Origin: a virus
Reading direction: 5' to 3' (one strand)
Length of the DNA: 14,957 nucleotides
Virus genome (UHGV): UHGV-1298062
Translations under genes and position numbers: made by a program
The notes under the pieces: model-generated
The model's input: only the letters and a program-made list of their open reading frames with translations
Told to the model about the DNA's origin: nothing
Database searches by the model: none
Shown here: one piece after another, positions 1 to 14,957 of the stretch
How the letters are laid out: each line of letters starts with the position of its first letter
Position numbering within the stretch: position 1 is the first letter of the stretch

Positions 1-86
1 GAAGCTCTACACTTTGAGCCTGTAAAATTGATTAAAAACTTATGTGTAAAATAGAACGCATTAGTCAGTAGCTAAGAGATGCAATA

Positions 87-854
87 ATGGACGATTTATC
101 GGTATACGCGAGATCATTGGATAAGGCTAAATACTATGTTTACTGTCTCTATGATACAGAAGACAAGATGAAAAGACCGTTTTACATAGGAAAAGGCAAA
201 TCGACTCGTTGTCTCGATCACATCAAGTATCCCGATGACTCTCCCAAATCCATGCGGATCAAAGAACTTTTGGCTAATAAAAAATTAGGCATAGATATTC
301 TTCGTCATGGTATGGATGAAACCACAGCCAAACTTGTTGAGGCGACATGCATCGACCTTATGGGGGTCGGAGAGCTTACGAATAAGGTACGAGGAAGTGG
401 TTCCATGATGGGCAGAATATCACTGGACGCCTACCATCACTTAGTGCTGCAAGAGGAAACTGAAATTGCTCCTGAGCACGCCGGTCTTGCCTTCCTGCTA
501 AACAGCACCTACAAGTCAGGAATGTCCGCTCTGGCATTATATGAAGCTACGCGTGGCGTATGGGCAAAGGTTCCAAGAGACGAGAATCTCAAATATGCCT
601 ACGCTACATATGGGGGCCTGATAATGGAAGTTTATCAGATTGAATGCTGGGTCAAAGCCGGTTCTCAGCAGTACTTTACAAGGGATATAGCTCTTGGCCC
701 CGACACAAAACGTTATGAATTTGTTGGCAGAATAGCCGATGAGCATATCAGAAAACTGTATGTAGGCAAATTAATCAAGAAGCCACCAAGCTACGGCAGC
801 CCTTTTGTGAAGGTTGGGGTGGTTAGGAATGAACATAGTGTTAGCGCGGCATAA
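87..854 (+). CDS. GIY-YIG-like nuclease domain protein with uncharacterised C-terminal domain
   Basis: ATG at 87 with AAGAG 8 nt upstream; 255 codons. N-terminal ~95 aa shows a GIY-YIG-like pattern (YVYCLYD ... FYIGKGK ... R..DH, then candidate catalytic E and N further on). C-terminal ~150 aa has no motif I can assign. Followed by the hairpin terminator at 870-908. Confidence 0.6.
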   Translation: MDDLSVYARSLDKAKYYVYCLYDTEDKMKRPFYIGKGKSTRCLDHIKYPDDSPKSMRIKELLANKKLGIDILRHGMDETTAKLVEATCIDLMGVGELTNKVRGSGSMMGRISLDAYHHLVLQEETEIAPEHAGLAFLLNSTYKSGMSALALYEATRGVWAKVPRDENLKYAYATYGGLIMEVYQIECWVKAGSQQYFTRDIALGPDTKRYEFVGRIADEHIRKLYVGKLIKKPPSYGSPFVKVGVVRNEHSVSAA

Positions 855-869
855 AGCTGACACTGTACT

Positions 870-908
870 TATGCATTGGCGCGTACATTGCGCCAATGCA
901 TAATTTTT
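870..908. terminator. Rho-independent terminator hairpin between convergent genes
   Basis: Perfect 13-bp inverted repeat tatgcattggcgc / gcgccaatgcata (870-882 and 890-902) with 7-nt loop, followed on the + strand by ATTTTT (903-908). Lies between the gene ending at 854 (+) and the gene ending at 907 (-). The T-tract is only on the + side, so it mainly terminates the + strand gene. Confidence 0.55.
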
Positions 909-1266
909 AACCTTTCTTCATCAACTCTCGTTTGATTTCATCGGTACGCATCGTGACATCGGCAGCTGTGATCGCCTCGTTAAGTTTCACGATGTCCTCG
1001 ATTTCCTGCGGTGACTTCTCTGCCAGATGGAAAATGGCTGCGCGAATCACGTCAGAACGGGTGAACTTCTCGAAACGAGGGATGAACTTCATCATTTCCA
1101 GCAGTTCGAAGTATTCGTCCTCCAGTGACATTGTGCGGCTTTTAATTTTCTCTTTGCCACGAGTCGGGCGTCCCTGTGGTCTGACTGGTTGGCGCAAAGG
1201 AGTTGTGTTCTTGGCCGGTGCATCAGGCTCTTTGCGCTTTGCTAGGTCACCCATTTTCATGGACAT
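907..1266 (-). CDS. small partner protein of the ParA-like ATPase (ParG/ParB-like, putative DNA-binding adaptor)
   Basis: ATG at 1266 overlaps the stop of the upstream ATPase gene (TAATG), implying translational coupling. 119 aa with a basic, Pro-rich N-terminal tail and a C-terminal region consistent with strand-helix-helix. Assignment is by position and size relative to a small ParA, not by a diagnostic motif. Confidence 0.5.
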   Translation of the reverse strand: MSMKMGDLAKRKEPDAPAKNTTPLRQPVRPQGRPTRGKEKIKSRTMSLEDEYFELLEMMKFIPRFEKFTRSDVIRAAIFHLAEKSPQEIEDIVKLNEAITAADVTMRTDEIKRELMKKG

Positions 1267-1934
1267 TATTCTTCTTCCTCCAGACTCAACAGATAATCTA
1301 CAAATTCTTCAAACTCGGCTTCCGCCTTTTTGTCGCGCTCGCTACCGGTCATTTCAAAGATAGAACGACCAGACTCTTCCGCATCATCATAGACGTTGCG
1401 GTTATATAAATTGACTGGCGCAGACTCGATGCCAAACGTCTCGACAATCTCTTTAGCCGCCAAAATGCGAGACACTTGTGATGGCAAAGCCGGGCACTGG
1501 TTCATGACCGCGCGGACCTTCACTTTATCGTTTACATTACGAACATTGTCGATAATAGGATCGATGTCACGCAGAGATTTCAAATCACGACGCTTAGGAC
1601 GAAGCGGGATAATGATAACGTCGGCCATCAGCATCGCTTGTCGCTGAATTTCGGAGTCAAAGCCACCAGCATCTACCACTACAAACTCAGCTCTACCCTG
1701 AAGCGATTTTAGGTGCTTAATGATGTCATCCTGAACGTATGCAAAAGGAATCAGCTCAAGGTCTTCGTTCTGTCGACGGTCTTCACACCAGCTTGTTGTC
1801 GTGCGCTGAATATCTATATCAGTGATATAAACCTTCTTCTTCTTTTTGACTTTCAGGCAAACGGCAATTTGCTGGGCAACAGTGGATTTGCCAGGCCCGC
1901 CCTTTGTGCCGCCAACCACAAAGATCTTGGTCAT
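1266..1934 (-). CDS. ParA/Soj-family ATPase (small, deviant Walker A; type Ib partition-like)
   Basis: ATG at 1934 with GGGAA 7 nt upstream; 222 aa. Deviant Walker A KGGPGKST near the N-terminus (VVGGTKGGPGKST). Its length and lack of an N-terminal HTH extension are typical of ParF-like small ParA proteins. Confidence 0.8.
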   Translation of the reverse strand: MTKIFVVGGTKGGPGKSTVAQQIAVCLKVKKKKKVYITDIDIQRTTTSWCEDRRQNEDLELIPFAYVQDDIIKHLKSLQGRAEFVVVDAGGFDSEIQRQAMLMADVIIIPLRPKRRDLKSLRDIDPIIDNVRNVNDKVKVRAVMNQCPALPSQVSRILAAKEIVETFGIESAPVNLYNRNVYDDAEESGRSIFEMTGSERDKKAEAEFEEFVDYLLSLEEEE

Positions 1935-2080
1935 TGGAGAGTTCCCTTTGCGTATATAATTATCGTCTGAAACAACTTGTTTTCTTATATGTGATATAGC
2001 CTAAATGCCTACGGCTGCGGTGTAAAGGTTATTTAGTAGGTTGTTATTGCCTATTGCTAGTAACTGTTTTCATTTGTCTG

Positions 2081-2109
2081 TTGAAAAAAGTGACAATCAT
2101 CTCTATATT
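2081..2109 (+). promoter_or_regulatory. candidate sigma70 promoter for the toxin-antitoxin operon
   Basis: TTGAAA (2081-2086), 17-nt spacer, TATATT (2104-2109) on the + strand in the divergent intergenic region, about 145 nt upstream of the antitoxin ATG. Read by eye, not scored. Confidence 0.4.
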
Positions 2110-2113
2110 ACGA

Positions 2114-2132
2114 GTACGGTAAATTGCCGTAC
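2114..2132. promoter_or_regulatory. inverted repeat GTACGG-N7-CCGTAC just downstream of the candidate -10 (possible operator)
   Basis: Perfect 6-bp arms at 2114-2119 and 2127-2132, placed around the inferred transcription start of the candidate promoter. Confidence 0.3.
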
Positions 2133-2214
2133 ACAATTTGATGACACATACGCAATGGGCTATAGCCCAGTTAAATAACCTTTGAGTCGAAAACTCAGTT
2201 TAAATAGAGAGCAA

Positions 2215-2243
2215 TGATGGCCTTCCTACATCACCGGCCATCA
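2215..2243. promoter_or_regulatory. inverted repeat TGATGGCC-N13-GGCCATCA adjacent to the antitoxin ribosome-binding site (candidate operator)
   Basis: Perfect 8-bp arms at 2215-2222 and 2236-2243, ending 10 nt before the antitoxin ATG at 2254 and overlapping the GGGGG Shine-Dalgarno region. Type II TA operons are usually autoregulated through palindromes at this position. Confidence 0.4.
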
Positions 2244-2253
2244 GGGGGTACAC

Positions 2254-2523
2254 ATGTCCGCACTGAAAAAGCAGCGCATCGATTTGAGATTAACCGATGA
2301 CGATAAAAGCATCATCGAGGAAGCTGCCGCAATGTCTAACCAGAGCATTACCCAGTTCATGGTTAGCAGTGCATCCGAACGTGCCGTGAAGGTGATAGAG
2401 CAACACCGTAGACTGGTTCTAAGTGAAGAGTCCTGGAATCTGGTTATGGATGCTATAAGCAATCCTCCGGCACCGAACGACAAGCTGAAACGAGCTGCCA
2501 ATCGTCTGAAAAGCATGGAGTAA
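2254..2523 (+). CDS. DUF1778-type ribbon-helix-helix antitoxin (AtaR/TacA/KacA family)
   Basis: ATG 2254 with GGGGG 5 nt upstream; 89 aa. The sequence (MSALKKQRIDLRLTDDDKSIIEEAAA...QFMVSSASERA...) matches my recollection of antitoxins paired with GNAT toxins. Only 8 nt separate it from the toxin gene. Confidence 0.82.
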   Translation: MSALKKQRIDLRLTDDDKSIIEEAAAMSNQSITQFMVSSASERAVKVIEQHRRLVLSEESWNLVMDAISNPPAPNDKLKRAANRLKSME

Positions 2524-2530
2524 TTTACTC

Positions 2531-3052
2531 GTGAGCAATACGACGATCGAGATTTTCTCTGGAGAGAACGATTATGATCTAAACGGTTTTGATTGCGGCG
2601 AAGAGTCACTAAACGCATTTTTGACCAACCACTTAAAAAGACAGCATGAAGGAAAAATTCTTCGCGCTTATGTGCTTTGCACTAAAGAAGAAATACCAAA
2701 GGTATTAGGTTATTACACTTTGTCAGGCAGCTGCTTTGAGAAAGAAACCTTACCTTCAAAGAGTCAGCAAAAGAAAGTGCCTTATCGGCATGTCCCAAGT
2801 ATCACTTTAGGCAGACTGGCTTTGGACAAATCTCTTCAAGGTCAGGGGCTTGGCTCAATGCTTGTAACTCACGCAATGCGTGTTGTGTACAATGCATCTC
2901 TTGCGGTAGGCATTCATGGGCTTTTCGTTGAGGCGTTGAACGATAAAGCCAGAGCGTTTTATAAAAGTTTGGGCTTTATCCAGCTGGTTGGTAACAACGA
3001 TCGTTCTTTGTTCTATCCAACAAAATCTATCGAAAAATTGTTCGAAGAATAA
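2531..3052 (+). CDS. GNAT-family acetyltransferase toxin (AtaT/TacT/KacT-like, tRNA-acetylating type)
   Basis: GTG 2531 is the only in-frame start, with GGAG 10 nt upstream; 173 aa. GNAT signature including the acetyl-CoA-binding block LQGQGLGSMLV. Conserved blocks (FDCGEE.LN.FL, ILRAY.LC, LGYYTL.GSCFE, PS.TLGRLA.D.SLQGQG, GIHGLFVEALN.KA..FYKSLGF) match tRNA-acetylating toxins as I recall them. Confidence 0.82.
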   Translation: MSNTTIEIFSGENDYDLNGFDCGEESLNAFLTNHLKRQHEGKILRAYVLCTKEEIPKVLGYYTLSGSCFEKETLPSKSQQKKVPYRHVPSITLGRLALDKSLQGQGLGSMLVTHAMRVVYNASLAVGIHGLFVEALNDKARAFYKSLGFIQLVGNNDRSLFYPTKSIEKLFEE

Positions 3053-3084
3053 TGTGTCCCCCTCATTTGAGGGGAACTTCGACA

Positions 3085-3288
3085 TCACCAACCGCAAACT
3101 CTCTCTCCCATCGTATTGTGAAAAAGGATTTGGCGTTCGGTTTCTTCGGTCATTACATCGTCATTGCTGATATAAATAGGTTCAGCGCCATCGCAGAACA
3201 ACACGCTGGTGGTCTGTGGCTTAATTGCGCACCCACTTATCATGCAGCTCACGATGAATGGCAGAAGCATCTTTCTGACGTATTTCAC
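3085..3288 (-). CDS. outer-membrane lipoprotein, o-spanin (Rz1)-like, overlapping the 3' end of the upstream gene
   Basis: 67 aa from GTG 3288 (alternative ATG at 3270). n-region MKYVRK, hydrophobic core, lipobox ISGC with Ala at +2 (outer-membrane sorting under Lol rules). Overlaps gene 3221-3472 by 68 nt in another frame. Not proline-rich, unlike lambda Rz1. Confidence 0.5.
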   Translation of the reverse strand: MKYVRKMLLPFIVSCMISGCAIKPQTTSVLFCDGAEPIYISNDDVMTEETERQILFHNTMGERVCGW

Positions 3289-3472
3289 TGTTCATCTCAT
3301 TCACCACTTCCACTGTGCTTTGAAGACGCTTGTTATCTTCCCGCCGTTCTTTCTCTTCCATACTGCGTCTGGCCATATACCCGCCATAGGAGTATGCGCC
3401 GACAAGGACTAGAATGACGGCGGCCAGAGTGAACAAAGCGGATTTCATTTTGAACAACAGGCCGTCGAACAT
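3221..3472 (-). CDS. small inner-membrane protein with N-terminal TM helix and charged coiled-coil tail (i-spanin/Rz-like, unusually short)
   Basis: ATG 3472 lies 2 nt after the stop of the upstream gene; 83 aa. Hydrophobic segment SALFTLAAVILVLVGAYSYGG, then a highly charged helical tail (RRSMEEKERREDNKRLQ...). Confidence 0.55.
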   Translation of the reverse strand: MFDGLLFKMKSALFTLAAVILVLVGAYSYGGYMARRSMEEKERREDNKRLQSTVEVVNEMNSEIRQKDASAIHRELHDKWVRN

Positions 3473-3474
3473 AC

Positions 3475-4167
3475 TTACACTAATCCTTTCTGGTGCTTGC
3501 GAACCTGGGACCAGGCAATGAATGCTGCCACAAGAATGGTAGCTACGCCAAAGATGATGCGTACCGTATCTCCACTGGAGATATTGCCTTGCGCTTTATC
3601 CATTGCGGCAGAAACTTGAGGCATAACGTCAGCAATTTGTGCAAGGCCAATACCTGCAGTGACTGTAGCACCTGTGGTTTCTTTTGTTACAGGAACGGCT
3701 TTTACAGCCTTTACCGGTTTGACAATGCCGGCACGTCGCAGACCTTCTTCGATAAGTTCTGGTGTATACCAGCTATTGGGGGTTTTCAGCGGACCTCGGC
3801 CATTTTCATGTCTAATGATCGCCTCTACCAGCGGTCTTAAGGTCTCGTAGTCATGCAGATCGATAATCATATCTGGTGCTACTCCAACGGCTTTGGATAC
3901 CTCGTTCACATAAGCCAAAGTGTTGTTCTCATGTGGAGGCGCCCAGCGTTCGATGACTTCGCGGATCGTATCAATGCTGGAGCCATCTTTTGCGCGGCGC
4001 TTGTCGTGGTAAGTAATGAGTGTCACTGCCAAAGCCCGAATCCCCCACACGGGGTCTTTGAACGTGCAGAAACGCGGTTCTGAAGAGTTGTTGACTAAGC
4101 CCTGCCACGGCGCTCCTTTATCAAGATTACCGGGGTTGTTATTACGAATGCCTCTCGGAGTTTTCAT
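3475..4167 (-). CDS. tail-anchored membrane protein with unassigned N-terminal domain (RNNNPGN block) and C-terminal TM helix
   Basis: Preferred start ATG 4167 (AGGAG 7 nt upstream); the ORF extends to an ATG at 4194. 230 aa, no N-terminal signal peptide. N-terminal ~150 aa globular domain (GIRNNNPGNL...W.G..., HENGRG), Lys/Val/Thr-rich linker, C-terminal hydrophobic helix IIFGVATILVAAFIAWSQV followed by RKHQK. Confidence 0.7.
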   Translation of the reverse strand: MKTPRGIRNNNPGNLDKGAPWQGLVNNSSEPRFCTFKDPVWGIRALAVTLITYHDKRRAKDGSSIDTIREVIERWAPPHENNTLAYVNEVSKAVGVAPDMIIDLHDYETLRPLVEAIIRHENGRGPLKTPNSWYTPELIEEGLRRAGIVKPVKAVKAVPVTKETTGATVTAGIGLAQIADVMPQVSAAMDKAQGNISSGDTVRIIFGVATILVAAFIAWSQVRKHQKGLV

Positions 4168-4180
4168 CCTTGATCTCCTG

Positions 4181-4504
4181 TTATTGCAATCCATTTTTTA
4201 CGCCATACGCGGCCAATCCTAAAAGCAGTACGGTAATAATGAACGACGTTATTTTCGAAACAATGCCGCCAAAGAACCCACTGGAGATGGTGTCGAGCCG
4301 GTTAAGAAGTTTGTCCAGATTGGAGTGCTGAATGCTGTGTTGTGCGGGCGTCATATCGCCAAAGTAGGTTTTGAGCTGGTCATTGACCTCCTGACCAATT
4401 TCCTCGCGTATTTCTTTACCTAATTTGCCTACGACTTCCCGAGCAACGATTGAGGCGATGCGCTCAACCTGTTCAGTTGTGACTCCCGCCATCTCGTTCG
4501 ACAT
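4181..4504 (-). CDS. small tail-anchored membrane protein (charged soluble N-terminal region, single C-terminal TM helix); holin-like or regulatory
   Basis: Preferred start ATG 4504 (GGAGGA 5 nt upstream); the ORF extends to an ATG at 4516. 107 aa; C-terminal helix ITSFIITVLLLGLAAYGV. A 13-nt gap containing the next gene's RBS separates it from 3475-4167. Confidence 0.65.
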   Translation of the reverse strand: MSNEMAGVTTEQVERIASIVAREVVGKLGKEIREEIGQEVNDQLKTYFGDMTPAQHSIQHSNLDKLLNRLDTISSGFFGGIVSKITSFIITVLLLGLAAYGVKNGLQ

Positions 4505-4540
4505 GTTTTCCTCCATGAAAAGTCAAATCGGGATGGCGTG

Positions 4541-4549
4541 TTTATATCA
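4541..4549 (-). promoter_or_regulatory. candidate extended -10 element (TGATATAAA) for the membrane-module operon
   Basis: Minus strand reads TGATATAAA (complement of 4541-4549), about 25-35 nt upstream of the first in-frame ATGs of gene 4181-4504. No convincing -35 hexamer. Confidence 0.35.
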
Positions 4550-4564
4550 TATTTTAACCATTTG

Positions 4565-4588
4565 TAGTAGGTATGTACTTACCTACTA
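4565..4588. promoter_or_regulatory. perfect palindrome tagtaggta-N6-tacctacta upstream of the membrane-module operon (candidate activator or repressor site)
   Basis: 9-bp arms at 4565-4573 and 4580-4588 with 6-nt spacer tgtact. Centre lies about 42 bp upstream of the start site inferred from the extended -10. The core is shared with motifs at 7978-7997 and 14787-14802. Confidence 0.4.
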
Positions 4589-4637
4589 TATATCTTGCAA
4601 ACTAATCGTTGTTAATAATGCAGATATAATCTGCCCC

Positions 4638-5219
4638 TTACTCTGCTGGTATTGTTGGCCAGTCAATATCCGGTGCCGTTGATGTGTCAATGCGGTTCAA
4701 TAAAACTCTATACTTCTTCCATGCAGTCAGCAACGATGCTTCTTCCTCCGTTGCAATCTCCAAATCTACAGCATCCTGAAGTGGCGCAATGTGCTCGCTG
4801 GCTACCTGCATCAGACTTTTTTTTGTTTCTTCCGCTTCCCGTACCTGAAACAATTTTTCTGTTTCCTCATCCTTCTCCCAGGATGTGCCGTCCCACTTCT
4901 GATATTCCCCATCCGGTGATAACCAGGTGACATTTTCCGGTAATGGCCCAAGTTCAGAAATAAACAACGCGTCCCCTGATTCCACGTCATAGACCGTTTT
5001 ACCCCTGTGGTCTTCAACGAGACTCCATGATTTATTTTCGCTGTTGAATACGGCCACGAAGCCTGCCGGAATATCTGGCGGTGCAATATCGGTACTGTTT
5101 GCTGGCAGACCTGTATAAGGCGGAATATATGCGTCACCTTCACCAATAAATTCATTAGTTCCGGCCAGCAGATTATAAATTTTTATGGTCCGTGGTTGTT
5201 CACTCATTCTGAATGCCAT
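4638..5219 (-). CDS. tfa: tail fibre assembly protein Tfa (lambda Tfa-like)
   Basis: 193 aa. Matches phage lambda Tfa along its whole length as I recall it ([34 protein letters not shown]...[14 protein letters not shown]). ATG 5219 overlaps the stf stop (TAATG). Confidence 0.9.
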
Positions 5220-7933
5220 TATGCAAGCCTCACAATATAGTTAAATGCGATGTTTTTGACGGTGTTTTCCGCGTTACCAGCAGCGTTAACGGTGATGGTG
5301 TGTCCATGTGAACCAATCGCAACGGAGTGCGTATGAGCACCAATACCGACAGTATGTGTGTGTGCACCTGCGCTTGCAGCAGTACCCGATACAGAGTGCG
5401 TATGAGCGCCTGCAGAAGAAGTGTTAACACTGTATTTAGAATAATCAGGTGATCCACTTCCCGGAGCACCACTGGAACCACCTGAAACAAATGTCATCGA
5501 ATGGGTATGTGCACCGGCTGAAGCAGCCGTACCGCTAACACTATGGGTATGCGCACCAGTGTTATTCGTGGATTTAGTGCCGTAATCAAACGACGATGTG
5601 GTTTTCGTCCCCAAATCCGTACTGGATGCGCTGGCGCTGTGGGTGTGCGATTTAATGCCGTCCTGTTCCTGAGACAATACGGCACGACCACTGGCGGGCT
5701 TGCCCTTAATCGTCCAGCCACGCATATCAGGGATCACGCCTGACGGATACGCAACCGCAAGCAGGGGATAGGCTGCCTTATCAAAAGCCTGCCCCTGCAT
5801 AATGGCATAGCCTGTAGGTACTGAATCAGAAGGCCACGGAATCGCCGCACCTACCGGAAATGAATCCTGCGGCGTCCAAGGTGTCCAGCCACCCGTTGAA
5901 TACTGGCTGCGGGTATAGCTTCTGGATGTGTTATACACATAGTAAATTTGTGTTATTCCGGCATTTTTAAGCACAACCAGAGTGCCCGCAAGGTTCTCCG
6001 GGTATTTCAGCGATGCGCTTGCATTCGCATTCAGTGGCTGATGGTACAGCCCCGGCGTTTTGTAATTATCCAGATTCTGGTTTGCACCAATCTCAATACT
6101 CTGACTGTTAAAAATATCCTGCGATGTAACATTGACATCATTGGTCAGTGGTTTGCCATTGACCTTACGCTCGCCAGGAACGCGCCCGTTTGCATTATCA
6201 TTAGCTGCTTTCACTGCTTTCGGTGTCGCGGCAAACGTTTCAGATGCGCTGTTGGTTGCACTACTGAGCTGGACAATTCCTTTTTGTGCTGTCGTAGCGT
6301 CCTGAGCAGTATATTTCCCGTTAGCAAGGTCATAGGCTGCCTTTACCGACTTTGGCGTTGCCGCCAGCATTTCAGATGTGCTGTTGGTCGCGTTGCTAAG
6401 CTGAACTATCCCTTTCTGTGCTGTCGTTGCATCCTGTGCGGTGTATTTCCCGTTAGCCAGGTCATACGCGGCCTTAACGGCTTTTGGTGTTGCCGCCAGT
6501 GACTCGGAAGTACTGTTGGTCTCACTGCTAAGTTGTACTATTCCCTTATTCGTCGTGCTTGCATCCTCAAGCGCCACGGCGGATGCAATATCCTCTGCCC
6601 GTTTTGCCGCTGTCTCAGAGCGTGTTGCCGCGGATTCTGCCGCATTTTTGCTCTGCGCAGCCGCCGTCGCACTGTCTGCCGCTTCCGTCGCCTTCGTTGA
6701 TGCCGTTGTCGCACTCTCTGCTGCCGCTGACGCCTGGCGAGCGGCCTCATCTTTTGAAGATGACGCCGAGGAAGCTGAAACAGAGGCAGAGCTTGCAGAT
6801 TCGGCTGCTGTCTCCTTAGAAGCAGCGGCATTGTCTTCTGAAGTCTTTGCATTGGTTTCAGAAGATTTTGCCGCCTCTGCTGACTTTTCCGCAGCTGTTG
6901 CCTGTTCCGTCGCCTCTGTCGCTTTAGCGGTGGTATTTGCCGCAGATAACGAAGCGCTTTCCGCAGACTTTTCTGCCGACGTTGCACTTGATGAAGCACT
7001 ATCCGCGCTTATTGAGGCCGCGCTCGCTGACGTTTCTGCCGCAGATTTAGAACTGTTTGCAGACAATGCACTCTGTTCGGCAGCAGCTTCAGACGCTTTT
7101 GCGTTTGTCTCTGATGCTTTTGCTGCCTTACATGAATTTGCAGCTTCTGTAGCTGATGATGCTGCCGCGTTTGCACTCGATGAAGCGTTAGTCTCTGATA
7201 ATTTAGCCGCATCCTTAGATGCAGAGGCACTGGACGCTGATGTGGCTGCCTCCGATGCTTTAGTCGACGCCACAGATGCTGATTTTGCTGCCGCTTCTTT
7301 TGCCGCTTCTGCGTTTGTTTCAGATTTTTCCGCAGCAGCTGCACTCTCACTCGCCGCACTTTGTGAAGATACCGCAGCGGATGCACTTTGAGATGCCTGA
7401 GAGGCTTTTTCTACAGCAGTGTTGGCACTTTCTGCCGCAGCGACAGCACTGGCCGCCGCCTCCCGAGCTTTGTCTCCAGCGGCCTCAATCGCATCGGTGT
7501 TATTTTTATACCACTCAACGTTTTCGTTATGCTCGTTGACGATCTGCATTAGCGGCTTAACGGTCACTTCTGTACCGTCTTCACGCTCGATTGTCACATC
7601 ATCCAGAGCGGTCAACCAACTGCGCATGGACTTGGAATCAGCCGACATACGCGACATTAGTGCAGTAAAGCGCGCACTAAACTGAGTTAAGTCGCCTTCA
7701 TAGGTCGTAATGATTCGGCACGGAACTTTAGATTGAGTTTCGCCGGTATAAGGTTCTGAGAGGACAATGACCGTATCACTGGTTACGCGCTTGACCTCAT
7801 ACAACTTATTGTCAGGACCAATGACAATCATGCCCGGTAACACGCCGTTTTCGGTCAAATTCCAACGTGTTCCGATGCCTGATATTGTGTCGCTTCCTTT
7901 TGTAAATGTAACAGTACCTTCCCTGTACCACAT
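5219..7933 (-). CDS. stf: side tail fibre protein Stf (lambda Stf-like C-terminal part, different N-terminal domain)
   Basis: Preferred start ATG 7933 (AAGGAG 11 nt upstream); the ORF extends to GTG 7975. 904 aa. Ala/Ser-rich low-complexity shaft, three tandem tail-fibre repeats ([42 protein letters not shown]), C-terminal block matching lambda Stf ([45 protein letters not shown]) with HxH repeats. Confidence 0.9.
6190..6570 (-). repeat. about 2.8 tandem copies of a 132-bp in-frame repeat inside stf (phage tail-fibre repeat)
   Basis: Period seen directly: gtatatttcccgttagcaagg at 6309 and gtgtatttcccgttagccagg at 6441 (132 bp apart). Encodes the repeated KGIVQLSS...[19 protein letters not shown] unit. 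Boundaries approximate. Confidence 0.6.
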
Positions 7934-7953
7934 GTTCTTTTTCACTCCTTGAA

Positions 7954-7975
7954 GTGTGGGCGTCCTTGCCCACAC
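7954..7975 (-). other. GC-rich hairpin in the stf leader (8-bp stem gtgtgggc/gcccacac, 6-nt loop)
   Basis: Perfect inverted repeat at 7954-7961 and 7968-7975, 20 nt upstream of the stf AAGGAG RBS. No U-tract follows on the mRNA strand, so it is not a classical terminator. Confidence 0.4.
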
Positions 7976-7977
7976 AA

Positions 7978-7997
7978 ATAGGTATATACTTACTTAT
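7978..7997. promoter_or_regulatory. imperfect palindrome ataggta-N6-tacttat sharing the GTAAGTA.ATACCTA core with the site at 4565-4588
   Basis: 7-bp arms with one mismatch. On the minus strand it reads GTAAGTATATACCTA versus GTAAGTACATACCTA at the other site (14 of 15 identical). Lies in the J-stf intergenic region. Confidence 0.35.
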
Positions 7998-8068
7998 TAT
8001 CAATGATACAAAATCCTTTTGCACTAAGAAAACACGCTATATACATTGCTGCTCATTATTCCTATCAA

Positions 8069-11000
8069 TTAACTGATGCCCGACATGGAAAATGCGCCAC
8101 TTCCACGGCTGATTAGCATCACGGGCGAATAAATATGTGTCTGTGATGAACTGGTCACTTTTACCGTAACAGCAACAGTTCTTGAGGTAACATTGTTAAA
8201 AGCAGCGTAAAGAGTGCCACCGACGCCTGTAGATCTTGTTGAATTAAGATCAGGGTCTCTGTATGTTGCCCCCTTACCAGTGGCTGCGGTCTTCGTCACT
8301 CCATTGCAGGTAAATTGTGCTGCAACAGGGCCGACGCCCCCCGTATATACATTTATTGCCACATAAATATTTTTGGGCAATGCAGACGAAGAAGAGTCTG
8401 TATATGTCATTGTATATGTGCCGCTGTTACGAACTGAGAAGTCATTGCCCACATACATGTTAGCGACATCGCCTACGAAGTGATCTGCTTGTACCGTGCC
8501 TCTGAATGTTCCGCTGGTAGCCTGTATTTCTCCTGTGAATTTGCCATTCGTTGCGTAAACGGTGCCTCTAACAGTTACATTGTTAAACTCTGAGTTCCCG
8601 TTTTTATTAATATGCCACCCCGTCATCCCGCTTGAGTAATCGTTGGACTGAATGAAGTTGCCTATTTTGGCGTTATCAATGGTGCCGTTCTTGATATAAG
8701 CTCCGTTCATATAAGCCACACCGGCATCAATAACGAATGGCGTTGTAATTTTCCCATTAACGGAGTTCACCAAACCAAAGCGATCTGCCTGCACCAAAAA
8801 CTGCGATAGACCTGTTGTGTCGATGCCCAACGCTATGCCGGCAACATATTTTTGGCCTCCGCTGGTGGAGGTTTCCATTTTCAGCGTCCAGGCTGTTGAT
8901 ACCTTCTTGTTCGTATCAGCAATAGCTGTGGCCTGTTGTTGAATTGTTGCTGTATTTCCATCTACTGATGCTTTTAAGGTGTCAACTCTCCCACTTAGTG
9001 CATTGTCGGCGCTTGTACGCGTAGTCGCTTCAGATGTAATCGCAGCATGAATATCTTTGCTCGTTTGAGCCTGTAGATTAGTGATATTAGAAGCCAAAGC
9101 GGAATCAGCATCAGTTCTGGCTTTCGTCTCTTCAGCTACAGCCGCCTTAATATCCTTGCCCGTTTGACTCTTCAATGTAGTTATCTGTTGTGCCAAAGAT
9201 TCGTCGGCAGTTGCTCGGGCGTTTTTTTCTTCAGATATAGCGGCACTAATATCGCCTTCAACTTTGGCTTGTAACGATAGGACTTCTTTTGAAAGTGCTT
9301 CATCGGCACTGGCTCGCGCCTCTTGTTCACTCACAATTGCGGCAGAAATGTCATCGTTAATCTTTGATTCAAGTTTGGTGATTCTGCTTCCAATAGCATT
9401 ATCCGCATCTACACGAGCCGTAGTCTCTTCAGTGATTGAAGCTCTGATATCCTCATTTATTTCAGCTCTAATCTCTTCCATTTTCGTAGCCATTGCGGAC
9501 ATATCATCTGCAAAAGCCTTCTGAGTTGTGGCGATCCTGGCATTGCTCACCATCTGTTTGTGCTGGTCTTCATCCTGACGCAAAGCTAAATCGATGTTTG
9601 TTTTAGCCAATGCCTCAATGTTTGTCGTCACTTCGGCACTGGAGTGCTCGACTTCAGCCACGGTTTTTTTCATCTCTTCAATGGTGGCCAAACTGCTATC
9701 TACAGTTGACTTCATTGCCTCGATTTCTTTCGCGTTCGCCAAGTCGCCTTCGACTCGTGCCTCACGTTCCTCCGCAACTAAAGCCGATGAATTGTCCAGT
9801 GCTGCATTCGCGGCCTCAACCGCTCCAGCAACGACCTTGTCCTGCTCTGAAACAGTTTCCTTCAACTGAATTAATGCGGCATTTGAGTTTTCAACCTCCT
9901 TAAGAGCCTCTTCCACCTTGCTGACAGTATTAGAAACTTCCGTTCTAAGAACGTTTTGGGCTTCTTCAATCCGTTGATCGGTCTCAGTAAATTTGTCATC
10001 AAGGCTTTTCAGGCTTTCTTCCATCTGCTTGTTGATTGCGTCGACGGCTTCCTGCGAGGCTTTGGTGTCGATTTCCTCAAGCAGTTCCTGCCCCAATTCC
10101 GAAGAAGTGATCTTCCCGGTCAGGAAAGACAGAACATCTTTCGTCATCGCCTCAGTGCCCAAATTGGAGTTGGGCTGGCTCAACATTCCGCGTTTGTTTG
10201 CTGCACGAACCCAATAGAACCAAGTTTCGCTATCTCCAAGACCTGCGTGCGTAAAGGTGGTACTGGCTGCTTCGGCAATTAGTTTTGCAGTATCCAGGTT
10301 GTTGGTCCGGGATGCATACACGTTGATGTGATCGAGGTCGATTGAGTCCGGGTTAACCCAATTCAGAATCACATTGCGGTAGTCGCCCACGGCCGTCAGT
10401 GCAGTCGGTGCATCCGGCGGCGTCATCGTCCCCTGAACTTTGTAGACGGTGCTGATAATTTCTGTTTTTTTACCGTTGAATGAAACCGCATACAGTTGGA
10501 AGTCGTAGCGTCCATTCTCCGCGACATTAACGATTTCGTATTGCTCTTCGGTTACACGCGCCGATTGCCAGTTCGATACATTGTTTGCATCAGAACGTCG
10601 CCAACTGATCCAATACTCTGGAGATTTCCCTTCCCATGTTGCAGTCAGTTTTACTGACAGGTTGCCCGGGCTTGAGAGATAAGTCCCTTCAGTGATTTGC
10701 AAATTAGACGGCTTGGAGTAAGTCGGGTCCAATACCGTCGTATTCTGCGGGATAAGCGTTGCACCATTGTCGATCGCCTCATATTTAGACGGATTGTTTT
10801 CAACAGCGGTGATGTCAAAGCTACCCGACGTTTCCCCCTGAGCGATGTTAACGATGCGAACGCGCATAGGTTCGAGATCTGGTTCTGTAATTGTCCAGAC
10901 ACCGTTCAAAACAGGCGTTTCCGCTGACGACAGGGCTTTTGAAAACGTAACTTTTGTTATATTTTCGCCAGTTTCAAGAACATCGCGTTCAACGATTTTG

Positions 11001-12643
11001 CCTTCCTGATTCAGTATTCGAATAAAGCAGCCGCCTTTGGCTAACGACACAGGCGCATCGAGTGTGACGCTGTTTTTAGTAAACGCCACAATTCGACCTG
11101 AGTTACGTTTGCCTGCGCGATATTTGTTCTGAATCAGAACGGTTTCACCAGGCATCAAAAATGACGCGTCTAAGCCGGCAGTAAATGTAATTACATCCGA
11201 CTCCATTCTGGCGGTATATAAAAGCCACAAACCAACTCGGTGAGCCTGCCCTCGGCTTGTACAGCCAAATGCTACGACTTCTGTCTTACGCTCACCATAA
11301 CGGCGCATTGCGTCCTGATCTTCAACGTACTCGATGTTTTGCTTATAACCGTCCTCCTTGTTGTTGTAGGTTACGAGCGCAACGGATGGGCGATCTTTAC
11401 GCGCAGAACCTTTATAGGTAAACAATCCATCTTTGACGTTAGAGTTGGTAAACATCATTACCGGATCTGATGGGCTATCCTGCATGATGTTAACCATCCC
11501 ACCAGCCCAAAACACCATGCCGCGGAATGCTCCAGCAATATCCTGAATTAGCCGGTATGCGTCCTGTCGACTGGTGATCTGCGTATTGATTGCAAAGCGT
11601 TTCTCTTTGCCACCAAAGCCATCATCGACCTCTTCGTCACAATATCGACCAATCTGGTACAACTGGCCAAGGTCAATCATAGATTCCGACACATACTGAC
11701 CAAGGCCATATCGAGCATTGGTCAGCAAATCAAAGAGAATCCACGCAGGGTTTGAAGAAGACAACAGCTTAAAAGTACCGTCCCATACGCCGACATAAGT
11801 ATTGGTGTATTCGTTGTAGTTTGACGGTACTCGGATTTTTATACCGCGCACCAAATACGAACGGGAAGGCATTGTGCTACCAAACTGCTCTGAATTGACC
11901 TTCAAGCCAACAAGAGCAGAGTTAGGGTAGTTCATTGGCGTGTCGACAATTTCCCCGATGGAATCCACCCATGTATCGTTATAGAGATACTGAGTTTTGC
12001 TGTCGTCGGTTAGACGTATGACACGAACCTTATATGCACGGCCAGGTTTCGGCAGTTTGAGTTCATAGCTGCGGTAGTAAACACCTGTCTTCTTCGCTGT
12101 CAGTGCAATTTCAACGTCTTTCTCACCTTCAGCAACGACATCGGCAAATGTTCCATCGCCATTGGCAATCTGGAACTTGTATTTGACTGTTGTACCGTTG
12201 GTGTCGCCGGATTTCTTATCCACGGAACGTAGAGAGGGGAATTTGAGAATGAGTCGAACGCGGTCAGCTTCATCGTTATCGATGGAGACCGTGACATCAT
12301 GCGTCTTTTTCAACTGAATGTTGATGGACTTCGGCGTCTCGACGAAATCAAAACCGGCCATAGGCGTCTGATCTTGCGAACCATCGCGAAAATCCCATGT
12401 AATACCGCTGTAGTTTGCAGAGCCGTCTTCATTGAGGATCGGCAGGTCGTCGATAAAAATCGACTTTGCTCCGTCGACAAGACCGCCAATAACGCCTTCC
12501 CCGAGCAAGTCGAGGATGGACGCCATAGCACGCGAGTTAACGGTATCATCGGCTTCAACCGGCGTGCGGCTGGAGCTGCTGCTTTTCTTGCCGCCTGCAC
12601 CTGCGATCAGGAGAGGCAGTCTTTTCTTCTTGAACTGTTCCAT
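8069..12643 (-). CDS. J: tail tip host-specificity protein J (lambda gpJ family) with central coiled-coil insertion and divergent C-terminal domain
   Basis: Preferred start ATG 12643 (AAGGA 10 nt upstream); the ORF extends to TTG 12649. 1524 aa versus about 1130 aa for lambda J. Conserved gpJ blocks present (GKKSSSSSRTP N-terminus, VWDGTFK, AFGCTSRGQAHR.GLWL, YVAGI.LG....LSQFLV). Roughly 330 aa of coiled-coil repeats inserted in the middle; last ~140 aa unlike the lambda J C-terminus. Confidence 0.92.
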   Translation of the reverse strand: MEQFKKKRLPLLIAGAGGKKSSSSSRTPVEADDTVNSRAMASILDLLGEGVIGGLVDGAKSIFIDDLPILNEDGSANYSGITWDFRDGSQDQTPMAGFDFVETPKSINIQLKKTHDVTVSIDNDEADRVRLILKFPSLRSVDKKSGDTNGTTVKYKFQIANGDGTFADVVAEGEKDVEIALTAKKTGVYYRSYELKLPKPGRAYKVRVIRLTDDSKTQYLYNDTWVDSIGEIVDTPMNYPNSALVGLKVNSEQFGSTMPSRSYLVRGIKIRVPSNYNEYTNTYVGVWDGTFKLLSSSNPAWILFDLLTNARYGLGQYVSESMIDLGQLYQIGRYCDEEVDDGFGGKEKRFAINTQITSRQDAYRLIQDIAGAFRGMVFWAGGMVNIMQDSPSDPVMMFTNSNVKDGLFTYKGSARKDRPSVALVTYNNKEDGYKQNIEYVEDQDAMRRYGERKTEVVAFGCTSRGQAHRVGLWLLYTARMESDVITFTAGLDASFLMPGETVLIQNKYRAGKRNSGRIVAFTKNSVTLDAPVSLAKGGCFIRILNQEGKIVERDVLETGENITKVTFSKALSSAETPVLNGVWTITEPDLEPMRVRIVNIAQGETSGSFDITAVENNPSKYEAIDNGATLIPQNTTVLDPTYSKPSNLQITEGTYLSSPGNLSVKLTATWEGKSPEYWISWRRSDANNVSNWQSARVTEEQYEIVNVAENGRYDFQLYAVSFNGKKTEIISTVYKVQGTMTPPDAPTALTAVGDYRNVILNWVNPDSIDLDHINVYASRTNNLDTAKLIAEAASTTFTHAGLGDSETWFYWVRAANKRGMLSQPNSNLGTEAMTKDVLSFLTGKITSSELGQELLEEIDTKASQEAVDAINKQMEESLKSLDDKFTETDQRIEEAQNVLRTEVSNTVSKVEEALKEVENSNAALIQLKETVSEQDKVVAGAVEAANAALDNSSALVAEEREARVEGDLANAKEIEAMKSTVDSSLATIEEMKKTVAEVEHSSAEVTTNIEALAKTNIDLALRQDEDQHKQMVSNARIATTQKAFADDMSAMATKMEEIRAEINEDIRASITEETTARVDADNAIGSRITKLESKINDDISAAIVSEQEARASADEALSKEVLSLQAKVEGDISAAISEEKNARATADESLAQQITTLKSQTGKDIKAAVAEETKARTDADSALASNITNLQAQTSKDIHAAITSEATTRTSADNALSGRVDTLKASVDGNTATIQQQATAIADTNKKVSTAWTLKMETSTSGGQKYVAGIALGIDTTGLSQFLVQADRFGLVNSVNGKITTPFVIDAGVAYMNGAYIKNGTIDNAKIGNFIQSNDYSSGMTGWHINKNGNSEFNNVTVRGTVYATNGKFTGEIQATSGTFRGTVQADHFVGDVANMYVGNDFSVRNSGTYTMTYTDSSSSALPKNIYVAINVYTGGVGPVAAQFTCNGVTKTAATGKGATYRDPDLNSTRSTGVGGTLYAAFNNVTSRTVAVTVKVTSSSQTHIYSPVMLISRGSGAFSMSGIS
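8975..9470 (-). repeat. five tandem 99-bp in-frame repeats inside J (33-aa coiled-coil units)
   Basis: Repeat landmarks at about 9051, 9150, 9249, 9348 and 9447 give a 99-bp period. Encodes five units of the form DI.AAI..E...R..AD.AL...I..L. Copies are diverged; boundaries approximate. Confidence 0.55.
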
Positions 12644-12659
12644 GTTCAAAAAATCCTTA

Positions 12660-13253
12660 TTACATAAGCTGGTCGATGGTGATAGAAGAACTCACAACCT
12701 GCGAGCCAACCAAAATTTCCTCTCCATAGATCAGCTGCACCGGGTTTCCCTGGTTAGTGGTGTTCTGCGGCCCATCGAAATAGAACGAGTCGGAGTTATC
12801 TGCCTGTCTTACACTTTCGTTAGTGGCTTGCGGAGATATGATTTGCGCTATACCGCCCATCATCAGTGACAAACCGAGAGGTGCTAAAGCAGGCATCATT
12901 ACCGCCGATACAACCAACAAAGCGGCTCCTACTACCGTCTGAAACCACCCAAAAGCAGAACCGCCGCTTCCTCGCGGAACAGGGGTAATGCGGATTTTGG
13001 CTATGTTGTCAGACTGCCCCATCATCTGATATTCACTCTCGTCCACAGACCACTTGTGGCCCTGTTTATTGGTGATCTGGATGTGGTATCTGTCATAGGT
13101 TTTGATGTTGCGCTTCATCCATGCTTTAAACCCAGGCTTGTTGGCCTCAATTAAATCCAGAGCCTGCTTGGTGTTGCGAACTTTCAAATGCCAGTGACGA
13201 CCAAAATGTTTGGCCATAGGGCCGCCAAGTTGCACATGAACTAACTCAGACAC
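12660..13253 (-). CDS. I: tail assembly protein I (lambda gpI-like)
   Basis: GTG 13253 with GGGAG 7 nt upstream; start lies 10 nt inside the 3' end of K. 197 aa. N-terminal ubiquitin-like region (VHVQLGGPMAKHFGRHWHLKV, compare lambda ARICLYGDLQRFGRRIDLRV), hydrophobic Gly/Ala-rich middle, C-terminal VQLIYGEEILVGSQVVS (compare lambda VLPVLYGEMRVGSRVVS). Confidence 0.85.
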   Translation of the reverse strand: MSELVHVQLGGPMAKHFGRHWHLKVRNTKQALDLIEANKPGFKAWMKRNIKTYDRYHIQITNKQGHKWSVDESEYQMMGQSDNIAKIRITPVPRGSGGSAFGWFQTVVGAALLVVSAVMMPALAPLGLSLMMGGIAQIISPQATNESVRQADNSDSFYFDGPQNTTNQGNPVQLIYGEEILVGSQVVSSSITIDQLM

Positions 13254-14038
13254 TTTTCATCTCCCTTGAGTAAGTCTCTGTGACGCAGATGGTGCGTCGT
13301 ATGTTTCTGGTACATGCCGCCGTAATAAGCGCGACAACTCAGGCGGTCGATTTGGTGATGCAGGATCATGCCGTCTCCGATATACACCGCGCAGTGATCA
13401 GGCATTTTCCCGTACTGGATGAAGAAGACATCGCCGCGCTGCGGCTCCGTCCCTGGCGCAAGACGCACAAGCCCTTCATTTCGATAGTTATGGTCGAGAA
13501 TGTCATCATCACCCGTGTACCATGACGGAATATGCAGATGCGCATTCGGGTTCAGCTCGACACCAAACTCTCGTTTCAGATAGTCGCGACAAAGCATCCA
13601 GCAGTCGAAGACGCCGAACACATAGGGTCGGCCCAGATAAGGCATCTCAAAGCCGTCTGGGGTGATCACATTCATTTCACTGAAGTGAAATGGCGCATCG
13701 CCCTCGATGTTCTTGCGAACAGCCAGAATCAGCCACGGAACTTCCGTTGCCTCACATCCGGCGCGGTCGGCGTCTGACGCATCAGCAGATTCGTCAGTAT
13801 GGGAGTGCCAGATGGCAACCACGTCTCCCGCATCTTCCGCAGTGATAATGTCGTCAGCGTGCATAACAAACGTGTTTTCCGGGTGCTCCGACACGTTCCG
13901 GGCTTCAATGAAGCGATATTTCTCGCCAGTGGTACGCACCAGAAAGCCACACGCTTCGTTCGGGTAACGTTTAATGGCTGTCAGATAGATTTCCTGCATA
14001 ACGTCCGAACCAAGCTCCGGGAATACTCTATTGCCCAT
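13241..14038 (-). CDS. K: tail assembly protein K (lambda gpK-like; JAB/MPN plus NlpC/P60-type domains)
   Basis: N-terminal region resembles a JAB/MPN domain (NEACGFLV ... IWHSHTD) and the C-terminal region resembles the NlpC/P60-type part of gpK (FDCWMLCRDY ... HCAVYIGDG). Start uncertain: ORF opens at TTG 14065; in-frame ATGs at 14038 (chosen, overlaps the L stop by 11 nt) and 13999. Confidence 0.82.
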   Translation of the reverse strand: MGNRVFPELGSDVMQEIYLTAIKRYPNEACGFLVRTTGEKYRFIEARNVSEHPENTFVMHADDIITAEDAGDVVAIWHSHTDESADASDADRAGCEATEVPWLILAVRKNIEGDAPFHFSEMNVITPDGFEMPYLGRPYVFGVFDCWMLCRDYLKREFGVELNPNAHLHIPSWYTGDDDILDHNYRNEGLVRLAPGTEPQRGDVFFIQYGKMPDHCAVYIGDGMILHHQIDRLSCRAYYGGMYQKHTTHHLRHRDLLKGDEKCLS

Positions 14039-14729
14039 AACGCGTTGCCCCAATGAACCCGCCAAAGTGGATTACGCCATTGGCAAAGTAGTTGCGCCGT
14101 GCGTTGCATGAGTCGTAACGTTTCGTGCAGCAATCCGCTCCTGACATGGTGGTTTGCTGGTTGTTTTTGTCGAAGTACGGACCGGTGTAGCCGCACTCTG
14201 GTCCGCGGTATCTCCACGGGCATGTGTTTTTGATGATCTGGCGGTACGGCAGCTGCACGCCCATCAGATCGAACACACTCGACAGCTCAAACTCGACGAC
14301 CTCATGGGTTTCGAGAGTCTTCTGTTCGATGAACCACATCTCATCCGGGAAGTGCTGATTTGGATCTGCGGTTGGATTCCCGTCTTTGAAGTTGGCCTCG
14401 TCGAGAAAACGCGCCAGCGTCATCTTGCGGATGATGCGGCAACCCACCAGATCGTCGTTTGCCTGAACTTCAGCGGAGACAGTTCCGGCAAAGTTGGAGA
14501 CCTGGATTTTTGGACGCGGCAAAGTACCCTGACCAGTCTTATCAAAGCCTGACGCTTTGATTGGCCACGGTTCGTAGGACACGCCTTGCCAAACAACCGG
14601 CTCCATCAGCTCGTTTGTACCAGCGTGGAAATATAGCTTGCCTCCAGAGGTGGTGTTCGACATATCAAGTTCGAACAGTTCAATGAGCGCGGAGGGCGAC
14701 AAGCTCTGAATATCAGCTTTAATACCCAT
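14028..14729 (-). CDS. L: minor tail protein L (lambda gpL-like)
   Basis: Preferred start ATG 14729 (AAGGAAG 5 nt upstream); the ORF extends to ATG 14762. 233 aa. Matches lambda L blocks (WQG..Y.P.PI..SGF...G.G...P...VSN, R...ARFLD..NF.....ADP, NTC.W.YRG.ECGY.GP, C.K....C..R.N..NFGGF). Confidence 0.88.
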   Translation of the reverse strand: MGIKADIQSLSPSALIELFELDMSNTTSGGKLYFHAGTNELMEPVVWQGVSYEPWPIKASGFDKTGQGTLPRPKIQVSNFAGTVSAEVQANDDLVGCRIIRKMTLARFLDEANFKDGNPTADPNQHFPDEMWFIEQKTLETHEVVEFELSSVFDLMGVQLPYRQIIKNTCPWRYRGPECGYTGPYFDKNNQQTTMSGADCCTKRYDSCNARRNYFANGVIHFGGFIGATRYGQ

Positions 14730-14751
14730 TGTTTCTTCCTTGAAATAAAAA

Positions 14752-14774
14752 GGCGCCAACATCCTGTCAGCGCC
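14752..14774 (-). other. terminator-like hairpin just upstream of the L ribosome-binding site
   Basis: ggcgc / gcgcc 5-bp GC stem (14752-14756 and 14770-14774) with 13-nt loop. On the minus-strand transcript it is followed by UUUUUAUUU and then the L RBS. Short stem and large loop, so strength is doubtful. Confidence 0.3.
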
Positions 14775-14902
14775 ACAATGATAGTAAATTAGTACTTACT
14801 TATCCAGGTACTTAAGCCTCAAATACTTGTCTGAATGTAGCAGTTAAGACACAGTACCCCTGATATCGCTTAGACTGGCCCCCTGAATCTCCAGACAACC
14901 AA

Positions 14903-14922
14903 TATCACTTAAATAAGTGATA
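14903..14922. promoter_or_regulatory. 20-bp palindrome TATCACTTA-AA-TAAGTGATA (candidate dimeric DNA-binding protein site)
   Basis: Perfect 9-bp arms with 2-nt spacer in the non-coding region upstream of L. Half-site TATCAC equals the first six bases of the lambda operator consensus half-site, but the spacing differs from 17-bp lambda operators. Confidence 0.35.
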
Positions 14923-14957
14923 GTCTTAATACTAGTTTTTAGACTAGTCATTGGAGA

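Follow-up and report, generated by a model that had tools for sequence, protein, structure and literature searches.

A gene carried by an SSU5-like phage-plasmid of Escherichia coli probably encodes a divergent PD-T4-3/CMoRE-family nuclease

The gene at positions 87 to 854 of a 14,957-nucleotide stretch of viral DNA (UHGV virus genome UHGV-1298062; the whole stretch is called the window here) very likely encodes a divergent member of the PD-T4-3/CMoRE family, at approximately 32% sequence identity, which would act in type IV restriction as defence cargo of a phage-plasmid. The PD-T4-3/CMoRE family is already described and structurally solved, and standard defence finders label the window gene. 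An earlier note, made from the letters of this DNA, had proposed a nuclease joined to a target-recognition module, possibly a modified-base reader of the type IV kind with an anti-phage role, and this proposal is supported: it describes what the characterised homologue is, and the window protein is homologous to that enzyme over its full length by HMM, sequence and fold. The features of the gene and its immediate surroundings are as follows.

1 to 908, no strand: variable single-gene cassette, from BLASTN of the identical plasmid locus against phage Cyrano
74 to 79, plus strand: Shine-Dalgarno-like AAGAGA, read from the sequence, 7 nt 5' of the ATG
87 to 854, plus strand: coding sequence of the putative PD-T4-3/CMoRE-family nuclease, ATG to TAA, 255 aa plus stop
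87 to 365, plus strand: GIY-YIG domain, from Pfam PF22945, invariant residues, Foldseek matches to UvrC domains and pLDDT of 80-93
225 to 242, plus strand: short alpha2-alpha3 loop, aa 47-52 (KYPDDS), at the site of the longer acidic autoinhibitory lid of CMoRE
366 to 407, plus strand: flexible interdomain linker, aa 94-107, with pLDDT <50 for aa 94-106
408 to 821, plus strand: C-terminal domain, aa 108-245, a homologue of the CMoRE domain that senses modified cytosines
869 to 908, plus strand: predicted intrinsic terminator, a 15-bp stem and 5-nt loop followed by TTTTT

The window protein is identical to RefSeq WP_001711193.1, which is labelled 'hypothetical protein' or 'LEM-3-like GIY-YIG domain-containing protein'; it has no match in NCBIfam at E<=10 and therefore no curated name. 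It matches the PADLOC profile for PD-T4-3 (PDLC04031) with E=1.3e-23, aa 11-231 aligning with positions 11-238 of the 256 in the profile, and PHROG 5356, a family of unknown function, over its full length with E=6.7e-100. A phmmer search of PDB sequences returned only two distinct sequences, 9U7U/9U7Z and 9U75/9U8D, with E=2e-15 to 3e-15 over aa 12-230, and BLASTP gave approximately 32% identity to CMoRE spanning both domains, so that the plan of the protein, a GIY-YIG domain and a modification-sensing domain, is homologous to that of the solved CMoRE structures. The three-tyrosine 'GIYxY-YIG' motif and the catalytic Arg and Glu are present, and the gene has the single-component character of the family, being monocistronic here and solitary at unrelated loci among homologues from five lineages.

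PD-T4-3 was found by functional selection in E. coli ECOR68 (Vassallo et al. 2022, PMC9519451), the main text of which has only the words 'a GIY-YIG nuclease' and no details of PD-T4-3. It was renamed CMoRE by Liu et al. 2026 (PMC12923530), who described direct, non-abortive immunity against T2, T4 and T6, cleavage at CN11/N9G that leaves 2-nt 3' overhangs, and a tetramer with an N-terminal 'GIYxY-YIG' nuclease and a C-terminal sensing domain holding 5hm-dCTP. The tetramer is a dimer of dimers needed for function; V92 and L96 of CMoRE lie at its interface, and the aligned residues of the window protein are V84 and C88. Homologues are known to cleave 5hmC/5ghmC DNA and to spare DNA with C or 5mC. 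The PD-T4-3/CMoRE proteins of ECOR68, O157:H7, APEC O1 and K. pneumoniae (9U7U, 9U7Z, 9U75, 9U8D) share approximately 32% identity with the window protein, which differs from them in that its branch has its own C-terminal tail, RSxGSPFVKVG, conserved in the 40-member subfamily alignment, and in that the window copy is carried by an SSU5-like phage-plasmid. PD-T4-3Capno, a Capnocytophaga homologue recovered by metagenomic selection, is likewise a divergent member, 48% identical to PD-T4-3, and still gives modification-dependent defence (PMC12366544), which shows that distant PD-T4-3 members keep their function.

The motifs quoted in the earlier note are all present in the translation of 87-854, from aa 17-19 through aa 170-188. 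In the N-terminal part, where a GIY-YIG pattern had been claimed for the first ~95 aa, these are YVY (aa 17-19), FYIGKG (aa 32-37), RCLDH (aa 41-45), E85 and N99, the last of which sits just past the GIY-YIG domain, within the linker. Profile searches, which had been named as the check on this fold, upheld it: PF22945 (LEM-3-like GIY-YIG), whose gathering cut-off is 27 bits, matches aa 32-104 with a score of 30.1 (E=5.5e-7) and is the sole Pfam match of the protein. Residues Y17, Y19, Y33, R41, H45, E85 and N99 are invariant in all 40 members of the subfamily and each is present in at least 112 of the 118 members of a wider family sample, and Y17, Y19, Y33, R41 and E85 align with Y17, Y19, Y31, R39 and E93 of CMoRE. 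Foldseek comparison with the UvrC GIY-YIG domains 1YCZ and 1YD6 gave target TM-scores of 0.57-0.65. The conserved catalytic residues and the UvrC fold match agree with the profile result, and the GIY-YIG assignment is beyond chance.

This fold is common to several nucleases of other function. The window protein shares its catalytic fold and residues with UvrC, I-TevI/Seg, Eco29kI/Hpy188I and LEM-3/ANKLE1, but the roles of those proteins differ and their partner domains are absent from it. A DNA-repair or structure-specific nuclease resembling UvrC, Slx1 or LEM-3/ANKLE1, serving replication or repair of the phage-plasmid, could account for the sole Pfam match and the RefSeq name, both LEM-3-like, for the rank of UvrC GIY-YIG domains as the N-domain structural neighbours next after CMoRE, and for a gene that adjoins the helicase/primase module. 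The Pfam match, however, is limited to the catalytic core at aa 32-104, leaving no ankyrin repeats or LEM domain among Pfam matches, and the partner domains of UvrC and Slx1 are absent too. The gene is also dispensable, only 135 of the 703 plasmids that match the region having it, and its full-length relatives have been found experimentally to be defence nucleases, so that a repair role is considered highly improbable.

The C-terminal half, in which the motifs GVWAKVP (aa 157-163) and YAYATYGGLIMEVYQIECW (aa 170-188) lie, had been described as unassigned and strand-rich. The first description no longer applies, given that a solved structure and an assigned function exist in the CMoRE family, and the second is roughly right, the predicted fold being a separate, well-predicted mixed alpha/beta domain of five strands and three helices. 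Pfam gave nothing at E<=10 for this half, and the domain is assignable solely through PDB structures. An AlphaFold2 model built on the 40-sequence subfamily alignment (mean pLDDT 84.4) has two domains separated by a low-confidence linker at aa 94-106; the linker is likewise disordered in CMoRE crystals (PMC12923530). CMoRE entries fill the top four places among Foldseek matches in the PDB (E=2e-11 to 7e-10), and UvrC GIY-YIG domains come next. The TM-score of the whole protein to the CMoRE crystals is only 0.39, attributed to a domain orientation that would differ between the monomer model and the crystal tetramer, and aa 108-255 were therefore modelled alone (pLDDT 80). Within the C-terminal domain, W159, W188, F212 and G214 are conserved among the wider relatives and common to CMoRE.

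Type IV enzymes that join a reader to a nuclease include PvuRts1I/AbaSI, VcaM4I, McrBC and GmrSD; PvuRts1I/AbaSI combine an SRA-like reader of 5hmC/ghmC with a PD-(D/E)XK nuclease, and VcaM4I is an EVE-HNH enzyme. The window protein differs from all of these in its nuclease class, GIY-YIG, and its reader domain has no sequence-level match in Pfam to the SRA, EVE or YTH families.

The same family and architecture could be paired with a different specificity, in which the protein would recognise Mu-type carbamoylmethyl-adenine, arabinosyl-hmC, deazaguanines or a broader set, and act on a different range of phages. An identity of only 32% to CMoRE may leave room for a different substrate, and the family exhibits plasticity: PD-T4-3Capno cuts not only T4 glucosyl-hmC DNA but also Mu carbamoylmethyl-adenine DNA (PMC12366544), and the native PD-T4-3 of E. 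coli NILS69 restricts Tevenvirinae phages and spares some genera of them. The short, non-acidic loop and the conserved tail of this branch point in the same direction. Against this, the four C-domain residues noted above are common to CMoRE, every family member that has been tested is active on T-even DNA, and no sequence feature indicates a given alternative ligand. [quoted passage not shown] A changed specificity is rather unlikely on this balance, and recognition of the CMoRE kind is the reading followed here.

The alpha2-alpha3 loop is where the window protein departs most plainly from the published mechanism. In CMoRE this loop is acidic, as in 'most' members according to its authors, and its removal led to cleavage of ordinary DNA and toxicity (PMC12923530). 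In the model of the window protein, helices span aa 41-47 and 53-63, and the segment from H45 to I58 comprises 12 residues (IKYPDDSPKSMR), two acidic and three basic; the equivalent segment of 9U7U has 20 residues including DDDE, so that the window loop is 8 residues shorter, and its alignment to 9U7U shows no long acidic lid. Among 118 relatives, a sample biased to neighbours of the query, 12 residues is the mode for this loop, and a run of four acidic residues occurs in one, CMoRE itself. With the lid largely absent, the autoinhibition mechanism of CMoRE cannot be transferred unchanged to the window protein, which is probably kept from self-cleavage by its binding specificity alone or by some other feature.

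The missing lid could also be read as the mark of a nuclease that serves the lytic cycle of the phage-plasmid or its competition with other plasmids, by degrading host or rival-plasmid DNA, and not immunity; a protein resembling the lid-less CMoRE that cleaves ordinary DNA, encoded on a temperate element, would fit such a role. The gene is, however, stably carried at >=99% protein identity in 135 plasmids and in 107 complete E. coli genomes, and is under purifying selection. That many bacteria have it on the chromosome as a lone gene speaks against a non-specific nuclease free of regulation, and NILS69 PD-T4-3 is without effect on plasmid transmission. A lytic or competitive function is thus very unlikely, and immunity remains the preferred reading.

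The earlier note had further described the gene as monocistronic, with its own ribosome-binding site and a strong terminator, and each of these points was borne out. The upstream neighbour, visible in the identical plasmid record, points away from the gene; downstream, the gene at 907-1266 on the minus strand is convergent. AAGAGA at 74-79 is a moderate match to the consensus, its function being predicted. The terminator at 869-908 has a predicted energy of -24.5 kcal/mol (z=-6.1), and none of 200 shuffles folds equally well. Promoter scans of the window and of the identical plasmid locus found no consensus sigma-70 promoter for the nuclease gene, and manual examination gave poor candidates only. 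Two antisense ORFs within the gene (376-537 and 537-746, both on the minus strand) were set aside as unsupported, with nothing pointing to them.

The first 1400 bases of the window are 100% identical to the E. coli plasmid pEC21Z137-115K (NZ_CP101235.1, IncFIB, non-mobilizable) and match Escherichia phages PhiR41_1 and CMS-2020a at 98%. For the parB-like/parA part the similarity extends, at 82-88% identity, to Salmonella phage SSU5 and Klebsiella relatives. The remainder of the window carries a lysis cassette and tail genes, among them those for a tail fibre, tail-fibre assembly and a J-like tip protein. As a whole, the element is an extrachromosomal SSU5-like phage-plasmid of E. coli; the description of the gene as prophage cargo therefore stands as to cargo in a variable slot, and as to 'prophage' is right in spirit only. 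Other features of the window, and the genes that occupy the slot in related phages, are as follows.

907 to 1266, minus strand: 119-aa protein with no Pfam match, presumed centromere-binding partner of ParA
1266 to 1934, minus strand: ParA-type ATPase, with MipZ, AAA_31 and CbiA matches
2254 to 2523, plus strand: TacA-like antitoxin (Pfam PF08681, E=3.5e-26)
2531 to 3052, plus strand: GNAT acetyltransferase toxin of the TacT/KacT type, forming a type II toxin-antitoxin pair with the TacA-like gene
3085 to 3288, minus strand: 67-aa ORF, candidate o-spanin (Rz1-like), with a lipoprotein-type signal ending ISGC
5219 to 7975, minus strand: tail-fibre protein with a long Ala/Ser-rich low-complexity centre
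8069 to 12649, minus strand: J-like tail-tip protein of 1526 aa, with long internal coiled-coil-like segments and a recurring ...DISAAI..E.ARA.ADEAL... pattern
Phage Cyrano locus L002, 5199 to 6002, minus strand: DUF2971/PDC-S31 gene, from PADLOC
SSU5 locus L017, 2085 to 2843, minus strand: DUF2971/PDC-S31 gene, from PADLOC

The cassette holding the nuclease gene is ~923 bp long and consists of leader, gene and terminator, with a left edge 15 nt before the window start; it is flanked by the replication module on one side and the parB-like/parA genes on the other. Homology between the identical plasmid locus (L001) and Cyrano stops at L001 7985 and restarts at L001 8909, which corresponds to position 909 of the window, and the terminator forms the right edge of the swappable unit. 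In its place Cyrano has an 816-bp segment with an oppositely oriented DUF2971 gene, and SSU5 has a DUF2971/PDC-S31 gene and two small ORFs; the DUF2971 proteins match the PADLOC candidate PDC-S31 with E=3e-41 (Cyrano) and E=2e-33 (SSU5). The occurrence of a nuclease or a DUF2971 gene in the same slot, the former in 135 of 703 plasmids matching the region, suggests that defence cargo is exchanged at this locus. The divergent intergenic region shortly before the first base of the window includes an AT-rich segment (L001 7921-7975) that aligns with the corresponding part of Cyrano in either orientation (55 bp, 82%), and it is therefore read as a conserved inverted repeat marking the left edge of the slot.

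A discrete cassette that is present or absent among related elements is also what a free-standing GIY-YIG homing endonuclease of the I-TevI/Seg kind would produce, spreading into the slot by cutting a specific sequence in related phage-plasmids without the gene. A GIY-YIG nuclease is typical of many phage homing endonucleases, a weak match to PHROG 314 'homing endonuclease' was found (E=0.27), and distant relatives in jumbo phages are so annotated. Pfam searches to E=10, however, found no NUMOD, HTH or zinc-finger module; the C-terminal half is instead the sensor of CMoRE. Close homologues are solitary at unrelated gammaproteobacterial chromosomal sites without phage context, and the slot in elements lacking the gene is filled by another gene and is not an empty target. 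Homing is accordingly regarded as extremely unlikely. The homing-endonuclease-like and repair-nuclease alternatives that the earlier note had kept beside an anti-phage effector, together with the lytic-cycle reading, were rejected on domain content and genomic distribution.

A second variable slot flanks parAB: between parA and the lysis cassette the window has the toxin-antitoxin pair, and PhiR41_1 and SSU5 have at that position unrelated gene pairs without family matches. The Cyrano homologue of the 119-aa gene carries the annotation 'RelE/ParE putative toxin', apparently in error. The 67-aa ORF, which overlaps the Rz-like gene (3221-3472) at the 3' end of the latter, has no Pfam match and is unannotated in the identical RefSeq plasmid. 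The tail-fibre protein carries repeated His-rich GAHTHS motifs near its C-terminus, and its compositional bias gives rise to many spurious antisense ORFs. The coiled-coil-like run in the J-like protein is unusual for lambda J-type proteins.

The family to which the window gene belongs comprises 1782 clusters (50% identity) at E<=1e-3 and 632 at E<=1e-10. Of 5426 complete E. coli genomes, 107 have the gene, and all 109 copies are plasmid-borne, with none on a chromosome. Canonical CMoRE (80-90% identity) is present on only 12 plasmids of the plasmid collection. Among the E. coli plasmids listed at ~100-115 kb, the size of phage-plasmids, the only relative is the 31.6%-identity one, which is the window gene. 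In a 2025 phage-plasmid preprint, DefenseFinder called PD-T4-3 in E. coli and Shigella elements of the SSU5 group, in clade J in the main text and also in a clade K element in the supplement; given the content of the 100-115 kb plasmids, these published calls are taken to be the window gene. Comparison of the window allele with the 98%-identical copy of PhiR41_1 gave a dN/dS of 0.069, which is indicative of purifying selection; this comparison alone is usable, dS being saturated against 75%-identical homologues.

Homologues with 55-79% identity are solitary genes at unrelated chromosomal sites in Gammaproteobacteria: beside guaA in Salmonella, near mutS in Providencia, near metH in Shewanella, and, in another lineage, with an integrase and IS110 nearby. 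No conserved partner gene was found beside the chromosomal homologues in five lineages. Homologues occurring consistently as housekeeping genes outside mobile elements had been named as evidence that would count against a cargo role; each lineage instead has a different, non-syntenic site, and those chromosomal homologues that lie outside obvious mobile elements are each a solitary insert. The distribution fits a horizontally moving single-gene module and not a housekeeping gene. Distant full-length relatives (28-30% identity over 85-88% of the protein) also occur in jumbo phages of Serratia, Pectobacterium and Klebsiella, for instance at 6439-7125 of NC_048792.1 (Moabite). Their annotation there is GIY-YIG or homing endonuclease, and these phages may use them as modification-dependent nucleases against competing phages.

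By extension from the characterised homologues, from which its nuclease activity, recognised modification, oligomeric state and phage range are carried over, we infer how the window protein might act. The C-terminal domain (aa ~108-245) would bind a hypermodified base in incoming phage DNA, which in the characterised CMoRE is 5-hydroxymethylcytosine or its glucosylated form. An oligomer would read two modified sites, and the GIY-YIG domains, through Y17, Y19, Y33, R41, H45, E85, N99 and Mg2+, would cut between them. Host and phage-plasmid DNA, lacking the modification, would not be bound. The resulting immunity would be direct and not abortive, would be aimed at T-even-like phages, and would protect both the lysogen and the resident element. 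What the analysis itself shows is the homology of both domains in sequence and fold, the conserved catalytic residues, the solitary state of the gene, its position in a swappable defence slot and the purifying selection.

The origin of the sensing domain may be sought among PUA-like folds. The authors of CMoRE described it as being without structural homologues (PMC12923530). The predicted model of the window C-terminal domain gave weak structural matches, the top one to the uncharacterised protein 2KKU and others to an ASCH domain (5GUQ), to YTH domains (5O8M, 6ZD9) and to 2AR1, 2GBS, 1WMM, 5J3E and 6YEX. We take 2AR1, 2GBS, 1WMM and 5J3E to be EVE domains, 5J3E being THYN1 bound to 5mC DNA, and 6YEX to be the EVE-HNH restriction enzyme VcaM4I. 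Lower in the list are McrB N-terminal domains, Lon-N and ATP-sulfurylase N domains, and the sub-threshold Foldseek matches are nearly all YTH domains. These PUA-like scores are weak and are based on a predicted model, and Pfam sequence profiles lend them no support. As a lead only, the sensor of the CMoRE family may be a very divergent PUA-like (EVE/ASCH/YTH) reader. The joint proposal, that the window protein stands for a large branch which lacks the lid, has its own conserved tail and has another control of self-cleavage and/or another modification set and, separately, that its sensor is PUA-like, is tentative and somewhat doubtful.

A PUA-like sensor, if true, would give CMoRE a share in the ancestry from which most readers of type IV restriction derive, and the lid-less branch is one that is widespread in E. 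coli, Shigella and Salmonella; either point, if true, would refine the picture of the CMoRE family and not change it. The gene itself would be a clean example of how a phage-plasmid, through an exchangeable slot next to its partition genes, arms the host against phages of the T-even type.

What the first reader, a model, noticed from the sequence alone, without database searches (positions are those of the whole stretch)
907..1934. Type Ib partition-like module (small ParA plus coupled small partner) inside a lambdoid prophage tail-distal region
A 222-aa deviant Walker A ATPase (KGGPGKST) is translationally coupled (TAATG) to a 119-aa basic protein, the standard layout of plasmid parA-parG/parB operons. 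It is co-oriented with the tail operon and flanked by a TA module, which is also a plasmid-stability function. This suggests plasmid-derived cargo or an element able to persist extrachromosomally. Small ParA ATPases are also reused for positioning other cargo, so the function is open.
Basis: partly seen in the sequence, partly recalled or inferred. Interest (0 to 1): 0.45.

Follow-up and report, generated by a model that had tools for sequence, protein, structure and literature searches.

The report
Partition genes of a phage-plasmid
The two genes look like the plasmid-segregation cassette (a small ParA ATPase plus an uncharacterised partner) of an SSU5/pHCM2-type phage that lives as a plasmid, so this is an expected, largely ordinary feature rather than plasmid cargo in a lambda-like prophage.

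Summary
On the minus strand, a 222-aa deviant-Walker-A ATPase (1266-1934) overlaps (TAATG) a 119-aa protein (907-1266) whose N-terminal half is basic.

The context was misread. The window is 99.8% identical to a 115-kb E. coli plasmid that is an SSU5/pHCM2-type phage-plasmid. All 323 E. coli matches lie on plasmids and none on chromosomes.

The ATPase is the only ParA on that replicon. Its best solved relative is ParF of TP228, a type Ib ParA. The partner belongs to a very small family (18 representatives among 1.84 billion proteins). In all 12 relatives inspected it lies directly 3' of the ParA gene, and the two proteins diverge together. Its layout resembles ParG: a conserved N-terminal MGDLAKR peptide, a disordered basic linker, and a ribbon-helix-helix-like motif. 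The fold is supported only by sub-threshold matches.

No centromere iterons lie nearby. The one upstream element conserved in the SSU5-like relatives compared is a 13-bp palindrome. It occurs 14 times on the plasmid and persists in pMT1, which lacks this module, so it is a regulon-wide operator and not a centromere.

Verdict: most likely the element's own type Ib-like partition operon, with the centromere unidentified. Low to moderate interest.

The parts
1266..1934 (-). parA-like gene: a 222-aa deviant Walker A ATPase (KGGPGKST) of the small type Ib, ParF-like kind
   Evidence: ORF and translation. Pfam MipZ/AAA_31/CbiA hits. NCBIfam ParA_partition 115.7 bits over 9-213, below the 180-bit cut-off. 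PHROG 164 'ParA-like partition protein', E=4e-51. Best solved relative is ParF of TP228, E=1.2e-10, residues 9-199 against 8-189. It is the only ParA homologue on the 115-kb host plasmid.
907..1266 (-). Partner gene, 119 aa. It has an N-terminal conserved peptide MGDLAKR, a disordered basic linker, a ribbon-helix-helix-like core (SRTMSLEDEY...TRSDVIRAAI) and two further C-terminal helices. It is the putative centromere-binding and ParA-activating protein.
   Evidence: Translation. PHROG 5111, function unknown, E=4.5e-80. Family alignments A2 and A5. AlphaFold models with residues 1-24 below pLDDT 50 and helices at 48-59, 70-82, 86-97 and 101-118. Sub-threshold RHH matches over the same residues in several family members. 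The gene always lies immediately 3' of the ParA gene.
1264..1281 (-). Gene junction: the TAATG stop/start overlap (1264-1268) and a GGAGG Shine-Dalgarno sequence (1277-1281) formed by the last Leu-Glu codons of parA
   Evidence: Read directly from the sequence. A C-terminal S/T-L-E in ParA, followed by an abutting or overlapping partner start, is seen in 6 of 9 lineages (coordinates).
1968..2031 (-). A 64-nt non-coding block upstream of parA holding the promoter and operator. The par-specific half (about 1985-2031) is the best, still weak, candidate for the partner's binding site or centromere.
   Evidence: The block is identical in the window, SSU5 and Cyrano, with one mismatch in Klebsiella pJN2-26, although the overall DNA match (coding sequence plus flanks) is only 86% and 80% identical. 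The part outside the palindrome is single-copy on the plasmid and absent from pMT1.
1969..1984 (-). Palindrome GAAAACAAGTTGTTTC (core AAACA-N3-TGTTT), about 35-50 nt upstream of the parA ATG. It is a regulon-wide operator or promoter element, not a par-specific centromere.
   Evidence: It is the only upstream element conserved in all the SSU5-like relatives compared. The core occurs 14 times on the host plasmid against 0.13 expected, almost always just 5' of a gene start. pMT1, which lacks this ParA and partner, has 4 copies. It is absent from the loci of the most distant partner-bearing relatives.
1996..2011 (-). Two tandem 8-bp boxes, TAGGCTAT and TAGGCATT, with a third box TAGGCAAT at 2046-2053. 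These are speculative partner-binding boxes.
   Evidence: Three of the 10 TAGGCWWT sites on the 115-kb plasmid fall within 60 bp upstream of parA on the sense strand. L010 has two such boxes at the same 8-bp spacing, whereas other lineages have one or none. The motif was chosen after seeing the sequence, so the evidence is weak.
869..903 (.). Perfect 14-bp-arm hairpin followed by a T-run, lying between the converging partner gene and the GIY-YIG gene; probably a terminator of the par operon
   Evidence: (I3). The sequence 3' of the partner stop is not conserved in SSU5, where homology starts at window position 909.

Best explanation
This is most likely the active partition (segregation) operon of an SSU5/pHCM2-type phage-plasmid, a temperate siphovirus of about 110 kb that is kept as a low-copy IncFIB-type plasmid.

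Proposed mechanism:
1. The 222-aa protein is a small ParF-like (type Ib) ParA. As an ATP-bound dimer it would bind the nucleoid non-specifically.
2. The 119-aa partner would bind a site on the phage-plasmid through its ribbon-helix-helix-like core. The best guess for that site is the par-specific half of the conserved block just upstream of parA, where binding would also autoregulate the operon.
3. The partner's conserved N-terminal peptide (MGDLAKR, on a disordered basic tail) would stimulate ParA's ATPase.
4. The resulting ParA gradient would space plasmid copies so that each daughter cell inherits one.

What is shown here: gene identity, the replicon context, strict gene linkage, co-divergence of the two proteins, and the absence of any other ParA on the plasmid.

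What is inferred: the partner's fold, its DNA target, ATPase stimulation, and the partition phenotype itself.
For: - Context. The window is 99.8% identical over 14.9 kb to plasmid pEC21Z137-115K, a complete SSU5-like phage-plasmid with repA, iterons, and head, tail and lysis genes.
- Distribution. The module is found in 264 of 5,426 complete E. coli genomes, always on plasmids (323 places, 0 chromosomal). It is in 724 PLSDB plasmids, 690 of them non-mobilizable, and in isolated phages SSU5, Cyrano and PhiR41_1.
- ATPase. ParF is the best solved relative, with Walker A, A' and B aligned. It also matches NCBIfam ParA_partition and PHROG 164. There is no second ParA on the plasmid.
- Partner. In 12 of 12 relatives inspected (14 loci) the partner lies directly 3' of the ParA gene. 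Identities fall together: ParA/partner 91/92, 82/92, 68/48, 66/64, 73/51, 51/36, 50/35, 40/30%.
- Partner layout matches what is described for ParG in PMC7308502: a conserved N-terminal motif (L8 invariant, K10 in at least 90% of sequences), a variable disordered linker, and RHH-type motifs.
- RHH support. Matches to RHH_1 (E=0.005 and 0.11) and to the aCcr1 RHH model (E=2e-4 to 0.01) cover the same residues in six family members.
- No hit to anti-phage defence models for the ATPase; for the partner only an insignificant 14.6-bit match (HEC-02B, E=0.006).
Against: - No centromere-like iterated repeats lie next to the operon.
- Every dispersed repeat found on the plasmid also occurs in pMT1, which lacks this module.
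- The partner's fold is unconfirmed. There is no Pfam or PDB hit above threshold. hhalign against ParG gave E=0.51 and against CopG E=0.019. The monomer models have pLDDT 66-68 and matched nothing in PDB or BFVD.
- The ParA scores below NCBIfam's ParA_partition cut-off (115.7 against 180 bits).
- No experimental study of this module turned up in the literature searches.
Confidence: 0.72

Rival explanations
1. The ParA/partner pair serves the phage cycle instead of, or in addition to, plasmid partition. It might position replicating or packaging DNA, or modulate late gene expression, as the Sop partition system of the linear phage-plasmid N15 is reported to do.
For: - The par promoter carries the same 13-bp palindrome and -10-like box as at least 13 other promoters on the element. 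These include the promoters of the DnaB-like helicase operon and the terminase-proximal operon.
- The module sits between the lysis cassette and the phage replication genes.
- N15 is a precedent (Ravin et al. 2008, cited in PMC11652158).
Against: - All carriers found in the annotated collections are extrachromosomal, about 100-120 kb, and need active segregation.
- This is the only ParA on the replicon.
- pMT1, which lacks it, carries a type Ia ParAB instead, as expected if the two systems are functionally interchangeable partition modules.
Confidence: 0.12
2. The real centromere-binding partner of this ParA is one of the two ParB_N-domain proteins encoded about 30 kb away next to the terminase. 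The 119-aa protein would then be only a transcriptional regulator or accessory factor.
For: - The plasmid encodes two ParB N-terminal-domain proteins, one of them annotated as a 'ParB/RepB/Spo0J family partition protein'.
- Surveillance studies use an SSU5 'parB' as a marker gene (10.1101/2025.09.12.675607).
Against: - These proteins show only the ParB_N domain in Pfam, with no HTH or dimerisation domain.
- They sit in an operon with an ABC-type ATPase beside the packaging genes.
- One is flagged as frameshifted in the plasmid that is 99.8% identical to the window.
- The same pair is kept in pMT1, which has no ParF-like ATPase and uses a type Ia ParAB.
- The 119-aa gene, in contrast, is inseparable from the ParA gene and co-diverges with it.
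Confidence: 0.06
3. The partner is a global regulator that binds the 13-bp palindrome AAACA-N3-TGTTT at all 14 sites. The scattered operators would then double as dispersed centromeres, comparable to KorB/OB of RK2 or the omega protein of pSM19035.
For: - The palindrome is the only element upstream of parA shared by all the SSU5-like relatives compared.
- The putative DNA-reading strand of the partner (SRTMS[LI]EDE) is equally conserved.
- AAACA half-sites are enriched upstream of parA in L007 (6 copies) and in the distant relative L014 (4 copies, shuffle P=0.009).
Against: There is a double dissociation.
- pMT1 lacks both ParA and partner yet keeps 4 perfect palindromes in the same promoter architecture (0.09 expected).
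- The most distant partner-bearing loci (L013-L015) contain no palindrome.
Confidence: 0.06
4. The database labels attached to these genes elsewhere are correct: the ATPase is a MipZ-type division-plane positioning protein and the partner is a RelE/ParE toxin.
For: - PGAP names the ATPase 'division plane positioning ATPase MipZ' in some plasmids.
- The Pfam MipZ model scores 52 bits.
- The phage Cyrano record calls the partner a 'RelE/ParE putative toxin'.
Against: - The MipZ match covers only profile positions 2-150 of 262 (the shared P-loop half), whereas ParF and ParA_partition align over the full length.
- The partner has no ParE/RelE hit in Pfam or NCBIfam even at E up to 10.
Confidence: 0.02

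Closest known systems
ParF-ParG-parH segrosome of plasmid TP228 (type Ib partition)
   Same: - A small Walker ATPase without an N-terminal DNA-binding domain. ParF is the best solved relative (E=1.2e-10, near full length).
- The downstream gene encodes a small protein with a flexible N-terminal tail followed by an RHH-type motif. This is the layout described for ParG in PMC7308502.
- Upstream regulatory DNA is placed where ParG's operator and centromere lie.
   Different: - The partner shows no detectable sequence relationship to ParG (hhalign E=0.51).
- It is longer (119 against 76 aa) and has two extra C-terminal helices.
- No parH-like array of tetramer boxes is visible.
- The host is a phage-plasmid, not a resistance plasmid.
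pCXC100 ParA-ParB (type Ib, Leifsonia xyli)
   Same: A type Ib system whose centromere-binding protein had no detectable DNA-binding motif by sequence (PMC3074162 abstract). This is a precedent for the situation found here.
   Different: It is unrelated in sequence, comes from a Gram-positive host, and has a defined centromere region, which is not identified here.
SopAB of the linear phage-plasmid N15 and ParAB of P1 (phage-plasmid partition systems)
   Same: Partition operons that maintain a prophage as a low-copy plasmid. The N15 system also has a reported role in late gene expression (Ravin et al. 2008, cited in PMC11652158).
   Different: These are type Ia systems, with a large ParA carrying an N-terminal regulatory domain and a large HTH ParB (my knowledge of the families). 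The system here is type Ib-like, with a 119-aa partner.
Type Ia ParAB of pMT1 (Yersinia pestis), a member of the same SSU5 supergroup
   Same: It is the partition module carried by a related phage-plasmid backbone that lacks the module studied here. pMT1 has ParA at 68956-70161 and ParB at 67988-68959.
   Different: It belongs to a different partition family (401-aa ParA plus ParB-family protein) and lies at a different place in the replicon.

Membership tests
Type Ib (small, ParF-like) ParA partition ATPases | Deviant Walker A motif KGGxGK[ST] with the signature N-terminal lysine, plus Walker A' and Walker B aspartates | tested here: met
   GTKGGPGKST at residues 9-18. DIDIQ and VVVDAGG align with the ParF motifs.
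Type Ib (small, ParF-like) ParA partition ATPases | Small size (about 200-230 aa) with no N-terminal HTH or regulatory extension | tested here: met
   222 aa. Walker A starts at residue 9, and the ParF alignment runs 9-199 against 8-189.
Type Ib (small, ParF-like) ParA partition ATPases | Score above the curated family threshold (NCBIfam NF041546 ParA_partition, equivalog) | tested here: not met
   115.7 bits against a cut-off of 180, although the alignment is full length (9-213 against 6-202 of 203). It is a diverged relative, not an equivalog.
Type Ib (small, ParF-like) ParA partition ATPases | Operon with a small centromere-binding-protein gene immediately downstream | tested here: met
   TAATG overlap in the window. 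The partner gene is adjacent or overlapping in all 12 relatives inspected.
Type Ib (small, ParF-like) ParA partition ATPases | Centromere of iterated repeats adjacent to the operon | tested here: not met
   No repeat array in 800-2300 or downstream. Only a single palindrome, which is genome-wide, and 2-3 weak TAGGCWWT boxes.
Type Ib (small, ParF-like) ParA partition ATPases | Stabilises a low-copy replicon; the partner stimulates the ATPase | not testable with these tools
   Requires plasmid-loss and ATPase assays.
ParG / ribbon-helix-helix centromere-binding proteins | Dimeric ribbon-helix-helix DNA-binding fold | tested here: inconclusive
   Sub-threshold RHH_1 and aCcr1 matches cover the same residues in six family members, and predicted helices at 48-59 and 70-82 fit the pattern. 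There is no significant profile, PDB or fold match.
ParG / ribbon-helix-helix centromere-binding proteins | Sequence homology to ParG of TP228 | tested here: not met
   hhalign of family profile A5 against ParG gave E=0.51 over 10 columns. The ParG sequence was verified against PDB 1P94.
ParG / ribbon-helix-helix centromere-binding proteins | Flexible N-terminal tail carrying a conserved basic ParA-activating motif | tested here: inconclusive
   Residues 1-24 have pLDDT below 50. MGDLAKR is conserved across the family. Activity was not tested.
SSU5 supergroup phage-plasmids (host element) | Extrachromosomal replicon of about 100-115 kb with IncFIB-type repA, siphovirus structural genes and synteny with phage SSU5 | tested here: met
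   99.8% identity over 14.9 kb to pEC21Z137-115K. Full plasmid annotation. The par region is 86% identical to SSU5 with the same gene order. There are 0 chromosomal copies among 5,426 E. coli genomes.
MipZ (division-plane positioning ATPase) | Full-length match to the MipZ family | tested here: not met
   The Pfam MipZ hit covers profile positions 2-150 of 262 only, and the PDB MipZ alignments stop at residue 128.
RelE/ParE toxins (label given to the partner in phage Cyrano) | Match to a RelE/ParE family model | tested here: not met
   No such hit in Pfam or NCBIfam at E up to 10 for any family member.

The most novel reading that the evidence does not exclude
The par operon is wired into a regulon that spans the whole phage-plasmid: at least 14 promoters share a -10-like box and the palindrome AAACA-N3-TGTTT, including those of the helicase and the terminase-proximal operons. 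Its small partner defines a new family of ParA adaptors that works without a conventional repeat-array centromere. Partition would then be switched together with replication and lytic genes and might also act in the phage cycle, as reported for N15 Sop.
Probability: 0.15. Interest if true: 0.55.

Novelty: new member of a known kind. Interest (0 to 1): 0.25.

Why it matters
SSU5/pHCM2-like phage-plasmids are common in Escherichia, Klebsiella, Salmonella and Shigella. About 5% of complete E. coli genomes carry this module, and these elements can carry resistance genes; the matching plasmid has dfrA51.

Their stable inheritance presumably depends on this operon, yet the literature searches here found no experimental work on it. 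The partner is annotated as hypothetical or wrongly as a toxin, and the ATPase is sometimes mislabelled MipZ.

Recognising the pair as one type Ib-like unit gives a defined target for curing or incompatibility experiments and corrects the annotation. The finding does not change what is known about how partition works.

Tried and rejected
1. Centromere search. Direct and inverted repeat search, Tandem Repeats Finder and a plasmid-wide k-mer cluster scan found iterons only at repA (plasmid 1.05-1.7 kb and 114.7-115.1 kb) and nothing at par.

2. The upstream palindrome as centromere. Rejected: it is a 14-copy regulon motif, it is present in pMT1, which lacks the module, and it is absent from distant partner-bearing loci.

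3. Large palindromes ACCTGCTTCCGTATA...TATACGGAAGCAGGT (plasmid 44.8, 74.75 and 100.0 kb) and the TAAGTAAGTA motif as dispersed centromeres. Rejected, because both also occur in pMT1.

4. ATTGGCGC and GCCGTTTC motifs at plasmid 82.4-83.0 kb. Only modest enrichment and no link to par.

5. Partner fold.
   - PDB sequence searches with the single sequence and with two profiles gave nothing significant.
   - Pfam and NCBIfam at permissive thresholds gave only sub-threshold RHH hits.
   - hhalign against ParG and CopG was not significant.

6. A profile search of 1.84 billion representatives found only 18 family members and no bridge to an annotated family.

7. Anti-phage defence role. PADLOC has no hit for the ATPase and only an insignificant match for the partner.

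8. Literature. No paper on the SSU5 or pHCM2 partition mechanism was found. Gilcrease & Casjens 2018 is not held.
Full report
**Observation**

The two ORFs are real and lie on the minus strand. The first, 1266-1934, encodes a 222-aa protein with the deviant Walker A sequence GTKGGPGKST. The second, 907-1266, encodes a 119-aa protein.

The ParA stop codon and the partner ATG share one base (TAATG, 1264-1268). A GGAGG formed by the last Leu-Glu codons of ParA lies 10 nt upstream of that ATG. RefSeq starts the partner two codons later, which still leaves only a 5-nt gap.

The partner is basic overall (pI 9.6). The charge sits in residues 1-45 (pI 11.4), while the C-terminal 74 residues are acidic.

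The flanking toxin-antitoxin pair (TacA-like 2254-2523, GNAT toxin 2531-3052) is confirmed.

**Context: a phage-plasmid, not a lambdoid prophage**

Window positions 1-14875 are 99.8% identical to E. coli plasmid pEC21Z137-115K (NZ_CP101235.1). The full annotation of that plasmid shows:
- repA with flanking iterons;
- DNA polymerase III alpha, ligase, helicase and primase genes;
- a complete siphovirus head, tail and lysis set;
- accessory cargo.

The 1.45-kb par region matches phages SSU5 (86%), Cyrano, PhiR41_1 and several Klebsiella phages. It also matches 724 PLSDB plasmids, 690 of them non-mobilizable, from Klebsiella, Escherichia, Enterobacter, Salmonella, Citrobacter, Cronobacter and Shigella.

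Among 5,426 complete E. coli genomes it occurs in 264. All 323 copies are on plasmids and none is chromosomal.

These are the SSU5-supergroup phage-plasmids described in PMC7969092, which notes that their tail genes resemble those of lambdoid siphoviruses. The alternative it offered, an element able to persist extrachromosomally, is the correct one.

**Position in the element**

In the window, SSU5, pJN2-26, Cyrano and loci L007-L015, the ParA gene follows the tail-fibre and lysis genes, with the partner gene directly after it. Where the locus extends far enough downstream (all but L012-L015), a 241-248-aa gene and the DnaB-like helicase and primase genes come next.

What varies is the cargo on either side. 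The TacAT pair is present here and in Cyrano, but absent at this position in SSU5, pJN2-26 and L007-L011. The GIY-YIG gene at 87-854 replaces other genes found in SSU5. The TA neighbour therefore carries no information about the function of the par genes.

**The ATPase**

- The best solved relative is ParF of TP228 (E=1.2e-10, residues 9-199 against 8-189), with Walker A, A' and B aligned. MipZ aligns only over the N-terminal P-loop half.
- NCBIfam ParA_partition aligns over the full length but scores 115.7 bits, below its 180-bit cut-off.
- PHROG 164 'ParA-like partition protein' matches at E=4e-51.
- tblastn finds no second ParA on the 115-kb plasmid.
- The PGAP label 'MipZ' on some copies is a domain-level artefact.

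**The partner**

It belongs to PHROG 5111, whose function is unknown. The family is very small: 25 clusters at 90% identity and 18 representatives at 50% identity among 1.84 billion proteins.

Family alignments show three conserved parts:
- an N-terminal peptide, (M/F)G(D/G)L(A/G)K(R/K);
- a linker of variable length ending in RPQGRPTRGK;
- a core, I-K-S-R-T-M-S-L-E-D-E-Y ... F-T-R-S-D-V-I-R-A-A-I, which reads like a ribbon-helix-helix strand, helix A and the N-cap of helix B, followed by two more helices.

AlphaFold monomer models place residues 1-24 below pLDDT 50 and helices at 48-59, 70-82, 86-97 and 101-118.

Support for the RHH reading is consistent but sub-threshold. Pfam RHH_1 gives E=0.005 (P0027, residues 49-85 against profile 3-36 of 39) and E=0.11 (P0034). 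The aCcr1 RHH model gives E=2e-4 to 0.01 in five members. All these matches cover the same stretch.

Everything else was negative:
- no PDB sequence relative;
- hhalign against ParG E=0.51, and against CopG E=0.019 in the right register;
- no significant structural match;

The protein is therefore not a sequence-level member of the ParG family. An RHH fold is plausible but unproven. pCXC100 ParB is a precedent for a type Ib centromere-binding protein with no recognisable DNA-binding motif by sequence (PMC3074162).

The strongest argument that the partner works with the ATPase is genetic. The two genes are adjacent in all 12 relatives inspected, and their identities to the window proteins fall together, from 91/92% down to 40/30%. 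The 'RelE/ParE toxin' label in Cyrano has no support.

**Centromere**

There are no iterated repeats in 1935-2253 or around the operon. A plasmid-wide k-mer scan finds iterons only at repA.

Comparison of upstream regions shows a 64-nt block (1968-2031). It is identical in the window, SSU5 and Cyrano, with one mismatch in pJN2-26, even though the overall DNA match, mostly coding, is only 86% and 80% identical.

Only one part of the block is shared with the more distant relatives L007, L009, L010 and L011 as well: CATAAGAAAACAAnTTGTTT(T)CA.

That palindrome is not specific to par:
- AAACA-N3-TGTTT occurs 14 times on the plasmid against 0.13 expected. Nearly every copy lies just 5' of a Shine-Dalgarno sequence and ATG, and is preceded by a -10-like ATAATAACAC or TATTATTTACGC box. 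The genes involved include the helicase, a CobT-like gene, the terminase-proximal gene and a cluster of small genes.
- pMT1 of Yersinia pestis belongs to the same supergroup but lacks this ParA and partner and carries a type Ia ParAB. It still has 4 perfect copies in the same architecture.
- The most distant partner-bearing loci have no copy.

This double dissociation argues that another protein binds the palindrome. The par promoter is simply one member of an element-wide promoter and operator class.

Two other dispersed motifs were rejected in the same way, because both are also present in pMT1: the roughly 58-bp palindromes ACCTGCTTCCGTATA...TATACGGAAGCAGGT, and TAAGTAAGTA.

What remains specific to par is the half of the conserved block outside the palindrome, about 1985-2031. 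It is single-copy on the plasmid and absent from pMT1. It contains two tandem 8-bp boxes, TAGGCTAT and TAGGCATT, with a third box at 2046-2053. I regard this as the best candidate for the partner's operator or centromere. The evidence is weak, and the motif was chosen after seeing the sequence.

**The distal 'ParB' genes**

The plasmid encodes two ParB_N-only proteins and an ABC-type ATPase beside the terminase. They lack a recognisable DNA-binding domain, and one is flagged as frameshifted in this plasmid. pMT1 keeps them even though it uses a different partition system. They are unlikely to be this ParA's partners.

**Conclusion**

The finding is most likely the phage-plasmid's own type Ib-like partition operon. 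That fits the 'ParA-like partition protein' label in the SSU5 reference record.

This analysis adds four things:
- the hypothetical downstream gene is the obligate partner, and its layout resembles ParG;
- no conventional repeat-array centromere is present;
- the operon's promoter belongs to a regulon of at least 14 promoters;
- several database labels (MipZ, ParE toxin) are wrong.

No experimental characterisation was found in the literature held here. Interest is low to moderate.

Noticed in passing
window 1969-1984; host plasmid NZ_CP101235.1 positions 25840, 43915, 46847, 74662, 85969, 86460, 86838, 87969, 89533, 89584, 91285, 91601, 95327, 96525: The 13-bp palindrome AAACA-N3-TGTTT occurs 14 times on the 115-kb phage-plasmid (0.13 expected). 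Almost every copy lies directly 5' of a gene start and is preceded by a -10-like ATAATAACAC or TATTATTTACGC box and a GCC(G/T)TTT box. This looks like an element-specific promoter and operator class whose binder is unknown. pMT1 keeps 4 copies.
   Followed up: partly
window 87-854 (+): The 255-aa GIY-YIG protein next to the par operon matches the single-gene anti-phage defence system PD-T4-3 in PADLOC (E=1.3e-23, near full length) and Pfam LEM-3_GIY-YIG. It is an insertion relative to SSU5, which has other genes at this position.
   Followed up: partly
window 2254-3052 (+): A TacA-like (DUF1778) antitoxin and GNAT acetyltransferase toxin pair is transcribed divergently from parA. It is variable cargo: present here and in Cyrano, absent at this position in SSU5, pJN2-26 and L007-L011.
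   Followed up: yes
window 14870-14957: The last 88 bases are not collinear with the reference plasmid. They match the sequence flanking an IS3-family transposase gene (plasmid 108588-108675) and a repeat present in 4,773 of 5,426 E. coli genomes. In the window's source an IS end therefore seems to abut or interrupt the gpM-like minor tail gene, which could make the phage defective.
   Followed up: partly
L001 19124-19176 (plasmid 44799-44853, 25 bp left of the window start); also plasmid about 74736-74792 and about 99957-100014: Palindromes of about 58 bp, ACCTGCTTCCGTATATATTTAATAAGT / ACTTA..TATATACGGAAGCAGG, occur at three intergenic sites and are conserved in SSU5, L010 and pMT1. Their function is unknown; an operator or an origin are possibilities.
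   Followed up: partly
host plasmid positions 30200, 32895, 33811, 44704, 52864, 59670, 72714, 85563, 97452, 105491, 113532: A second dispersed motif, ATAAGTAAGTA (sense TACTTACTTAT), occurs 11 times, mostly about 20 nt upstream of gene starts, including inside the structural gene cluster. It may mark a second, possibly late, promoter class.
   Followed up: no
L003 15350-16100 (plasmid 82.35-83.1 kb): A 618-bp intergenic region is rich in GGCGC-containing inverted repeats and has four direct copies of GCCGTTTC. Its function is unknown.
   Followed up: partly
L003 9237-11238 (plasmid 76.2-78.2 kb); pMT1 30072-32073: Two ParB_N-only proteins and an ABC-type ATPase form an operon beside the terminase. 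The operon is conserved in pMT1 regardless of which partition system is present, so these are probably phage-function proteins rather than partition proteins.
   Followed up: partly
window 6238-6547: A 132-bp tandem repeat (2.3 copies, 79% matches) lies inside the 918-aa tail fibre gene, corresponding to the repeated '[21 protein letters not shown]' protein segments.
   Followed up: no
NC_018843 SSU5_034 (L004 3999-4289); OV696614 CYRAN_29; several RefSeq plasmids: Annotation problems. The SSU5 partner gene is annotated 23 codons short, although the full 119-aa ORF is intact. Cyrano labels it a RelE/ParE toxin. PGAP names the ATPase 'MipZ' on some plasmids.
   Followed up: yes

Follow-up and report, generated by a model that had tools for sequence, protein, structure and literature searches.

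The locus examined here raises the question of what four co-oriented genes for membrane proteins of different topology do between tfa and a toxin-antitoxin pair in the virus genome UHGV-1298062, the whole analysed stretch of which (14,957 nucleotides) is called the window below. A preliminary description of the sequence had regarded these genes, here g1 to g4, as a candidate uncharacterised system and had listed a displaced or second lysis cassette, a superinfection-exclusion or abortive-infection module, or something new as possible identities. The assignment to host lysis is the one that is borne out: g1-g4 are homologous to genes annotated as holin, endolysin, Rz and Rz1 in relatives, and in SSU5 no other genes bear a lysis annotation. 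They very probably represent the ordinary and sole host-lysis cassette of an SSU5-like phage-plasmid, located at the normal position for that group.

The region of the window is 100% identical to the E. coli plasmid pEC21Z137-115K, whose gene content includes RepA, ParA, DnaE, terminase, portal, capsid and tail genes, and the source of the window is an SSU5-like phage-plasmid, not a lambdoid element. The DNA of the cassette is 80-83% identical to that of Salmonella phage SSU5 and E. coli phage-plasmid Cyrano, in which the orthologues of g1-g4, SSU5 gp26-30 (SSU5_026-030) and Cyrano 22-25 (CYRAN_22-25), are annotated as holin, endolysin, Rz and Rz1, labels that are themselves predictions. A holin and an endolysin are also named for the SSU5-like group in genome announcements (PMC5427194). 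The cassette is already known from these annotated relatives and its novelty is low; the module as a whole cannot be called uncharacterised. The minus-strand arrangement (Table 1) was confirmed, with gaps of 13 nt between g1 and g2 and of 2 nt between g2 and g3 and an overlap of 68 nt between g3 and g4, and the same four genes occur in the order g1-g2-g3-g4 in all 78 complete related IMG/VR loci, two further loci interrupted by a contig end being outside this number. A metagenome scan yielded a single short contig, which ends right after a g1-like gene. On the minus strand, the cassette closes the late region: the tail-fibre and tfa genes directly precede it, and genes for plasmid maintenance come next. 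A place downstream of the tail-fibre genes is the rule throughout the SSU5-like group, and in all relatives the late structural operon finishes with the cassette.

Scans of the four proteins against Pfam, NCBIfam and PADLOC gave nothing significant. Hydrophobic segments (19-residue Kyte-Doolittle windows above 1.5) are only C-terminal in g1 (~75-106) and g2 (~196-223) and only N-terminal in g3 (4-34) and g4 (4-22); this profile, together with conservation over 78 loci, bears out the transmembrane (TM) segments and the g4 lipobox that had been described. The N-terminal regions of g1 and g2 had been called cytoplasmic; for g2 this placement is presumed rather than observed, since the periplasm is where the catalytic domain has to work.

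Table 1. Positions of the cassette genes, of the parts of the g2 protein and of the flanking regulatory features (nucleotide positions in the window unless residues are given)
Feature	Position	Strand	Remarks
g1	4181-4504	minus	107 aa; ATG start; GGAGG 6 nt upstream
g2	3475-4167	minus	230 aa; AGGAG upstream
g2 catalytic domain	residues ~1-150		PHA02564 family
g2 linker	residues 150-174		low AF2 confidence, probably flexible
g2 amphipathic helix	residues 175-192		AF2
g2 TM helix	residues ~200-222 (AF2 helix 200-229)		then basic tail RKHQKGLV
g3	3221-3472	minus	83 aa; start 2 nt past g2 stop
g4	3085-3288	minus	67 aa; GTG start; family ORF 3085-3300
Cassette promoter region (predicted)	4541-4593	minus	palindrome and extended -10
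Inverted repeat	4560-4593		17+17 nt; contains the palindrome core
Palindrome core	4568-4585	minus	TAGGTAAGTACATACCTA
Extended -10 (predicted)	plus-strand 4541-4549		TGATATAAA; pattern TGnTATAAA; 18 nt downstream of palindrome
GC-rich hairpin	3056-3077		between convergent Rz1 and GNAT-toxin genes; 9-bp stem, 6 GC pairs

The clearest assignment is that of g2, which by homology is an Enc34/M4Lys-type endolysin with a predicted PHA02564 catalytic domain and a C-terminal TM domain. Residues 3-151 matched the Enc34 endolysin structure (PDB 7Q47) with E=5.9e-56 in phmmer, and the protein matched phrog_873 'endolysin' at 3e-86. Residues W75, Y86 and E121 of g2, which are invariant in alignments of 18 and 20 sequences, correspond to Trp79, Tyr95 and Glu131 of Enc34 according to the 7Q47 alignment and the published data (PMC8943055); in Enc34, Glu131 is catalytic, and Trp79 and Tyr95 position the substrate (PMC8943055). 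No N-terminal signal or SAR sequence is present in g2, and the C-terminal TM module is conserved across the family. Experiments on the homologues M4Lys (BSPM4) and Enc34 ORF39 demonstrated that the catalytic domain is muralytic and that the full-length protein alone lyses E. coli in a TM-domain-dependent, azide-insensitive manner (PMC7143992, PMC8943055); the corresponding activity of g2 is predicted by homology. Export of such endolysins is treated in the literature as an unsolved problem (PMC8943055, PMC7143992), the puzzle being how a catalytic domain at the N-terminus gets across the membrane when the sole TM segment is C-terminal (PMC8943055). Twin-arginine export of g2 was rejected, as 'RR' occurs only in an unlikely upstream extension, with no hydrophobic core behind it. 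A holin fused within the endolysin found no support: the C-terminal 77 residues, scanned alone, matched only their own endolysin PHROG, with SLATT_1 below threshold.

The last two genes, g3 and g4, are assigned from their sequences to an overlapped i-spanin/o-spanin pair. The g3 protein, which matched phrog_1026 'Rz-like spanin' at 8e-22, consists of an N-terminal TM helix and a charged helical tail that is predicted to be periplasmic, and its similarity to the Rz-like protein of Redjac is weak (24% identity). The g4 protein matched phrog_1275 at 1e-25 and shares 57% identity with Redjac Rz1 over the C-terminal 37 residues. Furthermore, the table of spanin families in Kongari 2018 lists SSU5 under the family 'Chi', which is read here as the o-spanin family. 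The g4 signal peptide has an n-region with K2, R5 and K6 and a lipobox ISGC with Ala at +2 (MKYVRKMLLPFIVSCMISG followed by CA); the inner-membrane retention Asp at +2 is absent, the mature protein begins with Cys-Ala, and each of the 78 related loci examined has kept both the signal peptide and the lipobox. The g4 gene starts in a different frame inside the 3' end of g3. Its family ORF encodes 71 aa from an ATG at 3300-3298, from which the overlap with g3 measures 80 nt, and the 67-aa ORF opened by GTG, whose coordinates had been given correctly, is the remainder of that ORF rather than a full one: family codon 3 (3294-3292) is TGA in this window only and CGA in 27 relatives.

The identity of the first gene is less certain. 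The predicted fold of g1 comprises two long helices, the second of which ends in the C-terminal TM segment (~86-102), followed by a tail of five residues (KNGLQ; 3-12 residues across the family). G49, H56 and H60 are invariant, both histidines being in the cytoplasmic part. The family, PHROG 5093, is listed as 'unknown function', and the 'holin' label of g1 in SSU5 and Cyrano derives from position only: g1 is small, has at least one TM segment and lies 13 nt upstream of the endolysin gene, as expected of a holin in size and place. No resemblance to described holin families was found in Pfam, NCBIfam, PDB, PADLOC or PHROG, and the C-terminus of g1 is without the charged, hydrophilic tail that holins usually have. 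BLASTP detected no similarity to the first gene of the chi-type cassettes, which is the holin candidate there; Foldseek of the AF2 model against BFVD returned nothing with E<1, and when a profile of the g1 family was run against PDB, the only matches were spurious ones to designed repeats. Distant g1 relatives head lysis cassettes with Amidase_2, SLT or Peptidase_M15_3 endolysins, and in the five such contexts examined (L087, L090, L092, L111 and L112) an additional small holin-like gene for a protein with 2-3 TM segments occurs within the next two genes. The additional protein matches Pfam Holin_2-3 and phrog_1528 holin in L090 and phrog_8226 holin in L092; those of L087 and L112 are 2-TM proteins homologous to each other, and that of L111 is small and holin-like. 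With a separate holin-like gene beside the distant relatives, 'holin' may be the wrong label for g1, which may instead be a lysis regulator.

Upstream of g1, the promoter and palindrome that had been proposed for the cluster were confirmed as a real inverted repeat of fixed geometry. The palindrome, with up to three mismatches, is located 62-63 nt upstream of the g1 ATG in 73 of 79 related loci and 58-60 nt upstream in three more, and TGnTATAAA follows it after 18 nt. In the window, its centre is at about -42.5 relative to a predicted transcription start near 4534. The palindrome/-10 block and the 5'UTR are kept in Cyrano and SSU5 despite different upstream genes, and the DNA further upstream of the palindrome is unrelated among the loci. 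A generic sigma-70 scan of 2900-4800 found no promoter because a -35 element is absent, and the putative promoter was recognised only by comparison across loci. The exact long palindrome pattern occurs once on the plasmid; when mismatches are allowed, a genome-wide palindrome family is seen, of which the cassette palindrome is a member. Several copies directly precede ribosome-binding sites or terminator hairpins, so that an RNA hairpin fits as well as a DNA operator. ParB-like proteins are encoded on the element, and no publication on the palindrome or on late regulation in SSU5 came up in a literature search. At the other end of the cassette, the hairpin at 3056-3077 precedes a T-rich stretch on the minus strand and, judged from these features, resembles an intrinsic terminator at which the cassette transcript would end.

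For this element we infer the following course in all its steps. Late in the lytic cycle, the cassette would be transcribed from the palindrome-associated extended -10 promoter, possibly together with read-through from the tail operon, and the transcript would end at the hairpin at 3056-3077. The g2 product would be a peptidoglycan glycosidase tethered to the inner membrane via its C-terminal TM module, and g1, a small tail-anchored membrane protein, may set the time at which the cell wall becomes accessible, either as a holin or, about equally likely, as an antiholin-like regulator of a lesion made by the endolysin's own TM domain. After the wall is cut, the inner-membrane i-spanin g3 and the outer-membrane lipoprotein o-spanin g4 would form a complex that bridges the periplasm and disrupts the outer membrane.

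Alternative functions for the whole cluster have to be weighed against host lysis. An envelope module for superinfection exclusion or abortive infection, active from the resident plasmid, could be suspected where all four products are envelope proteins, the cluster adjoins a toxin-antitoxin pair and has its own promoter, and the SSU5 cassette is directly preceded by a Cor-like exclusion gene. This is extremely improbable when g2 is a homologue of muralytic enzymes with its catalytic residues intact, g3 and g4 are predicted spanins, PADLOC defence models gave no match for g1-g4 (E<=0.01), and the cluster both provides the only annotated lysis genes of a plaque-forming phage and terminates the late structural operon in all relatives. 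A displaced or second lysis cassette, beside a canonical one elsewhere on the replicon, had been suggested by a position unlike that in lambda, where lysis genes lie between Q and the head genes. That argument does not carry over to an SSU5-like element, for which a cassette after the tail-fibre genes is normal; the position is constant over 78 relatives and the same as in chi-like phages. Moreover, the 131 annotated features of SSU5 include no further endolysin, holin or spanin, and the 127 features that PGAP assigned to the identical plasmid include no other lysin; on the basis of these two annotations a second cassette is very improbable.

Within the preferred reading of g1-g4 as the sole lysis cassette, two further proposals concern individual genes. 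The proposal that g1 is a tail-anchored regulator of lysis timing (antiholin-like or a co-holin), with the hole made by the C-terminal TM module of the endolysin, has somewhat less than an even chance. It is consistent with the separate small 2-3-TM proteins in the five distant contexts, although these are five only and two holins are possible in one phage, and with the short five-residue tail and the two invariant cytoplasmic histidines, which point to a sensor or partner rather than a pore former. M4Lys alone lyses E. coli, and co-expression of the upstream gene slightly delayed lysis (PMC7143992), but the BSPM4 upstream gene is unrelated to g1, so that this result has no direct transfer to g1. 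Against a regulator, g1 is the sole holin candidate in SSU5-like cassettes, and great diversity is normal among holins. A wider form of the idea is tentative and rather doubtful: PHROG 5093 would be a novel class of tail-anchored inner-membrane protein with a cytoplasmic two-helix domain and an invariant G-x6-H-x3-H motif, which leads lysis cassettes and, in SSU5-like phage-plasmids, would gate a self-inserting, C-terminally anchored endolysin without making the hole itself, the cassette being switched on through a genome-wide regulon of the 18-bp palindrome; its timing role is proposed to be independent of endolysin type because the family is found with PHA02564-TMD, Amidase_2, SLT and M15 endolysins. 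What had been called 'something new' is not the module as a whole, and the phrase holds for g1 as an uncharacterised family and for the export question of the endolysin class. The other proposal is that the cassette is decaying in this element. The change of CGA to TGA is due to an A at position 3294, which is G in 27 relatives, and it also gives the plasmid a unique Rz (WP_254841648.1), three near-identical plasmids having WP_023135660.1 instead. The plasmid contains several IS elements and frameshifted genes. The window copy may thus be spanin-defective, with lysis stopping at the spherical-cell stage. However, a GTG 4 nt past the stop keeps a complete signal peptide (K2, R5, K6, hydrophobic core and lipobox), and hence termination-reinitiation could still give a functional lipoprotein; g1-g3 are intact and identical or nearly so to those of relatives, and a sequencing error in the deposited record is possible. 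Inactivation of the spanin by the nonsense codon is considered unlikely, though a serious possibility.

The main value of these assignments is annotation correction. Under the NCBI pipeline these genes are entered as 'hypothetical protein' or 'membrane protein' and Rz1 is left out, and this gap spans hundreds of phage-plasmids of E. coli, Salmonella, Klebsiella, Enterobacter and Citrobacter. Identification of the cassette helps to judge whether such plasmids still complete a lytic cycle. Resistance genes are often borne by such phage-plasmids. The Enc34/M4Lys endolysin class, with 1,426 homologous protein clusters, is far wider than the chi-like phages from which it was first described, and the 'holin'-labelled g1 family, which co-occurs elsewhere with canonical holins, is for that reason a good candidate for a new lysis regulator.

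Compared with known systems, the cassette is closest to those of SSU5 and Cyrano, which have the same four genes in the same order and place behind the tail-fibre genes. The flanks differ, with tfa and a DUF1778/GNAT toxin-antitoxin pair here and Cor-like and hypothetical genes in SSU5, and only the window copy has a stop at o-spanin codon 3. The chi-like phages (Hafnia Enc34 ORF38-41, Salmonella BSPM4, Siskin and Providencia Redjac) share the endolysin class of g2, which is 56% identical to the Redjac endolysin with the catalytic Glu, Trp and Tyr conserved, as well as the o-spanin family and the overlapped Rz/Rz1 arrangement, and their lysis cassette is likewise placed behind morphogenesis genes (PMC8943055). 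On the other hand, the resemblance of g3 to its Redjac counterpart is marginal, and the chi-type first gene (~108 aa, TM helix at the N-terminus, cytoplasmic coiled coil at the C-terminus) is unrelated to g1, which has the opposite layout of a soluble part first and the TM helix last. Dispersed operators are known for RK2 KorB and P1 C1, and the palindrome, a candidate operator, resembles these in that one palindromic or conserved site is repeated at many promoter-proximal or intergenic places of a plasmid or phage-plasmid. Lambda S-R-Rz-Rz1 and P2 Y-K-LysA-LysB-LysC follow the same logic and order of membrane timing protein, muralytic enzyme, i-spanin and o-spanin, and the Rz1 frame overlaps the end of Rz here as in P2 LysB/LysC (PMC8943055), whereas the holin and endolysin have no sequence relationship to those of lambda or P2. 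The endolysin is anchored C-terminally in g2, whereas lambda R is soluble and SAR endolysins are anchored N-terminally; g1, with one TM segment at its extreme C-terminus, differs from class I-III holins; and the spanins of the window, at 83 aa and 47 aa mature, are much shorter than those of lambda and P2.

The four minus-strand genes are here termed g1 (putative holin), g2 (endolysin), g3 (i-spanin, Rz) and g4 (o-spanin, Rz1). As the preliminary description had reported, the spaces between successive genes are 13 nt and 2 nt, and g4 overlaps g3 by 68 nt. Good Shine-Dalgarno sequences are present for g1 and g2; an alternative ATG of g1 at 4516 falls within the Shine-Dalgarno sequence of the 4504 start, and the 107-aa form is favored by the PHROG profile and PGAP. 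The membrane features described earlier were likewise seen, by hydropathy and sequence: a single hydrophobic stretch per protein, C-terminal in g1 and g2 and N-terminal in g3 and g4, and a g4 N-terminus with a basic n-region, the lipobox ISGC and Ala at +2. The proposal of a new, uncharacterized envelope system is not sustained, because the same genes are already annotated as holin, endolysin, Rz spanin and Rz1 spanin in the Escherichia phage-plasmid Cyrano and the Salmonella phage SSU5. The cluster is a lysis cassette that is already known and annotated in a phage-plasmid group with many members, and g1 is its one uncharacterized component. It looked unannotated because the PGAP names are "hypothetical protein" or "membrane protein", Rz1 is not called, and none of the four proteins has a match in Pfam, NCBIfam or PADLOC.

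Positions of the lysis cassette and neighboring features in the window
Feature	Position	Strand	Description
GIY-YIG protein	87-854		plasmid-maintenance region (87-3052)
Small partner gene of ParA-like ATPase	907-1266		plasmid-maintenance region
ParA-like ATPase	1266-1934		plasmid-maintenance region
Toxin-antitoxin pair	2254-3052		DUF1778/GNAT (TacAT/KacAT-type)
GC-rich hairpin	3056-3077		between convergent Rz1 and GNAT-toxin genes
g4	3085-3288	minus	67-aa ORF, GTG start
g3	3221-3472	minus	83-aa ORF
g2	3475-4167	minus	230-aa ORF
g1	4181-4504	minus	107-aa ORF
Palindrome copy	4568-4585	minus	core TAGGTAAGTACATACCTA
Rfam IS009 (RF02111) match	4678-4876	minus	full-length, 189.6 bits, E=3e-46
Palindrome copy	7979-7996
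Palindrome copy	14785-14802

A stretch of 1,651 bp that includes the cluster is shared at 100% identity with the E. coli plasmid pEC21Z137-115K (NZ_CP101235.1), on which the window starts at position 44878. This plasmid, which carries repA, parA, dnaE, primase, helicase, terminase, portal, capsid and lambda-like tail genes, is an SSU5-like phage-plasmid. With coverage of at least 80%, the same region occurs in 372 plasmid records, nearly all of them non-mobilizable, whose hosts are Escherichia, Enterobacter, Salmonella, Citrobacter and Klebsiella; in the phage collection it is matched by Cyrano (83%) and SSU5 (80%). Genome announcements of related phage-like plasmids have already listed "a holin and an endolysin" (PMC5427194).

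A displaced or second lysis cassette had also been considered. No other endolysin, holin or spanin is found in the complete SSU5 annotation (131 features), and the only further candidates that the annotation of pEC21Z137-115K shows are the tape measure and a C40 peptidase of the tail tip. Of 80 IMG/VR loci found via g1, 78 are complete at the contig ends, and each of these has the four genes together and in the same order; the cassette comes after the tail-fiber region in Cyrano and SSU5, the placement also seen in chi-like phages (PMC8943055). Because these are the sole annotated lysis genes and their order and position are constant, the cassette is neither displaced nor duplicated; the four genes match an annotated holin, endolysin, Rz and Rz1 set that forms the only lysis cassette. 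Two divergent relatives (L021 and L022, 4525-5874) carry an insertion of 1.35 kb between the endolysin gene and the spanin genes, with ORFs of 61 aa and 220 aa and a third for a lipoprotein of 93 aa; the lysis cassette tolerates inserted cargo. A plasmid-maintenance region borders the cassette, and its toxin-antitoxin pair is present in Cyrano and absent from SSU5. An LprI-family lysozyme inhibitor is annotated at 41642-42340 of the plasmid locus L004 (plasmid 91642-92340) and as SSU5_101, distant from the cassette on the same phage-plasmids. The IS009 match lies entirely within the tail-fiber assembly (tfa) coding sequence and probably reflects conservation among prophage tfa genes, not a separate RNA gene.

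The spanin genes match Rz-like spanin PHROGs (g3, 8e-22; g4, 1e-25) in an overlapped arrangement of the P2 LysB/LysC type, and over its C-terminal half, g4 shares 57% identity with Rz1 of the chi-like Providencia phage Redjac. In the spanin census of Kongari et al., SSU5 is entered twice: as a member of the "Chi" family, together with Chi, Enc34, iEPS5 and Redjac, and as a singleton. We read the first entry as its o-spanin family and the second as its i-spanin family. The family o-spanin ORF comprises 71 aa from an ATG at 3300 (MRRTVKYVRKM...). Its third codon (3292-3294, minus strand) is TGA in the window and the identical plasmid only and CGA in 27 relatives; this change truncates the 71-aa ORF and, in the Rz frame that overlaps it, replaces Thr by Met, making the plasmid's Rz protein unique. 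A GTG lies 4 nt past the stop, at which reinitiation could occur, and o-spanin function in the window copy is uncertain. In Cyrano, Rz1 is annotated as 39 aa, with the signal peptide left out.

The cassette unit ends at the GC-rich hairpin, and the palindrome noticed upstream of g1 is real. Of 79 related loci, 73 carry a copy with at most 3 mismatches at a distance of 62-63 nt upstream of the g1 ATG, and 3 more carry one at 58-60 nt. The copy is followed by 18 variable nt, TGnTATAAA and a conserved 5' leader; the DNA further upstream falls into at least 10 unrelated contexts. On this comparison, the candidate promoter proposed earlier would be an extended -10 at fixed spacing to the palindrome, with no -35 element and a dyad centered near -42.5, and is probably factor-dependent. 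The 18-bp palindrome TAGGTAAGTACTTACCTA is scattered over the whole phage-plasmid, with 16 copies at 3 or fewer mismatches in the plasmid (L003-L005 and the window) against 0 in shuffles and 14 in SSU5 (L104, L002, L105 and L106) against 0.1 expected. Copies lie at corresponding (orthologous) intergenic sites of the two elements, among late as well as early genes (terminase/portal, after the capsid gene, before the tail-fiber gene and before nucleotide-metabolism genes). For some, the distance to a TGnTAnAAT-like element is that found in the cassette; others adjoin ribosome-binding sites or stand ahead of terminator hairpins. The palindrome may be a DNA operator of a global regulator, beside which the ParB-like proteins encoded by the phage-plasmid may be named, or an RNA hairpin, both being possible. 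The literature searched contains no description of this dispersed palindrome.

The "holin" label of g1 is positional; the protein belongs to PHROG 5093 ("unknown function"), and PDB and Foldseek searches gave no relative. An exhaustive profile search yielded 62 representative relatives of 100-140 aa, all with the same layout. G49, H56 and H60, three positions of a conserved FGDMTxxQHxxQH motif, do not vary among them; AF2 models two long helices (10-48 and 53-103). Genomic context was obtained for five distant members. The g1-like gene is followed by an Amidase_2 endolysin, a 2-TM protein and an i-spanin with embedded lipoprotein (L087); a Holin_2-3 holin, an SLT endolysin with an N-terminal TM segment, and spanins (L090); a holin (phrog_8226), an SLT endolysin and spanins (L092); two small TM proteins (L111); or a Peptidase_M15_3 endolysin and a 2-TM protein (L112). 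PHROG 5093 proteins thus head cassettes with four endolysin types (PHA02564-TMD, Amidase_2, SLT and Peptidase_M15_3), which ties the family firmly to lysis cassettes, irrespective of endolysin type. Since a separate 2-3-TM holin-like gene accompanies the family in all five contexts outside the SSU5 group, g1 may act not as the hole former but as a co-holin or a regulator of timing, a reading about equally probable as that of a holin. If g1 were a regulator, the endolysin's own TM module could make the membrane lesion in SSU5-like cassettes. The chi-type first lysis gene has no similarity to g1, and its product is laid out the other way round, with the TM helix at the N-terminus and a coiled coil at the C-terminus. 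Database labels for chi-type cassettes are inconsistent: in Redjac this gene (L006:2743-3069), which encodes an N-terminal TM helix, matches phrog_7686 ("Rz-like spanin") and is left unannotated in RefSeq, and its homologue is viewed as a holin in Enc34 and Siskin.

Residues 3-151 of g2 match the catalytic-domain crystal structure of the Hafnia phage Enc34 endolysin (7Q47, E=5.9e-56), and g2 matches phrog_873 ("endolysin") at 3e-86. E121, W75 and Y86, corresponding to the Enc34 catalytic Glu131 and Trp79/Tyr95 pair, show no variation in two alignments of diverse homologues (18 and 20 sequences), and the C-terminal 70 residues are likewise conserved. In the AF2 model, residues 150-174 form a low-confidence linker, which is followed by a helix at 175-192 and by a TM helix at 200-229 with a basic tail at its end. 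The catalytic domain of M4Lys, the endolysin of phage BSPM4, degrades peptidoglycan with N-acetylglucosaminidase-type products, and full-length M4Lys alone lyses E. coli; this lysis is not blocked by azide and is abolished by trimming the TM segment (PMC7143992). The Enc34 authors reported no known mechanism by which the N-terminal domain reaches the periplasm and supposed that only chi-like phages and their close relatives have the architecture (PMC8943055). At E<=1e-10, 1,426 clusters belong to the full-length g2 family, and many of them come from phage-plasmid-type contigs about 100-115 kb long. The acknowledged question of the route to the periplasm is common to g2 and chi-like phages, and g2 has the same "unusual" architecture as Enc34 ORF39, M4Lys and the Siskin endolysin, namely, a PHA02564 catalytic domain joined to a C-terminal transmembrane domain.

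Follow-up and report, generated by a model that had tools for sequence, protein, structure and literature searches.

The window, a 14,957-nt stretch of DNA, carries two short overlapping genes on its minus strand, one for a membrane protein and the other for a lipoprotein, and the question is whether they encode the spanins of a phage lysis cassette or serve the cell envelope in some other way. The stretch comes from an SSU5-like phage-plasmid of E. coli; it is 100% identical to pEC21Z137-115K, and 723 Enterobacteriaceae plasmid records match it. That both open reading frames are real, as the first-pass annotation had placed them, was borne out by the list of open reading frames. The larger (3221..3472, minus strand) starts with ATG and encodes 83 residues. 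The smaller (3085..3288, minus strand) starts with GTG, encodes 67 residues and overlaps the larger by 68 nt on the same strand in the +1 frame. The gene table of the source plasmid gives the larger as a 'hypothetical protein' and lists no gene for the smaller. Our analysis suggests, with a probability of about 0.88, that the two form an overlapped two-component spanin in the lysis cassette of this phage-plasmid. The first-pass annotation had read the pair as spanin-like, and that reading is backed by family membership, gene order and conservation.

The pair lies in a lysis cassette of the order holin, endolysin, i-spanin, o-spanin, and is thus last in the cassette and at the end of the late tail and lysis gene string. 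The cassette begins with a gene for a holin-like protein of 111 residues (4181..4516, minus strand), which has a hydrophobic stretch near its C-terminus and is a homologue of SSU5_026 ('putative holin') and of the Cyrano 'Holin'; it matches phrog_5093, a family annotated as of unknown function (E = 6.7e-68). The next gene encodes an endolysin of the Enc34/M4Lys type (3475..4194, minus strand), with an N-terminal muralytic domain and one or more C-terminal membrane segments, which matches phrog_873 'endolysin' (3.2e-86) and has no match in Pfam. PGAP and SSU5 start this protein at an internal ATG, giving 230 residues (3475..4167 in the window). The class and its cassette have been described (PMC8943055). 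The ATG of the putative i-spanin gene is only 2 nt downstream of the endolysin stop codon. At the other end, 8 nt past the o-spanin stop codon, a GC-rich hairpin (3056..3077, minus strand) separates the lysis operon from a convergent gene for a TacT-like toxin. This hairpin is likely the end of the late transcript; between 2900 and 4700 we found no other terminator-like site and no sigma-70-like promoter.

The 83-residue protein has one N-terminal transmembrane domain (TMD) and a mostly helical C-terminal domain, as is characteristic of i-spanins, and we infer that it is oriented N-in/C-out. Residues 1-33 comprise a short N-tail with K8 and K10 and the sole TMD, whose hydrophobicity peaks at residues 6-24 (Kyte-Doolittle 19-residue maximum of 2.09). 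Residues 34-83 form a strongly charged helical domain that is predicted to be periplasmic and contains no cysteine. In the AF2 model, residues 2-82 form one helix (pLDDT 77) with no hinge. Two positively charged residues, R35 and R36, directly follow the TMD, so that the charge rule leaves the topology of the protein undecided. The length of 83 residues is kept in every related locus examined except one, and a C-terminal motif, L76-x3-W80-x-R82, is conserved.

The 67-residue protein has the features of an o-spanin: its gene overlaps that of the i-spanin on the same strand, whereas in two-component spanins at large it may be embedded, overlapping or adjacent (Kongari et al., 2018; earlier Summer et al., 2007), and it has a lipoprotein signal with a lipobox cysteine and without the Asp at +2 that causes inner-membrane retention. 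Translation from GTG 3288 would yield a signal of 19 residues ending in the lipobox I-S-G-C (codons I17-S18-G19-C20, 3229..3240, minus strand), with C20 as the predicted acylated cysteine, and a mature part of 48 residues; the product satisfies the PROSITE-type lipoprotein rule with Cys20 and an Ala at +2. The mature part consists of a linker of 10-11 residues followed by a compact two-helix domain (residues 31-67), which AF2 models with a pLDDT of 94-98 and which is flanked by C32 and C65. The top fold matches of the model in BFVD are annotated O-spanins. A Foldseek comparison of the model with the PDB gave no match, so that no solved structure informs this domain.

The lipoprotein had been credited with three periplasmic cysteines. 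The mature protein does contain three, and C20, C32 and C65 are invariant in an alignment of 99 diverse family members, but C20 is the acylated cysteine of the lipobox and only C32 and C65 are free. A fourth cysteine, C15, is a non-conserved residue of the signal peptide. We rejected the second lipobox-like motif that it forms (IVSC), as this position varies between C, F, L and S among relatives and the motif fails the PROSITE-type rule. Having two invariant cysteines in the o-spanin and none in the i-spanin is the commonest combination among known spanins, and at least one periplasmic cysteine, for intermolecular disulfide bonding, is found in 507 of 528 known pairs (Kongari et al., 2018).

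Profile comparison assigns both proteins to spanin families. Residues 5-83 of the i-spanin (79 of 83) align with positions 3-84 of the 85 in phrog_1026 'Rz-like spanin' (E = 8.4e-22), and residues 1-67 of the o-spanin align with positions 2-71 of the 81 in phrog_1275, likewise 'Rz-like spanin' (E = 1.2e-25). The lengths of the two profiles, 85 and 81 positions, fit proteins this short. Neither protein matches Pfam at E<0.01, and scans of NCBIfam and PADLOC gave no meaningful match for either. Weak NCBIfam matches to LapB and TraQ were dismissed, since they have E>0.001, are far below the cut-offs and fall on the TMD region. Pfam and NCBIfam have no model for either protein.

Conservation of the locus was assessed on loci from a viral-contig scan. 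The 388-nt block that holds both genes was found in 89 related copies (54 distinct sequences) with fixed geometry and not a single indel, and the +1 overlap is identical in all related loci checked. The ratio pN/pS is 0.30 in the part that is i-spanin only and 0.21 in the part that is o-spanin only, compared with 1.1-2.2 in the other same-strand frames; within the overlap it is 0.32 / 0.63. Both frames are under purifying selection. A scan of genome contigs with the i-spanin alignment found only 4 loci because each species is represented there by a single genome. The lipoprotein has homologues in 373 phage records, and its profile matches about 2,300 cluster representatives (at 50% identity) in public data. 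In every case inspected, the homologue closes a lysis cassette and overlaps or follows a small upstream ORF of 79-127 residues. We translated this partner in seven phages, and each time it proved to be short, with a hydrophobic stretch at its N-terminus.

The endolysins of the inspected cassettes are of several types (Chi-type, lysozyme, amidase, Phage_lysozyme and Peptidase_M15), which bears on another reading of the larger gene. It is conceivable that the 83-residue protein is an accessory of the membrane-tethered endolysin, i.e. a release or timing factor similar to an antiholin or a releasin, rather than an i-spanin. Translational coupling ties it to the endolysin, which has a membrane segment at its C-terminus and no established route of export, its distribution of charges leaves the topology ambiguous, and Pepcoil predicts no coiled coil in its SSU5 orthologue (SpaninDB Table S3). 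We nevertheless consider this reading very unlikely. Short homologous partners that share the C-terminal motif L-[R/K]-x-x-W-x-R-[D/K] accompany the same lipoprotein family beside soluble lysozyme or amidase endolysins that have no C-terminal TMD, and the +1 overlap with the lipoprotein gene is fixed in all loci checked.

That the pair might do something else in the envelope, such as receptor masking or exclusion by an outer-membrane lipoprotein, had been raised in the first-pass annotation. On this reading, the lipoprotein, alone or together with its partner, would serve the envelope of the carrier cell in the manner of Cor or T5 Llp rather than lysis. Cor and Llp are indeed small outer-membrane lipoproteins encoded by phages, the element analysed here is temperate and kept as a plasmid, and the pair seems too short for spanning the periplasm. 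Moreover, the spanin role of the family is labelled only predicted or putative in the papers on Enc34 (PMC8943055) and BSPM4. Our comparisons gave this reading no support. The lipoprotein matched phrog_1275 as its sole PHROG, no other family of PHROGs, Pfam, NCBIfam or PADLOC, including those for exclusion or defence, was matched, and BLASTP against SSU5 Cor, which is encoded elsewhere in SSU5, returned nothing at E<=100. The family is also present in virulent or strictly lytic-looking phages (Chi-like, Septimatrevirus), and in the cases inspected it always occupies the last place in the lysis cassette, always with a small upstream ORF. Neither Cor nor Llp is known to be paired with an overlapping membrane-protein gene or to be located at the end of a lysis cassette. 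We detected no promoter-like site for the pair itself, and it stands at the end of the late tail and lysis string, all of which speaks against its being expressed in carrier cells. A role in exclusion or masking is therefore, in our view, extremely improbable.

The spanin reading is further informed by comparison with related cassettes. The closest known system is that of Salmonella phage SSU5 (SSU5_028 with SSU5_029/030), whose proteins are orthologues of those described here, the i-spanins being 64% and the o-spanins 70% identical. The two loci share the 83-residue i-spanin, the 68-nt overlap in the +1 frame, the place after holin and endolysin, the lipobox type and the same two cysteines. 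The o-spanin of SSU5, however, is extended by 9 residues at its C-terminus, and its upstream ATG is intact, while codon 3 in the window is the private TGA. The genes that separate holin and tail fibre in SSU5 include Cor; in the window, this place is taken by a tail-fibre assembly gene. In existing annotations, SSU5_028 and SSU5_029 both appear as 'Rz-like spanin', and their counterparts in Cyrano as 'Rz spanin' and 'Rz1 spanin'. In SpaninDB, the SSU5 pair is listed as overlapped, with an 83-residue i-spanin and a 68-nt overlap; its o-spanin belongs to the "Chi" o-spanin family, while its i-spanin forms a singleton family (Kongari et al., 2018).

The cassettes of the Chi type (gp37-gp40 of Salmonella phage Chi, ORF38-41 of Hafnia phage Enc34 and ORF37-40 of BSPM4) have the same four-gene order, the overlapped arrangement, the endolysin class with a C-terminal TMD and a similarly short i-spanin (84 residues in Chi, of which 58 are periplasmic; 55 periplasmic in Enc34). 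Their o-spanins belong to the same family as ours, with identities of 41% to Chi gp40 and 43% to the Rz1-like protein of Enc34. In contrast, the i-spanins are barely alignable beyond the C-terminal motif (16-30% identity), and the carriers are virulent siphoviruses rather than phage-plasmids. In the literature on experimental tests of Chi- or SSU5-type spanins, we found only the co-expression of a 'putative spanin' in BSPM4.

Comparison with lambda shows a similar plan in different proteins. Both systems pair a membrane protein that has an N-terminal TMD with a small lipoprotein in the +1 frame, last in a cassette with holin and endolysin. However, the Rz1 gene is wholly embedded in Rz, whereas the genes in the window merely overlap; Rz has 153 residues with two coiled-coil helices and a linker, whereas the i-spanin in the window has one 50-residue helix; Rz has cysteine and the latter has none; and Rz1 is unstructured and 24% proline (10 Pro in 41 residues), whereas the mature lipoprotein has 2 Pro in 48 residues (4%) and a confidently predicted two-helix domain. 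By hhalign, the probability of homology is 0.2% for Rz and 4% for Rz1, the latter covering the lipobox only, and we found no homology beyond the lipobox. The proline-rich region and the two coiled-coil segments that mark the lambda families (Pfam Phage_lysis for Rz and Pfam Rz1) are likewise absent. P2 LysB/LysC resembles the pair in having overlapped genes and an o-spanin with two cysteines past that of the lipobox, but it differs in size (141 residues for LysB and 96 for LysC) and in the Pro-rich linker of LysC, and hhalign detected no homology to either protein (probability below 3%). Given this lack of homology, we did not file the pair in the Rz/Rz1 or LysB/LysC sequence families. By description, T4 PseT.3/PseT.2 is also similar, in that the i-spanin has no periplasmic cysteine and the o-spanin has two conserved cysteines, is predicted to have secondary structure and lacks a proline-rich region (Kongari et al., 2018). 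The T4 genes are separate and belong to a different SpaninDB family.

These comparisons put into perspective the view that the pair is atypically short and not proline-rich. It is true that the i-spanin is about half of lambda Rz (83 residues being 54% of 153) and that the lipoprotein lacks a proline-rich stretch, and relative to lambda the pair is atypical. Relative to SpaninDB it is not. I-spanins that are short and hinge-less form a known class, at least 13 of the overlapped type have periplasmic domains of 45-58 residues (including those of SSU5 with 50, Enc34 with 55 and Chi with 58), and many o-spanin families are without proline-rich stretches. The combined periplasmic length of the pair, about 97 residues, is inside the range of 62-300 residues in SpaninDB (Kongari et al., 2018). 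This short, proline-poor type of spanin has already been catalogued (SpaninDB, 2018) and annotated in PHROGs, and the locus offers little new biology. As putative two-component spanins, the members of this family are among the shortest and would make a convenient minimal system for studying what a spanin requires.

How such a pair could act is suggested by the paradigm of lambda and T4. The 83-residue protein would reside in the inner membrane, N-in/C-out, and Lol would carry the lipoprotein to the outer membrane, into its inner leaflet. Their C-terminal regions may bind each other, the L76-x3-W80-x-R82 motif of the i-spanin pairing with helix 48-65 of the o-spanin, and the two cysteines of the o-spanin may form disulfides that depend on DsbA, like those of T4 PseT.2. 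After removal of the peptidoglycan by the endolysin, the complexes would join both membranes and disrupt or fuse them, so that virions are released. The 50-residue helix of the i-spanin measures about 7.5 nm, and together with the 48-residue lipoprotein the pair would reach roughly 11-14 nm. For the periplasm of E. coli, the width commonly quoted is about 20 nm or more. Furthermore, with no coiled coil predicted by Pepcoil for SSU5 and no hinge in the AF2 model, the hairpin-collapse step proposed for Rz cannot simply be transferred to this pair. We may speculate, though we regard it as rather doubtful, that a single-helix i-spanin without a hinge and a compact, possibly disulfide-stapled o-spanin domain are too short for an intact periplasm and unable to fold back in the way proposed for Rz, so that the two halves meet only after the wall has been removed and then disrupt the outer membrane by zippering or clustering. 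If this were true, the pair would represent a minimal model of spanin action, and the window would provide a natural start-codon/nonsense variant of the o-spanin for studying dosage.

The one new detail in this otherwise ordinary pair is the private TGA and the loss of the usual o-spanin ATG of the family. At the position of 3300, every other sampled locus has M-[R/K]-x; M-R-stop is peculiar to the window and its source plasmid. The remnant (3292..3300, minus strand) consists of ATG (3300..3298), AGA and TGA (3294..3292), where relatives have CGA in the third codon. The stop codon results from a single G→A change (plus strand) at 3294 relative to plasmids that are 99.5% identical. Of the 98 E. 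coli genomes and 82 plasmid records carrying this stretch, only one each has the exact 71-mer with the TGA. GTG 3288 and ATG 3270 had been proposed as candidate starts. GTG 3288 does give a canonical lipoprotein signal, but it is the first available start only because the private TGA cuts off the ATG at 3300. ATG 3270 is disfavoured, as it would place the cysteine at position 14 after a signal of 13 residues that is devoid of basic residues, with no K or R among the first seven. Moreover, 9 of 64 relatives have GCG or GCT in place of this codon.

It follows that the o-spanin of this plasmid, its normal ATG being cut off, must use GTG 3288, where translation would probably depend on re-initiation after the 2-codon remnant ORF. 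Alternatively, the genes are those of a spanin by descent, but the o-spanin of the window is a null or weak allele, and the phage-plasmid is spanin-defective. The TGA at codon 3 removes the ATG together with its ribosome-binding context, so that little or no lipoprotein would be made; neither GTG 3288 nor ATG 3270 has a good Shine-Dalgarno sequence at a suitable distance, and the signal peptide from the latter fails the lipoprotein rule. The start is open in all other sampled loci, and a single base change has closed it in this plasmid. The phenotype of spanin-defective lambda is conditional, in that lysis fails only if divalent cations stabilise the outer membrane. On the other hand, GTG 3288 is only 3 nt past the TGA, where terminating ribosomes could re-initiate, its product retains K2, R5 and K6 and conforms to the lipoprotein rule, and the remaining ORF is intact and identical or nearly identical to those of relatives. 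We regard a null or weak allele as unlikely on balance and favour an o-spanin that is still made from GTG 3288. The base change is found in a single assembly and could be a sequencing error. The private stop is a reminder that start-codon calls are fragile where genes overlap, the GTG start being the leftover of one mutation. The same G→A change at 3294 also makes the substitution T59M in the i-spanin.

The two genes at 3085-3472 were found as the first-pass annotation described them. The i-spanin ORF (83 aa, 3221..3472, minus strand) starts at an ATG and shares 68 nt with the o-spanin ORF (67 aa, 3085..3288, minus strand, GTG start), which lies in the +1 frame. A single hydrophobic stretch lies close to the N-terminus of the i-spanin, just after K8 and K10, and its 50-residue tail is 46% charged and contains no Cys. 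Read from the GTG, the o-spanin satisfies the PROSITE-type lipoprotein rule, with the lipobox I-S-G-C, the acylated Cys at position 20 and Ala at +2. The mature lipoprotein has two Pro in 48 residues (4%), compared with ten in 41 for mature lambda Rz1, in agreement with the claim that a proline-rich stretch is absent. The count of three Cys in the mature part was likewise right, but they are not all free in the periplasm; since Cys20 carries the lipid, only C32 and C65 are left.

Both proteins gave full-length matches to equally short PHROG profiles named 'Rz-like spanin' (i-spanin, E 8.4e-22; o-spanin, phrog_1275, E 1.2e-25), while comparison with lambda Rz/Rz1 and P2 LysB/LysC showed no homology. 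The orthologues in Salmonella phage SSU5 are 'Rz-like spanins' in RefSeq, and those in phage Cyrano are given as Rz and Rz1 in its record. SSU5 is listed in the spanin collection SpaninDB as having an overlapped two-component spanin of 83 and 76 aa (Kongari et al. 2018, PMC6139136), with the same overlap as in the window and periplasmic domains of 50 aa (72% helix, no Pepcoil coiled coil) and 57 aa. There its o-spanin is grouped with those of Chi, Enc34, iEPS5, Redjac and three FSL phages as the 'Chi' family, and its i-spanin forms a singleton family (PMC6139136). These assignments, together with the position at the end of a lysis cassette, support the spanin reading, and on this sequence evidence the pair is an ordinary, already catalogued type of putative spanin.

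That the pair is atypical, as had been proposed, is true against lambda only. In Table S2 of SpaninDB, embedded i-spanins all have periplasmic domains of at least 116 aa, but overlapped ones go down to 45 aa: phiHSIC and pYD38_B have 45, Bk and phi1402 47, UAB_phi78 and phi1M2-2 48, SSU5 50, Enc34 and Redjac 55, and Chi 58 (PMC6139136). Combined periplasmic lengths of spanin pairs range from 62 to 300 residues, a proline-rich region is missing from the T4 o-spanin family, and the commonest Cys combination is none in the i-spanin and two in the o-spanin (PMC6139136).

The window matches plasmid pEC21Z137-115K (E. coli EC21Z-137) at 100% identity, and 723 plasmid records of ~110 kb each from Klebsiella, Escherichia, Enterobacter, Salmonella and other hosts match it at 70-100%. 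With Cyrano (86%) and SSU5 (80%) as its closest phages, it is part of an SSU5-like phage-plasmid. On the minus strand, tail genes L, K, I and J are followed by the tail fibre, the fibre assembly protein, the holin-like gene (4181-4516, the first of the lysis genes), the endolysin (3475-4194) and the pair. Only 2 nt separate the endolysin stop from the i-spanin ATG, and a GC-rich hairpin (3056-3077) lies downstream of the o-spanin stop. No promoter-like site was found within 2900-4700, leaving the pair without one of its own. This gives no support to the earlier suggestion that the pair does something else in the envelope, such as receptor masking or superinfection exclusion. Moreover, phrog_1275 is the sole PHROG match of the lipoprotein, PADLOC gives no match, the family occurs in virulent phages too, and the lipoprotein is not similar to Cor, whose gene lies at another place in SSU5; the suggestion can be dropped. 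Between the fibre and the holin of SSU5 stand Cor and two membrane-protein genes that are missing from the window.

Homologues of the o-spanin were found by tblastn in 373 phage records, including Chi-like, Proteus, Serratia, Aeromonas, Pseudomonas, Xanthomonas and Burkholderia phages. A profile search returned 441 proteins from a database clustered at 90% and 2,334 representatives after clustering at 50% identity, almost all between 47 and 143 aa long. Neither spanin family has a Pfam or NCBIfam model, even though the o-spanin profile reaches these ~2,300 cluster representatives. All homologues inspected stand last in a lysis cassette, and a small ORF of 79-127 aa overlaps them or lies upstream. 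The endolysin in these cassettes may be Chi-type, lysozyme, amidase, Phage_lysozyme or Peptidase_M15. The window i-spanin and seven aligned phage partners have in common a C-terminal L-[R/K]-x-x-W-x-R-[D/K], and the o-spanins share C-x3-[P]-I-Y-[IV]-S-x2-D-x-[LM]-T-x2-T-x2-Q-I-L-x-H-N-x6-C. The idea that the membrane protein is an accessory of a membrane-tethered endolysin is contradicted by this pairing, which also occurs with other endolysin types. Keeping a lipoprotein and a short membrane partner across endolysin types would be expected of spanins, and not of an accessory to one endolysin type or of an exclusion protein.

Both genes appear to be real. Among 89 copies (88 related loci and the window), the 388-nt block has the same length in all, and the end of the i-spanin stop codon is always 11 nt past the beginning of the lipobox Cys codon in the loci checked. 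With a single exception, the loci checked have an i-spanin of 83 aa; among the eight most divergent loci, this check covered L081 alone (83 aa). Pooled pairwise pN/pS was 0.30 in the i-spanin-only part and 0.21 in the o-spanin-only part, compared with 1.1-2.2 in other same-strand frames; in the overlap, which codes for the o-spanin signal peptide, it was 0.32 in the i-frame and 0.63 in the o-frame. In L061, an IMG/VR contig, the o-spanin frame is open far upstream into tail-fibre-like Ala/Ser-rich sequence, which suggests a rearrangement in which the fibre gene came to lie immediately before the spanin region. For three plasmid records (L090, L091 and L092, the last being NZ_CP101235.1), the PLSDB gene tables, which are known to be incomplete and carry PGAP annotation in the two RefSeq records, do not list the o-spanin and name the i-spanin 'hypothetical protein'.

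The only new item is a private stop codon at the o-spanin start. Every other sampled locus has an o-frame ATG at the equivalent of 3300..3298, reading M-[R/K]-x..., but in the window and its source plasmid TGA (3294..3292) stands third, in place of CGA. The TGA comes from a single G-to-A change at 3294 (plus strand), which alters the i-spanin too (T59M). An exact copy of the 71-mer surrounding the change was present in one of 98 complete E. coli genomes and in one of 82 plasmid records carrying the stretch. Of the two starts proposed earlier, GTG 3288, 3 nt past the TGA, retains a canonical lipoprotein signal, while that from ATG 3270 is not canonical. The GTG start is thus a remnant left by a private nonsense mutation. 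That the window allele may be non-functional is the sole serious point among the rival explanations, although the lipoprotein may still be produced, e.g. by re-initiation after the TGA.

The AlphaFold2 model of the o-spanin (99 sequences) has a mean pLDDT of 83, with lower values in the linker (residues 21-30) and 94-98 in residues 31-67, where C32 and C65 flank a short (31-34) and a long (48-65) helix. Its top BFVD fold matches are annotated O-spanins of Saba, PP101 and Mangalitsa; no fold match was found in the PDB. The i-spanin is modelled as one unbroken helix (2-82, pLDDT 77), whose membrane-proximal residues 35-49 contain many i/i+4 pairs of opposite charge. If the pair works like those of lambda and T4, the i-spanin would be anchored N-in/C-out in the inner membrane and the lipoprotein targeted to the outer membrane, the two would bind through their C-terminal regions, the o-spanin Cys pair would form disulfides, and the complexes would disrupt or fuse the membranes once the wall is degraded. 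The Enc34 and BSPM4 authors termed such spanin genes predicted or putative. With ~7.5 nm of i-spanin helix and a 48-residue lipoprotein, the parts look short for spanning the periplasm. The fold-back step proposed for Rz is not simply transferable because the i-spanin has no hinge.

The neighbouring genes gave some further observations. The holin-like protein (111 aa) matches phrog_5093 ('unknown function') and has a hydrophobic stretch near its C-terminus. RefSeq gives the label 'Rz-like spanin', probably wrongly, to the gene that opens the Chi cassette (gp37) and to its equivalent in phage SS2019XI (gp26). The endolysin, covered by no Pfam model, is of the Enc34/M4Lys type (PHA02564 family) with a C-terminal hydrophobic segment (...IIFGVATILVAAFIAWSQV...); how the N-terminal domain of this type is delivered to the periplasm is unexplained (PMC8943055). 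Its start is ambiguous: one at 4194 gives 239 aa, and the one used in the SSU5 annotation and by PGAP gives 230 aa. Convergent with the spanin genes, and sharing the hairpin with them, are a TacA-like antitoxin (Pfam TacA1, 3.5e-26) and a TacT/KacT-like GNAT toxin (2254-3052, plus strand), present at this site in Cyrano and E. coli plasmids and absent there in SSU5. A ParA-type ATPase (1266-1934, minus strand) and its 119-aa partner (907-1266, minus strand), which has no Pfam match, probably form a plasmid partition module. The 255-aa protein encoded beside this module (87-854, plus strand) carries a LEM-3-like GIY-YIG nuclease domain (5.5e-07). The 918-aa tail fibre (5219-7975, minus strand) has three Phage_fiber_2 repeats, a Collar domain, a long low-complexity Ala/Ser/Glu-rich middle part and a His/Gly/Ser/Thr-rich C-terminal region with repeated SAGAHTHS-type motifs.

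Follow-up and report, generated by a model that had tools for sequence, protein, structure and literature searches.

Endolysins with a membrane anchor at the tail end are unusual, yet such a family has already been described and crystallized; papers from 2020 to 2022 reported the family together with its structure, activity, and odd architecture. One member is the ORF39 endolysin of Enc34 (PDB 7Q47; Cernooka et al. 2022, PMC8943055), a virulent, chi-related Hafnia siphophage of ~60 kb. The catalytic domain of ORF39 lyses outer-membrane-permeabilized Escherichia coli, Pseudomonas, and Hafnia, and the full-length protein is toxic whereas the truncated form is not (PMC8943055). The catalytic role belongs to Glu131, with Trp79 and Tyr95 in the groove, and the core helices and the catalytic Glu, Tyr, and aromatic residues superimpose on those of the GH73 and GH23 lysozyme-fold glycosidases TM0633, FlgJ, phiKZ gp144, and MltC (PMC8943055). 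The arrangement of a catalytic domain followed by a C-terminal transmembrane domain (TMD) was called limited to Chivirus and its relatives (PMC8943055).

A second member, M4Lys of Salmonella phage BSPM4, is by itself able to lyse E. coli; azide does not block this lysis, its timing is concentration dependent, the TMD is required, loss of 13 C-terminal residues abolishes it, and the TMD alone is bacteriostatic (PMC7143992). LC-MS identified N-acetylglucosaminidase products (Bai et al. 2020, PMC7143992). The endolysin of phage SPN19 is 97 to 99% identical to M4Lys (PMC7143992). An analogous layout is found in LysAP of Acidovorax phage AP1, in which the catalytic domain precedes a lysis-essential C-terminal TMD and the full-length protein alone is toxic (PMC8879335). 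Our literature search found no work on the endolysin or lysis of SSU5-type phages, and later Enc34 papers added nothing on the TMD mechanism. Here, we analyze a gene in a 14,957-nucleotide stretch (the window) of virus genome UHGV-1298062. The gene very probably encodes the lysis-cassette endolysin of an SSU5-like E. coli phage-plasmid, a member of the Enc34 ORF39/M4Lys family.

RESULTS

Gene and start codon. The coding sequence occupies positions 3475 to 4167 on the minus strand, running from an ATG at 4167 to a stop codon at 3475 to 3477, and specifies 230 aa plus stop: a PHA02564-type catalytic domain followed by a C-terminal membrane module. We assign it to the Enc34/M4Lys type on the basis of the open reading frame and its matches to 7Q47, PHROG 873, and the SSU5 and Cyrano proteins. 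Its length of 693 nt is the same in the PGAP, Cyrano, and SSU5 annotations. A Shine-Dalgarno sequence, AGGAG (4175 to 4179, minus strand), lies 7 nt upstream of the ATG and is kept in Cyrano and SSU5. The gene limits given in an earlier reading of the sequence alone are confirmed. The program-made listing gives a longer form of 239 aa from an ATG at 4194; we rejected this as a dual start, since this ATG, which would add MDCNNRRSR, falls within the final codons of the gene before it (...K N G L Q stop) and has no Shine-Dalgarno sequence, and a 1-nt indel puts it out of frame in phage SSU5.

Homology. A word-indexed search returned 1,451 homologues at an E value of ≤1e-3, and an exhaustive search returned 8,579 representative clusters at 50% identity, numbers far above what a chance reading frame would give. 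The protein matched the Enc34 catalytic domain 7Q47 at E = 6e-56 (phmmer), and the family profile matched the same structure at E = 1.7e-70. The match to PHROG 873, "endolysin" (3e-86), spans aa 8 to 232 of the 239-aa listed translation and thus covers the C-terminal module too, and in the homologue alignment as well, homology reaches through the C terminus. The SSU5 "putative endolysin" is 90% identical to the protein, and the SPN19 endolysin is 54% identical over 99% of the length. Membership in PHA02564 is likely by homology to proteins that the authors of PMC7143992 place there. Pfam gave no significant match to the full protein, the C-terminal 80 aa, or the catalytic domain alone, and none at all to the last even at E ≤ 10; its lone signal was SLATT_1, which matched the TM helix but stayed below threshold. 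NCBIfam gave no match to the protein. None of the classical families (GH24, GH19, GH25, GH23/SLT, GH73, amidase_2/3, peptidase M15, and CHAP/NlpC-P60) produced a profile match in Pfam or NCBIfam. The sequence-only reading had been unable to place the domain among lysozymes, amidases, M15 peptidases, or transglycosylases by motif; the two databases agree, and the lack of a Pfam or NCBIfam model accounts for that difficulty.

Catalytic domain and predicted active site. Residues 1 to 150 (3718 to 4167, minus strand) form the predicted enzymatically active domain, with an all-helical fold resembling the lysozyme alpha lobe. Three blocks that had looked conserved in the single sequence, GIRNNNPGNL (aa 6 to 15), FCTFKDPVWGIRA (aa 33 to 45), and IIRHENGRG (aa 117 to 125), stand at the positions given, and their conservation is genuine across 36 homologues with identities down to 53%, among which G6, R8, N11 to N14, W21 to G23, F33, F36, G42, R44, A45, and E121 are invariant. 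Mapping by a phmmer alignment to 7Q47, with a chain offset of +1 allowed for, pairs E121 (codon GAA, 3805 to 3807) with Enc34 Glu131, W75 (3943 to 3945) with Trp79, and Y86 (3910 to 3912; all minus strand) with Tyr95. The equivalents of these three residues are invariant among the 36 homologues; in the broader set of 103 representatives, E121 and Y86 are each present in 102, and all have an aromatic residue at position 75. E121, the predicted catalytic acid, is the invariant candidate for catalysis. Enc34 differs in having an extra 7 residues after the WAPP motif and 6 after HENG. By analogy with Enc34, Glu121 would act as the general acid and Trp75 and Tyr86 would hold the glycan in the groove. 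The RNNNPGN loop and the W-Q-G block belong to the conserved region. Bond specificity is uncertain: structural relatives span lytic transglycosylases and glucosaminidases (PMC8943055, PMC7143992), and for M4Lys, the data point to products of a glucosaminidase together with some of endopeptidase type (PMC7143992).

A cysteine/histidine pair had also been suggested as catalytic, which would make the protein a thiol hydrolase of a new kind. The only cysteine, C34, does lie within a conserved block, and His120 adjoins the conserved ENG. However, C34 is present in just 26 of 103 representatives (Ala in 27, Val in 17), and even close full-length homologues have Ala instead; H120 is kept in 84 of 103 and gives way to Phe or Gln in 12 or more, H54 is mostly Gln in the family, and H79 and H105 are variable. 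On these conservation data, we reject the pair; with a fold that is the helical, lysozyme-like one of Enc34 and its catalytic Glu, a thiol mechanism is extremely improbable.

C-terminal membrane module. The expectation of a globular N-terminal enzymatic domain with a C-terminal TM anchor was borne out by the homology to 7Q47 and by a hydrophobic segment at aa 204 to 222. The module begins with a cationic linker, PVKAVKAVPVTKE (aa 151 to 163; 3679 to 3717), identified by charge count; the segment of aa 141 to 163 carries a net charge of +4, and the family mean there is +2.2. Helix 1 (aa 164 to 189; 3601 to 3678) is weakly hydrophobic by composition and by Kyte-Doolittle (about 1.0; family mean, 0.92) and Eisenberg values (<H> about 0.45, muH about 0.2); 54% of it is Gly, Ala, Ser, or Thr, as in a SAR-like or amphipathic helix, and it includes Q177, D179, P183, and Q184. 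Helix 2, IIFGVATILVAAFIAWSQV (aa 204 to 222; 3502 to 3558), is a bona fide TM helix (Kyte-Doolittle, 2.15) that ends 8 residues short of the C terminus, and its small-residue face is conserved, with G207, A214, A218, and Q221 in invariant or near-invariant columns. It is followed by the tail RKHQKGLV (aa 223 to 230; 3478 to 3501), which has a net charge of +3; all four segments are on the minus strand. Of the 113 full-length representatives, 100 have a C-terminal TMD of this kind and a tail charge of about +2.6, and the tail is more positive than the N-terminal flank in 94% of representatives; the charge pattern of the family is +2.2 in the linker, -0.5 in the loop, and +2.0 in the tail. The full-length AF2 model does not give packing or topology with confidence, pLDDT being 38 to 68 in the C-terminal helices and below 50 across aa 154 to 199.

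No PHROG or Pfam holin family matched the C-terminal module, and BLASTP found no significant similarity to the S21 pinholin (E = 0.19). The two-helix architecture, with a SAR-like first helix, and the charge pattern are compatible with a class II or pinholin-like holin. The protein is not a SAR endolysin of the N-terminal kind: the first 30 residues contain no hydrophobic window and are occupied instead by the RNNNPGN block.

Lysis cassette. The genes run in the order tail fiber assembly gene, 111-aa TMD protein, endolysin, Rz, Rz1, and terminator-like hairpin. The 111-aa protein (4181 to 4516, minus strand), a putative holin or lysis regulator, matches phrog_5093, of unknown function, and its Cyrano and SSU5 counterparts are labeled "Holin" or "putative holin"; about 80 aa at its N terminus form an acidic domain, and its only TMD (aa 85 to 103) is C-terminal. 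Met codons 1, 5, and 9 lie near its start, and initiation at Met5 (4504) would give 107 aa. Downstream, an 83-aa Rz-like i-spanin (3221 to 3472; phrog_1026, 8e-22; N-terminal TMD at aa 6 to 24) is overlapped at its 3' end by the gene for an Rz1-like o-spanin lipoprotein (3085 to 3288; phrog_1275, 1e-25; lipobox ISGC), a P2-like overlapped arrangement, both on the minus strand. Just downstream of Rz1 is a GC-rich, terminator-like hairpin (3056 to 3077, minus strand), found by a consensus scan only; it separates the cassette from a convergent toxin-antitoxin pair.

Cyrano and SSU5 carry the same lysis genes with the same annotation, and the cassette DNA is 80 to 83% identical to theirs; pEC21Z137-115K is 99.8% identical across 14.9 kb. 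Synteny and DNA identity with SSU5, Cyrano, and E. coli IncFIB phage-plasmids thus identify an SSU5-like phage-plasmid cassette. SSU5 gp27 ("putative endolysin," a name it has had since its GenBank record) and Cyrano CYRAN_23 ("Endolysin") are orthologues in an identical gene order, with only allelic differences. Spanin genes also lie downstream of homologues in chi-like, Aeromonas, Pasteurella, Alcaligenaceae, and soil-phage loci. The upstream partners are more varied, with at least three unrelated types, and an Aeromonas phage has none there. The 111-aa partner is not shared with chi-like phages; matches to it were confined to 12 SSU5-like records. The partner in Alcaligenaceae is built in the same way as the 111-aa protein, with no significant similarity (E = 0.08).

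The gene context also bears on whether the protein might be a virion-associated peptidoglycan hydrolase used for entry (a "virion protein" or "structural protein P5") and not an endolysin used for exit. The domain does occur, N-terminally or internally, in internal virion protein D/gp16 of K1F-like podophages, in tape-measure and "tail injection transglycosylase" PHROGs, in "capsid and scaffold" proteins of Pseudomonas phages, in the phage E1004 core protein Gp29 (PDB 9VVP), and at residues 545 to 675 of a 1,259-aa representative, and the CDD family name is "virion protein" (PMC7143992). These copies (K1F-type gp16, Gp29, and tape-measure proteins) have a homologous catalytic domain (E = 1e-20 to 5e-26; 35 to 45% identity) within structural proteins of >1,000 aa that are ejected at infection, lack the C-terminal TM module, and are encoded outside lysis cassettes. 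The copy analyzed here, in contrast, is free-standing at 230 aa and has its own TM anchor; its gene is flanked by a holin-like gene and Rz/Rz1, lies downstream of the tail fiber assembly gene, and is the only endolysin candidate visible in the cassette; homologues of the same architecture lyse from within (PMC7143992). A role in the virion is therefore very improbable.

DISCUSSION

Our results point strongly to an endolysin and agree with the earlier suggestion of a candidate cell wall hydrolase whose architecture is unusual among endolysins. What we document for this protein is its homology and fold, its conserved residues, its membrane anchor, and its genomic setting; everything functional is carried over from relatives that are 54 to 60% identical. 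As M4Lys and the chi-like endolysins (SPN19, iEPS5, and Chi) share its full-length architecture and likewise end in a cationic tail beyond the TMD, the protein can reasonably be expected to behave like M4Lys, with TMD-dependent, holin- and Sec-independent lysis and N-acetylglucosaminidase products. The surroundings differ: the upstream partner gene in M4Lys/chi-like phages is from another family than the 111-aa partner, the upstream holin-like protein of Enc34 has an N-terminal TM helix and is unrelated to the partner here with its C-terminal TMD, and the element here is a ~110-kb phage-plasmid.

Late in infection, the enzyme would build up bound to the inner membrane through its C-terminal module, in which the cationic linker would lead through the weakly hydrophobic helix (aa 164 to 189) to the TM helix (aa 204 to 222) and the cationic tail. 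Access to murein would need this module, the upstream 107- or 111-aa single-TMD protein might help or time the process, and Rz/Rz1 would disrupt the outer membrane afterwards. Topology and the route across the membrane are what we infer. With about an even chance of being correct, our preferred reading puts the enzyme domain on the cytoplasmic face, as the sequence-only reading had predicted, in the form of an N-in tail anchor or an N-in/C-in hairpin, and has it cross through lesions formed at a critical concentration by the oligomerizing C-terminal module, the partner protein, or both; the C-terminal module would then be a built-in holin-like device. This reading is consistent with the lack of an N-terminal hydrophobic segment, the cationic segments flanking both ends of the two-helix unit, and the azide insensitivity, concentration-dependent timing, and bacteriostatic TMD of M4Lys.

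The opposite, N-out/C-in orientation is possible but rather unlikely. The catalytic domain would then be exported and held in the periplasm by the C-terminal TM helix, as in a "C-terminal SAR-like" endolysin, and the 107/111-aa protein, as a pinholin or releasin, would depolarize the membrane and free or activate the enzyme. The conserved cationic tail behind the sole strongly hydrophobic helix (+3 here) predicts C-in by the positive-inside rule, and helix 1, with D179, Q177, P183, and Q184, is not hydrophobic enough to count with confidence as a TM segment and perhaps does not span the membrane; together, these features favor N-out. Phobius and Phyre2 predict M4Lys to be N-out, and full-length M4Lys lyses without a holin (PMC7143992); the authors of the LysAP study read that protein as a Sec-dependent C-terminal SAR endolysin with a probable pinholin (PMC8879335), and the Enc34 authors raise the same possibility for theirs (PMC8943055). 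However, the protein here has no signal peptide, export would mean moving ~200 hydrophilic residues across the membrane posttranslationally, and according to the Enc34 authors, there is no known pathway that exports an N-terminal domain by a C-terminal signal (PMC8943055). The strongly cationic linker before helix 1 would also have to cross the membrane, and azide does not block M4Lys lysis (PMC7143992). Furthermore, the Enc34 catalytic domain is active in isolation, and the protein here has a single Cys; a form tethered in the periplasm would thus probably have no evident means of being held inactive.

SAR endolysins such as P1 Lyz and phage 21 R21, which work with pinholins, are likewise membrane tethered, can lyse without a canonical large-hole holin, and share a weakly hydrophobic, Gly/Ala/Ser/Thr-rich helix with helix 1. 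They differ in that the SAR domain is N-terminal and Sec dependent, whereas the protein here lacks an N-terminal signal and carries its hydrophobic module at the C terminus, and azide does not block lysis by its homologue M4Lys; their catalytic fold is of the GH24/T4 lysozyme type, in contrast to the Enc34 type. LysAP resembles the protein here in layout, but it has an unrelated catalytic domain of the GH24 family (E/D/T triad), and its export is reported as Sec dependent (PMC8879335). We tentatively propose, at somewhat less than even probability, that the conserved C-terminal module is a self-contained membrane-breaching device, making the family one of single-polypeptide "holin-endolysins," or that it directs Sec-independent export of the large N-terminal domain by a C-terminal signal. 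In the holin-endolysin case, the changeable small protein upstream would be a timer or antagonist and not the holin.

RefSeq plasmids name the same protein "membrane protein" or "hypothetical protein." These PGAP labels, found in many Enterobacteriaceae phage-plasmids, including pHCM2-type elements, result from the lack of a Pfam or NCBIfam model; supplying a domain model could close this gap in annotation. Among the best 150 clusters at 50% identity, about 100 show the architecture, which occurs, beyond Chivirus and its relatives, in SSU5-like phage-plasmids, in Pasteurella and Alcaligenaceae prophages, and in a soil-metagenome phage contig. With the same endolysin module and a different partner, the SSU5-type cassette offers a natural comparison system for how a signal-less, C-terminally anchored endolysin reaches murein.

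Results

The 230-aa protein encoded at 3475..4167 (-) is, as judged by homology and predicted fold, a member of the Enc34/M4Lys endolysin family. A sequence-only reading had left its RNNNPGN-containing N-terminal domain unassigned because Pfam and NCBIfam hold no model for it, and our searches of these two collections likewise gave no match to the domain. That description no longer stands, as the domain has confident matches to a well-characterized family. A phmmer search of PDB sequences returned 7Q47, the phage Enc34 endolysin catalytic domain (E=6e-56, aa 3-151); the family profile matched 7Q47 at E=1.7e-70, and PHROG 873 ("endolysin") matched at 3e-86 over aa 8-232 of the 239-aa listed open reading frame (ORF) translation, so that the C-terminal module is also covered. 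The fold prediction and structure comparison proposed in the sequence-only reading point the same way: the AlphaFold2 model was confident for aa ~30-150 (pLDDT 82-94), and the Foldseek structure search gave E=4e-16. The protein shares 54% identity with the SPN19 endolysin across 99% of its length and 90% identity with the "putative endolysin" of SSU5, a close ortholog.

Much is known about this family. The Enc34 catalytic domain lyses outer-membrane-permeabilized Escherichia coli, P. aeruginosa, and H. alvei (Cernooka et al. 2022, PMC8943055), and the full-length Enc34 endolysin is toxic, while the C-terminally truncated form is not (PMC8943055). M4Lys of the chi-like phage BSPM4, which is 97-99% identical to the SPN19 endolysin (PMC7143992), is by itself able to lyse E. 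coli, and azide does not block it (Bai et al. 2020, PMC7143992); its lytic activity is lost upon removal of the C-terminal TMD or of just the 13 C-terminal residues, and its muropeptide products are of the N-acetylglucosaminidase type (PMC7143992). The finding is therefore real but already explained, since the structure, the activity, and the peculiar C-terminal TMD of the family have all been published.

ORF calling gave a 239-aa ORF at 3475..4194 (-), within which the second ATG (4167) yields the 230-aa form, with the same coordinates as in the sequence-only reading. ATG 4167 is the correct start, since it is preceded by AGGAG at a 7-nt spacing and the resulting 693-nt gene is annotated alike by PGAP (WP_024172707.1, "membrane protein") and in phages Cyrano and SSU5. 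ATG 4194 was rejected: it lies inside the last codons (K-N-G-L-Q-stop) of the preceding gene, lacks a Shine-Dalgarno sequence, and is out of frame in phage SSU5 through a 1-nt indel.

The blocks previously singled out as conserved, GIRNNNPGNL (aa 6-15), FCTFKDPVWGIRA (aa 33-45), and IIRHENGRG (aa 117-125), proved to be so, as an alignment of 36 homologs (at least 53% identity) has many invariant positions (G6, R8, N11, P12, G13, N14, W21, Q22, G23, F33, F36, G42, R44, A45, R74, W75, A76, P77, E80, N81, Y86, H105, and E121). The suggestion that Cys and His form a catalytic pair was mistaken and is excluded by variability among 103 sequences, comprising the query and 102 representative full-length family members (50%-identity clusters): C34 is Cys in only 26 (Ala in 27, Val in 17), H120 is His in 84 (Phe in 8, Gln in 4), position 54 is mostly Gln rather than His, and H79 and H105 are variable. 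In this set E121 and Y86 are each found in 102/103 sequences, and position 75 is aromatic in all 103. The phmmer alignment equates Glu131, Trp79, and Tyr95 of Enc34 with E121, W75, and Y86 once the +1 chain offset, which was verified for each of the three, is taken into account. Structural superposition matches Enc34 Glu131 to the catalytic Glu of GH73/GH23 enzymes; Trp79 and Tyr95 are conserved residues of the groove (PMC8943055). The window enzyme is thus predicted to be a Glu-dependent glycosidase.

The earlier call of an N-terminal domain followed by a C-terminal membrane helix was sound: aa 204-222 (helix 2) form a strongly hydrophobic helix (Kyte-Doolittle [KD] 2.15; family mean, 1.85) that ends 8 residues before the C terminus. 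This helix is part of a larger module. Upstream of it lie a cationic linker (aa 141-163; charge, +4; family mean, +2.2), helix 1 (aa 164-189; KD about 1.0; family mean, 0.92), which is 54% Gly/Ala/Ser/Thr and has D179, Q177, P183, and Q184 inside it, and a loop (aa 190-203; charge, 0; family mean, -0.5); the C-terminal tail carries +3 (family mean, +2.0). An exhaustive homolog search (E<=1e-3) yielded 8579 representative clusters; among the best 150, 113 were 205-260 aa long, and in 100 of these 113 a strongly hydrophobic window ended no more than 20 residues before the C terminus and was followed by a cationic tail. Among these representatives, mean charge was +2.6 for the tail and -0.6 for the N-flank, the tail being more positive in 94%. 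Closer relatives keep the module in sequence as well as hydrophobicity (PVTKET-GAT…G-AQ-A…P…SSG--VRI--G…A--IA-SQVKKHQ-G), and one helical face carries G207, A214, A218, and Q221; this conservation and shared face suggest that the module makes specific helix-helix contacts and is not a passive anchor. The module matched no holin family and had no significant similarity to the S21 pinholin; its AF2 model was not confident.

The 14.9-kb window matches the E. coli IncFIB plasmid pEC21Z137-115K at 99.8% identity, and its lysis region is 80-83% identical to those of the phage-plasmids Escherichia phage Cyrano and Salmonella phage SSU5. The best plasmid matches all end at position 14875, the final 82 bases (14876..14957) being outside the megablast alignments. 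A ParA-type partition pair at 907..1934 (-) fits maintenance as a plasmid prophage; it consists of a ParA/MipZ-type ATPase (1266..1934, -) and a 119-aa basic protein (907..1266, -; no Pfam match), presumably its centromere-binding partner. A 255-aa protein (87..854, +) has an N-terminal LEM-3-like GIY-YIG nuclease domain (Pfam E=5.5e-7) and a C-terminal 150 aa without assignment. Lambda-like tail genes on the minus strand encode gpL, a gpK-like JAB+NlpC/P60 protein, a gpI-like protein, and gpJ, along with a tail fiber and its assembly protein. The gpJ-like tip attachment protein (8069..12649, -) is unusually long at 1526 aa, with a repetitive coiled-coil-like insert (about aa 830-1200; recurring "DI-AAI--E---R--AD-AL" units) between the FN3 region and the tail-tip fiber domain. 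In the 918-aa tail fiber protein (5219..7975, -), about aa 170-470 form a low-complexity stretch of ~300 aa that is rich in Ala, Ser, Glu, and Thr; the protein also contains three Phage_fiber_2 repeats and a collar domain, and GAHTHS (HxH) motifs recur in its C-terminal part.

The lysis cassette comprises four genes, encoding ORF111 (4181..4516, -; a partner protein with a single C-terminal TMD), the 230-aa protein, an Rz-like i-spanin (3221..3472, -), and a Rz1-like lipoprotein (3085..3288, -; lipobox ISGC) whose gene overlaps the Rz-like gene. These are annotated as Holin, Endolysin, Rz spanin, and Rz1 spanin in Cyrano; SSU5 has a putative holin, putative endolysin, and putative Rz1, with a hypothetical protein at the Rz position. 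A terminator-like GC-rich hairpin (3056..3077) separates the cassette from a convergent type II TacA antitoxin/GNAT acetyltransferase toxin pair (2254..2523 and 2531..3052, +; KacT in the Cyrano annotation). Upstream of the cassette, the tail fiber assembly gene and ORF111 are separated by 121 nt of AT-rich intergenic DNA containing a perfect 9-bp inverted repeat, TAGTAGGTA-AGTACA-TACCTACTA (4565..4588, -), which may be an operator or late-promoter control site; no sigma-70-like promoter was found in 2900..4800.

Discussion

The gene upstream of the endolysin varies by lineage, and the C-terminal module of the endolysin and the downstream spanins are constant. ORF111 (111 aa; 107 aa from Met5) has homologs in only 12 SSU5-like phage records (83-96% identity), and it is more conserved than the endolysin (93.7% versus 90% identity to SSU5). 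Its layout is atypical: Met codons occur three times near the start (MEENMSNEM), the N-terminal domain, of about 80 aa, is acidic and probably helical, and just 5 residues follow the TMD. In its place, the chi-like phages (SPN19) and a soil phage contig of 61 kb encode mutually homologous proteins (E=9e-11) that are about 115-128 aa long and have an N-proximal TMD. The corresponding product of an Alcaligenaceae prophage (99 aa) shares the layout of ORF111, a soluble N-domain followed by a C-terminal TMD, but shows no significant similarity to it (E=0.08). In a Pasteurella prophage the upstream protein (85 aa) lacks a strong TMD, and in Aeromonas phage 13AC503A no small ORF separates the tail gene from the endolysin. 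Each of these loci has spanin-like genes downstream of the endolysin. The upstream sites compared lie at 2205..2504, 1135..1488, 2114..2500, 2231..2488, and 1437..1486 of homologous loci L007, L002, L008, L006, and L003, respectively. This pattern is compatible with, and does not prove, an essential membrane function of the C-terminal module; ORF111, a putative holin by annotation, may just as well act as a timer or as a releasin-like partner for the anchored enzyme.

As to topology, we favor, at about even odds, an N-in arrangement, in which the enzyme would be tethered on the cytoplasmic face of the inner membrane and would cross through lesions opened by the oligomerizing C-terminal module and/or the partner protein. 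No N-terminal signal was found, and the two-helix unit is cationic at both ends with a neutral or acidic loop, which fits an N-in/C-in hairpin. M4Lys is insensitive to azide, lyses faster at higher expression, and has a TMD that is bacteriostatic alone (PMC7143992); moreover, no pathway is known by which a C-terminal signal would direct the export of a large N-terminal domain (PMC8943055). That the tethered domain is instead periplasmic (N-out) seems rather unlikely to us. In favor of this reading, helix 1 is so weakly hydrophobic that the protein may be single-span, in which case the cationic tail predicts C-in/N-out, and topology predictors placed M4Lys N-out (PMC7143992). A further parallel is LysAP of phage AP1, an unrelated GH24 endolysin that likewise carries a C-terminal TMD and that its authors took to be Sec-dependent and of a "C-terminal SAR" type (PMC8879335).

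By tblastn, the catalytic domain occurs in 791 phage records, 182 of which cover at least 80% of the query. It is found at the N terminus of K1F-type internal virion protein D (gp16) and of internal core/ejection proteins of other podophages, in "capsid and scaffold" proteins of Pseudomonas phages, in a tape-measure protein, in the tectivirus-like phage GC1, and in Gp29, a core protein of phage E1004 (PDB 9VVP); its PHROG matches include "tail injection transglycosylase," "tape measure," and "head protein" families. T7 gp16 has an SLT domain at the position held by the Enc34-type domain in the K1F-like podophage proteins. Given its occurrence in both large virion proteins and endolysins, one enzyme module serves both entry and exit lysins, and the window copy is clearly of the exit type, judging by its size, its membrane anchor, and where it sits in the cassette. 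Besides the missing Pfam/NCBIfam model for the catalytic domain, what remains of interest is how the Enc34/M4Lys family crosses the inner membrane.

Follow-up and report, generated by a model that had tools for sequence, protein, structure and literature searches.

A dispersed palindrome as a putative operator coupled to the predicted lysis promoter of SSU5-like phage-plasmids

Background

The conserved inverted repeats of phage phiC31 are dispersed repressor operators. KorB of plasmid RK2 acts via about a dozen palindromic operators, some of which are located immediately upstream of the -35 element. At class II promoters, CRP and FNR bind at -41.5, and lambda CI at OR2 lies at -42 relative to PRM. 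The stoperators of mycobacteriophages L5 and Bxb1 constitute a multi-operator prophage repressor network (PMC9283540, PMC6550527), and the C1 operators of phage P1 are annotated in NC_005856. P1 also has 11 Lpa-dependent late promoters, which carry a conserved 9-bp inverted repeat (PMC10695390). The L5/Bxb1 stoperators, the P1 C1 operators and the phiC31 repeats are the closest analogues of the palindrome family described here.

Phage-plasmids of the SSU5 type carry resistance genes and are common in clinical E. coli, Klebsiella, Salmonella, Enterobacter and Acinetobacter (PMC9600943, PMC12217456). Literature searches found nothing on how these elements silence ~100 kb of lytic genes or time lysis. 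They likewise returned no description of SSU5-family gene regulation or of the palindrome sequence, here called motif A, and the proposed motif A regulon of the SSU5 supergroup would itself apparently be undescribed so far.

The lysis cassette

The window is the whole stretch of 14,957 nucleotides analysed, and its source element is, on sequence comparison, an SSU5-like E. coli phage-plasmid. Every large gene from 14.8 kb down to 3.2 kb lies on the minus strand, in the order tail genes L, K, I and J, the side tail fibre gene stf, tfa, and three small genes. By megablast, positions 3400-4593 are ~82% identical to genes annotated as holin, endolysin and Rz spanin in Salmonella phage SSU5 and in the E. 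coli phage-plasmid Cyrano. Together with the PHROG profile matches (Table 1), this identifies as a lysis cassette the genes that a first-pass annotation of the sequence had labelled a membrane module. The 111-aa reading frame is a putative holin, a label taken from its position and the depositors' annotation only. Its leader and early coding region form a predicted RNA hairpin with a dG of -22.4 kcal/mol (z -3.4; 0/200 shuffles).

The full interval 4400-4700 is matched at 99-100% by 27 plasmids in PLSDB, whose sizes range over ~52-190 kb and are mostly ~105-120 kb. One of these is pTB212 (NZ_CP033252.1). The window is no exact substring of this plasmid, which therefore serves as a close relative only, and the annotated tail-fibre regions of the two differ. 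Phage lambda is ~89% identical at the nucleotide level across window positions 4656 to 5300 (megablast), a segment that takes in most of tfa and ~80 nt from the stf 3' end.

Table 1. Features of the window, with coordinates counted from its first nucleotide
Feature	Coordinates	Strand	Remarks
Inverted repeat TAGTAGGTA-N6-TACCTACTA	4565..4588		Subject of this report
Motif A copy (20 bp)	4567..4586		3 mismatches to ATAGGTAAGTACTTACCTAT; 0 to GTAGGTA-N6-TACCTAC
Second motif A copy	7978..7997		ATAAGTAAGTATATACCTAT (coding strand); located between J and stf
Third motif A copy	14784..14803		More degenerate (5 mismatches); between M-like and L tail genes
Extended -10 TGATATAAA (TG, n, TATAAA)	4541..4549	-	Hexamer TATAAA at 4546-4541
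Spacer from palindrome to TG of extended -10 (17 nt)	4550..4566	-	Fixed length and variable sequence in relatives
Predicted transcription start of the lysis cassette	4533..4535	-	From the position of the -10; ~4534
Leader/early-coding RNA hairpin	4487..4538	-	Encloses Shine-Dalgarno GGAGG (4514-4510) and AUG (4504-4502)
Putative holin	4181..4516	-	107 aa from the probable start at 4504, following the annotation of SSU5, Cyrano and pTB212; phrog_5093
Endolysin	3475..4194	-	PHROG profile phrog_873, E 3e-86
Rz-like spanin	3221..3472	-	PHROG profile phrog_1026, E 8e-22
Weak 6-bp hairpin GCAGAT-N3-ATCTGC after tfa	4620..4634	-	Restricted to the lambda-type tfa context
Tail fibre assembly gene tfa	4638..5219	-	Adjoins the promoter block upstream

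The palindrome and the predicted lysis promoter

On the plus strand the inverted repeat reads TAGTAGGTA TGTACT TACCTACTA, its two 9-bp arms matching perfectly across a spacer of 6 bp. It had been described as a perfect 24-bp palindrome. This is accurate for the arms but not for the whole 24-mer, which is symmetric at 22 of its 24 positions: the central GTAC is self-complementary and the T/T pair flanking it is not. On the coding strand, TGATATAAA begins 17 nt downstream of the 20-bp core of the repeat. It has the form of an extended -10, with TG, one base and a TATAAT-like hexamer that scores 5/6, and the generic promoter scan missed it because that scan demands T at hexamer position 6. The dyad centre (4576.5) falls at -42.5 ± 1 from the predicted start. 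The first-pass annotation had placed the palindrome ~42 bp upstream of the start implied by an extended -10 that lacks a usable -35, and both points hold: the sequence at the -35 position, TACTAC, matches TTGACA at only 1 of 6 bases, and the extended -10 is kept in relatives.

This conservation was followed in 44 IMG/VR loci that share the holin leader, together with SSU5 and Cyrano. The search pattern fixed the leader sequence and left the upstream features free. The palindrome is conserved in the related loci as (A/G)TA(G/A)GTAAG..(C/T)ACCTA(C/T), and SSU5 retains a perfect 28-bp version of the site. Between palindrome and promoter the spacer is always 17 nt across the 44 loci, SSU5 and Cyrano, while its sequence diverges widely. 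The TGnTATAAA element is conserved, with A, T or G at n. Its last hexamer base (-7) is never T in the sequences compared: two of them have C or G, and nearly all the others A. A pair of conserved blocks on either side of a variable spacer of constrained length strongly suggests a coupled operator-promoter pair.

The sequence on the far side of the palindrome behaves differently. At least six unrelated contexts are found upstream of it, including lambda-type tfa, cor and a P1-S-type fibre. Homology among the relatives begins at the palindrome, the sequence beyond it differs by context, and in some contexts the left arm is entered by the upstream ORF. With the promoter block kept behind so many unrelated modules, the lysis cassette probably carries its own predicted promoter. 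To this extent the earlier proposal of a transcription unit separate from the tail genes stands, but the hairpin after tfa that had been offered in its support is not terminator-like. This hairpin has no U-tract and is absent from the minimum-energy fold, and a terminator scan of 3300-5400, which takes in both it and the palindrome, returned no terminator-like sites.

A similar arrangement is present in the Acinetobacter relative. There the 16-bp core of the palindrome is followed after 17 nt by TGTTATATT, which puts the palindrome centre at ~-40.5, and the site heads the gene in the holin position, itself located before an annotated lysozyme gene. The lysis-promoter architecture therefore recurs in a distant relative. 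We judge the palindrome to be a protein operator coupled to the predicted lysis promoter with a probability of roughly 0.85. A protein bound to it would cover ~-52 to -33 and so gate transcription of the lysis genes.

A dispersed family of motif A sites

The palindrome is not unique to the lysis cassette, being one of ~20 copies per genome. The 20-bp motif A consensus, ATAGGTAAGTACTTACCTAT, matches ~23 times per SSU5-type genome. With ≤3 mismatches allowed there are 10 sites in SSU5 and 13 in pTB212 (mean in mononucleotide shuffles, 0); with ≤5, each genome has 23 (shuffle mean, 0.6). These counts vary with the mismatch threshold. In SSU5, 21 of the 23 sites are intergenic with respect to the annotated CDSs or run into a stop codon by ≤8 nt. 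Sites in the structural cluster occur between terL and the portal gene, between the MCP and decoration genes, among the tail genes, between J and stf, and upstream of the holin gene. Others are associated with replication and nucleotide metabolism (thyA, nrdA, methyltransferases, SSB and a recombinase). The whole-genome scan found zero copies in the SSU5 reverse-strand cluster at 95.6-99.7 kb.

Three copies occur in the window (Table 1). The second is followed by a GC hairpin, GTGTGGGC-N6-GCCCACAC (7975-7954), and has orthologues at 21937 in SSU5 and 43523 in pTB212. The third is followed by a terminator-like hairpin with a T-run (14774-14747), and its orthologues are at 15589 in SSU5 and 50329 in pTB212. 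Between SSU5 and pTB212, orthologous copies of the motif are kept despite diverged flanks.

The family comparison consists of four complete genomes in addition to the 44 partial loci. The Acinetobacter baumannii relative pDETAB1, whose TerL is 60% identical, contains ~25 copies of TAGTAAGCGCTTACTA, i.e. (AT)ATTAGTAAGCGCTTACTAAT(AT), and an Aeromonas relative (TerL 54% identical) contains ~15-20 copies of CAGTAAGYRCTTACTG. The core GTAAG-NN-CTTAC is common to the enteric, Acinetobacter and Aeromonas clades, whereas the outer bases are clade-specific. The AT-rich flanks of the motif extend its symmetry weakly. Within one genome the two half-sites degenerate independently, and for this reason a dimeric DNA-binding protein is favoured over an RNA hairpin. 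The sequence pattern points to a site for a dimeric DNA-binding protein encoded by the phage-plasmid itself.

Candidate binding proteins

Two conserved proteins are candidates for binding motif A. The first is an XRE-family protein of ~129 aa encoded beside the integrase gene, at 15725-16114 in pTB212; in Cyrano this protein has been called a putative master repressor (PMC9928086). Syntenic homologues are found in the Acinetobacter (37% identity, E 3e-11) and Aeromonas (35%, E 8e-10) relatives. Enteric homologues are 60-95% identical overall, and the recognition helix is identical in pTB212 and Cyrano, the two enteric members compared. The XRE gene is preceded by a motif A copy in E. coli and Aeromonas and by no more than a half-site in Acinetobacter. 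A homologue search showed the XRE gene to be absent from SSU5, which has been described as a virulent phage (PMC5427195).

The second candidate, SSU5_130, is an 88-aa protein whose gene lies directly upstream of terS; all four clades have it, SSU5 included. Its AlphaFold2 model is a winged helix (pLDDT 87), with AF1382 and MarR/MepR/PadR-type regulators as the top Foldseek matches (TM up to 0.75); a sequence search against solved structures gave no significant match. In staphylococcal phages, the RinA target promoter has been placed upstream of terS (PMC3152322). Two proteins with ParB_N domains are a weaker third candidate option.

Other regulators were considered and rejected. The FljA-like and SSU5_054-like proteins are missing from the Acinetobacter and Aeromonas relatives and do not qualify as universal binders. 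A phage sigma factor is annotated in the Acinetobacter relative only, with no homologue in the E. coli/Salmonella or Aeromonas elements. No homologue of Lpa or C1 was found in SSU5, pTB212 or the Acinetobacter and Aeromonas relatives; tblastn of Lpa against the four family genomes and the window gave E >= 0.2, and BLASTP of Lpa against the winged-helix candidate gave E 37.

Repression or activation

The sign of the regulation is less certain than the existence of the operator. Our preferred explanation, held tentatively and at slightly under even odds, is that the family-wide role of motif A is negative. Motif A sites would then serve a silencing network as its operators and hold the lytic gene clusters off during plasmid life, and occupation of -52 to -33 would shut RNA polymerase out of the lysis promoter. 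The likeliest binder under repression would be the conserved XRE-type repressor beside the integrase gene, a homologue of CYRAN_45.

The main evidence for this comes from the positions of the sites. Motif A occurs at ~-42 of predicted promoters in three site families, and at ~-30 in three, where the palindrome is followed after 4-5 nt by TGTAAGAAT or TGTCATAAT. Other copies lie directly over a predicted start, including that of the XRE gene's own promoter, where TTTACA-N16-TAATAT is followed at once by GGTAAGCACTTACC. Many conserved copies leave no room for a promoter, being located after stop codons, against Shine-Dalgarno sequences or before terminators (between the MCP and decoration genes, between M and L, and upstream of nrdA). 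The whole set of registers would seem workable only for a repressor or a roadblock. Because motif A occupies such varied registers relative to the predicted promoters, it may be read, with modest confidence, as a silencing operator.

Motif A does not itself appear to be a directional promoter with its own -10. Although -10-like hexamers overlap both of its edges, they point backwards at least as often as towards the gene, and no conserved -35 is found beside the motif.

Several observations argue against a repressor. All of the promoters involved are predictions, and the enrichment of -35 hexamers beside motif A is not clearly above chance. In the Acinetobacter relative, the predicted early lytic promoter in the divergent region at the XRE gene is without a motif A copy. 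The core of the motif is far better conserved across genera than is usual for immunity operators. SSU5, which lacks the XRE gene, still keeps its perfect 28-bp site. Positive control has been reported for the late genes of well-studied phages (PMC10695390), and a promoter with no -35 and never a T at -7 resembles one that is deliberately weak and activator-dependent. Finally, strict 17-bp spacing and a position of -41/-42 are the classical class II geometry.

The last points lead to the strongest alternative, class II activation, in which a dimeric activator encoded by the element and present in the lytic phase would recruit RNA polymerase to the lysis promoter from ~-42.5. This is possible, although we consider it rather unlikely. 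The centre at -42.5 ± 1, the invariant spacer, the 1/6 match at -35 and the non-T at -7 all agree with such a mechanism, and the same architecture (~-40.5) precedes the holin-position gene in Acinetobacter. Two further site families consist of the palindrome, 18 nt and TGATAAAAT or TGATATAGA. The winged-helix protein SSU5_130 would be a suitable activator: it is conserved in four clades, among them SSU5, which retains the motif yet lacks the XRE gene, and the position of its gene mirrors lpa-pacA of P1 and RinA. However, this protein is tied to the motif only by conservation and by the motif copy that heads its operon, and could equally be a packaging accessory.

The distribution of the sites also fits poorly with activation. 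Class II geometry was looked for as a general property of motif A and was not found: only three of ~23 enteric site families have the palindrome followed after 17-18 nt by TGnTA..., and there is no general peak of -10-like hexamers at an offset of 17-18 nt. Copies located at stop codons, terminators and ribosome-binding sites give an activator no promoter to act on, and copies are associated with DNA-metabolism genes in addition to late genes. The first-pass annotation had suggested class II activator positioning for the palindrome, and this describes the lysis promoter well, but the majority of motif A copies elsewhere are placed differently. A repressor overlapping the -35 region had been offered there as the other option.

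In an extended form of class II activation, one protein would act as a temporal switch, repressing at sites over start points and activating at -42. Across the SSU5 supergroup (Enterobacteriaceae, Acinetobacter and Aeromonas), a single small DNA-binding protein reading motif A would turn off the thyA, methyltransferase and XRE genes from sites over their start points and turn on lysis from -42 of a weak extended -10. This regulon is an unlikely, speculative elaboration, and equally speculative is its further component, by which a second dispersed palindrome carried by the enteric clade, AAACAAnTTGTTT, would serve another regulator.

Roles outside transcriptional control

Less probable again is that the palindrome acts outside promoter control, either as a binding site for a ParB-like protein, in the manner of KorB or a centromere, or as a recombination hotspot or boundary through which the tail-fibre host-range cassette is swapped. 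Two ParB_N-type proteins and an ATPase are conserved in all clades, and a motif A-like copy heads the ParB_N operon in three of them. The precedent is KorB, a CTPase of the ParB family that exerts long-range silencing on plasmid genes (PMC11790492). However, Pfam recognizes only the N-terminal domain in the ParB-like proteins of these elements, and no sequence-specific DNA-binding domain. In favour of recombination, homology breaks exactly at the holin-proximal palindrome, and this copy and the one at 7978-7997 bracket stf and tfa. A break at the promoter edge is nevertheless expected wherever a conserved module ends, and the 7978 copy is no mosaic junction because the stf N-terminus just downstream of it is conserved. 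Neither a centromere nor a recombination role explains the fixed spacing to the -10.

An RNA element is more improbable still. In this case the transcribed palindrome would form a hairpin that terminates or pauses transcription, directs processing or stabilizes the mRNA, or that is bound by an FljA-like regulator. In the minimum-energy fold the palindrome does pair into a hairpin of 9 bp, and many copies of the motif are in 3' or 5' untranslated positions beside stop codons, terminators and ribosome-binding sites. The E. coli and Salmonella members also encode a Flag1_repress (FljA-like) protein; its gene is missing from the Acinetobacter and Aeromonas relatives, where the motif is retained. 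The folding z-score of the palindrome region is an unremarkable -1.4. As an intrinsic terminator the palindrome can be rejected, since its stem is AT-rich, it is followed by CAAAUGG and not by a U-tract, and it gave no match in the terminator scan. A search of Rfam 15 gave no match overlapping 4517-4637 at E <= 1, the nearest being IS009 at 4678-4876, inside tfa. Nor is there covariation of the kind expected for a conserved hairpin: ~30% of the variable pairs are non-Watson-Crick, and sense-strand G-T pairs are not commoner than A-C. It is the sequence that is conserved and not the pairing.

That the inverted repeat is a functionless product of chance is supported by the AT-richness of the intergenic region and nothing else, and can be set aside in view of its retention across genera, its ~20 occurrences per genome where shuffles give 0-0.6, a probability of ~0.003 for one such repeat within the 121-nt intergenic stretch, and the presence in the 15-kb window of four distinct inverted repeats with perfect arms of ≥9 bp and spacers of ≤10 bp (five overlapping matches, compared with a mean of 0.7 in first-order Markov simulations).

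Implications

The lone palindrome can now be put to the test as half of a promoter-operator pair serving the lysis cassette. One operator motif marking nearly every lytic transcription unit would offer an experimental handle, consisting of one protein and one consensus, for studying induction, superinfection immunity and engineered plasmid curing. For annotators, motif A provides a means of delimiting transcription units.

Comparison with known systems

The palindromic operators of RK2 KorB resemble motif A in being repeated around a plasmid, with some of them immediately upstream of the -35, and in serving global silencing of the kind proposed for motif A. ParB-family proteins are encoded in both cases (PMC11790492). 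The difference is that the ParB-like proteins of SSU5 have no predicted sequence-specific DNA-binding domain, and the link is one of analogy.

The late promoters of P1 are similar in several respects. P1 is also a phage-plasmid, its late promoters have a repeated small inverted repeat beside the -10 in place of a -35, and a regulator gene is located just upstream of the packaging genes (lpa-pacA). The P1 box AAGTTACTT is superficially like the AAGTACTT centre of motif A. However, the P1 box is 9 bp long and located at ~-22, whereas motif A is 20 bp long and located at ~-42 at the lysis promoter, and motif A also occurs in early-type gene clusters. With a site of this length and position and no Lpa homologue, an Lpa-type late promoter was rejected.

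For the lysis copy taken by itself, class II promoters are the closest analogue. Its dyad at ~-42 covers the -35 position, there is no match to a -35, and the spacing is fixed. It differs in that the start here is predicted and the activator is a candidate only, and in that most other motif A copies are without this geometry.

For the family as a whole, the likeness is to the stoperator and C1 networks. In both there are tens of copies of a short motif genome-wide, mostly in the short intergenic spaces of lytic operons, with a copy at the promoter of the repressor gene, or here of the candidate repressor gene. In both, a repressor-less lytic relative keeps the sites, SSU5 being the example here. 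Mycobacteriophage D29 lacks a repressor, yet stoperators are retained in its genome. The virulent, XRE-less SSU5 parallels D29, a lytic phage described as derived by deletion from a temperate parent (PMC5712189). The sites themselves are of another type: those of L5 and P1 are asymmetric, and those of L5 orientation-dependent, whereas motif A is palindromic over 20 bp and flanked by AT-rich sequence. It falls outside the L5-type definition, being palindromic with flanks that are weakly asymmetric and -10-like edges that are not directed towards the gene. The core of motif A is also kept across three bacterial orders, which is unusual among immunity operators.

A second dispersed palindrome

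Besides motif A (the dispersed 20-bp palindrome of SSU5-type phage-plasmids), a second palindrome, AAACAAnTTGTTT, is dispersed through the enteric SSU5-like genomes, with about 17-20 copies in each. The copies cluster mainly in the early region of small genes, with others upstream of dnaB, cobT, nrdB and terS. Several show the arrangement GATAAT-aACACCAACAAGA-AAACAAnTTGTTT-aaGGAG..ATG, and some are directly preceded by terminators. The start codon of parA is located 36 nt downstream of the window copy. The relatives from Acinetobacter and Aeromonas have essentially no copies of AAACAAnTTGTTT, so the set probably consists of operators for a second, clade-specific regulator. The parA gene is part of a plasmid-maintenance and accessory block that adjoins the lysis genes, and a scan of the window identified no copies of motif A in this block.

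Coordinates of features (window positions unless a genome or locus is named)
Feature	Position	Strand	Remarks
AAACAAnTTGTTT, window copy	1970-1982		upstream of parA
AAACAAnTTGTTT, example sites	SSU5 56, 81, 30449, 34385, 42729, 82468, 88370, 92759, 94525		
Plasmid-maintenance and accessory block	2254-3052; 907-1934; 87-854	+; -; +	adjoins lysis genes
DUF1778/GNAT (KacAT-type) toxin-antitoxin pair			within block
ParA ATPase and 119-aa partner			within block; partner ribbon-helix-helix-like in appearance
GIY-YIG domain gene			within block
Inverted repeat GCATTGGCGC-N7-GCGCCAATGC	873-899		between convergent GIY-YIG gene and small gene downstream of parA
Inverted repeats	13673-13692; 14903-14922		both within tail-gene coding sequence
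Hairpin after J|stf motif A copy	7954-7975	-	GC-rich, no T-run
Hairpin after M|L motif A copy	14747-14774	-	GC-rich, with T-run, just ahead of L ribosome-binding site
Predicted holin leader hairpin	4487-4538	-	leader and first codons
Rfam IS009 (RF02111) match	4678-4876	-	within tfa
Predicted XRE regulator promoter	L006 15560-15725; L053 11576-11700		motif A core immediately after
Annotated sigma-70 family sigma factor	pDETAB1 L054 24664-25329		between MoxR/CobS-like ATPase and dnaE
Flag1_repress gene	pTB212 L007 21301-21828; SSU5_121		annotated 'transcriptional repressor'

Promoters, hairpins and other inverted repeats

The XRE regulator gene, which encodes a conserved putative repressor, has a predicted promoter with the sequence TTTACA-N16-TAATAT. 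Motif A at this gene would cover the predicted start site, an arrangement that would allow autoregulation or shut-off. In Cyrano, a divergent early promoter is predicted about 150 bp from the XRE promoter, and its extended -10, TGATATAAA, is also that of the holin promoter.

The holin leader and first codons form a stable predicted hairpin (-22.4 kcal/mol, z -3.4, 0 of 200 shuffles) that encloses the AUG at 4504 as well as the Shine-Dalgarno sequence. At one pair of the hairpin, the C-G of E. coli-type leaders is replaced by U-A in those of SSU5 type. The predicted fold may dampen holin synthesis at the level of translation.

Of the three motif A copies in the window, those at J|stf and M|L are each followed, after 2-9 nt, by a GC-rich hairpin, and this pairing of palindrome and hairpin is seen again at several sites in SSU5, pTB212 and the Acinetobacter relative. 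The M|L hairpin with its T-run looks like an intrinsic terminator. Apart from the holin-promoter palindrome, the window contains three inverted repeats whose arms match perfectly over 9 bp or more, one of which, GCATTGGCGC-N7-GCGCCAATGC, may be a bidirectional terminator.

The IS009 match scores 189.6 bits against a gathering score of 117, and lies wholly within the coding sequence of the lambda-like tfa. The model appears to describe a conserved piece of tfa genes and not, in the window, a separate RNA.

Regulator genes of the relatives

A tblastn search for homologues of the sigma factor annotated in pDETAB1, from Acinetobacter, detected none in SSU5, pTB212 or the Aeromonas element. The enteric members carry, in a reverse-strand cluster, a 'transcriptional repressor' that the Acinetobacter and Aeromonas relatives lack. 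This protein matches Pfam Flag1_repress over its full length (E 1.5e-95), the family of FljA, the repressor of phase-1 flagellin.

Follow-up and report, generated by a model that had tools for sequence, protein, structure and literature searches.

The energy source on which non-contractile tails draw to breach the cell envelope is the wider question to which this analysis relates, and the closest described system is the central fiber of the F-type pyocins (F7 CFP; PyoF10/PA0641 of F2; PDB 25vf). In a 2026 preprint on pyocin F7, a 163-residue stretch of the coiled coil was reported to switch to a triangular beta-prism once the fiber meets the cell, and this refolding was reported to open the tail tip and eject the tape-measure protein (PMC12874032; 10.64898/2026.02.24.707460; PMC13455828). 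The same sources describe a strand motif, SxSxxMxxLxS, that occurs in alternating orientation, an E/R i+4 salt bridge, and four corner residues (A987, A995, V1010, and A1017) at which substitution by Gln inactivates the pyocin with assembly unaffected; A998 and A1011 served as neutral substitution controls. The fold switch is documented for a pyocin only, in this preprint, whose authors state that lambda and T5 lack one and whose main text does not name the SSU5-like phages.

Two phage proteins provide further points of comparison. Phage T1 gp33 (PDB 9l9p; PMC11945409) combines a lambda-like tip with a longer C-terminal fiber, as does the protein described below; its residues 821-1172 were unresolved, and an AF3 alpha/beta model alone was given for them (PMC11945409). 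Lambda gpJ (PDB 8iyk, 8xcj) is encoded in the same gene order and has the same beta-prism straight fiber. Plasmid records of the SSU5-like group number 581; the group occurs commonly in E. coli, Salmonella, Klebsiella, Enterobacter, and Yersinia, and one report describes such phage-plasmids as carrying resistance genes (PMC9600943).

Gene J and the layout of its fiber

The window, by which we mean the whole stretch of 14,957 nucleotides analyzed here (UHGV virus genome UHGV-1298062), corresponds to the tail module of an E. coli phage-plasmid of the SSU5-like group, and all features discussed lie on its minus strand. Gene J (8069..12649), recognized as a central tail-fiber or tip attachment gene from the ORF list, Pfam, PHROGs (phrog_31, 'central tail fiber J'), and RefSeq ('phage tail tip fiber protein'), occupies an ORF of 1526 codons with a TTG start. 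The RefSeq annotation, taken from a 99.8% identical plasmid, places an ATG at 12643, two codons inside this ORF, and gives 1524 aa, the length (about 1524 aa) proposed in the sequence-only reading. Pfam detected FNIII-A_GpJ at residues 103-237 (E 2.7e-29), Phage-tail_3 at 359-522 (E 1.4e-34), fn3 at 646-729, and Phage_Tail_Tip (DUF1983) at 1235-1370 (E 1.4e-45). J missed the cut-off of the NCBIfam model lambda_TipJ (NF049904; 563 bits vs 1950), an 'exception'-type model that was evidently built around close relatives of lambda J. Upstream lies the tail-tip block I/K/L (12660..14762), composed of gene I (12660..13253), gene K (JAB plus NlpC/P60; 13241..14065), and gene L (14028..14762); downstream lie a side tail-fiber gene (Phage_fiber_2, Collar; 5219..7975) and a tail-fiber assembly gene (4638..5219). 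Pfam searches of the neighboring ORFs and the RefSeq annotation thus give the order L-K-I-J-stf-tfa, which together with the Pfam domains bears out the earlier identification of J as a lambda-J-like tail-tip protein. On these grounds the gene can be classed as a lambda-J-like central tail-fiber gene, its product being a relative and no equivalog.

J and lambda gpJ are collinear at both ends (J residues 22-863 and 1231-1419). The hub and FNIII part of J (aa 1-848; 10106..12649) corresponds to lambda gpJ residues 3-838 (phmmer against PDB, query 22-863 to 8iyk_J 3-838, E 2.7e-134) and also matches the F2-pyocin fiber (25vf_A 7-845). Where lambda gpJ passes directly from residue ~838 to ~840, J has ~367 additional residues, predicted to form an alpha-helical shaft that leads from the FNIII domains to the beta-prism of Phage_Tail_Tip. 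The sequence-only reading had attributed the extra length to a block of repeats; an insertion that contains repeats is indeed present, but the repeats take up just the 165 distal residues of this ~367- to 370-residue shaft, under half of the insertion. The proximal shaft (aa 849-1063; 9461..10105) is non-repetitive and has no counterpart in lambda J; AF2 modeled it as helices at aa 849-1022 and 1028-1102, the second continuing into the repeats, and its hydrophobic period is 3.55 residues (z = 11). With phmmer, this upstream helix also aligned weakly with influenza HA2 (E 0.2-1), which was set aside as chance coiled-coil likeness. The sole predicted break in the shaft (aa 1023-1027; 9569..9583) comprises non-helical residues 191-195 of the AF2 target spanning aa 833-1103, with pLDDT <50, and falls within the segment TNIDLALRQDEDQHKQ, which is near-identical across all SSU5-like alleles examined.

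Distal to the repeats, a degenerate sixth unit (aa 1229-1261; 8867..8965) shares 0-9% amino acid identity with the other units. AF2 placed strands at aa 1223-1229, 1232-1244, and 1250-1261, with a pLDDT of only ~50, and we regard aa 1229-1261 as candidate 'seed' strands with which the beta-prism would begin. The Phage_Tail_Tip beta-prism of the central straight fiber (aa 1235-1370; 8540..8947), assigned by Pfam, phmmer, and Foldseek, matched the lambda gpJ fragment 8xcj_Z in phmmer (E 1.3e-15), and a Foldseek search of the AF2 model against PDB returned 8xcj_F (E 4.6e-10), with the beta-prism part alone matched, to lambda gpJ. The remaining C-terminal part (aa 1371-1526; 8072..8539), which is presumably receptor-binding, varies from one allele class to another (1386, 1426, 1526, and 1543 aa); query coverage was 100% in the near-99% identity cluster and 87-92% in all other matches, and in the class with 80-88% identity the DNA matches begin at query base 589-622.

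The repeat units and their copy number

J contains five tandem in-frame units of 99 bp, or 33 aa, at 8966..9460 (aa 1064-1228), about 10 nt from the position at which five 99-bp repeats had been noted before (8975..9470). Unit 1 (aa 1064-1096; 9362..9460; INEDIRASITEETTARVDADNAIGSRITKLESK) scored 59.4 bits with a unit HMM; unit 2 (aa 1097-1129; 9263..9361; INDDISAAIVSEQEARASADEALSKEVLSLQAK) and unit 3 (aa 1130-1162; 9164..9262; VEGDISAAISEEKNARATADESLAQQITTLKSQ) were delimited by unit alignment and the same HMM; unit 4 (aa 1163-1195; 9065..9163; TGKDIKAAVAEETKARTDADSALASNITNLQAQ) is of the type that is doubled in 6-copy alleles; and within unit 5 (aa 1196-1228; 8966..9064; TSKDIHAAITSEATTRTSADNALSGRVDTLKAS) the predicted helix stops, at about aa 1219. 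The periodicity is clear in both protein and DNA, well above shuffled controls: mean BLOSUM62 scores were 2.05, 1.76, and 2.08 at offsets of 33, 66, and 99 residues (over 500 shuffles, the best offset scored 0.15 on average and 0.52 at most), and DNA identity at lag 99 was 0.513, compared with 0.299 +/- 0.022 in 1000 codon shuffles (maximum 0.369). The units are nevertheless only 39-51% identical in amino acids and 41-57% in nucleotides; third codon positions are 30% identical, which is near random, and in-register identity between any pair of units extends over 10 consecutive nt at most. The degree of divergence marks the units as old. Tandem Repeats Finder, at a minimum score of 30, did not report the array in J, and a second DNA repeat search returned short fragments of it only; the units being too diverged for such tools, offset scoring and the unit HMM were used in their place. 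Pfam and NCBIfam held no family for the repeat block, and PHROGs matched it with generic 'tail fiber protein' families only.

The consensus proposed earlier, DI.AAI..E...R..AD.AL...I..L, was correct. Across 77 distinct units its key positions (D4, I5, A7, E12, R16, D20, L23, I27, and L30) are 86-100% conserved, with E12 and R16 at 100% and D20 at 96%, and seven solvent-exposed positions (7, 8, 15, 17, 22, 24, and 32) carry small residues in 91-100%. The coiled-coil character assigned to the block stood in part. AF2 predicted a helix over aa 1056-1219, with pLDDT >90 up to about aa 1195 and strands thereafter. A heptad pattern was rejected: the hydrophobic period of the block is 3.667 residues (33/9; z = 6.7), that of a hendecad, in an analysis in which a 33-residue repeat permits only harmonics of 33, and there was no power at 3.5 (z = -1.0). 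A period of 3.667 is compatible with a coiled coil.

Relatives of J carry different numbers of units. Orthologues of the window's J, with 76-99% nucleotide identity over the matched part and the same unit type, include gp20 of Salmonella phage SSU5 and J of SSU5-like phage-plasmids such as Cyrano and PhiR41_1, and within this set copy number and the C-terminal receptor-binding parts differ; plasmids of Yersinia, Klebsiella, Enterobacter, and Citrobacter are among the matches with an SSU5-like J. Rather than one fixed insertion common to all relatives, counts of 4, 5, 6, 9, and 10 units were found, and changes involve whole units only: SSU5 gp20, like the window's J, has 5; the 1426-, 1543-, and 1562-aa allele classes have 6 (the source labels one of these Klebsiella aerogenes); PhiR41_1 has 9 and Cyrano 10; and P0114, which comes from one database sequence that lacks a supporting contig, has 4. 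Copy number is independent of the C-terminal type, five copies occurring with 1386-, 1518-, and 1526-aa proteins and six with the three classes just named. Among the matches listed, full-length plasmid alleles of at least 92% identity are all 4581 or 4584 bp long. These alleles of constant length come from different hosts and countries.

The sequence-only reading had proposed that slippage or recombination can change the copy number of the array. If the array were a contingency locus of this kind, frequent changes by slippage or RecA recombination would make fiber length heterogeneous within a phage population. A tandem in-frame array would suit such a role, as would the 4-copy protein, in which units 4 and 5 of the 5-copy type are fused exactly in register to give the fourth unit. 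The idea is already contradicted by the sequence, and we regard it as highly implausible: the units are old and diverged, with identical runs of at most 10 nt; even the most recently duplicated pair, in a 6-copy allele, shares only 65/99 nt; and array length is identical in the closely related plasmid alleles listed. The array is no hypermutable repeat, and the earlier idea of a mechanism at work today is corrected accordingly. The alignments point instead to whole units being gained or lost by rare events over evolutionary time, with no ongoing slippage.

Variation by whole units could also be understood if the array were a passive spacer, that is, a static coiled-coil extension that sets fiber length without refolding, its reach fitted to the thickness of the O-antigen or capsule. 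The continuous helix predicted by AF2 agrees with such a role, as do the steps of ~4.9 nm per unit, the range of 4 to 10 copies between lineages, and the independent combination of copy number with the C-terminal receptor-binding type. What such a spacer leaves unexplained concerns the residues within each unit.

Kinship with the pyocin coiled coil

Searched alone against PDB with phmmer, the coil region of J matched the F2-pyocin fiber (25vf_A 970-1089, E 5.7e-07), phage T1 gp33 (9l9p_S 850-1022, E 3.1e-10), and 9ze4_N (E 3.4e-08); with the tip domain included, residues 1136-1352 aligned to 25vf_A 970-1185 (E 2.2e-27). By these alignments the repeat block is homologous to the coiled coil of the F-type pyocin central fiber. 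The segment of T1 gp33 that aligns to the repeats has near-identical tandem units of its own, of different sequence and spacing, and the unit HMM found no match in lambda J. J and the pyocin fiber share the order of J-like hub and FNIII domains, helical shaft, and beta-prism; the distal coil and prism are homologous, with the same strand motif, E/R/D pattern, and small positions, and the motif-bearing segment measures 165 aa in J and 163 aa in the pyocin. In the pyocin the units recur every 32 residues and are more degenerate, whereas J has five clean units of 33; the J shaft is about twice as long, with its 215-residue non-repetitive proximal part; the pyocin coil is described as heptad plus stutter, compared with the 33/9 period of J; and J belongs to a DNA-injecting temperate phage-plasmid, whereas the pyocin is a tailocin and the only one of the two in which the switch has been shown experimentally.

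The alignment fits every residue-level statement that we found in the F7 preprint. Glu1039 of F7, at the 'M' position of the motif, aligns with unit position 12 and Arg1043, its partner, with position 16, and the conserved E12, R16, and D20 (96-100%) reproduce the i+4 salt-bridge pattern. The inactivating sites A987, A995, V1010, and A1017 correspond to positions 24, 32, 15, and 22, all of which are 100% small (A/S/T/V/G) in the 77 distinct units; A998 and A1011, the neutral controls, correspond to positions 2 and 16, neither of which is conserved as small. Each unit contains two strand motifs of opposite orientation, SxLxxMxxSxS at positions 7-17 and SxSxxMxxLxS at 22-32, and each of the 10 strands expected in the window's J agrees with all five motif positions. 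The repeat block has 13 motif matches, compared with 2.9 +/- 1.6 in 2000 shuffles, and the proximal shaft (aa 849-1063) has 3, or 1.4 per 100 aa. A division of the unit into three 11-residue strands (33 = 3 x 11) was also considered and rejected: clean fits were obtained only at 7-17 and 22-32, a third match at 15-25 overlaps both of these, and the two-strand mapping alone reproduces the F7 residue assignments.

The same units can be followed into distant relatives. Among 150 distant representatives, unit-HMM matches reach 25 per protein, and the largest array confirmed in a distant J-like protein, as identified by Pfam, has 21 units; in both of the distant J-like proteins checked with Pfam (21 and 9 units), the array stops just before Phage_Tail_Tip. 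Unit length varies in these 150 proteins (32, 33, 34, 36, or 39 aa in 660 adjacent unit pairs), and when each strand position is scored at each unit length, 43 of the 45 cells show 93-100% conservation, the lowest value being 0.57 (position 27 of 39-aa units). As the strand positions are conserved despite varying unit length, the change in length sits in the linker between units.

These residue patterns bear directly on the passive spacer. It offers no reason why seven solvent-exposed positions per unit should be small, why these positions overlap with sites at which substitution inactivates the pyocin but is neutral for assembly, or why the repeats hold the strand motif to themselves, with the upstream helix of this shaft nearly devoid of it; we consider a purely static extension rather unlikely, though less so than the alternatives considered above and below. 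The small residues could have another cause, such as tight trimer packing in an Ala-rich hendecad coil or the docking of side fibers. On another reading, the repeats would be a platform of periodic binding sites for the side tail fibers encoded downstream. F-type pyocins do attach three side-fiber trimers to the coiled coil of the central fiber, at a kink, and a side-fiber gene and its chaperone follow J. The pyocin site is a single kink and no periodic array, though, and the sole predicted helix break in J lies upstream of the repeats; moreover, three side fibers would have no need of 4 to 10, let alone 21, equivalent sites. A docking platform is therefore improbable as the function of the array, and being compatible with a fold switch, it is hardly an alternative to one.

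A putative fold-switching shaft

Our analysis suggests that the repeats, distal in the shaft that leads from the FNIII domains to the beta-prism tip, are probably a fold-switching segment of the type reported for F pyocins. The sequence-only reading had called an adaptation of fiber length to host range or envelope depth plausible, and such an adaptation may well exist; the sequence evidence points to the fold-switching coiled coil of F-type pyocins as the more specific reading. The repeats would form the distal 165 residues of a helical shaft of ~370 residues, presumably a trimeric coiled coil. Before the switch, a unit would span nine helical turns, or ~4.9 nm of coil; after it, a unit would form one beta-hairpin and add ~1 nm of prism, the single hairpin being read from the two opposite strand motifs per unit. 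AF2, run on the monomer with a 35-sequence alignment, gave the repeats as helix only and did not yield the beta state (two extra homologue searches for a deeper alignment gave 26 and 28 matches, mainly fragments), so that we infer switching in the window's phage, as well as the trimeric state and the hairpin-per-unit geometry, from the comparison with the pyocin. On this view, fiber reach and the size of the segment that refolds would both depend on copy number. We propose, more tentatively and with somewhat less than even confidence, that the ~33-residue unit is the one-hairpin quantum of a spring-loaded shaft and that whole units are the steps in which lineages adjust the reach and the stored refolding energy (4 to 10 in SSU5-like phage-plasmids, up to 21 in a distant J-like protein confirmed with Pfam).

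Within the main text of the preprint and our literature searches, two aspects appear to be new: a module of discrete units with two antiparallel strand motifs each, and natural alleles with 4, 5, 6, 9, or 10 such units. If the fold switch is true for SSU5-like phage-plasmids, the pyocin mechanism would extend to a clinically relevant group. The discrete units and natural alleles give testable predictions and ready-made constructs, and the unit-number alleles would then be a natural series for studying how non-contractile tails power envelope penetration.

Repeat array and predicted helical shaft of J

Analyses of the translated tail-tip protein J revealed a run of five 33-residue units spanning aa 1064-1228 (window 8966..9460, minus strand), bearing out the tandem repeat proposed in the sequence-only reading, which had located the array but with coordinates ~10 nt off and no strand given. 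Mean BLOSUM62 scores of the repeat block were 2.05, 1.76, and 2.08 at offsets of 33, 66, and 99 residues, while the best offset in 500 shuffles never scored >0.52; DNA identity at lag 99 was 0.513, versus 0.299 ± 0.022 in codon shuffles, so that the periodicity is far above chance in both protein and DNA. The repeat units are old; they share 39-51% amino acid and 41-57% nucleotide identity and agree at 30% of third codon positions, and identical in-register stretches between units reach 10 nt at most; Tandem Repeats Finder (TRF), run on the window, did not detect the J array. At aa 1229-1261, where a sixth unit would lie, the consensus is lost.

Lambda gpJ aligned with J over aa 22-863 and then over aa 1231-1419, and the lambda residues flanking the gap (~838 and ~840) are practically adjacent; J therefore carries an insertion of ~367 residues relative to lambda, of which the repeats make up 165 rather than the whole extra length, as had been supposed. 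AlphaFold2, applied to monomers, predicted helices at aa 849-1022, 1028-1102, and 1056-1219 (the last with pLDDT >90 to ~aa 1195) and beta-strands beyond aa 1219; the repeats came out as helix. These strands, which are of low confidence right after the coil, match Pfam Phage_Tail_Tip and the central straight fibre of lambda gpJ (Foldseek E 4.6e-10). In the proximal helix (aa 849-1063), hydrophobic residues recur with a period of 3.55, and with one of 3.667 in the repeat block (33/9, three hendecads), where the same analysis found no power at period 3.5. The block is a predicted coiled coil, as previously claimed, but the description "heptad-like" does not fit it. The sole break predicted by AlphaFold2 in the 370-residue helical shaft lies at aa 1023-1027 (window 9569-9583; flanks aa 1015-1031), and its segment, TNIDLALRQDEDQHKQ, hardly varies across all the SSU5-like alleles seen, including those of phages with 9 and 10 units. 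By analogy with the side-fibre-anchoring kink of the F-pyocin shaft, this segment may be the docking site for side fibres.

Element and neighbouring genes

Gene J is 99.8% identical to circular E. coli plasmids of ~106-131 kb (e.g., NZ_CP101235), Salmonella phage SSU5 shares 80% identity with the window, and complete E. coli genomes gave 238 matches, all of them on plasmids and none on chromosomes; these matches identify the window, on sequence grounds, as belonging to an SSU5-like phage-plasmid, of which it is the tail-tip module. By Pfam and RefSeq annotation, the minus strand carries, in order, L (14028..14762), K with JAB and NlpC/P60 domains (13241..14065), I (12660..13253), J (8069..12649), a side tail-fibre gene (5219..7975), and the assembly chaperone of that fibre (4638..5219). 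The J open reading frame starts at a TTG, whereas RefSeq uses an ATG two codons downstream (window 12643-12649 for the two starts) for its 1,524-aa "phage tail tip fiber protein"; the 1,526-aa form is carried by some database entries (P0001).

The side tail-fibre gene, in which Pfam Phage_fiber_2 repeats were found, itself contains a TRF-detected 132-bp tandem repeat at 6238-6547 on the minus strand (2.3 copies, 79% matches), far less diverged in DNA than the J repeats. On the plus strand at 2254-3052, a DUF1778 gene adjoins a GNAT N-acetyltransferase gene, an arrangement typical of toxin-antitoxin pairs; its neighbours are an AAA ATPase and a GIY-YIG gene, as annotated by RefSeq in a near-identical plasmid. 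The phage-plasmid NZ_CP115313 probably lacks a functional tail tip, because its J allele (99.5% identity) is broken by the IS3-family element IS1203. In the 500-aa database protein P0307, an unrelated N-terminus is fused to the final half-unit plus the tip domain of exactly the J allele of the window; its Pfam list includes ParB-like PF02195, and it may represent a rearranged or misassembled locus.

Unit number among relatives

Units were counted as matches to an HMM built from the five units of the window. There are four in P0114 (one 1,353-aa protein), five in the window, in SSU5, and in 100 of the nearest 120 clusters at 90% identity, six in 19 clusters (1,425/1,426-, 1,543-, and 1,562-aa proteins), nine in phage PhiR41_1, ten in phage Cyrano (one of them 32 aa long), and none in lambda J; the anticipated variation in copy number among relatives does occur. 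Changes involved whole units in every case. In the 4-copy protein, the fourth unit fuses, exactly in register, what are units 4 and 5 in the 5-copy type (TGKDI joined to NAAITSE...); unit 4 is duplicated in 6-copy alleles, and also in P0118, which lacks unit 2. The number of units and the receptor-binding type of the C-terminus occur in independent combinations. Among the matches listed, all full-length plasmid alleles of at least 92% identity span 4,581 or 4,584 bp, and even the youngest duplicate pair has only 65 of 99 nt in common; the array is thus stable over short time scales. Slippage or homologous recombination within the array was considered and rejected, given the nucleotide divergence of the units, their short identical runs, and the constant length of close alleles; the slippage-prone array envisaged earlier misfits the DNA.

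A 32-residue unit (ANDLEASLARE...) occurs once in each long array, at aa 1286-1317 in Cyrano J and aa 1246-1277 in PhiR41_1 J. In the 6-unit alleles (P0043, P0104, P0116, and P0117), the proximal helix is also longer, by 6-7 residues at aa ~880-900 (…ELDQSLSELGGKLEDTSDRLEQAQ…), so that shaft length varies at two places.

An exhaustive HMMER search with aa 1031-1420 returned 4,584 representative clusters at E <= 1e-3. The best 150 of these have 1 to 25 unit-HMM matches per protein, spaced mostly by 32 residues, then by 33, 36, 39, and 34; in some proteins, such as P0132, units of 32 and 34 residues alternate. Four of five distant proteins checked against Pfam are J-like, with P0122 (21 units) and P0124 (9 units) showing FNIII-A_GpJ and Phage-tail_3 followed by the array and, last, Phage_Tail_Tip; the fifth, P0132 (25 matches), has no Pfam domain, and its matches are scattered rather than in one array. 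Over 660 adjacent unit pairs, positions 7, 9, 15, 17, 22, 24, 27, 30, and 32 are conserved at 93-100% in 43 of the 45 cells defined by position and unit length; lower values were obtained for position 27 of 39-aa units (0.57) and for position 15 of units with 34 aa (0.89). Positions 4-5, in contrast, lose conservation across unit lengths; length changes therefore fall in the inter-unit linker. Neither Pfam nor NCBIfam has a model over the repeat.

Homology to a fold-switching pyocin fibre

The coil region alone matched phage T1 gp33 (9l9p_S, E 3.1e-10), the C-terminus of which is unresolved in the solved structure (PMC11945409), 9ze4_N (E 3.4e-08), and the F2-pyocin tail fibre (25vf_A 970-1089, E 5.7e-07; E 2.2e-27 with the tip domain included). 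The pyocin shaft is described in three 2026 reports as a trimeric coiled coil bearing side fibres. According to one preprint, on a tailocin (PMC12874032), residues 921-1083 of pyocin F7 convert upon cell contact from this coil into a beta-prism of triangular form with one antiparallel sheet per subunit, and the refolding causes the tip to open and the tape-measure protein to be ejected. The strand motif, read along the strand, is SxSxxMxxLxS, where S denotes small residues buried at the prism corners. Glutamine at A987/A995 (+V1010/A1017) abolished killing and left assembly unaffected, glutamine at A998/A1011 was neutral, and Glu1039, in an M position, pairs with Arg1043. AlphaFold predicted both states in 21 of 24 siphophage central fibres; lambda and T5, according to the authors, do not use the switch. 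The main text of that preprint does not mention SSU5-like phages, nor does the word "repeat" appear in it. Our literature searches found no account of the unit structure or its copy-number variation, an absence that is no proof of novelty.

With 25vf residues numbered as displayed in the HMMER alignment, every residue named in the preprint has the correct identity, and F2 and F7 therefore agree over this stretch. The glutamine-sensitive corners A987, A995, V1010, and A1017 fall at unit positions 24, 32, 15, and 22, the neutral controls A998 and A1011 at positions 2 and 16, E1039 (M position) at position 12, and its salt-bridge partner R1043 at position 16. Positions 15, 22, 24, and 32 hold small residues in 100% of 77 distinct units, in which E12, R16, and D20 are conserved in 100%, 100%, and 96%. 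Each unit accommodates the motif twice, in reverse orientation at positions 7-17 and in forward orientation at 22-32; all 10 of the 10 strands expected in the window fit all five motif positions, and the repeat block contains 13 matches, versus 2.9 ± 1.6 in shuffles, the proximal helix having 1.4 per 100 aa. Within that otherwise non-repetitive helix, aa 955-981 (~9707-9787) give a lone weak unit-HMM match (8 bits) and hold two strand-motif matches (ALVAEEREARV at 956); this stretch may be a relic unit.

From this mapping, one unit would form two antiparallel strands, that is, one beta-hairpin, which would account both for the gain and loss of units only as wholes and for the restriction of length variation to the linker. 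With an odd number of strands, the chain would run in the opposite direction. With standard geometry (1.5 Å per residue in the helix, 4.8 Å between strands), five units would extend ~24.5 nm as a coil and ~4.8 nm as a prism, a shortening of ~4 nm per unit on switching. The best-supported reading is that the J shaft belongs to a class of central-fibre shafts, described recently, that switch fold, to which our results add that the putative switching segment is modular and that its unit number varies across SSU5-like phage-plasmids.

Follow-up and report, generated by a model that had tools for sequence, protein, structure and literature searches.

The last 155 bp (14803-14957) of the window, the 14,957-nucleotide stretch of the virus genome UHGV-1298062 analyzed here, raise the question of what occupies the place upstream of tail gene L where tail gene M would be expected. 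The first-pass annotation described the interval as non-coding and palindrome-dense. The interval is, with a confidence approaching certainty, made up of the end of the M-L intergenic spacer, the last 19 codons of M and the left end of the insertion sequence IS2 inserted in codon 93 of M.

Tail genes L and M and the spacer between them

A BLAST search with positions 14500-14957 behaves as a two-part query with a clean split at the boundary between phage and repeat. Up to about position 14875 the matches are to the region annotated as minor tail protein L and minor tail protein M in SSU5-like phage-plasmids, with identities of 87-90% to the Escherichia phages Cyrano, CMS-2020a and PhiR41_1 and to Salmonella phage SSU5, and of up to 99.5% to E. 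coli plasmids. From 14870/14871 onward the query matches a repeat that 4,773 of the 5,426 complete E. coli genomes contain. Alignment of window positions 1-14870 with pEC21Z137-115K, an E. coli phage-plasmid of the SSU5/pHCM2 type, shows the two to be collinear over 14.87 kb at 99.8% identity. The annotation of pEC21Z137-115K places on the minus strand the genes for tail fiber assembly, tail fiber, J-like tail tip fiber, tail assembly protein (I), C40 peptidase (K) and L, followed beyond L by a "phage tail protein" that is truncated by the end of the match. The collinear, near-identical cluster with homologs of M and L and the spacer of the family between them is that of an SSU5-like tail module, and the host element is typical of SSU5/pHCM2-type phage-plasmids.

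Two further observations concern the host element outside the flagged interval. A full-length match to the Rfam family IS009 (RF02111) at 4678-4876 on the minus strand, with 189.6 bits compared with a gathering score of 117, lies inside a coding sequence, the tail fiber assembly protein gene at 4638-5219. On the plus strand at 2254-3052 the annotation of the near-identical plasmid gives an adjacent pair encoding a DUF1778 protein and a GNAT N-acetyltransferase, which by annotation looks like a TacA/TacT-type toxin-antitoxin module and is placed between the tail module and a block of AAA ATPase and GIY-YIG genes, the GIY-YIG protein (WP_001711193.1) being encoded at 87-854.

Gene L occupies 14028-14729 on the minus strand and encodes minor tail protein L (233 amino acids), with residues 27-231 matching Pfam PF05100 (Phage_tail_L, E = 1.5e-95). 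The annotation of pEC21Z137-115K gives L these coordinates as well, and the start at 14729 is the RefSeq start in this 99.8%-identical relative. A longer reading frame of 244 amino acids, the longest for L and the one used by the program-made list of open reading frames, begins at an ATG at 14762 inside the hairpin region of the spacer. Cyrano is annotated from the counterpart of this longer start. In RefSeq and in SSU5 the gene is annotated from the ATG at 14729, an ATG with GGAAGAAACA before it. Of the two, the shorter reading is more plausible.

The native M-L intergenic spacer covers 82 bp (14730-14811, minus strand) and is aligned and conserved with those of Cyrano, SSU5 and Klebsiella pJN2-26. 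M likewise ends 82 bp upstream of L in the intact relative, and a conserved spacer of about 82-89 bp is found in all SSU5-like relatives examined. It contains a conserved AT-rich block at about 14778-14806 and a hairpin at 14752-14774 followed by a T run, which is terminator-like with a folding energy of -15.2 kcal/mol and z = -4.4 in a single-sequence fold. The hairpin recurs in Klebsiella pJN2-26, where the stem is built from other bases (CAACGUA.ACA/UGU.GACGUUG), and this retention of the fold with an altered stem points to selection on structure; both hairpins were taken from single-sequence folds, as RNAalifold applied to four spacers mis-gapped the Klebsiella sequence. Across the SSU5-like elements of E. 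coli, Salmonella and Klebsiella the spacer is more strongly conserved than the adjoining 3' end of M. A promoter and terminator scan of the native spacer gave one site of each type; the number of promoter-like sites was no better than in shuffled sequences, and an Rfam scan of the flagged interval (14803-14957) gave no match. The hairpin may serve the tail operon as an internal terminator, an attenuator or a processing site, and the 82-bp spacer, with its AT-rich block and covarying hairpin, is possibly a regulatory element, as yet undescribed, inside the tail operon of this family.

Adjacent to the spacer, positions 14812-14870 on the minus strand hold the 3' remnant of minor tail protein M, which by translation starts at the second base of codon 93 and runs through codon 111 to the stop codon. 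The translated remnant, KRYQGYCVLTATFRQVFEA followed by the stop, is identical to the C terminus (residues 93-111) of M from the intact relative (WP_000442113.1), a protein of 111 amino acids that matches Pfam PF05939 (Phage_min_tail, 2.6e-35) over its full length. With 19 amino acids the remnant is too short to obtain a Phage_min_tail score of its own. Followed upstream past 14870, the M frame enters IS2 and meets stop codons there, which is why no open reading frame was seen in the first-pass annotation. The region of at least 195 bp upstream of L said to be devoid of a reading frame is accordingly not found, being divided between the 82-bp spacer that follows the L start at 14729, the end of M at 14812-14870 and IS2. 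Nor does the reported absence of gene M hold, as the gene is split with its 3' end inside the flagged interval, and as read from the alignment M is interrupted by IS2, not missing.

Homologs of M are needed in lambda for completion of the tail tip. Given this requirement, a copy whose M lacks its last 19 residues is probably unable to make functional tails, and by analogy with lambda the element would probably be a copy without functional tails that still replicates as a plasmid.

The IS2 left end and its regulatory sequences

The last 87 bases of the window (14871-14957, plus strand) correspond to nucleotides 1-87 of IS2 and match at 87 of 87 positions three complete 1331-bp IS2 copies located on plasmids (L003, L004 and L006), with the direction of orfA opposite to that of the tail genes. 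Two of these three copies are surrounded by 5-bp target duplications (ATGCT and CGCTT), and the flanks of L004 mismatch. The copy in Shigella phage SfX (U82084), annotated as 'insertion sequence:IS2', matches at 84 of 87 positions and has the duplication GCCTG. The identity with pEC21Z137-115K ends at 14871/14872, and the identity with IS2 begins at 14871. In the intact target CCCCTGATATCGCT is followed by TGACCGTATG (ATCGCT/TGACCG across the break), compared with CCCCTGATATCGCT followed by TAGACTGGCCCCC in the window. Among about 50 complete IS2 copies in IMG/VR for which both flanks allowed comparison, approximately four-fifths carry 5-bp duplications directly abutting TAGACTGG; nucleotide 1 of IS2 is therefore window position 14871, and codon 93 of M is thus broken between its first and second bases. 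The predicted 5-bp target-site duplication is TCGCT, as judged from the intact target and the 5-bp duplications of the other copies, with one of its two copies visible at 14866-14870.

The left inverted repeat of IS2 (IRL) is 42 bp in length (PMC3299598), and its sequence, TAGACTGGCCCCCTGAATCTCCAGACAACCAATATCACTTAA, is given within a construction oligonucleotide (PMC3219604). Positions 14871-14912 on the plus strand are identical to this published IRL, start with TAGACTGG and its TA terminus, and are the same as the ends of the complete 1331-bp copies. A variant left end is seen on the E. coli plasmid pLKJULY7989 (L005, 1592-1637), where the first 23 nucleotides of IS2 (TAGACTGGCCCCCTGAATCTCCA) are tandemly duplicated and the IS2 copy has no matching 5-bp duplication. 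This copy adjoins the GIY-YIG protein WP_001711193.1 that is also encoded in the window, so pLKJULY7989 is another SSU5-like plasmid with IS2 at a different site.

The strings listed in the first-pass annotation are all present at the positions it gave on reading 14300-14957, and the most prominent of them, TATCACTTAAATAAGTGATA at 14903-14922, is nucleotides 33-52 of IS2 (inverted repeat I4). Described earlier as a perfect 20-bp palindrome, it has a 9+2+9 arrangement in which perfect 9-nucleotide arms, TATCACTTA and TAAGTGATA, surround a central AA that is not self-complementary and breaks the perfection. It is highly non-random, as none of 200 dinucleotide-preserving shuffles of the window gave a match even with two mismatches. 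The palindrome occurs in one copy in the window. It spans the inner end of the 42-bp IRL such that its left arm is the inner element of IRL, and the dyad is composed of this inner element and its mirror image. The right inverted repeat (IRR, as in L003) has the left arm TATCACTTAA as its inner element too, and the right arm occurs at the left end only.

The motif TAAATAA lies at 14910-14916 in the center of the palindrome. In IS2 the OrfA repressor site 5'TAAATAA3' has been located in residues 39-48 (TTAA plus ATAAGT), and the weak promoter PIRL begins with 5'TGAT3' at bp 48-51 (PMC3299598). Transferred to the window, the OrfA docking residues 39-48 correspond to 14909-14918 and the PIRL TGAT to 14918-14921, so that a putative OrfA site followed by a putative extended -10 PIRL is found at 14909-14921 in the published positions. 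The start of PIRL with its extended -10 element TGATAGTCT is placed at 14918-14926 on the plus strand, the TGAT being taken from PMC3299598 and the extent of the hexamer from reading the sequence. OrfA dimerizes through residues 58-105 (cited in PMC3219604), and the dyad symmetry of the palindrome would suit binding by dimeric OrfA. In the diverged IS2 of SfX (L002, 490-512) the arms of the palindrome are intact and the central AA is replaced by TT (TATCACTTATTTAAGTGATA), and the docking sequence is therefore TATTTAA instead of TAAATAA.

Downstream of the promoter, GACTAGTC at 14942-14949 is an 8-bp palindrome in the orfA leader that contains the SpeI site ACTAGT, and a SpeI site is described downstream of the extended -10 promoter of IS2 orfAB (PMC3219604). 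The window ends with GGAGA (14953-14957, plus strand), the Shine-Dalgarno sequence of IS2 orfA. In complete IS2 copies the sequence goes on as GGAGAACAGATGATTGATG, in which GGAGA is followed by ACAG and an ATG located 4 nucleotides past the end of the window, and ORF1/orfA is annotated from that ATG.

The shorter repeats noted in the first-pass annotation are present and have little weight. The direct repeat CCCCTGA(T)ATC is formed by CCCCTGATATC at 14857-14867, which lies in the coding sequence of M and is also found in intact relatives, and by CCCCTGAATC at 14880-14889, which lies in IRL; the two copies are adjacent only because of the IS2 insertion. Of random 40-nucleotide pieces of the window, 18% match the IS2 end at least as well, and the CCCCTGA(T)ATC repeat is a chance occurrence. 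The TTAGACTRG units are TTAGACTGG at 14870-14878 and TTAGACTAG at 14939-14947. Simple arithmetic gives an expectation of about 0.4 for a direct repeat of 8 of 9 positions within 87 nucleotides and of about 0.6 for an 8-bp palindrome in 155 bp, so that neither the units nor the 8-bp palindrome GACTAGTC is remarkable alone.

A preference of IS2 for targets resembling its own ends was considered and rejected, since random 40-mers of the window are as good in 18% (IRL) and 17% (IRR) of cases, as expected by chance. A target consensus, prompted by the resemblance of the BLAST-selected copies L006 and L003 to the flank in the window, was likewise rejected, an unbiased sample having given none: in 100 distinct IS2 left flanks drawn from IMG/VR the information content is at most 0.19 bit per position, and none is close to the flank in the window. 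Two independent IS2 targets do have the 12-mer GATATCGCTTGA in common with insertion points 1 nucleotide apart, one being gene M (window 14862-14870 together with the intact target L001, 3364-3375) and the other a site-specific integrase gene on an IncI plasmid (L006, 1599-1610 and 2942-2949). L006 was chosen by BLAST for the similarity of its flank from more than 5,000 records, and the coincidence is probably a matter of selection bias.

Origin of the junction

IS2 moves by a copy-out-paste-in mechanism via a figure-of-eight and a minicircle in which the abutted ends form the strong promoter Pjunc (PMC3299598, PMC3219604). The visible junction would be the product of integration of such a minicircle, with nucleotide 1 of IRL joined to the target. 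IS2 is proposed to have transposed into codon 93 of M with its transposase genes on the plus strand, opposite to the tail operon. A simple insertion predicts a full 1331-bp IS2, a second TCGCT and then the other 92 codons of M beyond it; the window holds one IS2 end only, and what would lie beyond 14957 is orfA and orfB with the A6G -1 frameshift window, the 41-bp IRR, the further copy of TCGCT and the beginning of M. From the functions described in the literature, the 42-bp IRL starting with TAGACTGG would be bound by the OrfAB transposase, and dimeric OrfA (InsA) would dock at the TAAATAA operator and repress the adjacent weak extended -10 promoter PIRL. The segment with GACTAGTC and the SpeI site, together with GGAGA, would serve as the leader and ribosome-binding site of orfA. 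The outward -35 element of IS3-family members is located in IRR, which faces away from L, and L would therefore gain no fusion promoter from this end. Inactivation of M by the insertion would leave the copy unable to build tails.

The junction was looked for in other sequences. A 32-mer covering the exact left junction is absent from GTDB representative genomes, IMG/VR and JGI metagenomes, and BLAST gave no record spanning it in the 5,426 complete E. coli genomes or in PLSDB. The predicted right junction, GGGGCAAATCCA-TCGCT-TGACCGTATGACTG, composed of the IRR end, TCGCT and M, is absent from GTDB representatives and JGI metagenomes.

These absences are compatible with a different event, an IS2-mediated deletion, inversion or cointegrate formation that joined the 3' end of M to IS2, in which case the far side of the element would carry neither the remainder of M nor the tail genes upstream of it. 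The left junction is the only one visible, and complete IS2 copies without matching 5-bp duplications exist elsewhere (L017, L036, L079, L093, L106, L124 and others). Such a rearrangement is nevertheless unlikely, as duplications are present in most of the complete copies sampled, the visible side is wholly collinear with the intact relative, and the break exactly at IS2 nucleotide 1 is predicted equally by simple insertion. An assembly artifact, in which the contig was extended into an IS2 repeat that does not truly adjoin M, is less probable still. The window stops 87 nucleotides into IS2, and 21 of 122 IS2 left ends from IMG/VR (loci L011-L130) lie 41-126 nucleotides from the end of the stored stretch, which shows that assemblies commonly break inside IS2; a contig that breaks within a repeat, however, normally records the true adjacency at its unique side, and a random chimera would rarely have its junction at the canonical first base of IS2.

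The remaining proposals in the first-pass annotation concern the nature of the interval. A regulatory site, as it suggested, is in a loose sense present in the form of a repressor operator and promoter region, but the operator is that of IS2's own OrfA/InsA; a recombination substrate is present in the form of the transposon end at 14871-14957, and 14870/14871 is a junction joining unrelated DNAs, but none of these is a native part of the phage. The operator for a prophage repressor, to be conserved in relatives, is not found there, as the corresponding position holds coding sequence of M and the palindrome is absent. Comparison with the M-L junctions of related elements, suggested at the same time, essentially shows M nearby with an ordinary, conserved spacer, and this argues against a non-coding region in its place. 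That a native regulatory region or module junction has replaced M, with the palindrome as a prophage repressor operator, is thus extremely improbable, for although the palindrome is highly non-random and loosely resembles lambdoid operators (TATCAC...GTGATA half-sites), its sequence is absent at this position in SSU5-like relatives, all with intact M, is identical to IS2 and present at thousands of unrelated sites, and has IS2 OrfA as its documented binding protein (PMC3299598).

Insertion of IS2 in codon 93 of M is the reading retained. The IS2 left end is itself already known and a textbook entity, with every defining feature that can be seen in the window present, and the only new item appears to be where it has inserted, in codon 93 of the M gene of an SSU5-like element, a site unrecorded in the collections searched. 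The interval is appropriately labeled "IS2 left end" and "minor tail protein M, interrupted (pseudogene)" and not as a candidate regulatory region, and has little significance past annotation. A tentative extension, held with rather less than even confidence, is that the insertion is very recent and possibly unique, knocks out M, may be polar on L-K-I-J with IS2 in the antisense direction, and has left a tail-less copy maintained only as a plasmid. If true, the window would capture the domestication of a phage-plasmid in progress. A copy defective as a phage and competent as a plasmid is what the insertion predicts, and this bears on the counting of "intact" phage-plasmids in surveillance data.

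Comparison with known systems

The closest comparison is with IS2 of E. coli (IS3 family, IS2 subgroup), to which window positions 14871-14957 are identical over nucleotides 1-87 with no difference in the visible part; the features in common are IRL, the TAAATAA site, the PIRL TGAT at nucleotides 48-51, the SpeI site and the orfA Shine-Dalgarno sequence. IS911 and other IS3 elements, which move by copy-out-paste-in, share the inward -10 element in IRL, the outward -35 element in IRR and the junction promoter formed in the minicircle, together with production of OrfA and, by -1 frameshifting, of OrfAB. The two differ in that OrfA of IS2 is a promoter-proximal repressor acting at the inner end of IRL, whereas OrfA of IS911 is without such a function (PMC3299598).

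On the phage side the SSU5/pHCM2-type elements (SSU5, Cyrano and pEC21Z137-115K) have the common gene order tape measure, M, L, K (C40 peptidase), I, J-like tip fiber and tail fiber, with the same M-L spacer as the window. The difference lies in M, which is interrupted by IS2 in the window and intact with 111 amino acids in the SSU5-like relatives examined. Phage lambda has homologous M and L genes (Phage_min_tail and Phage_tail_L) in the same order. The overlap of M with L in lambda, as stated in the first-pass annotation and used there as the yardstick for the missing gene, contrasts with the SSU5-like relatives examined, in which M and L are separated by the conserved spacer of about 82-89 bp with its hairpin. 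The lambda arrangement is therefore the wrong yardstick for this locus, and lambda gene overlaps are an unsafe template for SSU5-like tail modules.
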